Shown: piece by piece, positions 1-32,000 of the stretch
Layout: every line of letters begins with the position of its first letter
How positions within the stretch are numbered: the stretch's first letter is position 1
Origin: Cenarchaeum symbiosum A
GTDB taxonomy: Archaea > Thermoproteota > Nitrososphaeria > Nitrososphaerales > Nitrosopumilaceae
DNA: 32,000 nucleotides
Direction of reading: 5' to 3'
NCBI GenBank assembly: GCA_000200715.1
Contig: DP000238.1
Coordinates: 894,593 to 926,592 of the forward strand
Program-made: the position numbers and the translations under genes
Notes under the pieces: model-generated
What the model was told of the DNA's origin: nothing
Database searches by the model: none
The model's input: only the letters and a program-made list of their open reading frames with translations

Positions 1-1
1 G

Positions 2-3000
2 ACCCTGCGGTCCGGGGACGATGTAATCCGCGGAGTGGCCGTAAATGCCGACGGCAGCAGCATGATCACCATAGACGCCGGCGATTCTCCACCCGAAGTC
101 GACAGCGTGGTCCGCACCAACACGTACGATATGACCACGCCCCACAACCTGAACACCGCGACGTTTCGACTCGCTGAAGAGACCGTTCTGGACACAAACG
201 AGGGGACGGGGATCACATTTACCCCCGGCGACCGGCGGCTCTTTTACACCAACGGGAGCAATGGGATAGTGAGCCAGCTCTTTGAGCAGCAGGCCTATTT
301 CGTGGACATAGTCCCGGGCGTGAGGGAGCCCCGCAATGTAACCAGAAACGCAAATGACAGTGCGGCAGTTGTCGATAATTCCACGGCGCGCATCACCAAC
401 CTAAAGGCCGATGCGAGAGATAATGTGACCCTGTCAGATACACCCGTGTTGGAGGTTAGGAAGAATCTGATTCTTGTGGATGAGTTTAACCCGATAGAGT
501 ATCAGAATTCAACCGGCCCGCCGCAAATCACCCCGCCGCCGGCGGTCAATATAACCAACAGGCCCACTAATGACGGGTTGAATCTCTCGGATAGTGCCAT
601 GCTGGCACAGGCGAGGGCTGGAAGCAGCACGCCGGAGCCAGCAGACAGGGCCGCCGCCGATCATACCGTGGTATCCACTGGGCCCACGGGGCCCACTGTG
701 CATGTAATAGTTGTAAACAGCACGCTGGTGCCTGAAATCAGTGCCAACGCCAATAATACCGCGGTGTCCATGGGCACCAACGTGACTGTCATTGACAACA
801 TAGAACCCGTCGACGAGATCAACCCAGAGGACGATGTGCTTCCGGGTCAGATTGTAAGGGATGAGGAAGACATACCTGGGCCGACCGACGGCGCGCGCCT
901 GGGCATTACAGTATCGGCAGTTGACGCGATCGAGCCAGGCGATATGGGCGAGTTACCGGTACCCGGCGTGAATCCCCTATTTCCCAACGATGAAACGATG
1001 CACACAGATAGCGTCCTGTTAGGCAGGAGTATCACCATAGGGGACGACTTTGTGGCGTCAGACGGCGCCACGATTCCGGGTGTAGGAGCACTGACCATAA
1101 CCATATCCGAGGGGCCGACTGTATCCGACATGGGCGCAGTCCCGCTTCCCGGCGGCACGGCACACAACATAACGGACGCCGACATGCCTACAGTCTCCGA
1201 CATGGGCGCAGTCCCGCTTCCCGGCGGCACGGCACACAACATAACGGACGCCGACACGCCGACAGTCTCCGACATGGGCACGATTCCGTTATCCGTTAAT
1301 GTGCACATAATAGACCACATTGATGATATCCTGCCGACAGACAACGGCACCGCCGTGGAACCAGGCCAGAAACTCAATGCGACTGCCCTCGACGTGATCA
1401 ATGCATCCGACAACGCCACCTCGCCGATAAGTGGCAGGGGCCTCCTGGCAGTTGACAGGCCCGCATTAATCTCTGATTCAACGTATATCGCGTTCTTCTT
1501 CAGGGATCCAGGAATACCCACGTCGGTAATAGAGGTGGTCGGAGACAGGGGCATCTTGGCGATCACGTTTGAAGGCGTGCTGAATGTCTCCTCGATAGAC
1601 ACCACAAAGTTCAACATAAGGGACGGCTATGCGGCCTCTGGCGGGGCCACCCTGCCCGCCGCACACACGGTAAGCGCCGACTTGCGCACAATCATAGTCG
1701 AGCTCGACAGCACCATCCTGCAGACAATCCGCGGGTACACCAGTCCGCGGATTCACTTTGATATAGGGGCCCTGACGGATCCGGACGGCCTGCCCTTCCC
1801 CCAGGCGTTTGATCTGCCGCGGCCACGGCACATAGCATCATTTCCTCTATTTGGAATAGAGAACGACCCCGAGGGGATAGCATTCACGCCCGACGGGACG
1901 AGGATGTTTACATCCGGCGGCTCGGGCAACTTGCGCCAGTTCGAGCTGGATCCGCCGTTCTCGATAGAGACGATACCCGGTTCTTCCAGGTCCGGCAACA
2001 TCAGGCCGCCCGCGGCTGCCGGGCCCAACGGCGAGACGACGGGCATATACGGCCAGGAGAGGGACCTTGCCGGTCTGATATTTGACCCCCGCGGCACCCG
2101 GCTCTACATTGCAGGCGACGACACCGATACGATCCGGCAGTACTCACTGGGTACACCGTACGACATACGGGGCAGCATCACATACGAGGGCCTCTTTGAC
2201 GTGGGCGGCGAGGCGCCGGTCCCCGAGGCGGTGAGGCTTGGCCCCGGCGGGATAAACATGTACGTGGCGGCTGCAGGTACCGACGCGTCGATATACAGGT
2301 ATGTGTTAGCAGAGGCGTTCAACGTCTCCACTGCATCGTATACCGGCGATTCACTGTCTGTTCTATCCAACGAGACGCGGCCTACGGGAGTAGAGATCTC
2401 CTCCGACGGCTACAGGCTGTTCATAGTGGGCGAGAGGGCCCAGGACGGGCCCGATTCCGTCTTCGAGTACAGCATGACCCGGGCCTTTGACATAACGTCT
2501 GCCGTGTACTCCGGCAGGTTCCCCAGCGTGGCCGAGGCCACCATGCGGGATCTTTCGTTTGCCGGCAGTACTAACATGTACATAATGGGGCACCTGACGC
2601 GCTCTGTACACCACTATGACCTGGCCGCGCCGTTCGAGATCGTCCCGCCGATATCCGCCGTGCTCGACGTGAGCGCCAACCAGACCAACCCCGAAGGGTC
2701 GGCCTTCTCGGGAGACGGGCGGCACATATTCTTAATCGGCAGGGACGGACCAGTCGGAAACATCCACAGGTACCCGCTGTCTTCTCCATTCGATCTGGCC
2801 ACCGCGGGCGACCCAGACCAGCTATTCCAGACGACCCCGCACGAGCTCAAGCCGCACGACATAGTGTTCTCGGGAGACGGGCTTCAGATGTTCGTCATAG
2901 GGGACAGTGACAATGTGACCGAGTTTACCCTCAGTGCGGCATATGACATAGGGTCCGGCAGCCCGCCGGTCCATGCGGCCAGCAATACGATCACATTCGG

Positions 3001-6000
3001 GGGCAGTACGGTAGACATATCCGCGCAGGACCAGACGGGGCTGACGTTCTCTTCCAACGGGAGCCGCATGTACGTGACGGGAAACAACCTGATCTTGCAG
3101 TATTTACTCGATGACCCGTACGATCCGTCGTCTGCATCCTCCGAGGAGTCCTTTGATTTGAGGCTGAGGTCCCGCCCCGACGGCGAATACGCGGAGGAGG
3201 AGCCCGCAGGCGTGGCTTTCTCGACCGACGGTACCAGGATGTTCATCTCCGGCGACCGCATAAACGCGGTGCATACCTACACCCTCGGAACGCCGTTTGA
3301 TGTCTCGAGCCTCGTGGACGACGGCCACGACGGCCTATTCCACGTGGTGGACTTTAGTGAGAATCCCCGCGGCCTCGAGTTCTCCGCCGACGGGCTGCGC
3401 ATGGTGGTGGCCTTTGCCAACCCCGATGCACTGGTCGAGTACGCCACTGCCACCTATCCCGTGGTCGTAACCCACAGGGTGCCGGTGCTCGACGTCCCGG
3501 TGACCGACGACACGGCCATGCGCGATATCTTCTCCCGCGCCACCATAAGGGACACCATCACAGAGTTGGAGAACATAATCAACGTGACAGGAGGCGATCA
3601 GAGCGAGGAGTTCAACGCTACCGCGGTCGACACGCCTGTTCAAACAGACTTCGTAATGTTGAACGCCGACCTGACCGGGGGAGACGAAGTGAACAACGAT
3701 CTGATAGGAGAGACCGTCTCGCTAACTAGCAACATAAACGCGAGGGACAACCCCGTGTTATCCGACACCTCCAGGCCCGCCATGGGACACAGGCTCCCGG
3801 CGCCAGAGTCCCTCCGGTCGTTTAACGCCTCGGATCAAGACAGCGCCCCAGACGGGGCCTCCGTTACCGGCGTGGCATTCTCGGAGGACGGTACGCGCAT
3901 GTTCGTCTCTGGCGACGGCACCGATTCCATATACCAGTACGATCTTTCAAGGAACTTTGAGGCAAACAGCTCATCCTATTCAGGGGTGAATGCCAGTGTA
4001 GGCGGCCAGGGCACGTCCCCCCAAGCGGTAGCCTTCTCGCCCAACGGCAGCATCATGTACGTGGCCCAGGACCAGACAGGGATGGACGCGATATACCAGT
4101 ACGCACTCTCCGCGCCATTTGACCTGACCTCGGCCGACGTGATCAGTCCCGAAAGCCTTACACTCGGCGAGAACAGCAGCGACCCCGGAGGAGTAGACAG
4201 AATTACCGGGTTCGACATCTCTTCTGACGGCCTGAACCTGTACGTAGTGGAGGATCGGGACGCGCGCATCCGCCACTACACGCTGGATCCCGCATTTGAG
4301 ATATCAAGTGCCAGCCATGTTCTCACATCAGACACCCTAGAAAACGAGGCGGGCGCCGCCGTACAGAGCATCACGGGCATTGTGTTCCATCCAGACGGCA
4401 CCGGACTATCGGTGTCAAGATTATCGGGCAACGTGAGCACGTATGACACAGGGGAGAACTTTACCGTCGCCGATCTTGCACACACTGCATTCTATGATAC
4501 GGGCCTGCCCGGCCTCTCTGGCCTGGCCTTCTCCCCCAATGGCCTGCTCCTGGCAGTAACTGCCGGTGCCGATGTGCACCAGTACAGGCTGATGGAGCGA
4601 TACAGCACGGCGGGAACCAGCATCAACAGTTTGGTGACCGAGGGAGAGCCCATCCCCACAGGGGTAGCATTCTCATTCGACGGGGGCCGCATGTTTGTTG
4701 CATGGGATGCAACCGAACGTATCCAAGCGTACGACTTGGCATTACCGTACCGGCTTGACGGGGCCGAGAGCGCAGAGTTCTTCAACACAACCTCCGGAAA
4801 CCCGCAGGATGTAGAGTTCTCGGCGAACGGCACCATGATGTTCGTCGTTTACGGAAATGCCACGGTGTACGGGTACAACCTGACCGCACGCGACATGATA
4901 ACCCCAGAGGGCACGCCCGTCACGTATGGCACCATCGATGAGCCCAGTCCGAGGGCCTTGGCGTTCTCGACCGAGGGATCCAGGATGTACATAGCAGGGG
5001 ACGGTGGCAAGGTATTCCAGTATGATCTTGACTCCCCGTACAACATAGAGTCAGTCACCAAAACCGGCGAGTGGGACGTATCCAGTGAGGACGCCAGGCC
5101 CACGGGCCTGTCATTCTCGAGGGACGGCGCAACCATGCTCATATCAGGCGATGATGGTGACGCCCTGTACCGCTACCTGCTTGGTACGTCCTTTGATGTG
5201 GAGACTGCGGTTTACATCGGAACCTCTGCCGTGCGCGCCCAGACCAGCACGCCCACAGGCGTCGAGTATGCAGACGATGGCGCCTCTATGTTTATGACCG
5301 GGACAGACGAGGAGGGTGGAAGAGTGTTCATGTTCGCGCTGCAAGACCGCCCCGTCCCCCACCCCCCGCGCAATCCAAGTGATGCCCCGGAGATGGGAGA
5401 TTCAGCAGACGCCGATATACCCAGGACGATCGACCCGGGCACAGGGCCCACGGCCCCCATCAGGCCCCGCGGTGGCGGCGGTGGCGGCGGCGGAGGAGGG
5501 GGCGGAGGCACCCTCAGCGGCGGCGGCCTGGGGTACAGCGCGTCATTCAGCTTTGAAGCAGGAGGCGTGGACATGTCAAGGGGATCGGTGCGCACCAGCG
5601 CAGGCGAGTCCCTCGTGGTAAGCCCCCAGCTGGCGCCCGCCGGCGTGCTGAGCGTCTTTGACATGGAGATAGTGCTGACCGGGCCCGATGGCAGGGCGGC
5701 GGACATCTATTACAACCGGCTGGGCACGTTCATCGGCAAGACATGCGACGGAGAATCGGCGACGCTAAACGTGGTGTACACATGCGACGAGTCGTCCATA
5801 ATATCCGGCGGCGCCACCCACATTATGACAGGCGGATCGCTTGAGAGCATCGTCATACCCTTAGAGGATGAGTTTGCCGGCACCATGAGCATAATGCTGC
5901 GCGACAACCAAGGCATAGTGCTTGCCACGCACGACAGGAACAGGTACAGCCTGGTCGCCGGCTCTGCTGCGCCTACACTGCAGGTCGAGCCTGGAACACC

Positions 6001-6259
6001 GGATGTACCAGAGGCGCCCGACGAGACACCAGGCCGCCCCGCGGACGGGATCCCAGAGCCCGGGGCGGGCACGCAGCCCGATACGCAGGCAGAGCAGGAC
6101 ATGCAGCCAGAACCGCAAGAGCCCGATATCCAAGAGGCCCCCGAGACAGGGCAGGAGACAGCAGCACCCGGGACAAGCCAGGAAGAGGCCCCGGAGCAGG
6201 GCGGCTTCTTTGACGGGATAATCAACTTCTTCAGGTCCCTCTTCGGCTTCGGGTCATAA
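2..6259 (+). CDS. Giant secreted beta-propeller repeat surface protein, 3' portion (5' end lies upstream of the window)
   Basis: The frame is open from nt 2. There is no stop upstream of the GTG at 35 used by the ORF track, and the upstream residues TLRSGDDVIRG continue the repeat pattern. Stop is TAA at 6257-6259. The translation holds 20 copies of a ~45-aa blade (consensus P.GvaFS.DG.rMFV.G...d.I.qY.L..PfD.s.A) in two runs of 10, at about nt 1830-3480 and 3860-5365. An Ig-like segment ends in YTSPRIHF (about 1545-1805). The N-terminal third has many N-x-S/T sequons. The C-terminus has a 13-Gly hinge, an acidic P/E/Q-rich stretch and a short hydrophobic end. Confidence 0.85.
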   Translation, partial: TLRSGDDVIRGVAVNADGSSMITIDAGDSPPEVDSVVRTNTYDMTTPHNLNTATFRLAEETVLDTNEGTGITFTPGDRRLFYTNGSNGIVSQLFEQQAYFVDIVPGVREPRNVTRNANDSAAVVDNSTARITNLKADARDNVTLSDTPVLEVRKNLILVDEFNPIEYQNSTGPPQITPPPAVNITNRPTNDGLNLSDSAMLAQARAGSSTPEPADRAAADHTVVSTGPTGPTVHVIVVNSTLVPEISANANNTAVSMGTNVTVIDNIEPVDEINPEDDVLPGQIVRDEEDIPGPTDGARLGITVSAVDAIEPGDMGELPVPGVNPLFPNDETMHTDSVLLGRSITIGDDFVASDGATIPGVGALTITISEGPTVSDMGAVPLPGGTAHNITDADMPTVSDMGAVPLPGGTAHNITDADTPTVSDMGTIPLSVNVHIIDHIDDILPTDNGTAVEPGQKLNATALDVINASDNATSPISGRGLLAVDRPALISDSTYIAFFFRDPGIPTSVIEVVGDRGILAITFEGVLNVSSIDTTKFNIRDGYAASGGATLPAAHTVSADLRTIIVELDSTILQTIRGYTSPRIHFDIGALTDPDGLPFPQAFDLPRPRHIASFPLFGIENDPEGIAFTPDGTRMFTSGGSGNLRQFELDPPFSIETIPGSSRSGNIRPPAAAGPNGETTGIYGQERDLAGLIFDPRGTRLYIAGDDTDTIRQYSLGTPYDIRGSITYEGLFDVGGEAPVPEAVRLGPGGINMYVAAAGTDASIYRYVLAEAFNVSTASYTGDSLSVLSNETRPTGVEISSDGYRLFIVGERAQDGPDSVFEYSMTRAFDITSAVYSGRFPSVAEATMRDLSFAGSTNMYIMGHLTRSVHHYDLAAPFEIVPPISAVLDVSANQTNPEGSAFSGDGRHIFLIGRDGPVGNIHRYPLSSPFDLATAGDPDQLFQTTPHELKPHDIVFSGDGLQMFVIGDSDNVTEFTLSAAYDIGSGSPPVHAASNTITFGGSTVDISAQDQTGLTFSSNGSRMYVTGNNLILQYLLDDPYDPSSASSEESFDLRLRSRPDGEYAEEEPAGVAFSTDGTRMFISGDRINAVHTYTLGTPFDVSSLVDDGHDGLFHVVDFSENPRGLEFSADGLRMVVAFANPDALVEYATATYPVVVTHRVPVLDVPVTDDTAMRDIFSRATIRDTITELENIINVTGGDQSEEFNATAVDTPVQTDFVMLNADLTGGDEVNNDLIGETVSLTSNINARDNPVLSDTSRPAMGHRLPAPESLRSFNASDQDSAPDGASVTGVAFSEDGTRMFVSGDGTDSIYQYDLSRNFEANSSSYSGVNASVGGQGTSPQAVAFSPNGSIMYVAQDQTGMDAIYQYALSAPFDLTSADVISPESLTLGENSSDPGGVDRITGFDISSDGLNLYVVEDRDARIRHYTLDPAFEISSASHVLTSDTLENEAGAAVQSITGIVFHPDGTGLSVSRLSGNVSTYDTGENFTVADLAHTAFYDTGLPGLSGLAFSPNGLLLAVTAGADVHQYRLMERYSTAGTSINSLVTEGEPIPTGVAFSFDGGRMFVAWDATERIQAYDLALPYRLDGAESAEFFNTTSGNPQDVEFSANGTMMFVVYGNATVYGYNLTARDMITPEGTPVTYGTIDEPSPRALAFSTEGSRMYIAGDGGKVFQYDLDSPYNIESVTKTGEWDVSSEDARPTGLSFSRDGATMLISGDDGDALYRYLLGTSFDVETAVYIGTSAVRAQTSTPTGVEYADDGASMFMTGTDEEGGRVFMFALQDRPVPHPPRNPSDAPEMGDSADADIPRTIDPGTGPTAPIRPRGGGGGGGGGGGGGTLSGGGLGYSASFSFEAGGVDMSRGSVRTSAGESLVVSPQLAPAGVLSVFDMEIVLTGPDGRAADIYYNRLGTFIGKTCDGESATLNVVYTCDESSIISGGATHIMTGGSLESIVIPLEDEFAGTMSIMLRDNQGIVLATHDRNRYSLVAGSAAPTLQVEPGTPDVPEAPDETPGRPADGIPEPGAGTQPDTQAEQDMQPEPQEPDIQEAPETGQETAAPGTSQEEAPEQGGFFDGIINFFRSLFGFGS
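1124..1291 (+). repeat. In-frame 72-bp (24-aa) tandem repeat: two full copies plus a decayed third
   Basis: The unit tccgacatgggcgcagtcccgcttcccggcggcacggcacacaacataacggacgccgaca(t/c)gcc(t/g)acagtc begins at 1124, 1196 and 1268. It encodes SDMGAVPLPGGTAHNITDAD(M/T)PTV within the giant CDS. Confidence 0.9.
5471..5509 (+). repeat. (GGN)13 coding microsatellite (13 consecutive glycines)
   Basis: ggt ggc ggc ggt ggc ggc ggc gga gga ggg ggc gga ggc is read in the frame of the giant CDS. It lies between the last propeller and the C-terminal domain. Confidence 0.9.
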
Positions 6260-6261
6260 CC

Positions 6262-7359
6262 TTGGCGAAGTCTTCTGGGGCAAAGGGCCCCCGGGCACAA
6301 TTCCCCGCATACGCGGCAAGCCGCGGCGCCGCATTGCAAAGTGCGGCAATCCTGGCAGTATTGGCGCTGGCGGCATCGGCCCAGCCGGCGCTTGCCGCCG
6401 GTCCCAATGATGCAGAGCCCTCCTGTACAGAGATACACGTGCTAGTGGAACGGCCAAACGGCAAGCTCGCGTGCGTGACAGAAGAGACCGCCGGCAGGTT
6501 ATCGTGGAGAATCCTGGATGCAGAAGCCCCCGAAGGCGCGGCGCCCACGCTGTCGGATGTACCCTATGGAACACACGAGAGAAACGTCTTTGACTTTTGG
6601 AGGGCGGACTCTGCCGGCCCCGCCCCGCTTATGATATACATACACGGCGGCGGCTTCGTGAGCGGCGACAAGTCGGACGTCGACAAGGATGACAAGGGGA
6701 AGATCAAGGAGGGCCTGCTGGACAGGGGAATCTCCGTCATCTCGATAAACTATCCGTTTCTAGACGAGGCGAGAATCGACGGGATAGTGGAGAACGCGTC
6801 GCAGATCATCCCGTACGTCCAGGACAACGCCGAAGAGCTCGGCATAGACCCCGGAAGGGTGGGCATATACGGCGGGTCCGGGGGCGGGGGGATAGCGCTG
6901 CATCTTGGCCTCGGGGAGTACTCGGACCAGGTAAGCGTGATAGGGCACATAACGTCCCAGTCCACCTACGACCTGTTGCAGTGGTTTGACATACTGGGAA
7001 TAGACCCCGGTGACGTGGAGAGGGCCCCGCCGGGGCTGATCGCGGCCGTGCTGCAGCTGTACCACGTGGGAACACTCGAAGAATTCGAGGAGCCGGAGAT
7101 TGTAAAGCTGCGAAAGGCGATGGACATGCCGTCGTTCATGGATGCAGATGACCCCCCCGTATACATACAGAACTATCTCGTACATGACGGCATAGGCAAC
7201 AAGGGTGATGTCACCCACCACCCAAGCCACGCAGTATTCCTAAAGGAGAAATGCGACGAGGCAGGCCTCGAGTGCGTGCTGAATTTGGCAGGCACCCCGG
7301 AAGACAGGCGCGTCGACGCGGCGAGCTTTTTCGACAGGATGCTAAGGCAGGAATCCTAG
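6262..7359 (+). CDS. Secreted alpha/beta-hydrolase (esterase/lipase, HGGG-type)
   Basis: The N-terminus carries K/R residues followed by a hydrophobic stretch and an Ala-rich cleavage region (AAILAVLALAASAQPALAAGP). The oxyanion-hole motif IYIHGGGFVSGD and the nucleophile elbow GGSGG (G-x-S-x-G) are both present. The start is TTG, 2 nt after the giant gene's stop, so the exact start is uncertain. Confidence 0.75.
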   Translation: MAKSSGAKGPRAQFPAYAASRGAALQSAAILAVLALAASAQPALAAGPNDAEPSCTEIHVLVERPNGKLACVTEETAGRLSWRILDAEAPEGAAPTLSDVPYGTHERNVFDFWRADSAGPAPLMIYIHGGGFVSGDKSDVDKDDKGKIKEGLLDRGISVISINYPFLDEARIDGIVENASQIIPYVQDNAEELGIDPGRVGIYGGSGGGGIALHLGLGEYSDQVSVIGHITSQSTYDLLQWFDILGIDPGDVERAPPGLIAAVLQLYHVGTLEEFEEPEIVKLRKAMDMPSFMDADDPPVYIQNYLVHDGIGNKGDVTHHPSHAVFLKEKCDEAGLECVLNLAGTPEDRRVDAASFFDRMLRQES

Positions 7360-8315
7360 CCGCCCCTTGTGCCCGCAAGGCCCCGGGCATACTCGGAGCT
7401 TTTACTCCCCGGGAGGCCCTGGGTGTACCTGCGTATGGATGCATGAGATGCGCTTGCCACATCGCCGTCTATGGCCACGACATCCTTCCAGCGGCCCAGC
7501 ACATTCTGGAGAAACCCGTCGTCCATATCAAATTTCTTTTGAAACCTGCTGACGCTGCCCTCCTCCCTCAGGCTATACAGCAGGAAATACTCTGACGATG
7601 CCGTGCACAGGCCCGACAGCACATCAAAGACGAACTTTTTTGCGCGGGTGTAGCCCTGCGCCCGGGCCAGCTGTATGCAGCTCTCTGCCTCCCGCACAAA
7701 AAACCAGTCGATTGGATATATCTTGCCCTGGGGCAGCGCCCGCCTTGCCCCCTCCATCATCCTTCGGACCACATATTCTAAGTCGGGGTTCTCGGCAGTC
7801 TCCATCGCGGCAACCACGTCTGCGACGCTCTTTTGCACCTCTTTCGGATCATAGAACCGGTACGGCACGTACCTGCCCGCCTTTGAGACTATAAGATCCT
7901 CAATCGAGACGCTCGATATTGCCTCCCCGTCGGATAGCATTCCGGCCACCGTCCTGCCCCATGATTCATCCGTCATGTACAGGGAATACAGGTTGTTGTC
8001 CCAAATCTGCACGTTTATGCCGCCTGTAAAGTGAAAGTCCGCCACCTGGATGTTGTCGGCATCCCGTTCCAGATTTGACGAACAGAGCCCCGGCTGCTCC
8101 TTCATAAGCCCGACCGAGCCCCCATAATCCTCCGCCACAAAGTCAATATCAATTGTGGGCCTTACAAGGGCCCCATGTGCGGCCATTGCGGCCGACCCAA
8201 ACACGGCATATCTGAGGCCGCCCGATTCCATCAGTCTTCCATAGTGCAGTGCTGCCGGAATCCACACATCCGGCGGCAGGTGTCGGCTGGACGGGGGAGA
8301 ATCGTGCGGGTTCAT
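7356..8315 (-). CDS. Nucleotidyltransferase-fold protein, AbiEii/DUF1814-like (candidate type IV toxin)
   Basis: 319-aa ORF. The N-terminal motif YAVFGSAAMAAHGALVRPTIDIDFV fits the G-[GS]-x-A...R-x-[TS]-x-D-[IL]-D pattern of minimal nucleotidyltransferases and AbiEii. Its ATG overlaps the stop of the upstream wHTH gene by 4 nt (ATGA at 8312-8315). Confidence 0.6.
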   Translation of the reverse strand: MNPHDSPPSSRHLPPDVWIPAALHYGRLMESGGLRYAVFGSAAMAAHGALVRPTIDIDFVAEDYGGSVGLMKEQPGLCSSNLERDADNIQVADFHFTGGINVQIWDNNLYSLYMTDESWGRTVAGMLSDGEAISSVSIEDLIVSKAGRYVPYRFYDPKEVQKSVADVVAAMETAENPDLEYVVRRMMEGARRALPQGKIYPIDWFFVREAESCIQLARAQGYTRAKKFVFDVLSGLCTASSEYFLLYSLREEGSVSRFQKKFDMDDGFLQNVLGRWKDVVAIDGDVASASHASIRRYTQGLPGSKSSEYARGLAGTRGG

Positions 8316-9001
8316 GCCCTATTGGCGGCCGTGCCCGTCCTGCCTGCCATCACATCGGGCACAAATGCCAAGTCCAAATCGGACATACACTCCTGTGCGT
8401 CGCGCTCTGTCTTCTCGGCAGCCACCATTACCGGTACCGTCCTGCCCCATGATTTTGTCTGGCTCGGATATGCCTCAATGTTATCCACGGGAAAGCACTT
8501 TACGTATACCAGAGACGTGGCGCGGCCGATAGTCTCGTTGGGATACTCTGTCGTCCTTATGCCGATCCGCCTAAACTCCCCCTGTATGAGCTCCCGGGCA
8601 TCGGCGTGCCGCCCCTTCTCCACTGCCACCTGGACCATGTTCCGGAGCTCCCCCCGGAGGTACTTTGCCCTGGAAGTGCCCACAAACGCATAATCCACGC
8701 CGTGTTTTGCAAGCACGTCCGCCACCACCACGTCGGGGGCCCATATGACAAAAGACACCCATTCCGCAATCTCTCCTAACGCCCTGACCAGCGGGTGGTC
8801 CCTGTCCTTGACGCGTACAAAGACGGTCCTTCCCCTCCTGTGCGTCCTCATAATTCCCACTTTTTCAAATGCGTATACGATTCTCGATACAGTCGAGCTG
8901 GATATTGCGGTATGCTTTACTATATTGGAGATTGTCGAGCCATATATCGCAGATGTGACCACGCGGGCCTCATCAAAGGTGCCCAGGTGTTTTCTTTCCA
9001 T
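8312..9001 (-). CDS. Winged-helix DNA-binding protein with a C-terminal extension, AbiEi-like (candidate antitoxin/regulator)
   Basis: The N-terminal region GSTISNIVKHTAISSSTVSRIVYAFEKVGIMRTHRRGRTVFVRV looks like HTH plus wing, followed by a ~150-aa C-terminal domain. The ORF track starts at the GTG at 9043. However, 9002-9043 is A/T-rich promoter-like sequence with TTATATAA at 9022-9029, about 25 nt upstream of the ATG at 8999-9001, so I prefer the ATG. Confidence 0.6.
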   Translation of the reverse strand: MERKHLGTFDEARVVTSAIYGSTISNIVKHTAISSSTVSRIVYAFEKVGIMRTHRRGRTVFVRVKDRDHPLVRALGEIAEWVSFVIWAPDVVVADVLAKHGVDYAFVGTSRAKYLRGELRNMVQVAVEKGRHADARELIQGEFRRIGIRTTEYPNETIGRATSLVYVKCFPVDNIEAYPSQTKSWGRTVPVMVAAEKTERDAQECMSDLDLAFVPDVMAGRTGTAANRA

Positions 9002-9094
9002 ATATCTATTAACAAATATTCTTATATAACTTTGTATATTCACGCAGAAATGATTGTATTGGGAACAGGCGATTCACGCCTGCATTCTGATATG

Positions 9095-9119
9095 TTTCAA
9101 AACTCGTATTTAGAAACAT
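9095..9119. repeat. Left copy of a 25-bp inverted repeat (partner at 10065-10089)
   Basis: tttcaaaactcgtatttagaaacat compared with the reverse complement of 10065-10089, tttcaaaactcgtatttggaaacat: 24 of 25 identical. Confidence 0.85.
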
Positions 9120-9274
9120 TTGAGATTATCATGCTGTGTCATGCCGTCAATCAACCGCCTACCTGCTCCAAGACATCCTGGGCGGGCTCCCGGCATCGCC
9201 CTACGGTCCGCCAGAGGGATCCGGCATGCGCAGAAACCTGCAGATAGCCCTCAAGACCTCCTGTATCATCTCAG

Positions 9275-9294
9275 GCGTAAAAGCTAAACCCCCC
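9275..9294 (+). repeat. Copy A of a perfect 20-nt direct repeat, gcgtaaaagctaaacccccc
   Basis: An identical 20-mer occurs at 9441-9460. It contains AAAGCTAAA, which also lies (as TTTAGCTTT on the minus strand) at TATA-box distance upstream of the ArsR gene. Confidence 0.85.
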
Positions 9295-9440
9295 GGGTAC
9301 TGTCCCGTATTCAGGCACGGACCACGGCCTGCGAAAATCCCCGATTCCAAGGGGGGTTTAACACTCGTGCCTGCATACAGCATGCAACCGTCAAAAGAGC
9401 GGGGTGCCCCAGCTCAGGTTGTGCCACTGTTCGATACCGT

Positions 9441-9460
9441 GCGTAAAAGCTAAACCCCCC
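9441..9460 (+). repeat. Copy B of the perfect 20-nt direct repeat, gcgtaaaagctaaacccccc
   Basis: Identical to 9275-9294. It lies 50-69 nt upstream of the GTG start at 9510. Confidence 0.85.
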
Positions 9461-9509
9461 ATATAGCTGGAAATACCACCTATATACGGCCCAGAGACCC
9501 GCCGGATCC

Positions 9510-10001
9510 GTGGCAGGAATCGTCATCGGGATAATCATCGGGGCGATAGTGGCATCTATGGGGGTGGCCATGTACTTTTACTTCGAGTACCAGCCGGATA
9601 TTTTGCAGGTACAGGCGGGGGAGCCGGTAGTGGTGGGCCCCGTCAGGTATGTGATAGAGTTTGACGGGACACATGGCGGGGATGAGGAGACCGTCCCGGA
9701 ACACACGTTTGTAAAGATCCGCATCAGGGCCACGAATATCTCCGGCGAGGAGACCCGGATGTCTGGCGGGCAGTTCCACATAACAGATGTAAACGGGACA
9801 AAGGTGCAGCCGGTATACGGGGCTTTCTCGGATGAGGACCTGCTGGAACACCACCTGGTGCCGGGGGAGGAATCTGCCTGGACGACCCAGTTTGATGTTC
9901 CGTTTGGCGAGGGAACACAGTACAGCATAGCCATAAGGCCCACAAAAGACCAGGCATCGGCCGACGTGGGGATGGTATGCATTTTGAACTGTGTTCCTTG
10001 A
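9510..10001 (+). CDS. Membrane-anchored protein with a DUF4352-like extracellular beta-sandwich domain
   Basis: GTG start. An N-terminal TM helix (AGIVIGIIIGAIVASMGVAMYFYF) is followed by a pattern typical of DUF4352 (FVKIRIRATNISGEE...FHITDVNGTKVQP...LVPGEESAWTTQFDVP). A TATA-like ctatatac lies at 9479-9486. Confidence 0.65.
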   Translation: MAGIVIGIIIGAIVASMGVAMYFYFEYQPDILQVQAGEPVVVGPVRYVIEFDGTHGGDEETVPEHTFVKIRIRATNISGEETRMSGGQFHITDVNGTKVQPVYGAFSDEDLLEHHLVPGEESAWTTQFDVPFGEGTQYSIAIRPTKDQASADVGMVCILNCVP

Positions 10002-10064
10002 CGGGGCTTGTGCAGGGGTAAAATTCAGGGAATGCGCACTTTTGATCCGCATGTTGGATTGTCC

Positions 10065-10089
10065 ATGTTTCCAAATACGAGTTTTGAAA
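10065..10089. repeat. Right copy of the 25-bp inverted repeat (partner at 9095-9119)
   Basis: atgtttccaaatacgagttttgaaa. It lies between the convergent stops at 10001 and 10097. Confidence 0.85.
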
Positions 10090-10096
10090 GATTGGG

Positions 10097-10495
10097 CTAG
10101 TCGGCCTTGAGCTCGGGCATTACAAAGGGCTTTTCGGGAAGTATCTTTAGGATTATCCTCTTTTCACCGGGCCGCCTGAATGGGTACTGGTCCCTGCCCA
10201 TGTACTTTTTTGTCAGCCGGTCTATGTGTGCGTATTCATAGTCGGGGAGTATCTCCAGGACCCTTCCGCGTACCGTCACCATGTCCAGCGGGTCTGTACT
10301 GTCCGTTATCGAGACTGCCACGCGGGGGTCGCGGAGCACGTTTTTGTGCTTGACCCTGCCTTCTGCGGTGTTTACCAGGATGTGGCCGTCCTCATAGTCG
10401 CACCAGACGGGGGAGAGCTGCGGAGAACCGTCGGGCATGAGAGTGGCAATGTGGGCGATGTTTTTTCCCCCAAAGAGGCCAAGGCCGGAGCGCAT
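10097..10495 (-). CDS. Pyridoxamine 5'-phosphate oxidase family (FMN/F420-binding split-barrel) protein
   Basis: The 132-aa sequence has the family pattern NIAHIATLMPDGSPQLSPVWCDYEDGHILVNTAEGRVKHKNVLRDPRVAVSI. It starts 8 nt downstream of the ArsR gene on the same strand. Confidence 0.8.
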   Translation of the reverse strand: MRSGLGLFGGKNIAHIATLMPDGSPQLSPVWCDYEDGHILVNTAEGRVKHKNVLRDPRVAVSITDSTDPLDMVTVRGRVLEILPDYEYAHIDRLTKKYMGRDQYPFRRPGEKRIILKILPEKPFVMPELKAD

Positions 10496-10503
10496 CGGGC
10501 CCT

Positions 10504-11025
10504 CTACCTCCCCCGTGCGGGGGCTTTCTGGCTTTTTTCGAGCATCTGCGTCATGACCCTGTTCATTATCTCCATCATCAGATACTGCGAGTACTGGGGG
10601 TCGGGCCGCTTGCCGCTGCCGGATGACGCCCTGGCGGAGACCGTCTTGAATACATCTTCGAGCTTTTTTGCGGTGCTCTTTATGACCGAGGAGTAGCGGG
10701 AGTCAAAGTCGTCTGGCGCCTCGTAGCCGAGCAGCCTGGTCGATGTGCCATAGTACTTTGTTATGGCCCCGCGGACCTCGTCTATCCTTGCAACCTCGAT
10801 GAGGCCCGCCTCCTTGAGTATTTCCAGGTGGTGCCGTATGGTGGTCATCGCCTTTTTGTGTCCGGACTTGTTGAGCTGGGTCACTATCTGCTCGGCGTTC
10901 ATGGACCGGTGGTAAAGTATCCGGAGTATGCGGAAGCGCGTGGGATCCCCGATGGCCCGGGCCTGGTCGGTGTTCGTGGTGACGGTCCGGCTTACCTTGA
11001 TTCTTTTTTCGAGCAGCGTTGGCAT
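10504..11025 (-). CDS. ArsR-family winged-helix transcriptional regulator
   Basis: ArsR/SmtB-type HTH (AIGDPTRFRILRILYHRSMNAEQIVTQLNKSGHKKAMTTIRHHLEILKEAGLIE) with a C-terminal extension. TTTAGCTTT on the minus strand is centred about 26 nt upstream of the ATG. Confidence 0.85.
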   Translation of the reverse strand: MPTLLEKRIKVSRTVTTNTDQARAIGDPTRFRILRILYHRSMNAEQIVTQLNKSGHKKAMTTIRHHLEILKEAGLIEVARIDEVRGAITKYYGTSTRLLGYEAPDDFDSRYSSVIKSTAKKLEDVFKTVSARASSGSGKRPDPQYSQYLMMEIMNRVMTQMLEKSQKAPARGR

Positions 11026-11034
11026 TCAATTGTT

Positions 11035-11327
11035 GGTAGCGGTACAAAGCTAAAAATGGTGGGGATCATATTTTCTTGCCCATTCGCATTAATTTTTTTC
11101 CGCTACTATATGCATGATAGCGGTAGGAATCCACGGGCCTGTCTTGCAGATGCGCGGTAGCGGTCTGCATGAGGGGCCTTGCATGCCATGGTAATGGGGC
11201 CGATACTATGGAAATAGATGTGTTATGGTAATGCATGGTGTAAATCTATTTGTATGGTTTTGCTACTATATTCATAGATAGTGTAATAATACAATAGTAA
11301 TGCTACTATATTTGTCATAGTGGTAGC
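11035..11327. promoter_or_regulatory. Cluster of GCTAC/GTAGC half-sites and GCTACTATA boxes upstream of the ArsR-PPOX operon (candidate operator region)
   Basis: gctactata occurs at 11102-11110, 11262-11270 and 11302-11310. There are imperfect palindromes ccgcta-ctatatgcatga-tagcgg (11100-11123, centred on ATGCAT) and gctactatat-ttgtc-atagtggtagc (11302-11327). ggtagcggt occurs at 11035 and 11156. Confidence 0.4.
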
Positions 11328-11441
11328 TGATCCGGGCCGGGGGCGGGATGTGGCGGGCAGGGGGGCCGGCAGGGGCATGGGAGAGCCCGGAGGGGGATGT
11401 GCGGGCCTAAAGAAGGCATGGCAAACAAGAGTCACAGGCAT

Positions 11442-11614
11442 GGCAATGGAGAAGACCGGCGTGGGCACAGCATAGTAGGGCTCCAAAAAAGAGTCCTATT
11501 CAGGGCAATGGACGGCGCCGGCGTGGGCACGGCATACGAGGGCTCCAAAAAAGAGTCCTATTCAGGGCAATGGACAGTACCGGCTGGGCACGGCATACAA
11601 GGGCCCAAACAAGG
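11442..11614. repeat. 62-bp tandem repeat, about 2.8 copies, non-coding
   Basis: Units start at 11442, 11504 and 11566: ggcaatgga-N8-ggc(g)tgggcac(a/g)gcata(g/c)(t/g)agggctccaaaaaagagtcctattcag. The third copy is decayed. It lies in the 3' flank of purC. Confidence 0.85.
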
Positions 11615-11690
11615 TCAAAATATGACAAAGCTCGGACGGGGCCCGGGCGCCTGCCGGGAAGTCTATGCAGCCTCACAGCACAAAGGGTGC

Positions 11691-12512
11691 TCAGAGGGGC
11701 CTGCCGGCAATCCTTTCGTATGCAGAGATGTACCGCGCGGTCATCCGCTCTATAATCTCGCCAGGTATGGCAGGCGGACGGGGGGGCCTTCCTGCGGCCC
11801 GCTCCTCGTCAAATCTTTTCTTGTATCCTGCCCCATCCAGCCAGTCGCGGAGGATCTGCTTGTCAAAGGCCTCCTGGATGGCTCCCGGACTGTACTGTTC
11901 TGCGGGCCACAGCCTGCACTCGTCAGGGCCAATAGAGTCGCCGAGGGTTATGCTGCCGCCAAGCCTGCCAAATTCGAGTTTTACGTCTGCCAGCACGAAT
12001 CCCGCGGCTTCTGCCGCGACCGACATTGCATTGTACACCTCGATGGACTTTGCAGAGAGCCAGTCGTACTCTTTTTCCGTTACCAGGCCTTCAGATACCG
12101 CTGATTTTCTATCCACTGGAAGGTCGTGCTCGGACTTTGTGGTGGGATCAAAGAACGGCTCCGGGAGCCGGGACGCCAGGGGCGGAGGCCCCCCAGCCAT
12201 GCTGATCTCCCCCTTTTCCACCCGGGCTGCCATGCTGCCGTAATAATACCCCCGGACGATACACTCGATGGGGAGCATCTCCATTTTATTCACTATAATC
12301 TCGGTATCCGCGCGCCTCTCGACAAAGTGGCTCGGGATGGGGAGCCTCCTGAACCAGTACTCGGCAAACTTGCAGAGCACCTCGCCCTTGCGGGGGATCT
12401 CTTCGTGGAATTTGACATCGTATGCGGATACGCGGTCGCTGAACCGGAAGAGCAGCCTACCCCCTTCCAGCTCATAGATGTCCTTTACCTTGCCTGACGT
12501 TAGGAACCTCAA
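11691..12512 (-). CDS. purC: Phosphoribosylaminoimidazole-succinocarboxamide (SAICAR) synthase
   Basis: SAICAR synthetase signatures are present: [10 protein letters not shown] and LADVKLEFG. It begins ...GKVKDIYE and has typical length. The start is TTG at 12510-12512, so the exact start is uncertain. Confidence 0.9.
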
Positions 12513-12803
12513 CCGAAGAGCTGTGGCACGGCGCGATTTAACTTGTCCGTTCGGGGACTGTCAAGTCTGTGGACATGGGGCAAAAAGTGTCGAGCCCGGG
12601 ACATGGCAAATTTCTTTAAATATTGTCAGGCACAAAAATTATTCCATGCCCCCGCGGGTTAGCAGATTAGAGGCTGTGTCCCCACAATTTAACAGAATCG
12701 GTACTTTTACGGTATGAATACGGTATATATAGGATATCAGAACCATATTCGTCTATGCGAGGCGCATGTTAGCATATTTTATCGCCCGGGTTGGCTCGGA
12801 CTG

Positions 12804-13676
12804 ATGAGCATATCCAAGAGCAGGGCCAGGATTAGGCTTGATACTGATCGCGTGTACTACAAGGATTCTCGAATGATGACGGAGATACCCGACAATTCCA
12901 TAAACTGTGTGATTACCAGCCCCCCGTATTTTTCCATAAACGATTATTCATTGGATGGATACCAGCGGAAGAGGCATTCAGGGAATAAGGCTGCCCAGTT
13001 AGGCAACATCAAAAAATTTGAAACATACATAGGCGAATTGCTCAAGGTGTGGAGCGAGTGCGAGAGGGTCTTGCGCCCCAATGGAAAACTCATCATCAAT
13101 GCTCCGCTGATGCCCATGCTCAAAAGGGTATACAATACGCATTTTAACCGGCACATATTCAACATACACTCGGAGATACAGAGGTCTATACTGGATGATA
13201 CCGGCCTGTTCCTGCTCGACGTATACATCTGGAACCGTACAAACCCATCCAAAAAACCGATGTTCGGCAGCTATCCATACCCGAGCAATTTCTATGCCCA
13301 GAATACGATAGAGTTCATTGCCGTCTACGTAAAGGACGGCAAGTCTGACAACAACATATCAAAAACGCGCAAGAGACGGAGCCGGCTGACCCAGAAGGAA
13401 TGGGTGGAGTATACCAAACAGGTGTGGGACATACCCATGCCCAACAAGGGGGACAGCGCGTTCGGCAAGCATCCCGCAATAATGCCGGAAGAGATACCGC
13501 GCAGATGCATCCGCCTGTTTACGTTTGAGGGGGATGTCGTACTCGACCCGTTCTCCGGTTCGGGTACCACGCTAAAGATGGCCAAAAAACTCAACCGAAA
13601 GTACATAGGCTATGAGATAATGAAGTCGTACAAGGGCCATATAACGGAAAAATTGGGAGAGGCGGATGACGAATAA
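12804..13676 (+). CDS. Beta-class DNA methyltransferase (N4-cytosine/N6-adenine family; SPPY motif suggests m4C)
   Basis: Motif IV (VITSPPYF) lies N-terminal of motif I (VLDPFSGSGTT), and HPAIMPEEIPRRCI is present, as in the N6_N4_Mtase family. The ORF track starts at 12714. I prefer the ATG at 12804 because catattttat (12773-12782) sits about 26 nt upstream of it. Confidence 0.85.
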   Translation: MSISKSRARIRLDTDRVYYKDSRMMTEIPDNSINCVITSPPYFSINDYSLDGYQRKRHSGNKAAQLGNIKKFETYIGELLKVWSECERVLRPNGKLIINAPLMPMLKRVYNTHFNRHIFNIHSEIQRSILDDTGLFLLDVYIWNRTNPSKKPMFGSYPYPSNFYAQNTIEFIAVYVKDGKSDNNISKTRKRRSRLTQKEWVEYTKQVWDIPMPNKGDSAFGKHPAIMPEEIPRRCIRLFTFEGDVVLDPFSGSGTTLKMAKKLNRKYIGYEIMKSYKGHITEKLGEADDE

Positions 13677-14445
13677 ACTATCCCACATGGACTGCATCAG
13701 GTTCCTGGAAGGCATAGGGGACAAAACGGTCGACCTGGCCGTAGTCGACCCGCCATACAACCTCAAGGTGGACAAGTGGGACACCTTCGAGTCCCAGGAA
13801 GATTTTCTCAAGTTTACCTTTGCGTGGATGGACTGCCTTGTCCCAAAGCTGAAAGAGACCGCCGGCCTGTATGTGTTCAACACCCCCTTCAACTCCGCAT
13901 ACATGCTCCAGCACCTGGTAGAACAGGGATTGATGTTCCAGAACTGGATTACCTGGGACAAAAGGGACGGCATGTCATATACAAAAAAGCGGTATGCCAA
14001 CGGCCAGGAGACCATCCTGTTTTTTACCAAGAGTGGCAAGTATACGTTCAACCATGATGACATACGCGTGCCCTACGAGTCTGTTCAGCGGATAGAGCAC
14101 GCAAAGACACGGGGCATATTGAAAAACGGCAAGAGATGGTATCCCAATTCCAGGGGCAGGATGTGCGGGGAGATTTGGCACATGAGTAGTGAGCGCCACA
14201 AGGTCAAGGTCAACGGAAAAGTGCAGAGGCTCCCCCACAAGACGGTAAAACCGCTGGACATGATTAAGCGCATAATCACTGCCAGCAGTAATGAGGGCGA
14301 CTTGGTAATTGACTGCTTTGCGGGATCCGGCACAACAGCGCTCGCGTGCAAGCAGCTGAATAGGAATTTCATCGGGTGTGACAGCAACGAGCAGTACGTT
14401 CTGTCTGCACGCAGGCGCATACGGACCGGTGTTATTCACATATGA
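13666..14445 (+). CDS. Beta-class DNA methyltransferase (DPPY motif, likely N6-adenine)
   Basis: Motif IV AVVDPPYN, then HKTVKPLDMIKRII, then motif I VIDCFAGSGTTALA and FIGCDSNEQY. It overlaps the preceding methyltransferase gene by 11 nt. Confidence 0.9.
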   Translation: MTNKLSHMDCIRFLEGIGDKTVDLAVVDPPYNLKVDKWDTFESQEDFLKFTFAWMDCLVPKLKETAGLYVFNTPFNSAYMLQHLVEQGLMFQNWITWDKRDGMSYTKKRYANGQETILFFTKSGKYTFNHDDIRVPYESVQRIEHAKTRGILKNGKRWYPNSRGRMCGEIWHMSSERHKVKVNGKVQRLPHKTVKPLDMIKRIITASSNEGDLVIDCFAGSGTTALACKQLNRNFIGCDSNEQYVLSARRRIRTGVIHI

Positions 14446-14739
14446 CTGACAGGTATAATTTCCCAAGGGCTGATCCCGGCAATCCTGCGTCGATATACCT
14501 GGCAGGCAGGATAGATTGTGATAATTACCGCGGTTCCGTGTCATCACAGCACAACAGATACACCATGGCAGGGGGCCACGGATCAGGCTAGAATGGTAGA
14601 GAACATCATGCAGAAGATACTGATCAAGATGTTGGTCTACAACCGGTTTGTGCTCATGCGCACATGATGTATGAAGGAGATGACACTACACTGACCTTTT
14701 AGCCGAGTTATGGAACAATTTACTCGGTATTTGTAATTT

Positions 14740-15372
14740 CTAATATTTTTTTAGAAATTCTTTCAACTCATTTATTGTCAGGGCGAACACTGTTTTTTTG
14801 TTGGCCATGTCTTCTAATTTTTCCATTTTGGTTTGATTGGCCATACCGTTGTTTGTATTGTAAAATGAGCCGTCGGCAATGGCCAAAAATATGGTATTGG
14901 AATCCTTTGAGATATTGGCAGAATCAATAAAACATTGCAAATCGTTGTACTGGTTATCTTGATGTCCTCCAGAGTCTTTGGTATATTTGTGATACGCAAA
15001 GAACTCCTTTCCATGATATTCCCAGTAAAAATCAATACTTTTACAGGTTGGATCCATTCCCTTTTTTTTCATTTCTTTTTGATCGATAATCTTCCCATTT
15101 TCTATGAATACATGTTTCGATAATTTCTTAAATTTTTTAACATCTTTTATTTTTGTGATAAAATTGGCAGCAGCTATTTCATACATATTCTGGCGTATTG
15201 GATCCACCACAAAAAACCATGCAAACATTTTATCATTTTTAATTTTATTTTTTACTTTGATATAATTATACTTAGTACGCTCACAGTATTTTTTCACTTT
15301 ATTGTTCGATATGATATTCTTCTCTGCATTTTCCAACATTTTTTCCGCCCTTATCTTTTCATAATCAAGCAT
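14740..15372 (-). CDS. Candidate type II restriction endonuclease (small Lys-rich protein translationally coupled to a methyltransferase)
   Basis: The call rests on context only. It lies immediately downstream of the NPPW methyltransferase, with an 8-nt start/stop overlap (ATGCTTGA at 15365-15372), and shares the same strongly AT-rich composition. I did not recognise a catalytic motif with confidence. The track's longer start at 15468 runs inside the upstream gene. Confidence 0.5.
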   Translation of the reverse strand: MLDYEKIRAEKMLENAEKNIISNNKVKKYCERTKYNYIKVKNKIKNDKMFAWFFVVDPIRQNMYEIAAANFITKIKDVKKFKKLSKHVFIENGKIIDQKEMKKKGMDPTCKSIDFYWEYHGKEFFAYHKYTKDSGGHQDNQYNDLQCFIDSANISKDSNTIFLAIADGSFYNTNNGMANQTKMEKLEDMANKKTVFALTINELKEFLKKY

Positions 15373-16324
15373 ATCTTTCAATAATCCCCCTTGCTGTTGC
15401 ATAGTCCAACCTGCGCCTGTACTGCCCGTCCCGACGCAATCCCTTGAACGGGGCGAGAAACACATCATGCGTATTTTTCCGATATCGGTACAATGCCTTG
15501 TTCAGACGGAGAATCGTTCTGTCTAAATTTGTAAAATTCCCCCCAATTTTTGTTATCAATCTGTCACTGTGTTTTACACTTCTGGCGACTTCATCCCCCC
15601 TGCAAAATCTTATGGTAGGTCCAGCCGTGCTGTCAATGCAGATCAACCCCAGGTTTCCGCTGGGATGGTTAAAGCTTATATTTTTTACATGGCTTTGTTG
15701 CTGCATTGAATAATGAATTTCCCTCAACTTGTCGAGTGAGCCTATCAGTTTGTTGTCGTGGTATATTTTTGTATTATTTTTATTTTGTTTGGTAAATAAC
15801 GCAATACAAGCCGGGTTTTCCGTATCATTGAACATGAGACTGTTTACAAATATTACGGTATCAAGCCTGTCCCTAAACAAATTTGTCCGTAGATATGTCC
15901 CTGGAACTATATATGCCACATTCTCACAGTTATCCAGTGCCAGCTTCAGACAATATTGATAAAGATTCTCAAATCCAATATCTGGAAATTTGATCTTGCG
16001 TCTTTTAGCGGAATAGTTTGCAAGCCATGGCGGATTGCTCACGCATACGTTATACCCCGTAGGAAAATCCCGTATGGTGTCCCTCACCTTGACTTGGTTG
16101 TTTTTTGGCACAATGTCATACGAGCAAAAGGACTTGCAAAGATCTTCTTCCTTGAGCATGGTTATTATGTTATTTTTTCCTGCAAACGGCTCCAATATTT
16201 TTTTATTTTTTAATTCTATTTTCCTAGCCCATGCCTTAAACGGTCTAAGCTTGAAGGGGTTATTTGTTGTAAAATAAACACCATTCTCTCGTTTAGCCTG
16301 CATGATCATATTCTGCCGAGTCAT
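15365..16324 (-). CDS. Gamma-class N6-adenine DNA methyltransferase (NPPW)
   Basis: GVYFTT, then motif I ILEPFAGKNNI, then about 45 aa later motif IV VCVSNPPW. A C-terminal ~200 aa could be the target-recognition domain. The gene is strongly AT-rich relative to its neighbours. Confidence 0.8.
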   Translation of the reverse strand: MTRQNMIMQAKRENGVYFTTNNPFKLRPFKAWARKIELKNKKILEPFAGKNNIITMLKEEDLCKSFCSYDIVPKNNQVKVRDTIRDFPTGYNVCVSNPPWLANYSAKRRKIKFPDIGFENLYQYCLKLALDNCENVAYIVPGTYLRTNLFRDRLDTVIFVNSLMFNDTENPACIALFTKQNKNNTKIYHDNKLIGSLDKLREIHYSMQQQSHVKNISFNHPSGNLGLICIDSTAGPTIRFCRGDEVARSVKHSDRLITKIGGNFTNLDRTILRLNKALYRYRKNTHDVFLAPFKGLRRDGQYRRRLDYATARGIIERYA

Positions 16325-16344
16325 CCTGCCCCTTCCCCTTACCT

Positions 16345-16368
16345 GTTTATAACCTTTAAAATATAACT
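16345..16368 (-). promoter_or_regulatory. TATA-like promoter element of the NPPW methyltransferase/endonuclease operon
   Basis: The minus strand reads GTTATATTTTAAAGGTTATAAAC. TTATAAA is centred about 25 nt upstream of the ATG at 16324, consistent with a leaderless archaeal transcript. Confidence 0.5.
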
Positions 16369-16453
16369 ATTGTGCCAGGAAGCCCAAGTTAGGCACAAAA
16401 TTGGCCCACGGGCCGGTTGGTTAATAGGATCCAGGCCCGCCTCTACCATTCGT

Positions 16454-16831
16454 TCATGATCCCGCCGCATCTCCCGCATGCCCCCGTTTCACGTCTGCCT
16501 GCCCGATATGCCCCGGCCCGAACTCCGGGGCCCTCCTAGCTCCGACAGCCCCCGCAGGCCCGCAGTATCTCCAAGCCTTTTTGCAGTCATCATACTCGCA
16601 ACGCCCGTTTCCCATGGTCTTTGTGTTTATCGGAGCCATCGCACGCACCAGGGACGGCCCACAATGGGATCTTACGGGCCGGCACGGCTTTACGTCCTGC
16701 CCGGGCGACACGCCCTCAAAGTGAATCCGCCAGGGTATTACCTTTGTGAACATACAGCGGAACCCGGTCATCAATGTGTGGTCTGTCTCACAGGTCTCGG
16801 CCCCTGGCCATTCCTTTGTAGTTACCGTCAT
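16454..16831 (-). CDS. Cys-rich hypothetical protein (possibly the 3' part of a frameshifted gene)
   Basis: 125-aa ORF with host-like codon usage and 8 Cys residues. It has no recognisable family and overlaps ORF 16788..17108 by 44 nt in another frame. Confidence 0.35.
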   Translation of the reverse strand: MTVTTKEWPGAETCETDHTLMTGFRCMFTKVIPWRIHFEGVSPGQDVKPCRPVRSHCGPSLVRAMAPINTKTMGNGRCEYDDCKKAWRYCGPAGAVGARRAPEFGPGHIGQADVKRGHAGDAAGS

Positions 16832-17108
16832 GCAGCCCCTGTTCCCCGAGTGTGCGTGTCAGGCGAGCCTGTCGACCGCGCCCTTCCCCGTCTTTGAGCC
16901 GTCCCGCATCAAGGCACTGTGCGCCATTTACGCATGCATCCGCCAAGCCAGCCGCTTCCGCGGCGATATTCCCGCCTAGTCCCATGTGCAGGGGCGCAAA
17001 ATTGTGGCGTATGCGCACGTGCATGTCGTGCTCCGTTACGCCGACCCGTACAAGGTACGTGCCAAAGAACATCCAGGTCAGAGCAATGACTCCCGCCACG
17101 GCGCCCAT
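16788..17108 (-). CDS. Hypothetical protein with an N-terminal TM helix (possibly the 5' part of a frameshifted gene)
   Basis: 106-aa ORF. MGAVAGVIALTWMFFGTYLVRVG looks like a signal anchor. Codon usage is host-like and there is no recognisable family. Confidence 0.3.
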   Translation of the reverse strand: MGAVAGVIALTWMFFGTYLVRVGVTEHDMHVRIRHNFAPLHMGLGGNIAAEAAGLADACVNGAQCLDAGRLKDGEGRGRQARLTRTLGEQGLHDGNYKGMARGRDL

Positions 17109-17178
17109 CAGGCATCGTGCACATATTCACGGTGCGTATACCCTACATTATCCTAAAGATTCACGGCCGGGACACACG

Positions 17179-17460
17179 CTAGTCTTCCATCTCGACGCCC
17201 TTCCAGAACGCCACGTGGCCCCTGATCTTGGCCGCCGCATCATTGGGCTCCGGATAGTACCATGCACAGTCGCTGTTGGTCTTGCCGTTTGCCGTCACAG
17301 AATAATAGCTGGCGGTGCCCTTCCAGCCGCAAAACGACGTAAAGCCGCTCTCCACCAGGAACTCTTTTTTTACAGAGTCCGCCGGAAAGTAGTGGTTCCC
17401 CTCTATAACCACGGTATCATCGCTCTCTGCGAGCACGACTCCGTTCCATACCGCCTTCAT
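17179..17460 (-). CDS. DUF427 domain protein
   Basis: MKAVWNGVVLAESDDTVVIEGNHYFPADSV...CGWKGTASYYSV...CAWYYPEPNDAAAKIRGHVAFWKGV matches the DUF427 pattern along its full length. I prefer the start at M14 of the track ORF. GTTTTATTGG is centred about 26 nt upstream of 17460. Confidence 0.8.
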   Translation of the reverse strand: MKAVWNGVVLAESDDTVVIEGNHYFPADSVKKEFLVESGFTSFCGWKGTASYYSVTANGKTNSDCAWYYPEPNDAAAKIRGHVAFWKGVEMED

Positions 17461-17525
17461 GATTTGTATGCGATGGTGCTCCAATAAAACAATTTCCATG
17501 CGCAGAATCCCCCAAGGGTAAATCG

Positions 17526-17540
17526 AAAAAAGAGAAAAAA
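17526..17540 (-). terminator. Oligo-T tract (TTTTTTCTCTTTTTT on the minus strand) downstream of the 17553..18194 gene
   Basis: It lies 13-27 nt after the TAG stop (17553-17555). Archaeal termination commonly uses T-runs. Confidence 0.45.
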
Positions 17541-17552
17541 CTGTCCTATGAT

Positions 17553-18194
17553 CTAGGTAGTGTCGCTTTGAAGATCGAACGTGTACGTTACATCCACCGT
17601 GTCGCCGCTCGCCACCTGGGTGGAGCTGACCTTGACGGCAGAGAATGCTGTTCCTACGGTGTCACAGTTCAGGCCCGTGGCGTCCTCGGGAACAGGAGTA
17701 GTACCATCTGTGTTGCATATTACGATGGATTCAATCGTCGCCAAGCCGACAAGGTGTGTGCCGCCCGTGAACGTGGCCGTCAGGATTCCCTGGCCCTGGG
17801 TTTCGGTATTTACGTTGGCACCTATGCAGGTTGACTCCGAAGGGGTGGCAAACGCTGTAGCAGGAGTAAGTGCTGAATCAGAAACTGTCTCTGTGATCTC
17901 CGCTTCGAGTACATCAGTGATGCATATCACGCTAGGCCTCTGGTTGTTCTGGATAGAATCAAAGATGGCATCCCTCATTATATCCTCACCGGTGTTCAGG
18001 ACCGTGTTGTGAACCGTCTGTGTTGCCAGCGTCTGGCCGTCGGCGCTCTTGTGGACCAGTTCCGCCATGCCATAGTACTGGACGCCCTCAGGGGTGCCAG
18101 ACACGCCTGTCGGGGTCATCATCAGGGCAAATACCGCGGCAAAGCCGATGGCTGCTGCCTTGTACGTCGTCTTTCTGGTTGTCCTTGAAATCAT
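17553..18194 (-). CDS. Small secreted hypothetical protein
   Basis: Sec-type signal peptide (MISRTTRKTTYKAAAIGFAAVFALMMTPTGVSG). The mature part is T/S/V-rich with 4 Cys. GATTATAAAC (18217-18226, minus strand) is centred about 27 nt upstream of the ATG. Confidence 0.65.
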   Translation of the reverse strand: MISRTTRKTTYKAAAIGFAAVFALMMTPTGVSGTPEGVQYYGMAELVHKSADGQTLATQTVHNTVLNTGEDIMRDAIFDSIQNNQRPSVICITDVLEAEITETVSDSALTPATAFATPSESTCIGANVNTETQGQGILTATFTGGTHLVGLATIESIVICNTDGTTPVPEDATGLNCDTVGTAFSAVKVSSTQVASGDTVDVTYTFDLQSDTT

Positions 18195-18306
18195 GGATTC
18201 ACTGCCCCGGTCTAGTGTTTATAATCTTTTTTACGGGCGATCTGCAAAATGGCAGGCGGGATAACGCACACCCGGATCCTGCCCGTCGGCATGAAAATAT
18301 ACTAAA

Positions 18307-21300
18307 ATGAACGCAGTAAGCACCGTAGTCATGGGAAGGATGTGGGCCCTGTTCATGCTGCCCGTGATCGCATCTATGATCGCATCTGTGATCGCCCCCG
18401 CATATGCCGACGCGGGGATCATCGGTGCTGCATACGAGCAGTCGACGGGCATCTTGGAGGTGTATTTTGACGGAATGGTAAACGCCTCCTCGATAGACCC
18501 GTCGGGGATTATCATCTGGGACAGCGCGGGCACATCGAGGACCGGCCTGTCAGAGTCCCAGCATCGGGGCCCCCCCGAGGGGCAGTCAGTGAGGCTGCAG
18601 CTCTCACTTGCCGAGAGGGCGGAGATATCAGGGTATGCATACCCGAGGGTGCACCTGACTGCTGCCGCATATTCTGGCGGGACACCCCCCCCGCCGTACG
18701 AGCTGCCGCGGACGGAATTTACGGGAACGCTCGACGTATCCACCTGGGATACAACTGTACGCGGCGTCACATTTTCTGACGACGGGCTCCAGGTGTTTAC
18801 GGTAAGCCACGGCGACACCATAGTCCGCTTTGTGCTCTCCGAGCCCTACGACATAAACACCGCGTCGCATGCGAGGACGTACGGCGGCAACATACAAGAC
18901 GAGGCGGGCAGCGGCATAAGGTTCTCGCCCGACGGGATGATCATGTTTTCATCCGACTGGGGCAAGGACGCCATCCACAGGTACGACCTAGTCTCGCCGT
19001 ACGAGCTCGACGGAAGGGTGCGCGGCGGCTCGTTCAATGTGAGGTCCCAGACCGGGACGCCCTTTGGCCTTGACTTTTCCGCAGACGGCAGCATCATGTT
19101 TGTGATCTCATCCAATCCGGGCACGCTCTTCCGGTACGACCTTGGAATCCCATACGACGTGAGGACAGCCGTGCTCGATAGCAGGCTCGACATATCGGGC
19201 GAGCTCACCGCCGGACACGGAGTAGACTTTGCCCCCGACGGCATGAGGTTTATAGCGGCGGGTTTTGAGTTTGAGGACGACGAAGCGCCCAGCACGGACA
19301 TAAACCAGTACGACATGTCAGAGCCGTACAACATAACGGGGGCGGTGCACTCGGGCGAGTACCTGCTGCCAGCTGCCCACGGCGGGTTTACCAACGATGT
19401 TGCGCTCTCAAAGGACGGCACGGTGCTCCTCCTGGCCGACCCCCAGTTCGACGCAATACAGCAGTTCGAGCTGGACGGGCCGTTTGACATACTGCCGTCT
19501 GCATTCTCCGGCGCGGCAGACGTCTCCGCGCAGGATGCAGCGCCCGCGGCCGTGCTGGTCAGCCCAGACGGCGCGGTCATGCTGGTCGCCGGCAATAACA
19601 CCGGCGCCATACACCTGTATGAACTGGCCGTGCCGTTTGACGTATCCACCGCGTCGCATACGTCAAGCATCGACGTCGGGGACAGGGTGGAGCACCCGTC
19701 GGCCCTGGCAGTCTCCAACAGCGGCCGGCGCGTTCTTGTGGCGGGGCCCGGCTCTGATGATATACACTGGTACGACAACACGAGCCCTGCCGGAAGATAC
19801 GAGCTGGCCGCGGCCGGGTATACAGGGGGAGCCGCCCTCCCTGCATATCCGGAGATAGCAGAGATAGCGGGCCTTACATTTGATGACAGCGGAAACTCTA
19901 TGTTCATACTTGCAGGGGGCGATGCCAACGCCAGGGACGGCGTCTACAAGTACAACCTGACTGCCCGGTTCGACCCGAGCACGGCATCATATGTCGGGGG
20001 CTTCAACCTTACATCCCTGAGGGAGCCAATGGAGAGGGAGCCCACAGGCATCGCCTTTACCAGCGGAGGCTCGGAGATGCTCATACTGGGAAGCGGGTCC
20101 GGCGCGATCCAGCGGCTTGCGCTAGATCCGCCGTTTTCCCTGTCTTCTCCACGGTACATCGGATACTATGATGTGGGGCGCGACGACTCATCTGCACAGG
20201 GGCTGGCGATGGCCCCGGACGGGGAGGCGGCATACGTGGCGGGAGCCAGCACGGGCAGGATAATCCAGTATAGTCCGGCTAGCGCCGATCTTCAGATATG
20301 CGGGACAGGGGAGGATGCAGCCGGCGGCATCTGCGTGCCTGCACTGAGGGCCCCCGGGATAACCTCCGCCCTGCTAGACTGGGACCGGGGTGCCGCCGAG
20401 GTGGCCTTTGATGCAAAGCTTGGCGAAATATCGCCCGGGAGCGTCAGGATAGCGGATGGCGCCTCCCTTGGCGGGGGCACGGACATTACAGATGGCGCAA
20501 CCACTGACGGCTCCACCGCGAGGTTCGTACTCGACGAGACAGGCAGGGCAGAGATATCAGGATACGCACAGCCCAGGCTCCACTTTACAGAGGGCGCCAT
20601 AAACCAGACGGATGGGCCTGCGTTTCCGCCCCAGCTTGGGCCGCCCATTATATCGTACAGGGGCCTTCTCAACATATCCGGGATACAGGAGGCCCCCTCG
20701 GCTGCCGCCATATCCATAGACGGGAGGAGCATGCTGGTATCCGGCGGAACGCCGGGCCTTGTGAGCCGCTTTGAGTTATCGGTCCCGTTTGATGTATCAA
20801 CTGCAGAGTTTGTGCCAGGCGGGTTTGCCGTGCCCGGGGGAGGGGGCCCGCCGGCGGGCCTGGCGCTATCCGGCGACGGCCTGCGCATGCTGGTCATGCG
20901 GCCCGGGGGAATGGTAAGCCAGTTTGATCTTGATTCGTCGTATGATCCGGCGGGGGCGTCATCTGCCGGGGGATACGACACGGGGATCTCCGGGGCAACA
21001 GGGATGGCGCTATCCCCCGGCGGCCGCGCCATGTACGTACTGGGTACCGACGGGGTGTCCAGGTTTGATCTTGCATCCCCCTTTGATGTAATAGGCGCAG
21101 CCGAGAGGCCGGGGCGGCTCCAGGTGGCGGATCTGGCGGAACCTGCAGGGCTTGCCGTCTCATCCGACGGCTCGGCCATTCTAGTCGGGGAGCTCCGGGG
21201 CCCGGGCATACACAGGTTTGCGCTAGAGGAGCCCTTTGAGCTTGCAGGCGCAGCCCAGGAAGGGGCGCTGTCCCTTGGAATACAGGGATCGGCATCCTCC

Positions 21301-24300
21301 TTTGCAATGGCCCCGGGAGGCATGCAGATGATAGTAACCGGCGCCGGGGGCGCGGTTCACATGTATGATATGCCCGAGCCGTTTGGGACGGGGCAGCCTG
21401 CGCACACGGGAACCCTGCTCATTTCAGGGCAGGACAACGTTCCCGTGGGTGCGGCCGTCTCTGGCGACGGGAGCATGCTGTTTGTCGCGGGCGACCAGAG
21501 GGATTTCATATACAGGTATGATCTTGCCGAGCCCTTTGATGTGGAGAGTGGTTCCCTGCACAGCAGCTTCGCCGTGGGGGACCAGGAGCGGCGCCCGACA
21601 GACGTGTCGTTCTCTGCCGACGGAACATCAATGTATGTGACGGGAAGCGGCATGGTGCACCAGTATGTACTGACAACCGGCTTTGACGTATCTTCTGCGT
21701 CATATCTGCGGTCCCTTGATGTATCCGCGCAGGACGGCGAGCCCACGGGCGTGCATATAGCGGCAGGCGGCTCACGCTTGTACATAACGGGGGACGCCTC
21801 GGATTCCGTGTATGGGTACGGCCTTACAGACGCCTTTGATATAAGCACGGCAGTGCATACAGGCTCGTTCAATATAGGGGCCTACGATGACTCCCCCCAC
21901 GCGGTCCGCGTATCTTCTGACGGCACAAGGATGATAGTAGCCGGCGGCCAGACTGGCGCCATTCACGTATACACCATGCCCGTCCCCTTTGAGATATATG
22001 CGGCGCACCACGAGGGCTTTTTCAACGTGCTTCCCCAGGAGGGAATACCGGCGGGCGTGGCCGTCTCGTCTGACGGCCTGCACATGTACGTTACGGGCCC
22101 GCTGTCGGATTCCATCCACCAGTACCACCTCGGGTCATACGATATACAGGCCTGCCCCGAGCCGCTGGGCGCGACGGGCGGCACATGCCTGCCGGGCTTT
22201 GCAGGGGTGATGGCAGTCTCCGCCGCGGCCGATACAGAACGGGGGATAATAGAGGCAATATTTGACGGGGCGATAGATGCATCGGCGGCAGACCCCTCAA
22301 GGATATACCTGAGGGACGGCGAGCTGCCCTCCGGCGGAATCCCGCTGGCAGGCTCCAGTGTTGAGACGTACGCGGATTCTGTCGTGCTGCGGCTGCAGTC
22401 AGATGGAATATCTGGCGCCTCTGAATATACGGATCCCCGCCTGCACTTTGGGGCGGGGGCGGTGCGCGGTGTAGACGGCAGCACGTACCCGCCCGCCTAC
22501 GAGCCATCCCGCATGGGATACGCGGGATCCTACGACTCAAGCCAGACAGAGGCGGCGCCTGCGGCAGTCGCGGCAAGCCCCGACGGCTCGAGGATATTCA
22601 TCCTGGGGACCGACGAAGACGCGATACTGCAGCTCGACCTGGCTGAACCGTACAATGTGACAGGCGGCAGCGTCACCACCTCCCACTATGTGGGGGTAGA
22701 AGAGACGGCCCCGTCGGGCCTCTCCTTTGGCGAGGACGGGATGTCGGCCTTTGTGACGGGCCGGTCGTCGGATGCTGTGCACAAGTACGAGCTGTTAGAG
22801 CCGTACGACGTGCAGGAGGTGCGAAACACAGTGTCGAGCTTTTCAGTTGCCGAACAGGAAGGCACCGTACAGGGCGTATACGTTACACCTGACGGGACGC
22901 ATGTATTCATAGTCGGCACCGACTCCGGCGCTGTGCACAGGTATACGCTTGGTGCGCCGTTTGATCCGGATGCTGCGGTACATTCGGGCTCGTTTAATGT
23001 AAGCGGGCAGGCAGGCAACCCCACGGACCTGTTCTTTGCGCCCGACGGGCACAGGATGTACGTTCTCAACAAGGGCGACGTGTCGGGGGAGGTGCACAGG
23101 TACCTGCTTGCCCGGCCGTTTGACATAACAGAGCCCGTGTATACGGGCAACTTTACCGTCGACGAGGATGCGGCGCCAAGGGGCGCGGCACTCTCGTCTG
23201 GCGGCCTGCACTTTTACATGGTGGGCACGGGATCTGATATGCTCCACCAGTATTCGCTGGGCACGCTGCAAGTAGACGTGTGCCCCGCGGGCCAGACGCC
23301 CGGCGACGGGTGCACTGCTGCATCGTCTGCCGCCGGCCCGCGCATAACATCCGCACTGCTCGAAGACGGCGGCACGTTGGAGATAATCCTTGACAGAGCT
23401 GCAGTGATAAACGCCTCAGGAATGCGCATAACCGACGGAGCCGCGTTCTCCGGCGGGATCTCACTGGCGGGCTCGAATGTATCGACGGACGGCTCCACCT
23501 CGAGATTTGAGCTGCCACCCGGGGCTGCAGAGGTGTTCGGGTATGCAGAGCCCAGGCTGCATTTGGAAGATGGCGCCGTGGCCGGCGGCACATATCCGCC
23601 GAGGGCGCCTCCGGGTACGGCGTATTCGGGGATGCTCGGCGTCACCCTGCAGGGCCCGTCTGCCGCGGCCCTATCTATAGACGGGACAAGGATGGTGCTG
23701 CTCGACGGCCCCGTGGACGTGCTCCACATGTATGGTTTAGGGGTCCCGCATGACGTATCGACTGCCTACCCCATGGATAGCACGCTAGACGTGACTGTTC
23801 CCACCCTGGGCGACGCGGATTCCATATCGATAGACGCGCAAGGCGTGCATTTTGCAGCCGGCGGCCTGCTCATGTACGTATCGGGATCCGGCGGAATATT
23901 CCAGTACAGGCTGGACGCCCCGCACGATGTGGCAGGCGCCGCCTATACGGGCAGGTTTGACGCCGGTGAAGTACCGGACGGGCGCCACGCAGTGCTCTCG
24001 CCTGACGGCTCCCGGATGTACGTTATAGGCCAGGGCGGCATATTCCAGTATTCACTGGGATCTCCCTTTGATGTATCAACTGCGATATACGATATATCGT
24101 ACGATACAGGGTTCGCCCCGGCGGGCGCGGACTTTTCTGAAGACGGCACGCGCATGGCGGCATCCGATGGAACAGGGATCCAGTGGTACGACCTTGCAGT
24201 GCCATTTGACATATCCACGGCGTCACCTGGCGGCGGATTTGATACAACAGGCGGGATTGGGGGCATAGAGATCTCGTCGGACGGCCGGCGCGTGCTTGCC

Positions 24301-27300
24301 GTGCTGCCAGGCTCCGCAGAGGTCATCCAGTACGACCTGCCTTCACCGTACAGGCCGGGGGGCTCCGCCCTTGCAGGATCCCTCGCGGTATCGGGGGTAG
24401 ACGACAGGCCAAAGGGCGTCACACTCTCGCCGGATGGGACAGTCATGTACATGACGGGGACAGAAGAGAGCGACGTCTACCAGTACGGGCTGTCCAGGCC
24501 CTTTGATGTGGATAGCGCCGTACTGCAGGCAACGCTGAACCTGCTCCCGGTGGACGGATACACCGCGCCCGACGATGTGGCCATCTCGCCCGACGGAAGC
24601 ACAATGTACATAGCCGAGGACGGGGGCAGGGTGCAGCAGTACAGCCTGCCAACACCCTTTGAGATAACGGGCGCCATGCGCGAGCATATAATGGATGCAA
24701 GCTCCATTGACAACAGCATCCAGGGAGTGGCCGTCTCGCCCGACGGCACAAGGCTGTTCATATCCGGGAATGAGACTGACTCCATACATGAATACAGCCT
24801 TACCACCCCGTTCATGCTGAGCAGCTCGATATACGACGGATCCCTGGGGCTGGCCGGCCACACCACAGACCCCTCGTCGGTGGCGTTCTCTGCAGACGGG
24901 ACTGTAATGGTAGTCGCAGGGCACGACGGCGGCCTTATCCACTGGTATGCGCTTGCAGCCCCGTTTGAGATCTCCTCTTCCATATACTCGGGGGCTCTTG
25001 TTACCATAACCGAGGATGCCGCCCCCCAGGGCGTTGCCCTCTCGTCTGACGGGCTGTGGACGTATGTAACAGGGGATTCCGGCAGCATCAGCCAGTATTC
25101 GCTGGCCTCGCGGCCAGTGGTGGAATGCCCGGCAGGAGCTGCAGCCTCCGGCGGCCAGTGCCTTCCGGGCTTTTCTATTCCAAGCCTCGTATCTGCAGCC
25201 ATGCAGACTACAGGGAACCGCCTCGAGATGCTCTTTGATGAAGAGATCGACGCCTCGACTGCCGACGCCGCCCAGATCAACATCAGGGACGGCGCGGGGG
25301 CGGCAGGCGGGATAAACCTTGACGGATCCCGCGTGAGGGACTCTGCGCCGGACGTGCTCAAGCTGTCCCTGACCAGGGGCGTTACGGATACTGTGTCCGG
25401 GTACGCGGATCCGCGGCTGCACTTTGGCGCGCGGACAGTGCATGGAGCAGACGGGTCCGTATTCCCCCCGAACTTTGATCCCGGCGGGCTGATGTTCATG
25501 GGCTCGCTTGACGTCTCCGCACAGGAGAGGCAGCCCAACGGGGCAAGGGCTGCCGCAGACGGCTCTAAAATCTACGTGGTGGGCGGCATCTCTGATTCTG
25601 TCCACCAGTACGACCTGGCTGCGCCGGGCAACCTGACTGGCGGATCCCACTCCGGCTCGCTGAATATTGGGGGCAGCAGCACAAACCCCACAGATGTCGA
25701 GCTCTCGCCAGACGGGGAGATGGCCTTTGTACTGACCAGGGCAGGAAACGTAAACAGGTACGACCTTGGCAGCCCCTTTGACATAGGGACCGCCGTGTCA
25801 CATTCCTCCTTGGTAGTGGGCGACAGAGTGCCGGCGCCCCTGGGGATGTCGTTCGGGGTGGGCGGCATGAGGATGTTCATCTCGGGCAATTCGCCAGATA
25901 TGATACACAGGTACGACCTGCCCGCGCCATACGAAGTATCTGCAGCTGTATACATAGATTCGCTGCACGTCGGCGATGATATCGCCGAGCCCGTGTCCAT
26001 AGCCTTCTCGGAAGACGGCTCAAGGCTGCTGGTAACCGATAGGATCCCGTCTTCTATACACACGTACCAGCTGGGCTCGCCATTCGACCTGACGCCGGCT
26101 GCTCTCACGGGATCGTTTGATGCAGACGGGCAGGACGGGTTTTTGCGCTCTGCATCATTTTCTGACGGCGGCCTGTGGATGTACCTGGCGTGGGCGGATG
26201 ACGGAACCATCCACCAGTACAGGGCGGAGCCCCCTGCGGTTGAAATCTGCCAGGGCACCATGCTGGCGACCGGCGGGGCCTGCATGGAAAGGTACGTTCC
26301 GGGGCCCTCCATACAATCCACCGCATTTGGCGGCAGCTCGCTGGAGATTGCATTTGATTCACCCATCAACCATTCATCTGTAGACACATCCAGGATCCGC
26401 GTTGCAGACGGGACAGAGGGCACAAGCCTGGCGGGGGCGGAGGTCTCGGAGGGGCCATCCCCCGGGGTGGTCGTGCTGGATCTTGGCCCCCGGGAGAGGG
26501 ACGCTATATCGGGATACAGAAACCCGGTCATTCACTTTGGCATAGGCGCCATACACGATATGGACGGGCGGCCGTACCCGCGCCCGTTCTCGACGGACCA
26601 GCCGGTCCCCCTGTCATCTGCAGAGGCCTCCCTGCGGAGAGTGCAAGATATCCACATGACGCCAGACGGCTTGTCGGTCTTTGTATCCGGGACAGAGTCC
26701 GGGGCCCAGTTTGGCGAAGGGCACGTGGTCCGGCGATACGACCTGTCCGAGCCCTACGACATGAGCACCGCCGTGGAGAATAGAACAGGCCAGTTTGAGT
26801 TTGTCGAAGACGAGCTGCAGGTCAACAGCCTTGCCTTCTCGGAGAACGGCCTGCGGATGTACGTCTCCGGGTCGCCAGACGAGCTGGACCCGGACCGTGG
26901 AGGGCTGTACCAGTACGATCTTAACGGGCCGTATCTTGCCCACACGGCCCTGCTTGCCGGCAGCACGCTCCCCACAGCCGGCGGGGAGACAAGATACCTC
27001 AGCGGGATCCACTTTAGAGAAGACGGCAGCAGCCTCTACGGGACAAGCGGCAGCGAGGTGCTCCAGTTTTCACTAGATACGCCCCATGACGTGACCACTA
27101 TGGGGCCCGCGCGCGCGGTGCTCATGATCGGCGGGGATCACGGTCTCGACGACGTGTCTATTTCCGAGGACGGGACAATCATGCACCTGACGGATTTGAA
27201 CACGATAAAGACCTACGAGCTGCGCAGCCCGTTCAACATCGGGAGCGCCTCAGCCATAGGGTCCGCTGTGCACCCGAGCACCGGCACGTGTTATGACAGC

Positions 27301-30300
27301 ATAGACTTTGCAGAGAGGGGATCGAGGGCCGTGGCCATGACCTGCACGGGCACAATGCATGAGCTCGACGTGCCCGTGCCGTACAATGCAGCCCTGCCCC
27401 CGCTGTCAGGCACCAAGGATCTGAACTTCTTTGCGGGATCCGAATCCCAGGGGCTCGCATTTAGCGATGACGGTACCATGATGTATATAATAACGTCAAA
27501 CGCCCCGGACGGCAACGATGGAATCCGCCAGTACCGGCTGGGGACTCCGTTTGAGCCCGGTACGTTAAATGCGGCAGGGATATTCGACGCGCTGATACAA
27601 GATACGCGCCCCCGCGGGATGGCGTTCTCGGCCGACGGCTCCATCATGCTCATGCTGGGCGAGCAGAGGGACAGGGTGTACCGGTACGACCTGGGCACGC
27701 CGTTTGACGTCACCACGGCAGTTTATGCAAACTCCAACTACAGCATACGCAGCACGGAGAACCAGCCCGTGGCCATGGATGTCGCGCTCGGCGGCACCCA
27801 GCTGTACGTGCTGGGCGGCGGCTCGAGCCCCAGCCTGCACCTGTTTGAGATGTCCGAGCCGTACGACCCGACTACAATGAGTCCGGCGGGCAGCACAGCA
27901 TACGACTACGACCAGAGGGTGCCCCTCAGGGGGGGCGACGGGGGAAGGCCAACTGGCGTCTTTGTGGCAGAGGACGGAGAAGACATCTTTGTATCGGGGG
28001 ACGAGCTCGATGCTGTAATCCACTTTATGGTGCCCGTGCCGTCGGATGTCACCACGATGGTGCCCGCAGGCGGGGTCTACGCGGGCACGGGCATAGTGTA
28101 CGTGGACGAGGATGACGCGCGCACAGCGGGCGTCTCGCTGTCGGAAGACGGCACAAGGCTGTTCGTCTTTGATAGATCCGACGGAATCAAGCAGTACCTG
28201 CTGAATACGCACCCGCTGCAAGTGTGCGAAGAGGGCATGATTCCGGAAGACGGCATCTGTGTGCCCGAGGCGGAGCCTGAGCTGCTCTCGGCCGTTCTCG
28301 ACATGGAGGGGAGGCTCGAGGTATTGTTTGATACGGAGATTGACGTCCCGGCAGGCATAGAGGGGGCGTATGTGAGCGGCGCAGGCATGTTCCAGCCGGG
28401 CGCCGACCTGTCGGGGGCGAGGGCCGAGGGCGGGGGCCCGCGCGTGCTGCGGCTGATTCTGGACCAAGACGAGCTGGATGCAGTGTATGCACTCGGGGAT
28501 TCGCCCCTACTCCACATTGGCGGGGCGGTAAACAGCACGGGTGGAGCGGCATTTCCCGATGTGTACTCGGCAGCCGCGCATGCGTTGCTCGGCTCTGCAC
28601 AGGCAATCCCGCCTGCCAGTCCCCCCGGAAACGACGCGCCAGGCGGGGCGGCAGTCTCACACGATGGCAGGTGGCTGTTTGTTTCCAGCAGGGGCGGCCC
28701 GGCCATAGACAGGTATGAGATGTCGGTGCCCTTTGACGTTGGCACCGCATCCCACGCAGATACGCTGGATATTGTCGGGTCCGACAGGAATCCCGAGGGC
28801 GTGGCAGTAGGGATGGACGGCTCGCGCCTGCTCGTTGTCGGCCACCAGAGGGACGCCATACGCATGTTCAGCATGACAGATTACGACCTGGGCACGGCGG
28901 CCCTCATCCAGTCGCTCAGTGTAAAAGAACAGGTGGATAACCCCTCGGGGATCTCCGTCTCGCCCGACGGCAGGGCGTTCTTTATAGTGGGATCCAACGG
29001 GGACACAGTCCACAGGTATGGAGCCATCGAGCCCTGGGACTTTGAGACTGCGGCACACGCAGAATCAATGAATACAAGCGACAGGACGAGCCTCCTGACG
29101 GGCGTATACGTTTCGCCCGACGGGCACAGCATGCTGCTATCTGACAGGGGCCACGACACGGTCCACGCATACCACCTGCCCGTCCCGTTCAGTTTGGCAG
29201 GCGCCGCATATACGGGGCAGATAGACCTCCAGGGGATAGGCAACAACATCCACGATGTGACGTTTGGCGCAGGCGGCCTGTACATGTACGTTGTAGACAG
29301 GCAGAGCGGCGCCGTATACCAGTACTCTGCAGGGGCTGCAGAACTTGTATTATGTGAAGAAGGCGAGAGTGCGGCGGCAGGCTCTTGCGCGCCTGCACGC
29401 CCTCCTACCACGCCCGCAATACTGAATGCGGTAATGGACGGGGACGGCGGGGCCCTCGAGGTCACATTCAACGGGACGGTGGATATAGAATCCGTCAGGG
29501 ATTCGGCGGTGCGCGTATCTGACGGCGGCTCGCCGGGGGGCCTTGGCGGCGGGCTGATGACGGTAGTCGATTCCAGCACCATCCGGTTCCAGATGGGCGG
29601 AAACGATGCGCGCGCCATATCACAGTATGTGGAACCGCGCCTGCTGCTAGAAGGAGCAGCCATGAACGTATCCGGAGTTATTGTGCCCGGGCCCTTTGAG
29701 CTGCCGCTGCCGCGCCGCGACTCCGGCACAACCATCGATGGGGCGGCAGGTGTGGCCCTCTCGTCTGACGGCCGCACGATGCTGGCCGCGGATACCCAGG
29801 GCGGCAGGATACTAGAATATACACTGCAGGATCCGCATAACGTGAGCACGGCAGTGCCGGAGGATATACTCGACGTCTCGGGCAGGGCCGCGCCCTCGGG
29901 GCTCGAGCTCTCTGCAGACGGGACTGTCCTGTTTGTATCGAATAGCGGCTCGGGGACCATAGACAGATACCTGCTGGATAATCCGTACAATGTGACATCC
30001 GCGGCATACGCGGACAGCGCAGAGTCCGGCAGTGGCGAGCCCGGCGGGATGATATTCTCTGCCGACGGGACCAGCATGTACCTGCTCGATGCAGATGATG
30101 GCGGCGTGCGCGAATATTCCATATCGCCCCCGTACGGCTTTGACTCTGTAAGCAGTGTAATGCTCCACGAAATAGAGGGCGCGGCCAACCTTACAGGCAT
30201 GACGTTCTCGCCAGACGGAACGGCCATCTTTATCTCGGGAGACGCAGGAATATTCCGGTACGAGCTGCCCGCAGAGTACTCGCCTGCCGGGGCGGTTCTG

Positions 30301-32000
30301 TCCGGCAGGTTTACGCCGGCGGCCCCCGCGGGTGCTCCCGCCGATATAGAGATCTCAGCCGACGGGCTGCACCTTGTTGTGGCAGGCGCAGACGGCTCCA
30401 TACACGGGTACGCGCTCGACAGACAGTCCGAGCTGGGGGCACGCGGCGTGCCCCGCGCGCTGAATCTCGGAGGGGGGTCGGTCCCCGCGGGCGTGGCGTT
30501 CTCTGGGAATGGCTCCATAGCATACGTGGCAGATTCCGGCAGCGGCGAGGTTCGCGCGTACGGCCTTGCCTCCCCGTACGACATACAGGGGGCCGCATCG
30601 ATCTTCAGCCTGAGCGTTCCTGCAGTGCCGGCAGGTGTCGCGCTATCGCCTGACGGCCAGAGGATGCTAGTGCCCGAGCCCGGCGGCATTCTTCAGTATG
30701 TGCTGGGCACGCCCTACGACCTGTCGTCTGCCGTGCTCGGGGTCAGTTTTGTCCCGGACGAGGAGCCGGATCCCCGCGGGGTCGCGTTTACACCCGACGG
30801 CCTGCGGATGTTTGTATCAGGGCCGGAATTCATCCACAGATACGGGCTTGCAGAGCCGTACAATGTAGACGACCCCGCATACGCGGGATCCGACGCGTCC
30901 CCCATTCCGTCAACCGAGGGGGTGGCGTTCTCTGATCACGGCTATAGGATGTTTGTCGCCGGCGGGGGCGCTGTCAGCGCCTACTCCCTGGATGATCCGT
31001 TTGCCCCGTCCACTGCCATCCACGACGGGTCGTTTGACCTCGGGGACGGGGCGGACCCGCGGGGCGTGGCATTCTCTGCGGACGGCAGCAGGATGTTCGT
31101 TCCCGGCGGCGGAAATGAATTCGTGCTACAATATGCAGTGGGAACGCACCGCATAGACGTGTGCCCCGACGGGATGTCGGTCTTTGAGGGCGGCTGCACG
31201 ATGACGGGGCCCGCGGGCGGGCCGCGCCTCGTATCTGCAGCCATGGACCCCCGCACCGGGGAGCTCGAGATGTTCTTTGATAGGGCAATGGACCCGGGCC
31301 TATCCACGGGGATTGTGCAGATACGGGACGGTGTATCGCCTGCCGGCGGAACCACTCTTGCGGGCAGCTTCTCGGCAGGGCCGCGGCCCGAGGTATTACG
31401 CATCACGCTTGAGAACGATTCCAGGGCAGAGGCTGCAGAATTTGCAGACCCCCGGCTGTACTTTGGAAATGATGCACTGCAGGGCTTGGACGGGGGGTTC
31501 TTCCCTGCCGCCTTTGACGCGCCGCGCACGGAATTCACGGGAGTGCTCGACGTCTCCACATGGGATACAACGGTACGCGGCGTCACATTTTCGCACGACG
31601 GGCTCCAGGTGTTCACGGTAAGCCACGGCGACACCATAGTCCGCTTTGTGCTCTCCGAGCCCTACGACATAAACACCGCGTCGCATGCGAGGACGTACGG
31701 CGGCAACATACAAGACGAGGCGGGCAGCGGCATAAGGTTCTCGTCTGACGGGATGATCATGTTCACATCCGACTGGGGCAAGGACGCCATCCACAGGTAC
31801 GACCTTGTCTCGCCATACGAGCTCGACGGAAGGGTGCGCGGCGGCTCGTTCAATGTGAGGTCCCAGACCGGGACGCCCTTTGGCCTTGACTTTTCCGCAG
31901 ACGGCAGCATCATGTTTGTGATCTCATCCAATCCGGGCACGCTCTTCCGGTACGACCTTGGAATTCCATACGACGTGAGGTCCGCCGTGCTCGATAGCAG
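18307..32000 (+). CDS. Giant secreted modular beta-propeller surface protein, 5' portion (>=4,564 codons, no stop within the window)
   Basis: This gene is not in the supplied track. Frame +1 was read codon by codon from 18301 to 31998. Stops occur at 18262 and 18292, the first ATG is at 18307 (a second is at 18331), and there is no stop afterwards. It has a signal peptide (MGRMWALFMLPVIASMIASVIAPAYA). It then has 8 complete modules, each an Ig-like domain ending in P-R-[LV]-H-[FL] followed by 10 or 5 blades of ~45 aa ([FVL]S.DG...[MLI][FYLV]V.G......I..Y.L..P[FY]D). The blade motif matches the giant CDS at 2..6259. Confidence 0.9.
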   Translation, partial: MNAVSTVVMGRMWALFMLPVIASMIASVIAPAYADAGIIGAAYEQSTGILEVYFDGMVNASSIDPSGIIIWDSAGTSRTGLSESQHRGPPEGQSVRLQLSLAERAEISGYAYPRVHLTAAAYSGGTPPPPYELPRTEFTGTLDVSTWDTTVRGVTFSDDGLQVFTVSHGDTIVRFVLSEPYDINTASHARTYGGNIQDEAGSGIRFSPDGMIMFSSDWGKDAIHRYDLVSPYELDGRVRGGSFNVRSQTGTPFGLDFSADGSIMFVISSNPGTLFRYDLGIPYDVRTAVLDSRLDISGELTAGHGVDFAPDGMRFIAAGFEFEDDEAPSTDINQYDMSEPYNITGAVHSGEYLLPAAHGGFTNDVALSKDGTVLLLADPQFDAIQQFELDGPFDILPSAFSGAADVSAQDAAPAAVLVSPDGAVMLVAGNNTGAIHLYELAVPFDVSTASHTSSIDVGDRVEHPSALAVSNSGRRVLVAGPGSDDIHWYDNTSPAGRYELAAAGYTGGAALPAYPEIAEIAGLTFDDSGNSMFILAGGDANARDGVYKYNLTARFDPSTASYVGGFNLTSLREPMEREPTGIAFTSGGSEMLILGSGSGAIQRLALDPPFSLSSPRYIGYYDVGRDDSSAQGLAMAPDGEAAYVAGASTGRIIQYSPASADLQICGTGEDAAGGICVPALRAPGITSALLDWDRGAAEVAFDAKLGEISPGSVRIADGASLGGGTDITDGATTDGSTARFVLDETGRAEISGYAQPRLHFTEGAINQTDGPAFPPQLGPPIISYRGLLNISGIQEAPSAAAISIDGRSMLVSGGTPGLVSRFELSVPFDVSTAEFVPGGFAVPGGGGPPAGLALSGDGLRMLVMRPGGMVSQFDLDSSYDPAGASSAGGYDTGISGATGMALSPGGRAMYVLGTDGVSRFDLASPFDVIGAAERPGRLQVADLAEPAGLAVSSDGSAILVGELRGPGIHRFALEEPFELAGAAQEGALSLGIQGSASSFAMAPGGMQMIVTGAGGAVHMYDMPEPFGTGQPAHTGTLLISGQDNVPVGAAVSGDGSMLFVAGDQRDFIYRYDLAEPFDVESGSLHSSFAVGDQERRPTDVSFSADGTSMYVTGSGMVHQYVLTTGFDVSSASYLRSLDVSAQDGEPTGVHIAAGGSRLYITGDASDSVYGYGLTDAFDISTAVHTGSFNIGAYDDSPHAVRVSSDGTRMIVAGGQTGAIHVYTMPVPFEIYAAHHEGFFNVLPQEGIPAGVAVSSDGLHMYVTGPLSDSIHQYHLGSYDIQACPEPLGATGGTCLPGFAGVMAVSAAADTERGIIEAIFDGAIDASAADPSRIYLRDGELPSGGIPLAGSSVETYADSVVLRLQSDGISGASEYTDPRLHFGAGAVRGVDGSTYPPAYEPSRMGYAGSYDSSQTEAAPAAVAASPDGSRIFILGTDEDAILQLDLAEPYNVTGGSVTTSHYVGVEETAPSGLSFGEDGMSAFVTGRSSDAVHKYELLEPYDVQEVRNTVSSFSVAEQEGTVQGVYVTPDGTHVFIVGTDSGAVHRYTLGAPFDPDAAVHSGSFNVSGQAGNPTDLFFAPDGHRMYVLNKGDVSGEVHRYLLARPFDITEPVYTGNFTVDEDAAPRGAALSSGGLHFYMVGTGSDMLHQYSLGTLQVDVCPAGQTPGDGCTAASSAAGPRITSALLEDGGTLEIILDRAAVINASGMRITDGAAFSGGISLAGSNVSTDGSTSRFELPPGAAEVFGYAEPRLHLEDGAVAGGTYPPRAPPGTAYSGMLGVTLQGPSAAALSIDGTRMVLLDGPVDVLHMYGLGVPHDVSTAYPMDSTLDVTVPTLGDADSISIDAQGVHFAAGGLLMYVSGSGGIFQYRLDAPHDVAGAAYTGRFDAGEVPDGRHAVLSPDGSRMYVIGQGGIFQYSLGSPFDVSTAIYDISYDTGFAPAGADFSEDGTRMAASDGTGIQWYDLAVPFDISTASPGGGFDTTGGIGGIEISSDGRRVLAVLPGSAEVIQYDLPSPYRPGGSALAGSLAVSGVDDRPKGVTLSPDGTVMYMTGTEESDVYQYGLSRPFDVDSAVLQATLNLLPVDGYTAPDDVAISPDGSTMYIAEDGGRVQQYSLPTPFEITGAMREHIMDASSIDNSIQGVAVSPDGTRLFISGNETDSIHEYSLTTPFMLSSSIYDGSLGLAGHTTDPSSVAFSADGTVMVVAGHDGGLIHWYALAAPFEISSSIYSGALVTITEDAAPQGVALSSDGLWTYVTGDSGSISQYSLASRPVVECPAGAAASGGQCLPGFSIPSLVSAAMQTTGNRLEMLFDEEIDASTADAAQINIRDGAGAAGGINLDGSRVRDSAPDVLKLSLTRGVTDTVSGYADPRLHFGARTVHGADGSVFPPNFDPGGLMFMGSLDVSAQERQPNGARAAADGSKIYVVGGISDSVHQYDLAAPGNLTGGSHSGSLNIGGSSTNPTDVELSPDGEMAFVLTRAGNVNRYDLGSPFDIGTAVSHSSLVVGDRVPAPLGMSFGVGGMRMFISGNSPDMIHRYDLPAPYEVSAAVYIDSLHVGDDIAEPVSIAFSEDGSRLLVTDRIPSSIHTYQLGSPFDLTPAALTGSFDADGQDGFLRSASFSDGGLWMYLAWADDGTIHQYRAEPPAVEICQGTMLATGGACMERYVPGPSIQSTAFGGSSLEIAFDSPINHSSVDTSRIRVADGTEGTSLAGAEVSEGPSPGVVVLDLGPRERDAISGYRNPVIHFGIGAIHDMDGRPYPRPFSTDQPVPLSSAEASLRRVQDIHMTPDGLSVFVSGTESGAQFGEGHVVRRYDLSEPYDMSTAVENRTGQFEFVEDELQVNSLAFSENGLRMYVSGSPDELDPDRGGLYQYDLNGPYLAHTALLAGSTLPTAGGETRYLSGIHFREDGSSLYGTSGSEVLQFSLDTPHDVTTMGPARAVLMIGGDHGLDDVSISEDGTIMHLTDLNTIKTYELRSPFNIGSASAIGSAVHPSTGTCYDSIDFAERGSRAVAMTCTGTMHELDVPVPYNAALPPLSGTKDLNFFAGSESQGLAFSDDGTMMYIITSNAPDGNDGIRQYRLGTPFEPGTLNAAGIFDALIQDTRPRGMAFSADGSIMLMLGEQRDRVYRYDLGTPFDVTTAVYANSNYSIRSTENQPVAMDVALGGTQLYVLGGGSSPSLHLFEMSEPYDPTTMSPAGSTAYDYDQRVPLRGGDGGRPTGVFVAEDGEDIFVSGDELDAVIHFMVPVPSDVTTMVPAGGVYAGTGIVYVDEDDARTAGVSLSEDGTRLFVFDRSDGIKQYLLNTHPLQVCEEGMIPEDGICVPEAEPELLSAVLDMEGRLEVLFDTEIDVPAGIEGAYVSGAGMFQPGADLSGARAEGGGPRVLRLILDQDELDAVYALGDSPLLHIGGAVNSTGGAAFPDVYSAAAHALLGSAQAIPPASPPGNDAPGGAAVSHDGRWLFVSSRGGPAIDRYEMSVPFDVGTASHADTLDIVGSDRNPEGVAVGMDGSRLLVVGHQRDAIRMFSMTDYDLGTAALIQSLSVKEQVDNPSGISVSPDGRAFFIVGSNGDTVHRYGAIEPWDFETAAHAESMNTSDRTSLLTGVYVSPDGHSMLLSDRGHDTVHAYHLPVPFSLAGAAYTGQIDLQGIGNNIHDVTFGAGGLYMYVVDRQSGAVYQYSAGAAELVLCEEGESAAAGSCAPARPPTTPAILNAVMDGDGGALEVTFNGTVDIESVRDSAVRVSDGGSPGGLGGGLMTVVDSSTIRFQMGGNDARAISQYVEPRLLLEGAAMNVSGVIVPGPFELPLPRRDSGTTIDGAAGVALSSDGRTMLAADTQGGRILEYTLQDPHNVSTAVPEDILDVSGRAAPSGLELSADGTVLFVSNSGSGTIDRYLLDNPYNVTSAAYADSAESGSGEPGGMIFSADGTSMYLLDADDGGVREYSISPPYGFDSVSSVMLHEIEGAANLTGMTFSPDGTAIFISGDAGIFRYELPAEYSPAGAVLSGRFTPAAPAGAPADIEISADGLHLVVAGADGSIHGYALDRQSELGARGVPRALNLGGGSVPAGVAFSGNGSIAYVADSGSGEVRAYGLASPYDIQGAASIFSLSVPAVPAGVALSPDGQRMLVPEPGGILQYVLGTPYDLSSAVLGVSFVPDEEPDPRGVAFTPDGLRMFVSGPEFIHRYGLAEPYNVDDPAYAGSDASPIPSTEGVAFSDHGYRMFVAGGGAVSAYSLDDPFAPSTAIHDGSFDLGDGADPRGVAFSADGSRMFVPGGGNEFVLQYAVGTHRIDVCPDGMSVFEGGCTMTGPAGGPRLVSAAMDPRTGELEMFFDRAMDPGLSTGIVQIRDGVSPAGGTTLAGSFSAGPRPEVLRITLENDSRAEAAEFADPRLYFGNDALQGLDGGFFPAAFDAPRTEFTGVLDVSTWDTTVRGVTFSHDGLQVFTVSHGDTIVRFVLSEPYDINTASHARTYGGNIQDEAGSGIRFSSDGMIMFTSDWGKDAIHRYDLVSPYELDGRVRGGSFNVRSQTGTPFGLDFSADGSIMFVISSNPGTLFRYDLGIPYDVRSAVLDS
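18705..19184 (+). repeat. Copy 1 of a 480-bp intragenic direct repeat (partner at 31521-32000)
   Basis: Manual alignment at an offset of exactly 12,816 nt (4,272 codons) gives about 19 mismatches in 480 nt, with perfect runs of more than 100 nt. Confidence 0.9.
31521..32000 (+). repeat. Copy 2 of the 480-bp intragenic direct repeat (partner at 18705-19184); runs off the window edge
   Basis: Same alignment as for copy 1. Similarity starts exactly at the codons for PRTEFTG.LDVSTWD, which is the junction between the Ig-like domain and the first blade. Confidence 0.9.

Follow-up and report, generated by a model that had tools for sequence, protein, structure and literature searches.

A probable pair of type II restriction-modification units, one decayed and one recently acquired, side by side upstream of purC in Cenarchaeum symbiosum A

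In Cenarchaeum symbiosum A, a strain-specific stretch of 4.7 kb lies upstream of purC and most probably (probability about 0.85) represents two independent type II restriction-modification (RM) units that differ in age: one (unit A) has decayed and the other (unit B) arrived recently. Unit A consists of two β-class methyltransferase (MTase) genes, M2 and M1, and the stump of their nuclease gene, which abuts the relic of an IS5-like element, and unit B is a convergent cassette of a γ-class MTase gene and a gene for a 210-aa candidate nuclease, R210 (Table 1). The four open reading frames are present where a first-pass annotation of the window (the whole 32,000-nt stretch analysed) had placed them, and the MTase classes that it assigned, two β and one γ, are borne out by motif order together with profile and fold matches. 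The island is ordinary defence-gene gain and decay, seen side by side, and not a new composite system; both units belong to already known kinds and leave the current understanding of RM biology unchanged.

Table 1. Features of the island and its junctions (positions in the window)
Feature	Position	Strand	Basis
MITE-like dispersed repeat (~150 nt, in part palindromic) separating the purC start from M2	12553..12709	.	genomic copies
M2: β-class SPPY amino-MTase, M2.MboII homologue, predicted N4-cytosine on TCTTC strand	12804..13676	+	PF01555, E 2.5e-48
M1: β-class DPPY N6-adenine MTase, M1.MboII/M.MboIIA homologue, predicted GAAGA	13666..14445	+	PDB 1g60 match
R.MboII-family nuclease stump, 49 codons, ATG overlapping M1 stop (ATGA)	14442..14591	+	profile match
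IS5-like element relic, last ~140 nt of 3′ end including terminal repeat	14581..14719	+	repeat copies
R210: 210-aa type II restriction endonuclease candidate, distant Tsp45I-family PD-(D/E)XK fold	14740..15372	-	profiles, fold
γ-class NPPW N6-adenine DNA MTase, coupled to R210	15365..16324	-	motif order, Foldseek
Right-hand junction and putative γ MTase promoter region	16325..16453	.	GC returns to host level

Both methylases of unit A show the β-class motif order, with TSPPYF early and DPFSGSGTT late in M2 and DPPY early and DCFAGSGTT late in M1, and both match the Pfam family N6_N4_Mtase across its full profile (M2, E 2.5e-48; M1, E 4.7e-60). M1 aligns with M.MboIIA (PDB 1g60; E 9.3e-109) over residues 3-248 without gaps (148/246 = 60% identity). 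M2 shares 63% identity with its counterpart at the MboII locus of Moraxella bovis and 61-71% with M2 genes from intact M2-M1-R operons, with every invariant column kept. The gene order is M2-M1-R with coupling, M2 and M1 overlapping by 11 nt and M1 and R by the sequence ATGA. The earlier guess that paired β MTases serve an asymmetric, type IIS-like site was right, the pair being of the MboII M2/M1 type. By analogy with the MboII enzymes, M1 is predicted to produce m6A at GAAGA and M2 to produce m4C at the complementary TCTTC. GAAGA is commoner than expected in the genome (O/E 1.33), and there is therefore no footprint of past MboII-type restriction, a point that counts against the reading of unit A. 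A presence/absence check did not find the pair in the four same-genus genomes searched.

Elsewhere, the nuclease accompanying an M2-M1 pair is a ~415-aa R.MboII-family HNH protein with a C-terminal HNH-like motif. Among 80 other genomes with M2 relatives, M2-M1-R is intact in 45, R is present as fragments in six and R is absent in five, and 11 of 56 judgeable M2-M1 pairs elsewhere are without an intact R. A family relative, recorded as Cenarchaeum sp., carries M2-M1 together with a 412-aa gene inside a low-GC island, and some members of the 412-aa family bear the NCBI name 'Type-2 restriction enzyme MboII'. A profile built from 26 members of the R.MboII family was run against the complete set of 43,361 six-frame genome ORFs, and its single genome-wide match (E 2.6e-7; positions 4-41 of the 410 in the profile) was the stump whose ATG overlaps the M1 stop. 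This remnant contains the family motif NYRGxxSQHNRY, is identical to one homologue at 14 of 15 positions across NYRG...RYTM, and lacks the HNH C-terminal part. This six-frame search detected no further R.MboII-family gene or fragment in the 2.05-Mb assembly, and the β pair is thus an orphan remnant, a reading that the first-pass annotation had offered among others. Its statement that no second nuclease is present stands for an intact gene but overlooks the 49-codon stump of the cognate nuclease.

The break in R adjoins the IS5-like sequence (junction 14571-14581), of which eight other genomic copies were detected (73-86% identity). The decayed element is ~1 kb in length and its longer copies bear frameshifted pieces of a DDE_Tnp_1_5/DDE_Tnp_1 transposase; the window holds one IS end only, with no transposase gene and no second terminal inverted repeat there, and the sequence is a relic and not an element. 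The nuclease gene has been lost beyond codon ~43-46, and what is left runs up against the final 140 nt of the dead element. Most economically, the IS would have inserted in or beside R first, and a later deletion would have taken what remained of the nuclease gene together with most of the element; M2 and M1 are intact and now form an orphan pair. This order of events is inferred, as are the specificities and the activity of all four proteins. The MITE-like repeat at the purC end of the island has five other genomic copies (78-87% identity), the alignment of which revealed the common ends GGCTCTGTTA.../...TGACAGAGTC and an inner hairpin, GGGACATG/CATGTCCC.

The two-step composition shift that had been judged by eye was found to be real on computation. 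The GC content is 0.574 for the genome and 0.583 for purC, 0.483 and 0.518 for M2 and M1, and 0.310 and 0.406 for R210 and the γ MTase; among 900-nt genome windows only 1.4% fall below 0.40 and 8.1% below 0.50. Compared with 1027 long ORFs, the GC3 values of M2 (0.653; 28th percentile) and M1 (0.712; 57th percentile) are host-like, and those of R210 (0.365; 0.7th percentile) and the γ MTase (0.450; 2.7th percentile) lie far below the host. GC at codon positions 1+2 places M2 and M1 in the bottom 1-2%. The host-like GC3 of the β pair (0.65-0.71) points to long residence in the high-GC lineage, because the methylases are intact and their synonymous composition resembles that of the host, and the low GC3 (0.37-0.45) of the γ MTase/R210 cassette marks it as a recent arrival, in agreement with the earlier proposal of separate acquisitions or stages of amelioration. 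No repeat copies of the right-hand junction were found elsewhere in the genome. A TTATAAA box lies on the minus strand ~25 nt upstream of the γ MTase ATG, and we infer from its position that it may serve as the promoter of that gene.

Within unit B, the MTase displays the γ order of motifs, EPFAGKNN (motif I, residues ~45-52) preceding SNPPWL (motif IV; NPPW at 97-100). It matches no Pfam family above threshold, and its AF2 model (pLDDT 90) has M.TaqI as the best Foldseek match (E 1.8e-11, prob 1.0), followed by M.BseCI, CamA, and HsdM. More than 110 homologues were found, in many cases with an R210 homologue downstream. The R210 gene overlaps the γ MTase stop by 8 nt and is translationally coupled to it; both start/stop overlaps noted in the first-pass annotation are genuine, and the start that gives 210 aa is backed by the conserved N-terminal (M)-x-DYE of its homologues. 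R210 matches the Pfam Tsp45I family with E 1.4e-4 and 21.9 bits, under the 25-bit gathering cut-off, through its C-terminal ~100 residues (profile positions 156-254 of 260); the same family is matched by 23 of 30 R210-family members (E<=0.01; best 4.7e-8), and R210 itself also matches PADLOC REase_II (E 1.8e-6). The top Foldseek matches of its AF2 model (pLDDT 93.5) are all PD-(D/E)XK nucleases yet weak (best E 3.9e-3; TM ~0.3-0.4), with the small subunit of R.BspD6I, BstEII, Can2, MGME1, and RecU among these weakly matching neighbours. Invariant residues of the family are D114, K129, Q138-D139-N140-Q141, and D167; R210 is without the canonical (D/E)XK triad, having YHK at that place, and the middle acidic residue is not at the canonical position. 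Adjacent and overlapping γ MTase and R210 genes were also found at L002, L003, and L004/L005, at another locus in a congener (L019), and as a second paralogous pair in the present genome, and none of these at least five other contexts has a β MTase near the pair. Relatives of the γ MTase at L107 and L109 are without a detectable R210 partner, and the pairing is therefore not universal. The cassette is found in both sponge- and gut-associated microbes, and unit B is presumably a working type IIP-like RM system.

The recurrence of unit B bears directly on the proposals that three methylases protect against the single 210-aa nuclease or that the locus is a new multi-methylase system. The genes are indeed adjacent and convergent, and R210 is the sole intact nuclease candidate; however, the γ MTase/R210 pair occurs alone in the other contexts, the β pair is normally accompanied by its own nuclease (in 45 of 80 genomes), the stump of which persists here, and GC3 contrasts strongly between the two units, which the IS relic separates. 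Both proposals are thus extremely improbable. It is also unlikely that R210 is something other than a restriction nuclease and the γ MTase another orphan beside an unrelated gene. The sub-threshold Tsp45I score, the missing canonical triad, the weak Foldseek E-values, and the lack of a partner beside some γ MTase relatives would agree with such a reading, but the superfamily to which all top structural neighbours belong also includes Tsp45I (PMC3424549), and most R210-family members match the Tsp45I profile, to which the REase_II match is added. Moreover, the overlapping M-R order is kept across archaea and bacteria.

Truncation of R could conceivably be an assembly artefact or a minority variant in a population that really carries an intact MboII-type system. 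The published C. symbiosum A assembly derives from a natural, uncultured symbiont population, as such a reading would require, but the junction is formed by a genuine dispersed IS relic that finishes in its terminal repeat and a second R fragment is not found anywhere in the 2.05-Mb assembly, making this explanation very unlikely. A possibility that we entertain tentatively is that M2 and M1 are domesticated orphans, selectively maintained because they provide either an epigenetic mark or immunity to re-invading MboII-type systems. Both ORFs are undamaged and retain every conserved column, synonymous sites are fully ameliorated although the proteins are still 60-70% identical to working homologues, the intact nuclease gene is also missing from 11 of 56 judgeable pairs elsewhere, and the host is reported to carry, besides one MTase-MTase pair, 17 other type II MTases that are orphans (PMC10609329). 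Against this, R may still have been intact during amelioration, the conservation of the stump (14/15 in NYRG...RYTM) suggests recent loss, and the pair is not present in the four same-genus genomes searched. More doubtful is an RM replacement, in which the γ MTase/R210 cassette arrived with or via the IS5-like element and destroyed the resident MboII-type nuclease gene; loss of R would have been tolerated only because the resident methylases went on protecting the chromosome. If this were true, and the usual route in this host, serial RM take-overs in the sponge microbiome would explain its ~17 orphan methylases.

Read as two independent units of different age, the locus offers a clean, datable snapshot of the birth of orphan methyltransferases, in which the stump, the IS relic, and the ameliorated methylase pair are all visible. 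For Cenarchaeum symbiosum, m6A at GAAGA and m4C at TCTTC are predicted. The analysis also flags a compact cassette, present in two copies in the genome, of an M.TaqI-like methylase and a Tsp45I-related candidate nuclease of 210 aa.

The prototype of unit A is the MboII system of Moraxella bovis, in which, according to Furmanek-Blaszk et al. (2009) as cited in PMC3990576, M1.MboII acts on GAAGA (m6A) and M2.MboII on TCTTC (m4C) alongside R.MboII, and for which the M.MboIIA structure is available (PDB 1g60). The M1 encoded by M. bovis CCUG 2133 (L080) is 100% identical to 1g60 and has M2 and R on its flanks, an arrangement that defines the prototype layout. Unit A shares with it two β-class methylases in the same order, an R start at the M1 stop, protein identities of 60% (M1) and 63% (M2), and the N-terminal NYRG..SQHNRY motif retained in the stump. 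It differs in that only 49 codons of the nuclease are left and its HNH-like C-terminal portion is missing, the genes reside in a high-GC thaumarchaeon to whose GC3 they have been ameliorated, and M2 and M1 overlap, whereas they are ~660 nt apart in M. bovis.

For unit B, the closest known nuclease family is Tsp45I (Pfam PF06300, type IIP), which Steczkiewicz et al. (2012; PMC3424549) placed in the PD-(D/E)XK superfamily. R210 resembles this family in its C-terminal match, its predicted PD-(D/E)XK fold, and its pairing with an N6-adenine methylase, but is shorter (210 aa against a 260-position profile), scores below the gathering threshold, and has an unrelated, helical N-terminal half. Its partner resembles M.TaqI and other γ-class MTases in having motif I followed by motif IV (NPPW) and, in the model, a two-domain fold with a putative C-terminal target-recognition domain, although sequence identity is only ~13%.

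In a survey of archaeal RM systems, C. symbiosum A was listed with one MTase-MTase pair and 17 type II MTases classed as orphans, an orphan collection reported to be among the largest (PMC10609329), and the M2/M1 locus is very probably that catalogued pair. As far as found, the survey gives no account of loss through a nuclease stump and IS relic. Like other orphan MTases that arise from type II systems by loss of the nuclease, the methylases have outlasted their nuclease here too; the difference is that at this locus the mechanism of loss is still visible, because the remnant of the nuclease gene ends against the IS relic.

All four open reading frames of the restriction-modification (RM) locus were recovered exactly where the first-pass annotation had placed them; the genome is a single 2,045,086-bp contig (57.4% GC), of which the window represents bases 894,593–926,592. 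The assignment of M2 and M1 to the beta class was confirmed by motif order, SPPY or DPPY lying towards the N-terminus and FxGSGTT towards the C-terminus, as was the gamma class of the convergent methylase. The M2 and M1 genes overlap by 11 nt.

Features of the RM locus and its surroundings (window positions)
Feature	Position	Strand	Characteristics
MITE-like repeat	12553-12709		~150 nt, between purC and M2
M2	12804-13676	+	Pfam N6_N4_Mtase end to end, E 2.5e-48; SPPY
M1	13666-14445	+	Pfam N6_N4_Mtase end to end, E 4.7e-60; DPPY
Nuclease (R) stump	14442-14591	+	49 codons
IS relic	14581-14719		3′ end of IS5-like element
R210	14740-15372	-	start overlapped 8 nt by gamma methylase gene
Gamma methylase	15365-16324	-	EPFAGKNN ahead of SNPPWL (gamma order)
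DUF427 gene	17179-17499		conserved, unlinked to purC in relatives

M1 aligns without gaps to M.MboIIA (PDB 1g60; E 9.3e-109, 60% identity). When species genomes were scanned with an alignment of homologues of the SPPY enzyme, 80 loci were obtained, one of which, in Moraxella bovis CCUG 2133, contains a DPPY gene 100% identical to the 1g60 sequence and hence represents the prototype MboII locus. There, downstream of M2 (63% identical to M2 of the window) and M1, and overlapping the latter, an open frame of 422 codons spans nearly the whole R.MboII profile. M1.MboII is an adenine methylase and M2.MboII a cytosine methylase of an asymmetric-site system (Furmanek-Blaszk et al., 2009, as cited in PMC3990576). 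The same M2/M1 pair (72 and 62% amino-acid identity) is located in a low-GC island of G015, a genome of the same family, where it precedes an overlapping 412-codon gene. The beta pair is of the MboII type. The sites of MboII systems are GAAGA and TCTTC; no avoidance of GAAGA was seen genome-wide, and since the pentamer is over-represented (O/E 1.33) the site-avoidance test is uninformative. Among all 5-mers, GTAAC/GTTAC (GTWAC) is strongly under-represented genome-wide under a Markov model (O/E 0.69, 0.6th percentile), a depletion that might be due to one of the host's many RM systems, and GTSAC, the Tsp45I site, is not (O/E 0.98).

The 412-aa protein of G015 has 88 homologues, some of which carry the NCBI names "Type-2 restriction enzyme MboII" or "type IIS restriction endonuclease," and the family shares a C-terminal motif (ELHHVVPL...NMxYI..xxHA) that is probably of the HNH type. 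A search of solved-structure sequences gave no match for the 412-aa R, R210 or the gamma methylase. An intact M2-M1-R arrangement is present at 45 of the 80 M2 loci; six have M2-M1 with fragments of R, five M2-M1 without a detectable R and 15 an M2 without an adjoining M1, the remaining nine being not judgeable. Variants of the operon include fusions of M2 to M1 (558 aa, L020) and of M1 to R (674-codon frame, L058), R genes interrupted by stop codons or insertions (L027, L052, and L089) and M2-M1 pairs lacking R (L038, L040, L042, L070, and L077).

In the window, a 49-codon frame (MTDRYNFPRADPGNPASIYLAGRIDCDNYRGSVSSQHNRYTMAGGHGSG) opens with an ATG at 14442 that shares bases with the stop codon of M1 (ATGA). 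This frame was the sole genome-wide match when a profile of 26 R.MboII-family members was compared with the complete six-frame set of 43,361 ORFs (E 2.6e-7, profile positions 4–41 of 410). The cognate nuclease gene of the beta pair thus survives only as this N-terminal stump. The remainder of R might alternatively have been displaced by inversion or translocation; no other copy or fragment was found across the genome, which argues against such rearrangement and points to deletion. The earlier statement that no second nuclease is present is thus accurate for an intact enzyme and overlooks the stump, and the proposal that the beta pair is an orphan remnant holds.

Similarity of the stump to the nuclease family stops at approximately 14570, and IS similarity begins at 14575–14581. 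The IS relic has eight matches of 73–86% identity elsewhere in the genome, the longer of which define an element of ~1 kb. Frameshifted frames in this element resemble DDE_Tnp_1_5 (E 7.8e-7) and, to a weak degree, DDE_Tnp_1, which identifies it as IS5-like and decayed. Only the last ~140 nt of the element, terminating in a terminal repeat, lie in the window, which contains no second IS end. Such decay fits the report of no intact IS in C. symbiosum A (PMC6563490); because the count given there is zero, these relics may be unrecorded. The decayed, frameshifted ~1-kb family occupies genome positions 1,217,482–1,219,343 and seven other sites (e.g., 1,063,176, 1,091,606–1,092,533, and 2,035,656–2,036,700). 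Among its members are at least four partial copies arranged in tandem, with the last three at 576-nt spacing. The most economical history, its order of events inferred, is that the IS inserted in or beside R and that a later deletion would have removed the remainder of R together with most of the IS.

A composite system, in which three methylases protect against one nuclease, was among the readings originally offered for the locus. R210 has 33 homologues of ~210–230 aa. In L002, L003, and the near-identical L004/L005, four metagenomic contigs that represent three unrelated contexts, an overlapping gene for ~313–326 aa lies directly before the R210 homologue, with no beta methylase nearby in any of them. 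The pair also occurs in a same-genus genome, at another location (M 56%, R 44% identity). Since the gamma methylase/R210 pair recurs without beta methylases elsewhere and the beta pair has its own nuclease family, the composite reading fails, and the convergent pair is self-contained. A second, more ameliorated paralogous pair occurs in the C. symbiosum genome itself at 1,758,522–1,760,097 on the minus strand (M 47%, R 40% identical to the convergent cassette); its GC content of 0.43–0.51 implies that it is the older of the two, and the coexistence of two divergent members of this cassette family in C. symbiosum suggests two different specificities.

The AF2 model of the gamma methylase (pLDDT 90.2) best matches M.TaqI (E 1.8e-11), followed by M.BseCI, CamA, and HsdM. 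The top structural neighbors of the R210 model (pLDDT 93.5) are exclusively PD-(D/E)XK nucleases, namely the R.BspD6I small subunit, BstEII, Can2, MGME1, and RecU, although the matches are weak (best E 3.9e-3). R210 scores 21.9 bits against Pfam Tsp45I, under the cut-off of 25, the model being matched by 23 of 30 R210 family members (best 4.7e-8), and 1.8e-6 against the PADLOC model REase_II; Tsp45I has been placed in the PD-(D/E)XK superfamily (PMC3424549). In R210, an invariant D114 opens a strand, K129 closes the next and an invariant QDNQ lies in the following helix, an arrangement that may constitute a variant active site in the predicted structure. In some gamma-methylase relatives the R210 partner is missing or truncated, indicating that this cassette also loses its nuclease. 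Sponge-type MAGs of a Thaumarchaeota archaeon and of Ca. Poribacteria are the source of the homologues L107, L108, and L109; L108 has a downstream partner truncated at its N-terminus (profile positions 47–214 only), and none is detectable in L107 and L109.

The two-step composition shift noted by eye is real, GC being 0.56–0.61 in the flanks, 0.45–0.53 across the beta pair and 0.27–0.43 across the convergent pair; values below 0.40 occur in only 1.4% of 900-nt genome windows. Compared with 1027 long ORFs, GC3 is 0.653 in M2 (28th percentile) and 0.712 in M1 (57th percentile), and GC at codon positions 1+2 of both falls in the bottom 1–2%, so that their intermediate GC is an effect of amino-acid composition. 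Counterparts of M2/M1 have GC3 of 0.25–0.29 in M. bovis and 0.40–0.47 in G015; the silent sites of the window genes have reached host equilibrium. GC3 is 0.365 in R210 (0.7th percentile) and 0.450 in the gamma methylase (2.7th percentile), and this contrast lends good support to the suggestion of two acquisitions, or two stages of amelioration.

Identity of purC with its counterparts in same-genus genomes is no higher than ~60%, and conserved gene order is lost precisely at the 5′ end of the gene; the block that adjoins it in the congener G003 is sited >500 kb from this locus in C. symbiosum. The stretch 16400–17190 has no counterpart in relatives. Its portion 16454–17178, of host-like GC with overlapping "Cys-rich" minus-strand ORFs, has no nucleotide-level counterpart in 20 relatives and therefore extends the strain-specific region past the low-GC cassette to the DUF427 gene. 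Together with the unlinked DUF427 gene, this indicates that 12513–17178 is strain-specific and located at a rearrangement breakpoint. No tRNA gene was detected, and 12000–17000 gave no Rfam match. The MITE-like repeat has five other copies (genome 609.8, 611.0, 612.8, 755.0, and 1428.6 kb), the six being 78–87% identical and three clustered within 3 kb, with terminal inverted ends (GGCTCTGTTA.../...TGACAGAGTC) and an internal hairpin (GGGACATG/CATGTCCC). A flanking direct repeat, GTCAGGCACAAAA (12625) and GTTAGGCACAAAA (16388), was considered as an att site or target duplication and rejected as chance; its left copy sits inside the MITE-like repeat, to which the right junction aligns with a score of 21 versus a shuffle maximum of 26. 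Low weight is given to an imperfect 22-nt inverted repeat (14580–14601/16441–16462, 18/22) bracketing the IS relic and the convergent cassette, which barely exceeds the best of 300 shuffles (24 versus 23) and has a left arm of internal IS sequence and a right arm near the return of GC to host level. Elsewhere in the window, a two-gene minus-strand module (7356–9043) had no PADLOC AbiE match; its 243-aa protein weakly matches models labelled CARF3/Csa3 and PDC-M05A (E ~1e-4), and its 319-aa protein has no PADLOC match.

A REBASE-based survey of archaeal RM systems lists 25 RM loci for C. symbiosum A (PMC10609329), and neither the beta/gamma locus nor its predicted site is listed in its supplementary tables. 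The beta pair is very probably the survey's catalogued MTase-MTase pair, and the two gamma-methylase/R210 cassettes may be its two complete systems, such that the gene content of the locus is largely catalogued already. New here are the MboII-type identity of the pair, the truncated nuclease gene, the IS remnant where that gene breaks off and the dating of the two units relative to each other. Overall, the locus is an ordinary example, though an instructive one, of how RM systems are gained and decay.

What the first reader, a model, noticed from the sequence alone, without database searches (positions are those of the whole stretch)
18307..32000. A 13.7-kb unterminated + strand ORF that the supplied ORF track omits
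Every 60-nt line of the listing begins in frame +1, so I split lines 18301-31981 into codons one at a time. After the stops at 18262-18264 and 18292-18294 the first ATG is at 18307. No TAA, TAG or TGA occurs in that frame up to 31998, which is 4,564 codons. The track appears to report only ORFs closed by a stop, so this gene is invisible there. In its place the track shows a chain of minus-strand ORFs (18231..18821, 18846..19928, 20292..21323, 24343..25650, 25572..26531, 28881..30689 and others). Their S/P/A/R-rich, motif-free translations are the antisense image of the real repeats. None of the listed + strand ORFs in this span is in frame +1, which fits one continuous occupied frame. The product has a Sec-type signal peptide and the same blade motif as the giant CDS ending at 6259. 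Taking the track at face value would mis-annotate 43% of the window.
Basis: seen in the sequence. Interest (0 to 1): 0.85.

Follow-up and report, generated by a model that had tools for sequence, protein, structure and literature searches.

The report
Giant archaeal propeller-repeat surface protein gene
The 13.7-kb open frame is real: it is the start of a giant gene of the sponge-dwelling archaeon Cenarchaeum symbiosum, and it encodes a secreted chain of five-bladed propeller domains that most likely acts as a sticky surface fibre; it went unlisted only because the gene runs off the end of the window.

Summary
Frame +1 has no stop from 18295 to 31998. That is 4,564 codons from the ATG at 18307, with a chance probability of about 1e-61. 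Codon-position GC and codon usage mark +1 as the coding frame, and the minus-strand ORFs are shadows.

The window comes from Cenarchaeum symbiosum A. The gene sits directly after CENSYa_0896.

The product has a Sec signal peptide followed by at least 9 modules. Each module has three parts:
- a ~95-aa beta-sandwich adaptor with no Pfam match;
- 5 or 10 propeller blades, 68 in the window, giving one or two five-bladed YVTN-like propellers (AlphaFold pLDDT 90);
- a Cys-X9-10-Cys loop.

The protein is very acidic and has only 0.3% lysine. Module 9's propeller is 96% identical in DNA to module 1's, at a spacing of 12,816 nt, and the gene continues past the window.

Two paralogues are already deposited as 'hypothetical protein': CENSYa_0849 (5,246 aa) and CENSYa_0917 (5,278 aa). 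The upstream giant CDS is a third paralogue. The blade family has more than 8,000 cluster representatives, and blade counts come mostly in multiples of five. Its best structural matches are tail-fibre-like proteins of marine phages.

The most likely function is a multivalent surface adhesin or recognition fibre. The omission from the ORF track is a trivial artefact. This is a new member of a known kind and of moderate interest.

The parts
18195..18306 (+). Intergenic region shared with the divergent gene CENSYa_0896. It contains two A/T-rich TATA-like boxes, TTTATAAT at about 18218-18226 and AAAATATACTAAAA at 18294-18307.
   Evidence: Read from the sequence. Promoter function is an inference and was not tested. 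The second box lies about 27 nt before a possible near-leaderless start at the second ATG, 18331.
18307..18408 (+). Start codon and Sec-type signal peptide (aa 1-34, MNAVSTVVMGRMWALFMLPVIASMIASVIAPAYA|DAG). An alternative start is Met9 at 18331.
   Evidence: Translation. It is the only hydrophobic stretch of the protein. Paralogues CENSYa_0849 and CENSYa_0917 have equivalent N-termini ending AHA|A and AYA|E.
18418..20334 (+). Module 1: adaptor beta-sandwich, 10 blades and a Cys loop (C665/C676).
   Evidence: Blade HMM, Cys map, module alignments A1 and A2.
20335..22188 (+). Module 2: adaptor, 10 blades and a Cys loop (C1283/C1294).
   Evidence: AlphaFold model: pLDDT 80, pTM 0.72, 40 blade strands. 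Its best PDB matches are tandem double-propeller proteins.
22189..23313 (+). Module 3: adaptor, 5 blades and a Cys loop (C1659/C1669).
   Evidence: AlphaFold model: pLDDT 90, pTM 0.88, with a beta-sandwich at residues 9-94 and 5 four-stranded blades. Foldseek searches.
23314..25161 (+). Module 4: adaptor, 10 blades and a Cys loop (C2274/C2285).
25162..26283 (+). Module 5: adaptor, 5 blades and a Cys loop (C2648/C2659).
26284..28260 (+). Module 6: adaptor, 10 blades and a Cys loop (C3307/C3318). The HMM found 9 blades; the fifth was identified by eye and carries an extra Cys pair at aa 2995/3013 (nt 27289/27343).
28261..29388 (+). Module 7: adaptor, 5 blades and a Cys loop (C3683/C3694).
29389..31197 (+). 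Module 8: adaptor, 10 blades and a Cys loop (C4286/C4297).
31198..31998 (+). Module 9, cut by the window end: adaptor plus the first 3 blades. The ORF continues beyond 32000.
18704..19184 (+). Copy 1 of a 481-nt near-identical internal repeat (first three blades of module 1).
   Evidence: 96% identical to 31520-32000. Identity starts sharply at the adaptor/propeller junction. The differences comprise 11 synonymous and 5 non-synonymous codons.
31520..32000 (+). Copy 2 of the repeat (first three blades of module 9), 12,816 nt downstream. It runs to the window edge, so its true extent is unknown.
2..6259 (+). Paralogous giant CDS (3' part, 2,085 codons): one adaptor, 22 blades, other repeats, and a C-terminal cassette (poly-Gly, 2-Cys domain, Pro/Glu-rich spacer, FFRSLFG tail).
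   Evidence: The cassette is 43% identical over 255 aa to the C-terminus of CENSYa_0917.
18231..30689 (-). Chain of antisense 'shadow' ORFs that are not genes: 18231-18821, 18846-19928, 20292-21323, 24343-25650, 25572-26531, 27565-28467, 28077-28874, 28881-30689.
   Evidence: Their codon statistics are worse than those of frame +1 over the same spans. Four that were tested are absent from the protein collection.

Best explanation
Positions 18307-32000 are the first 13.7 kb of one genuine, very long protein-coding gene of Cenarchaeum symbiosum A. It is the locus immediately after CENSYa_0896; by the numbering it should be CENSYa_0897, but this is not verified.

Shown:
- The product begins with a Sec signal peptide.
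- It then consists of at least nine modules in the order 10,10,5,10,5,10,5,10,(>=3) blades.
- Each module is a ~95-residue beta-sandwich adaptor, then one five-bladed YVTN-like beta-propeller, or ten blades that are most likely two such propellers, then a short Cys-X9-10-Cys loop.
- The protein has no internal membrane segment, is strongly acidic (12.5% D+E against 4.8% K+R) and almost lacks lysine.

Inferred:
- After export the chain forms a beads-on-a-string fibre of the order of 100 nm on the outside of the cell.
- It is held by a C-terminal cassette like that of its paralogues (poly-Gly, a small 2-Cys domain, an acidic Pro-rich spacer and an FFRSLFG tail).
- The propellers are the ligand-binding units, as they appear to be in the homologous marine-phage tail-fibre-like proteins.
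- The fibre therefore acts as a multivalent adhesin or recognition structure that keeps the archaeon attached to, or tolerated in, the sponge matrix.

The gene evolves by module duplication or gene conversion: the propeller of module 9 is a 96% copy of that of module 1.
For: Real gene:
- No stop in 4,568 codons against 32-179 stops in the other frames, P about 1e-61.
- Codon-position GC and codon usage match the neighbouring genes only in frame +1.
- The two copies of the internal repeat differ at 11 synonymous and 5 non-synonymous codons.

Source organism:
- PurC, CENSYa_0881, CENSYa_0896 and three more window genes are exact matches to C. symbiosum A proteins on a 2,045,086-bp contig.

Architecture:
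- Cys pairs lie at regular positions, and the blade HMM gives the blade census.
- Nine adaptors are detected with an adaptor HMM.
- Module 3 has a high-confidence AlphaFold model: pLDDT 90, pTM 0.88, a beta-sandwich plus 5 blades of 4 strands.
- Module 2 models with 10 blades.

Five blades as the folding unit:
- Blade counts in relatives are mostly multiples of five (65, 80, 50, 70, 35, 40, 45, 20, 30, 15), and the 'adaptor + 5 blades' unit is iterated in metagenome proteins.

Relatives:
- The best match among solved structures by sequence profile is the Methanosarcina S-layer YVTN propeller 1L0Q, E 8e-19.
- Paralogues CENSYa_0849 and CENSYa_0917 have the same architecture and signal peptides.

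Binding role:
- The best structural matches are marine phage proteins, with E 5e-28 to 2e-24, TMq 0.65-0.67 and 18-28% identity.
- tblastn hits Lentibacter phage ICBM2 gp51, which lies between two tail-assembly-chaperone genes next to a tail protein, as well as Roseobacter and Synechococcus phage genes including a 'baseplate wedge' protein.
- Metagenome relatives P0006 and P0012 carry blocks of five blades in proteins that read like tail fibres.

Context from the literature:
- Expanded surface proteins of sponge thaumarchaea, including C. symbiosum, have been proposed to serve adhesion or recognition in the sponge matrix (PMC6790972).
Against: - No expression, localisation or binding data exist.
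- The 3' end, and so the anchor and the total length, lies outside the window. It could not be retrieved.
- The protein itself was not found in either protein library. I could not confirm how, or whether, the public record annotates it.
- The phage homologues are themselves uncharacterised, so 'binding module' is an inference from their genomic position.
- Pfam's only hits are lactonase/SGL-type propellers, which nominally suggest an enzyme.
- That the 10-blade modules form two separate five-bladed rings is inferred. I could not inspect the model coordinates.
- The 96% internal repeat could in principle reflect an assembly join between strain variants in this population-derived genome.
Confidence: 0.6

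Rival explanations
1. The protein is a passive protective or physico-chemical coat rather than a specific adhesin. In this view it is a long, highly acidic, lysine-poor, protease-resistant layer outside the S-layer. Such a layer could concentrate ammonium, shield the cell from sponge phagocytosis or proteases, or act as a decoy for phages whose tail fibres carry the same propeller.
For: The composition is extreme: 12.5% acidic residues and 0.3% lysine, against 3.4-8% lysine in neighbouring cytoplasmic proteins. Acidic thaumarchaeal S-layers have been linked to ammonium acquisition (PMC6790972). The propeller is homologous to those of phage tail-fibre-like proteins.
Against: Modules are only 25-39% identical to one another yet keep a well-folded propeller. 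That pattern fits maintained binding surfaces better than bulk filler. There is no mucin-like low-complexity sequence in this ORF.
Confidence: 0.2
2. The protein is a structural component of the cell envelope (S-layer or an S-layer-associated lattice), like the YVTN-propeller S-layer protein of Methanosarcina.
For: The best match among solved structures by sequence profile is the Methanosarcina mazei surface-layer YVTN propeller, 1L0Q, E 8e-19. An expanded set of S-layer proteins is reported for sponge thaumarchaea.
Against: The propellers are five-bladed, not seven-bladed. There are no PKD domains. A protein of more than 4,500 aa with 13 or more propellers in series is not a lattice-forming unit. 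The organism has at least four such paralogues of differing architecture.
Confidence: 0.1
3. The protein is an array of extracellular enzymes (lactonase/SMP-30-like), for example for quorum quenching or sugar-lactone hydrolysis.
For: Pfam SGL (120.7 bits) and Lactonase (114.2 bits) exceed their gathering scores for the whole protein. Relatives are auto-annotated 'sugar lactone lactonase YvrE'.
Against: The scores come from summed partial blade matches. The best single stretch covers profile positions 133-210 of 246 for SGL and 153-275 of 344 for Lactonase. The fold is five-bladed, whereas those enzymes are 6- or 7-bladed. The residues invariant across modules are Gly, Pro and Asp of structural type. 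No NCBIfam enzyme model matches.
Confidence: 0.05
4. It is not one intact functional gene. It could be a pseudogene remnant, or partly an assembly artefact caused by repeats. For example, the 96% copy at 31520-32000 could be a mis-join to the gene's own 5' region from a strain variant.
For: The genome was assembled from a natural population (own knowledge of the 2006 project). There is a 481-nt 96% repeat running into the window edge. Paralogue CENSYa_0849 ends abnormally inside an adaptor, which suggests that frameshifts or errors occur in this family.
Against: A 13.7-kb frame without a single stop cannot persist in a pseudogene. The repeat begins exactly at an adaptor/propeller domain junction, with identity rising gradually from 0.77 to 1.0. 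It is preceded in frame by a normal Cys loop and a distinct adaptor. This looks like domain duplication or gene conversion rather than a random mis-join. The ratio of 11 synonymous to 5 non-synonymous codon differences indicates that both copies are under selection.
Confidence: 0.05

Closest known systems
C. symbiosum A paralogues CENSYa_0849 (ABK77482.1, 5,246 aa) and CENSYa_0917 (ABK77549.1, 5,278 aa), both deposited as 'hypothetical protein', and the giant CDS ending at window position 6259
   Same: They share the signal peptide ending in AxA, the same adaptor domain, and blades mostly in blocks of 5, 10 or 15. Cys loops follow some blocks. All have very low lysine, 0.2-0.5%.
   Different: They are only 26-34% identical to this ORF, with a different order and number of modules. 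Whether this ORF ends with the C-terminal FFRSLFG cassette seen in CENSYa_0917 and the upstream CDS cannot be seen in the window.
YVTN beta-propeller of the Methanosarcina mazei surface-layer protein (PDB 1L0Q)
   Same: It is an archaeal extracellular propeller and the best match among solved structures by sequence profile (E 7.9e-19). It ranks 2 by Foldseek.
   Different: It has seven blades of about 40 residues followed by PKD domains. Here the units have five blades of about 50-60 residues, preceded by an unclassified beta-sandwich. The TM-score is only 0.39. No NCBIfam YVTN-repeat hit was found.
Uncharacterised five-bladed propeller proteins of marine phages, e.g. Lentibacter phage vB_LenP_ICBM2 gp51 / A0A3G2YRG7, Roseobacter phages CRP-9, CRP-13 and CRP-2, and Synechococcus phages S-SKS1 and S-SCSM2R
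   Same: They have the same five-bladed propeller. Foldseek gives E 5e-28 to 2e-24 and TMq 0.65-0.67, with rmsd 3.9 A over 277 columns for ICBM2. tblastn gives 31% identity at E 2e-28.
   Different: They are single or few propellers in small or medium-sized proteins encoded among tail genes. They have no adaptor/Cys-loop module and no signal peptide. They are virion parts rather than cell-surface proteins.
SMP-30/gluconolactonase (PF08450) and 7-bladed lactonase (PF10282) families
   Same: There is blade-level sequence similarity, and the Pfam whole-protein scores are above threshold.
   Different: Matches cover only part of the profiles. The blade number differs, and there is no evidence of an active site. 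This is similarity at superfamily level only.
Giant prokaryotic surface or adhesion proteins such as halomucin of Haloquadratum walsbyi (own knowledge, not tested here)
   Same: They are very long, secreted, highly repetitive and acidic, and are presumed to form an extracellular layer or fibre.
   Different: The repeat chemistry is unrelated (mucin-like or Ig-like repeats against propellers). No homology was tested or implied.

Membership tests
YVTN beta-propeller repeat family (archaeal S-layer type, PDB 1L0Q) | Significant sequence similarity to a bona fide YVTN propeller | tested here: met
   A profile of the module alignment A1 hits 1L0Q_A at E 7.9e-19, the best hit in the PDB.
YVTN beta-propeller repeat family (archaeal S-layer type, PDB 1L0Q) | Match to the curated ~40-residue YVTN repeat model used by NCBI | tested here: not met
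   There are no NCBIfam hits at E<=1 for module 3. Module 2 gives only weak unrelated hits.
YVTN beta-propeller repeat family (archaeal S-layer type, PDB 1L0Q) | Seven-bladed ring, followed by PKD domains | tested here: not met
   AlphaFold gives five four-stranded blades. The TM-score to 1L0Q is 0.39. Blade counts in the family are mostly multiples of five. There is no PKD hit in Pfam.
SMP-30/gluconolactonase/LRE (PF08450) and Lactonase (PF10282) | Pfam whole-protein score above the gathering cut-off | tested here: met
   120.7 bits against 26.3, and 114.2 bits against 21.7.
SMP-30/gluconolactonase/LRE (PF08450) and Lactonase (PF10282) | One contiguous match over the whole 6-/7-bladed catalytic domain | tested here: not met
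   The best stretches cover profile positions 133-210 of 246 and 153-275 of 344 only. The units are five-bladed.
SMP-30/gluconolactonase/LRE (PF08450) and Lactonase (PF10282) | Conserved metal-binding catalytic residues | not tested
   No residue-level comparison was made. The invariant columns among modules are mostly Gly, Pro and Asp, which look structural.
C. symbiosum giant adaptor-propeller proteins (CENSYa_0849 / CENSYa_0917 / upstream CDS) | N-terminal Sec signal peptide with an AxA cleavage motif | tested here: met
   aa 1-34 end in AYA|D and form the only hydrophobic segment. The paralogues are alike.
C. symbiosum giant adaptor-propeller proteins (CENSYa_0849 / CENSYa_0917 / upstream CDS) | Iterated modules of adaptor beta-sandwich plus blades in blocks of five, some closed by a Cys loop | tested here: met
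   The architecture strings obtained with the adaptor and blade HMMs are the same in kind in G2, P0179 and P0182.
C. symbiosum giant adaptor-propeller proteins (CENSYa_0849 / CENSYa_0917 / upstream CDS) | C-terminal cassette: poly-Gly, 2-Cys domain, Pro/Glu-rich spacer, FFRSLFG tail | not testable with these tools
   The 3' end of the ORF is outside the window, and the source contig could not be fetched. The cassette is present in the upstream CDS and in CENSYa_0917.
Five-bladed propeller of marine phage tail-fibre-like proteins | Same fold and detectable sequence similarity | tested here: met
   Foldseek against BFVD gives TMq 0.65-0.67 with E down to 5e-28. tblastn gives 31% identity at E 2e-28.
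Five-bladed propeller of marine phage tail-fibre-like proteins | Encoded among phage tail or baseplate genes | tested here: not met
   The neighbours here are cellular genes: PurC, an ArsR regulator, an esterase and a restriction-modification set. The phage homologue lies between tail assembly chaperone genes.

The most novel reading that the evidence does not exclude
The ~50-60-residue blade that always assembles in fives may be an unnamed ligand-binding (lectin-like) domain family. It would be shared by giant surface proteins of symbiotic and marine microbes and by the tail fibres of marine phages.

In C. symbiosum it would be deployed in at least four giant paralogues that mediate sponge-archaeon recognition.

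The gene in this window may also carry a 12.8-kb super-repeat, which would make it longer than 8,500 codons and one of the largest archaeal genes.
Probability: 0.25. Interest if true: 0.6.

Novelty: new member of a known kind. Interest (0 to 1): 0.35.

Why it matters
For annotation, any pipeline that lists only closed ORFs will replace 43% of this window with spurious antisense ORFs. Partial ORFs at sequence ends must therefore be allowed.

For biology, C. symbiosum is the classic uncultivated sponge archaeon, and how it attaches to and is tolerated by its host is unknown. A family of at least four secreted proteins, each probably of about 5,000 residues or more and built from five-bladed propellers, is an obvious candidate for that interface.

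The link to marine phage tail-fibre-like proteins gives a testable hypothesis, namely that the propeller is a binding module. It also provides small, well-folding units, such as module 3 at 375 aa, that could be expressed and tested.

Tried and rejected
Extending the gene past the window failed:
- An exact 41-mer from the window end gave no match in genome contigs.
- A protein-pattern scan of genome contigs found no relative.
- A metagenome-contig scan found only one distant relative, at 24% identity.
- The look-up of encoding contigs found no record for three window genes, although the proteins themselves are in the collection.

The ORF's own product was not found:
- The word-indexed search gave at best 37% identity.
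- The exhaustive HMMER search gave at best 42% identity.
- I therefore could not read its deposited length or name. The assignment to CENSYa_0897 rests only on the numbering after CENSYa_0896.

Libraries and models that gave nothing:
- The adaptor domain has no Pfam match at E<=10 beyond noise.
- There was no useful NCBIfam hit.
- A search with the C-terminal cassette of the upstream CDS returned nothing, although direct BLASTP shows 43% identity to the C-terminus of CENSYa_0917.

Other dead ends:
- Literature searches for CENSYa locus tags, giant genes and halomucin found no description of these genes. The 2006 genome paper is not held.
- There are no Rfam families or tRNAs in the window.

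Readings rejected:
- A chance ORF.
- Minus-strand genes.
- A single ten-bladed ring of the sortilin type. The top PDB matches of the 10-blade model are tandem double propellers, and family blade counts are mostly multiples of five.
Full report
**Observation.** Frame +1 carries TAA at 18262-18264 and TGA at 18292-18294, and the first ATG follows at 18307. From 18295 to 31998 there is no stop codon: 4,568 codons, or 4,564 from the ATG. In the same span the other five frames contain 32 to 179 stops. With the local base composition a stop is expected at 3.0% of codons, so the probability of an open frame of this length is about 1e-61. The longest open run in 200 shuffles was 993 nt. The frame runs off the window. 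The ORF lister states that it does not report such ORFs, and in this span it shows only minus-strand ORFs of 200 aa or more.

**Which strand codes.** GC content by codon position in frame +1 is 0.63/0.51/0.72. This is the same pattern as in PurC, the esterase and the other ordinary genes of the window. The antisense ORFs show scrambled patterns. I built a codon-usage log-likelihood from eight ordinary genes of the window. It gives +0.29 bits per codon for +1 and at most 0.01 for the other five frames. Each antisense ORF also scores lower than frame +1 over the same coordinates. Four antisense ORFs (28881-30689, 20292-21323, 25572-26531, 28077-28874) are absent, by exact look-up, from a collection of 15 billion proteins. 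That collection does contain six neighbouring genes of the same genome.

**Source.** PurC (11691-12512, minus strand) is 100% identical to the protein of Cenarchaeum symbiosum A on a 2,045,086-bp contig. Exact look-ups identify 7356-8315(-) as CENSYa_0881 and 17553-18194(-) as CENSYa_0896 (ABK77528.1), along with three further genes. The giant ORF starts 112 nt from CENSYa_0896 and is divergently oriented. By the numbering it should be the next locus, CENSYa_0897, but I could not verify this. Its product was returned by neither protein search (best identities 37% and 42%), and the source contig could not be fetched.

**Anatomy of the product.**
- *Signal peptide.* Residues 1-34 (MNAVSTVVMGRMWALFMLPVIASMIASVIAPAYA|DAG) read as a Sec signal peptide. 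They are the only hydrophobic stretch in the protein. Met9 (18331) is an alternative start, and an A/T-rich box at 18294-18307 would suit a near-leaderless transcript from it. That last point is an inference.
- *Modules.* Cys pairs spaced 9-10 residues apart recur at aa 665/676, 1283/1294, 1659/1669, 2274/2285, 2648/2659, 3307/3318, 3683/3694 and 4286/4297. After each pair comes a ~95-residue domain ending in a P-R-L-H-F-like motif. Then come propeller blades.
- *Blades.* An iterated blade HMM, plus one blade identified by eye, gives 10, 10, 5, 10, 5, 10, 5, 10 and at least 3 blades in the nine modules. That is 68 blades in the window.
- *Divergence.* Modules are only 25-39% identical to one another.
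- *Structure of a short module.* AlphaFold on module 3, using the other modules as its alignment, gives a confident model: pLDDT 90, pTM 0.88. It shows a beta-sandwich at residues 9-94 followed by five four-stranded blades.
- *Structure of a long module.* Module 2 gives 40 blade strands at pLDDT 80 and pTM 0.72. Its best PDB matches are proteins with two tandem propellers, not ten-bladed rings.
- *Adaptor.* It matches no Pfam family.
- *Composition.* Acidic residues make up 12.5% and K+R 4.8%. Lysine is only 0.3%, against 3.4-8% in the neighbouring cytoplasmic proteins.

**Internal repeat.** From 18704 (the first blade of module 1) to 19184, the DNA is 96% identical to 31520-32000 (the first blades of module 9), at a spacing of 12,816 nt. 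Upstream of the junction, identity falls to background. The differences comprise 11 synonymous and 5 non-synonymous codons. The onset lies exactly at the adaptor/propeller boundary. It is preceded in frame by a normal Cys loop and a different adaptor. This argues for a domain-level duplication or gene conversion rather than a mis-assembly, although only long reads can exclude the latter. The repeat runs into the window edge. The gene therefore continues, and it may contain a higher-order repeat.

**Relatives.**
- *Size of the family.* An exhaustive HMMER search of 1.84 billion cluster representatives finds 8,299 relatives at E<=1e-3 and 1,609 at E<=1e-30. Many are 3,000-6,246 residues long.
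- *Paralogues.* Two of the top hits are C. symbiosum A paralogues, both deposited as 'hypothetical protein': CENSYa_0849 (5,246 aa) and CENSYa_0917 (5,278 aa). The giant CDS that ends at 6259 is a further paralogue and is identical to neither.
- *Shared architecture.* With my adaptor and blade HMMs, the paralogues show the same scheme: adaptor, then blades mostly in blocks of 5, 10 or 15, sometimes followed by a Cys loop. Metagenome proteins P0183, P0185 and P0186 iterate 'adaptor + 5 blades'.
- *Blade counts.* Most relatives have blade counts that are multiples of five: 65, 80, 50, 70, 35, 40, 45, 20, 30 and 15. Five blades is therefore the folding unit of this family.

**Comparison with known families.**
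- *Pfam.* It reports only generic propeller families. SGL (120.7 bits) and Lactonase (114.2 bits) are above threshold, but through summed partial matches that never cover a whole enzyme domain.
- *NCBIfam.* It gives nothing useful.
- *Solved structures by sequence.* The best match is the YVTN propeller of the Methanosarcina mazei surface-layer protein, 1L0Q, at E 7.9e-19.
- *Solved structures by fold.* PDB matches reach only TM about 0.4, because they are seven-bladed.
- *Phage proteins.* Predicted structures of marine phage proteins match far better, with E 5e-28 to 2e-24 and TMq 0.65-0.67, which corresponds to the whole five-bladed ring. tblastn against phage genomes hits Lentibacter phage ICBM2, Roseobacter phages CRP-9, CRP-13, CRP-2 and CRP-738, and Synechococcus phages. 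One of these hits is annotated as a baseplate wedge protein.
- *Phage gene context.* In Lentibacter phage ICBM2 the gene lies between two tail-assembly-chaperone genes, next to a tail protein. This is the usual position of a tail fibre or receptor-binding protein.
- *Metagenome relatives.* P0006 and P0012 also read like tail fibres with blocks of five blades.

**Mechanism.**
- *Shown:* a Sec signal; no membrane segment; a chain of adaptors and five-bladed propellers; an acidic composition; paralogues with the same plan.
- *Inferred:* the protein is exported and forms an extended fibre of the order of 100 nm, a rough estimate from 13 or more propellers and 9 adaptors. It would be tethered by a C-terminal cassette like that of its paralogues. 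The upstream CDS and CENSYa_0917 share such a cassette, 43% identical over 255 aa and ending in FFRSLFG. The propellers would bind ligands, as their phage homologues presumably do. That makes the protein a multivalent adhesin or recognition fibre in the sponge matrix.
- *Literature context:* this agrees with the suggestion that expanded surface proteins of sponge thaumarchaea, C. symbiosum included, serve adhesion or surface recognition (PMC6790972).
- *Confidence:* about 0.97 that this is a real gene, about 0.9 for the module architecture, and about 0.5 for the adhesin function.
- *Rivals:* a passive acidic protective coat or phage decoy, an S-layer component, an enzyme array, and a pseudogene or assembly artefact. 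Each is set out with its evidence in the rival explanations.

**Novelty and interest.** The omission from the ORF track is a trivial, documented artefact. The gene lies in a genome published in 2006 whose paralogues are deposited, though only as hypothetical proteins, and I found no paper that describes them. The kind of object, a giant repetitive propeller-based archaeal surface protein, is known. This is a new, uncharacterised member with a distinctive architecture of five-bladed units with adaptors and Cys loops. The link to marine phage tail-fibre-like proteins and the strict rule of five are worth noting but do not change the category. I score interest at 0.35.

Noticed in passing
window 5471-6259 (C-terminus of the upstream giant CDS): A conserved C-terminal cassette: a run of 13 Gly (5471-5509), a ~150-aa domain with two Cys starting at LGYSASF (5528), a Pro/Glu/Gln-rich acidic spacer (~5999-6200), and a short tail ending FFRSLFGFGS (FFRSLFG at 6227-6247). 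It is 43% identical over 255 aa to the C-terminus of CENSYa_0917, which ends in the same FFRSLFG. It has no Pfam or NCBIfam match. It may be an unrecognised anchoring or sorting signal.
   Followed up: partly
window 2-6259 and 18307-31998: Both giant proteins are almost free of lysine (0.4% and 0.3%) while keeping 4.5-4.7% arginine. Neighbouring cytoplasmic proteins have 3.4-8% lysine. The C. symbiosum paralogues share this (0.2-0.5%), whereas most metagenome relatives have 1-4%.
   Followed up: partly
window 12714-16324: A low-G+C island (36-50% against about 58-62% elsewhere) carries a restriction-modification set: two adjacent N4/N6 DNA methyltransferases (12714-13676 and 13666-14445, + strand), a weak Tsp45I-like restriction enzyme (14740-15468, - strand) and a weak Eco57I-like methylase (15365-16324, - strand). 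It is probably horizontally acquired.
   Followed up: partly
window 11026-11690 (between the ArsR-type regulator gene and the 3' end of purC): A 665-nt non-coding stretch contains three tandem copies of a 62-nt unit (11422-11612). It also holds three copies of a palindromic GCTACTATAT...ATAG(C/T)GGTAG motif, at 11102, 11262 and 11302. There is no Rfam match. The motifs could be operator sites for the adjacent regulator, or an unknown RNA.
   Followed up: partly
window 1115-1279: The upstream giant CDS contains three tandem 24-residue repeats (PTVSDMGAVPLPGGTAHNITDAD...) in a non-propeller region rich in N-x-S/T sequons. That protein has 36 sequons in 2,085 aa, against 27 in 4,564 aa for the ORF under study.
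   Followed up: no
protein P0179 = CENSYa_0849 (not in the window): Its C-terminus breaks off inside an adaptor domain into an Arg-rich tail with no similarity (…RGWYLTAGRLPTYGAGSFPRRWRHRLQF…). This suggests a frameshift or sequencing error in the deposited gene, so this paralogue may be longer than annotated.
   Followed up: no
window 27289-27345 (module 6): Module 6 carries an extra Cys pair (aa 2995 and 3013) inside its fifth blade. The blade HMM missed that blade. This is the only departure from the otherwise regular Cys-loop pattern.
   Followed up: no
window 18192-18331: The TATA-like box TTTATAAT (18218-18226) lies about 28 nt upstream of the ATG of the divergent gene CENSYa_0896, which fits a leaderless transcript for that gene. 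A second A/T-rich box (18294-18307) lies about 27 nt before position ~18326, so the giant gene may really start at the second ATG (18331).
   Followed up: no

What the first reader, a model, noticed from the sequence alone, without database searches (positions are those of the whole stretch)
31521..32000. 480-bp, ~96% identical in-frame copy of 18705-19184 lying exactly 12,816 bp downstream in the same gene
All other blades in the gene are similar only at the protein-motif level. These two stretches are near-identical at nucleotide level: about 19 mismatches in 480 by my manual alignment, with perfect runs longer than 100 nt. The offset is a multiple of three. Identity starts precisely at the Ig-domain/first-blade junction (PRTEFTG) and is still running at the window edge. 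The preceding Ig-like domains (18412-18704 and 31200-31520) are not alike. This pattern points to recent segmental duplication or gene conversion with a breakpoint at a module boundary. It implies the gene may contain a >12.8-kb higher-order repeat. It is also a classic site for assembly collapse or expansion, and for recombinational length variation of a surface protein.
Basis: seen in the sequence. Interest (0 to 1): 0.7.

Follow-up and report, generated by a model that had tools for sequence, protein, structure and literature searches.

The report
Near-identical duplicated segment in giant gene
A giant, secreted, many-propeller protein gene of a Cenarchaeum-like archaeon carries two 96%-identical 480-bp in-frame stretches 12.8 kb apart, best read as an older internal duplication kept alike by gene conversion, which is a familiar behaviour of repetitive surface-protein genes.

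Summary
Positions 18705-19184 and 31521-32000 match at 461 of 480 bases, with no gaps. The offset is 12,816 bp (3 x 4,272). Both lie in one open frame (ATG 18307, still open at 32000). The 5' boundary is sharp, at PRTEFTG.

It is the only long nucleotide-level repeat in the gene. All other module pairs share 25-39% of amino acids and about 46% of nucleotides.

The gene encodes a signal peptide followed by repeated modules. Each module has a roughly 100-aa beta-sandwich linker, 5 or 10 propeller blades and a Cys loop. Its nearest relatives are the giant hypothetical proteins of Cenarchaeum symbiosum A.

The 19 differences are mostly synonymous (dN/dS 0.14). They are clustered: patches with dS of about 0.24-0.37 alternate with two tracts of zero divergence (129 and 149 nt). 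This points to a real, selected duplication (dS about 0.3) overlaid by recent short gene-conversion tracts. An assembly artefact is unlikely.

I could not test whether identity continues past 32000, that is, whether there is a 12.8-kb higher-order repeat. The source contig is in none of the collections I searched.

This is a new member of a known kind. Interest is modest.

The parts
18705..19184 (+). Copy A. It covers the lead strand (PRTEFTG...) plus blades 1-3 of the first propeller (module 1) of the giant gene.
   Evidence: Alignment; blade positions from a blade HMM built on the window's own blades.
31521..32000 (+). Copy B. It covers the same lead strand plus blades 1-3, now following the ninth linker domain. 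It runs to the window edge, so its true end is unknown.
   Evidence: Identity to copy A is 461/480 nt and 154/159 aa.
18307..32000 (+). Giant open reading frame G, at least 4,564 aa and open at the 3' end of the window. It encodes a signal peptide followed by modules 1-8 and the start of module 9. Each module is a linker beta-sandwich, then 10, 10, 5, 10, 5, 10, 5 or 10 blades, then a C-x(9-11)-C loop.
   Evidence: Stop-free frame; translation; linker and Cys-loop motifs; blade HMM; AF2 model of module 1, all-beta, pLDDT 74.
18307..18408 (+). Predicted Sec-type signal peptide (MNAV...VIAPAYA|DAG).
   Evidence: Read from the translation: a hydrophobic core and an A-x-A site. This is by inspection; no predictor was run.
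18412..18704 (+). Linker domain 1, a beta-sandwich, immediately upstream of copy A.
   Evidence: 27-33% aa identity to linker 9, and no nucleotide similarity.
31222..31520 (+). Linker domain 9, immediately upstream of copy B. The joint at 31520|31521 is where similarity to copy A starts.
   Evidence: AF2 model with pLDDT 88. It is closest to linkers 5 and 3 (39% and 38%), both of which precede 5-blade propellers.
18799..18927 (+). First zero-divergence tract, 129 nt, matched by 31615-31743. Inferred to be a recent gene-conversion tract.
   Evidence: Run lengths; per-segment dS; clustering test.
19000..19148 (+). Second zero-divergence tract, 149 nt, matched by 31816-31964. Inferred to be a recent gene-conversion tract.
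2..6259 (+). The C-terminal 2,085 aa of a second giant protein of the same family (ORF1). It provides context and is not part of the repeat pair.
   Evidence: Its module is 61-65% identical to C. symbiosum CENSYa_0819 and CENSYa_0842.

Best explanation
The two stretches are real paralogous copies inside one giant gene. The gene encodes a secreted, modular, multi-beta-propeller protein in a Cenarchaeum-like (sponge-symbiont type) archaeon.

An illegitimate or unequal recombination event placed a copy of the start of propeller 1 directly behind linker domain 9. The joint is in frame and falls at a domain boundary. The event is old enough that unconverted patches now show a synonymous divergence of about 0.3.

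Both copies have since stayed under purifying selection. Short-tract gene conversion between them has erased all differences in at least two tracts of about 130-150 nt. This is concerted evolution of a dispersed intragenic repeat.

Shown: the identity, the frame, the sharp boundary, the excess of synonymous changes and the mosaic divergence. Inferred: the order of events, the recombination mechanism, and the idea that the direct repeats could mediate an in-frame 12,816-bp deletion or duplication. Unknown: how far the copy extends beyond base 32000.
For: - **Identity:** 461 of 480 nt match, with no gaps and an in-frame offset.
- **Uniqueness:** it is the only long repeat found by self-blastn. 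Other modules share 25-39% of amino acids and a mean of 46% of nucleotides.
- **Selection:** 13 synonymous and 6 non-synonymous differences give dN/dS 0.14. The binomial p for an excess of synonymous changes is 5e-5.
- **Clustering of differences:** the two longest perfect runs sum to 278 nt (permutation P = 1.5e-4).
- **Mosaic divergence:** dS per segment is 0.37, 0, 0.30, 0 and 0.24. The 5' edge compared with the rest gives Fisher p = 0.006.
- **Sharp boundary:** there is no nucleotide similarity upstream of the joint.
- **Open frame:** the frame is uninterrupted over 13.7 kb.
- **Family context:** 20 of 118 large relatives tabulated carry internal repeats of >=90% aa identity. C. symbiosum CENSYa_0917 and CENSYa_0849 carry internal module duplicates of 71% and 63%. 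C. symbiosum CENSYa_0842 and the homologue from a separate C. symbiosum record (O74056) share 70% identity over 1,289 aa and then differ in module content.
Against: - Only 480 bp and 19 differences are visible, so the segment-wise dS values rest on small counts.
- No reads, no sequence beyond 32000 and no orthologue of this gene were available.
- Copy number, extent and polymorphism are therefore unverified.
- A mosaic of identical and diverged patches can also arise from recombination between strains.
- Gene conversion cannot have started between modules that were only about 46% identical, so a separate founding duplication has to be assumed.
Confidence: 0.8

Rival explanations
1. Large higher-order tandem duplication. 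The whole 12,816-bp unit, from propeller 1 through linker 9 (eight modules), was duplicated by one unequal crossover. Identity would then continue for about 12.8 kb past base 32000, and the gene would exceed about 26 kb (more than 8,700 aa). This is a variant of the best explanation that differs in extent.
For: A single crossover explains a single novel joint at 31520|31521. The offset then equals the unit length and is a whole number of modules. Identity is still 96% at the window edge. Blade counts run 10,10,5,10,5,10,5,10. Linker 9 is most like linkers 5 and 3, which precede 5-blade propellers. This suggests that a 10-blade-type propeller start is not linker 9's native partner (the statistics are weak and depend on the alignment).
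Against: This cannot be tested here. Direct repeats of 12.8 kb at 90-96% identity would be very prone to deletion, yet the unconverted patches (dS about 0.3) indicate an old event. The closest relatives, the C. symbiosum giants, show no internal repeats above 71% aa identity. The largest family member in the top 150 is 6,246 aa.
Confidence: 0.25
2. Assembly artefact. Copy B would be a strain variant of copy A, or a mis-joined or looped contig end, and not a second genomic copy.
For: A 96% identity is typical of co-occurring strains. Repeats are classic mis-assembly sites. No reads were available, and the source contig could not be found.
Against: A graph mis-join needs a shared k-mer at the joint. 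Similarity starts abruptly, and the first 94 nt are the most diverged part, with 10 mismatches and no similarity upstream. The joint is in frame and falls exactly at a domain boundary, and the ORF stays open for 13.7 kb. The differences are biased towards synonymous changes, as expected for two functional sequences and not for errors.
Confidence: 0.07
3. A single recent event. One duplication or one conversion was followed by uniform divergence, with no ongoing gene conversion.
For: This is the simplest history. Overall dS of 0.12 and 96% identity are compatible with one event.
Against: The differences are strongly clustered. The two perfect runs sum to 278 of 480 nt (P = 1.5e-4). Per-segment dS alternates between 0.24-0.37 and 0.
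Confidence: 0.1

Closest known systems
Giant hypothetical proteins of Cenarchaeum symbiosum A (CENSYa_0849, 0917, 0842, 0848, 0819, 0846) and the C. symbiosum record O74056
   Same: They share the building plan: signal peptide, a roughly 100-aa linker ending in ...SGYAxPRLHF..., ~50-aa blades (FSxDGxxMFV...Y.L..PFD.STA) and a Cys loop. ORF1 also shares their C-terminal Gly-run domain and FFRSLFG tail. These proteins are the best matches among 1.84 billion representatives. The ORF1 module is 61-65% identical to CENSYa_0819 and CENSYa_0842.
   Different: The modules of gene G are only 30-39% identical to any of them, so no orthologue of G is known. Their internal module duplicates are older, at no more than 71% aa identity, and lie adjacent. 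None shows a ~97% aa pair 4,272 residues apart. No function has been reported for them; the literature searches found nothing.
Concerted evolution and intragenic recombination of repeats in large bacterial surface proteins. Examples are the group B Streptococcus alpha C/Rib family, staphylococcal and enterococcal Bap/Esp, and the repeat arrays of LapA/SiiE-type adhesins. This rests on established knowledge recalled from memory and was not tested here.
   Same: Both involve in-frame repeats that are near-identical at the nucleotide level inside a secreted protein gene. Homogenisation is by recombination or conversion, and there is potential for in-frame length variation.
   Different: In those cases the repeats are usually many, tandem and adjacent. 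Here there is a single pair of copies separated by eight highly diverged modules. The repeated unit is part of a beta-propeller, not an Ig-like or Rib domain. Length polymorphism has not been shown here.
Lactonase/SGL/YVTN-type beta-propeller repeats (Pfam PF08450 SGL, PF10282 Lactonase)
   Same: Whole-protein scores exceed the Pfam cut-offs: SGL 40.1 against 26.3 bits, and Lactonase 27.3 against 21.7 bits. The AF2 model has four strands per blade. Foldseek matches multi-propeller proteins with E values down to 1e-19.
   Different: No single stretch passes on its own. All NCBIfam hits fall far below their cut-offs. Nothing indicates enzymatic activity. The arrangement of 5- and 10-blade units with linker domains and Cys loops is not described by these families.

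Membership tests
C. symbiosum-type giant multi-propeller secreted proteins (uncharacterised) | An N-terminal signal peptide followed by a ~100-aa beta-sandwich linker with the ...GYAxPR(L/I)HF... motif | tested here: met
   The N-terminal 680 aa align end to end with CENSYa_0849 and CENSYa_0848 (19-681 to 14-652, and 19-676 to 13-655).
C. symbiosum-type giant multi-propeller secreted proteins (uncharacterised) | Arrays of ~50-aa blades with the FSxDGxxMFV / Y.L..PFD.STA signature, closed by a C-x(9-11)-C loop | tested here: met
   The blade HMM finds 68 blades in G. There are eight Cys loops. The same motifs can be read in the P0002, P0004, P0011 and P0021 sequences.
C. symbiosum-type giant multi-propeller secreted proteins (uncharacterised) | A conserved C-terminal domain (Gly run, ...YNR(L/V)G.F...C...C..., and an FFRSLFG-like tail) | not testable with these tools
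   The C-terminus of G lies beyond the window. ORF1 has this domain, at 40-52% identity to P0058, P0004 and P0011.
Intragenic repeats under concerted evolution (gene conversion) | Nucleotide identity far above that of the other paralogous units | tested here: met
   96% against 40-54%.
Intragenic repeats under concerted evolution (gene conversion) | A mosaic of zero-divergence tracts within older divergence | tested here: met
   Per-segment dS is 0.37, 0, 0.30, 0 and 0.24. The run test gives P = 1.5e-4. The sample is small, at 19 differences.
Intragenic repeats under concerted evolution (gene conversion) | Copy-number or length polymorphism among strains | not testable with these tools
   No reads and no related genome carrying this gene were available.
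Higher-order (multi-module) tandem repeat | Identity persists over the whole 12,816-bp unit | not testable with these tools
   Only the first 480 bp of the putative second unit lie within the window.
Higher-order (multi-module) tandem repeat | The period equals a whole number of modules | tested here: met
   The offset of 12,816 bp spans propeller 1 through linker 9, which is eight modules.
   The AF2 model has pLDDT 88, with eight strands and one short helix. The best Foldseek E value is 0.011. The S-layer SbsC domain gives TM 0.52, and the EpoR and Fab hits have low probability.
Pfam SGL / Lactonase beta-propeller | A score above the curated gathering threshold | tested here: inconclusive
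   Whole-protein scores pass (40.1 against 26.3, and 27.3 against 21.7), but no single domain stretch passes.

The most novel reading that the evidence does not exclude
Copies A and B are the first 480 bp of two 12.8-kb, eight-module higher-order units. The gene would then exceed about 26 kb. The direct repeats would act as a recombination switch, producing in-frame long and short variants of a host-facing surface protein in an archaeal sponge symbiont. That would be an archaeal counterpart of repeat-mediated surface-protein length variation in bacterial pathogens.
Probability: 0.15. Interest if true: 0.55.

Novelty: new member of a known kind. Interest (0 to 1): 0.3.

Why it matters
The pair marks a spot where a giant surface-protein gene of an uncultivated, Cenarchaeum-like archaeon has been rearranged module by module. 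The two copies appear to be still exchanging sequence.

In practice this flags two things. The locus needs long-read validation. Recombination between the copies would remove or add exactly eight modules (4,272 aa) in frame.

Biologically, it adds one dated example of modular evolution in a large and wholly uncharacterised family: dS of about 0.3 for the duplication and about 0 for the conversion tracts. The family has 904 representatives at E<=1e-30. It does not reveal a new mechanism.

Tried and rejected
**Finding the source contig, to read past base 32000.** All of these failed:
- Exact-protein look-ups of three neighbouring genes.
- Protein-guided scans of genome contigs and metagenome contigs.
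- An exact 40-mer in genome contigs.
- A pattern degenerate at third codon positions, in metagenome contigs and viral contigs.
- A protein search with linker 9 plus the blades (none at E<=1e-5).

**Whole-protein self-BLASTP.** It returned no off-diagonal hits for any protein. I treated this as a limitation of the method and replaced it with a windowed search.

**Literature.** Searches found no description of these proteins.

**Explanations rejected:**
- Chance or motif-level similarity. The background is 46% nt identity.
- Sequencing error. The differences show a synonymous bias.
- Gene conversion alone as the founding event. There is no flanking homology at the joint.

**Linker classes.** Linker 9 may belong to a '5-blade class' of linkers, but this is only suggestive. 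In pairwise alignments, its three closest linkers are exactly linkers 3, 5 and 7. In the MAFFT alignment, linker 7 drops to fifth place.


Full report
**Observation.** Aligning 18705-19184 with 31521-32000 gives 480 columns, no gaps and 19 mismatches, or 96.0% identity. The offset is 12,816 bp, which is 3 x 4,272. Both stretches lie in frame 1, which has no stop codon from 18295 to the window end. The longest perfect runs are 149 and 129 nt. Translated in the gene's frame, both copies start with PRTEFTG and differ at 5 of 159 residues.

Similarity ends abruptly upstream. Thirty-base windows to the left give 10-43% identity. The best local alignment of the 400 nt upstream scores 15, against 14.4 +/- 2.2 for shuffled sequence. 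A self-blastn of the window finds only this pair and a 94-nt tandem repeat in the other giant ORF.

**The gene.** The frame starts at ATG 18307 with a hydrophobic leader ending in AYA|DAG. I judged this a signal peptide by inspection. The frame is still open at 32000, so the protein has at least 4,564 aa.

Motif searches and a blade HMM built from the window's own blades show a strict module plan. Each module has three parts:
- a roughly 100-aa linker ending in ...SGYAxPRLHF...;
- a run of ~50-aa blades (FSxDGxxMFV...Y.L..PFD.STA);
- a C-x(9-11)-C loop.

Blades per module run 10, 10, 5, 10, 5, 10, 5, 10. Module 9 follows, and only its linker and three blades fall inside the window.

An AlphaFold model of module 1, using the window's five other 10-blade modules as the alignment, is all-beta with four strands per blade (pLDDT 74). 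It matches multi-propeller proteins in the PDB with E values down to 1e-19. A model of the linker alone is a confident beta-sandwich (pLDDT 88) but has no significant structural match. The best E value is 0.011, and an S-layer SbsC domain gives TM 0.52. 'Ig-like' is therefore only a loose label. Pfam gives whole-protein scores above threshold for SGL and Lactonase propellers, but no single stretch passes. All NCBIfam hits are far below their cut-offs.

**What the repeat covers.** Both copies comprise the lead strand plus blades 1-3 of a propeller. Copy A follows linker 1 and copy B follows linker 9. The same 159-aa segment taken from every other module is 25-39% identical in all pairings, against 97% for modules 1 and 9. 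Codon-aligned nucleotide identity among the other modules averages 46% (range 40-54%), and third-position identity averages 36%. Linkers 1 and 9 are only 27-33% identical.

**The differences.** Of the 19 substitutions, 13 are synonymous and 6 are non-synonymous. This gives dS 0.123, dN 0.017 and dN/dS 0.14. The binomial p for an excess of synonymous changes is 5e-5. Both copies have therefore been evolving as coding sequence under purifying selection, which is not what errors or an inactive copy would show.

The substitutions are also clustered. The two longest perfect runs sum to 278 of 480 nt (permutation P = 1.5e-4). By segment, dS is:

| Segment | dS |
|---|---|
| 18706-18798 | 0.37 |
| 18799-18921 | 0 |
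| 18922-18999 | 0.30 |
| 19000-19143 | 0 |
| 19144-19182 | 0.24 |

The 5' edge compared with the rest gives Fisher p = 0.006.

Even the diverged patches are about 90% identical, far above the 46% paralogue background. The simplest history is a duplication old enough to reach a dS of about 0.3, followed by at least two recent short conversion tracts. Conversion alone could not have founded the pair, because there is no homology at or upstream of the joint. That last step is inference.

**Is it an artefact?** No reads were available. Three features of the sequence argue that the joint is real:
- A graph mis-join needs shared sequence across the joint. Here similarity starts abruptly, and the first 94 nt are the most diverged part.
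- The joint is in frame and at a domain boundary, and the ORF stays open for 13.7 kb.
- The differences show a synonymous bias.

I put the artefact reading at about 7%.

**Relatives.** A full HMMER scan of 1.84 billion representative proteins with module 1 found 904 proteins at E<=1e-30, many of them 3,000-6,200 aa long. The closest in architecture are giant hypothetical proteins of Cenarchaeum symbiosum A (CENSYa_0849, 0917, 0842, 0848, 0819, 0846) and the C. symbiosum record O74056.

The other giant ORF in the window (2-6259) has a module 61-65% identical to CENSYa_0819 and CENSYa_0842. Gene G's modules reach only 30-39% identity to anything, so no orthologue of G is available. The window therefore comes from a Cenarchaeum-like archaeon. 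This is inferred from these matches and from the archaeal-type neighbouring genes.

Among the 118 relatives tabulated in the windowed scan (the listed hits of at least 1,500 aa), 20 contain internal repeats of >=90% aa identity over 160 aa. These are usually many and adjacent. In the C. symbiosum group the best internal matches are 40-71%. CENSYa_0842 and O74056 share 70% identity over 1,289 aa and then differ in module content. Module duplication and reshuffling is thus a family habit. A single ~97% pair separated by eight diverged modules is unusual within the close subgroup, but it is not a new kind of event.

**Extent.** This is the main open point. The source contig is absent from every collection I could search, so I could not examine the sequence after base 32000. 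Two readings remain.

(a) *A propeller-sized or smaller copy.* I favour this, at roughly 0.6. Direct repeats of 12.8 kb at 90-96% identity should be lost quickly, whereas the unconverted patches indicate an old event.

(b) *A single unequal crossover that duplicated the whole 12,816-bp unit.* I put this at roughly 0.25. It needs only one novel joint. The blade pattern (10,5 alternation) predicts that module 9 was originally a 5-blade module. Linker 9 is most like linkers 5 and 3, which precede 5-blade propellers. So a 10-blade-type propeller start behind linker 9 looks like a non-native joint. That evidence is weak and depends on the alignment.

**Consequences (inferred).** The two copies are direct repeats with perfect runs of 129-149 nt, which is ample substrate for homologous recombination. 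A crossover between them would delete or duplicate exactly 12,816 bp, or 4,272 aa (eight modules), in frame. Whether such variants exist in the population is untested.

**Verdict.** The higher-order-repeat idea is undecided. The phenomenon, concerted evolution of in-frame repeats in a large secreted repeat protein, is well known from bacterial surface proteins; this is established knowledge recalled from memory and not tested here. I therefore class this as a new member of a known kind, with modest interest (0.3). The protein family itself remains uncharacterised in the literature I could search.

Noticed in passing
window 2-6259 (+): This is the C-terminal 2,085 aa of a second giant protein of the same family. 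Its linker plus 10-blade module is 61-65% identical to C. symbiosum CENSYa_0819 and CENSYa_0842. It ends with a run of 13 Gly, a Cys-containing domain and a hydrophobic tail (...FFDGIINFFRSLFGFGS). The tail is conserved in the C. symbiosum homologues and could be an anchoring or sorting signal.
   Followed up: partly
window 1114-1279: A 72-nt in-frame tandem repeat (2.3 copies, 94% matches) inside the first giant ORF. It encodes repeats of ...TVSDMGAVPLPGGTAHNITDAD... Apart from the reported pair, it is the only nucleotide-level repeat in the window.
   Followed up: partly
window 18412-31221: Blade numbers per module follow 10,10,5,10,5,10,5,10, and each propeller is closed by a C-x(9-11)-C loop. 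The regular 10/5 alternation suggests an older two-module super-unit. I could not determine whether 10 blades form one ring or two.
   Followed up: partly
window 12714-16324: A likely restriction-modification island. It holds two overlapping N6_N4 DNA methylase genes (12714-13676 and 13666-14445; Pfam E 3e-48 and 5e-60). On the minus strand there is a weak Tsp45I-like ORF (14740-15468) and a weak Eco57I-methylase-like ORF (15365-16324). GC falls to 36% at 15-16 kb, against about 60% elsewhere, which suggests horizontal acquisition.
   Followed up: partly
window 11442-11613: A 62-nt tandem repeat (2.8 copies, 86% matches) in the roughly 665-nt gap between the ArsR-type regulator gene (10504-11025, minus strand) and purC (11691-12512, minus strand). 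It has no Rfam match, and its function is unknown.
   Followed up: no
window 17553-18194 (-): A 213-aa ORF with an N-terminal hydrophobic segment and no Pfam match. It is transcribed divergently from the giant gene. No exact copy is in the public protein collection.
   Followed up: no
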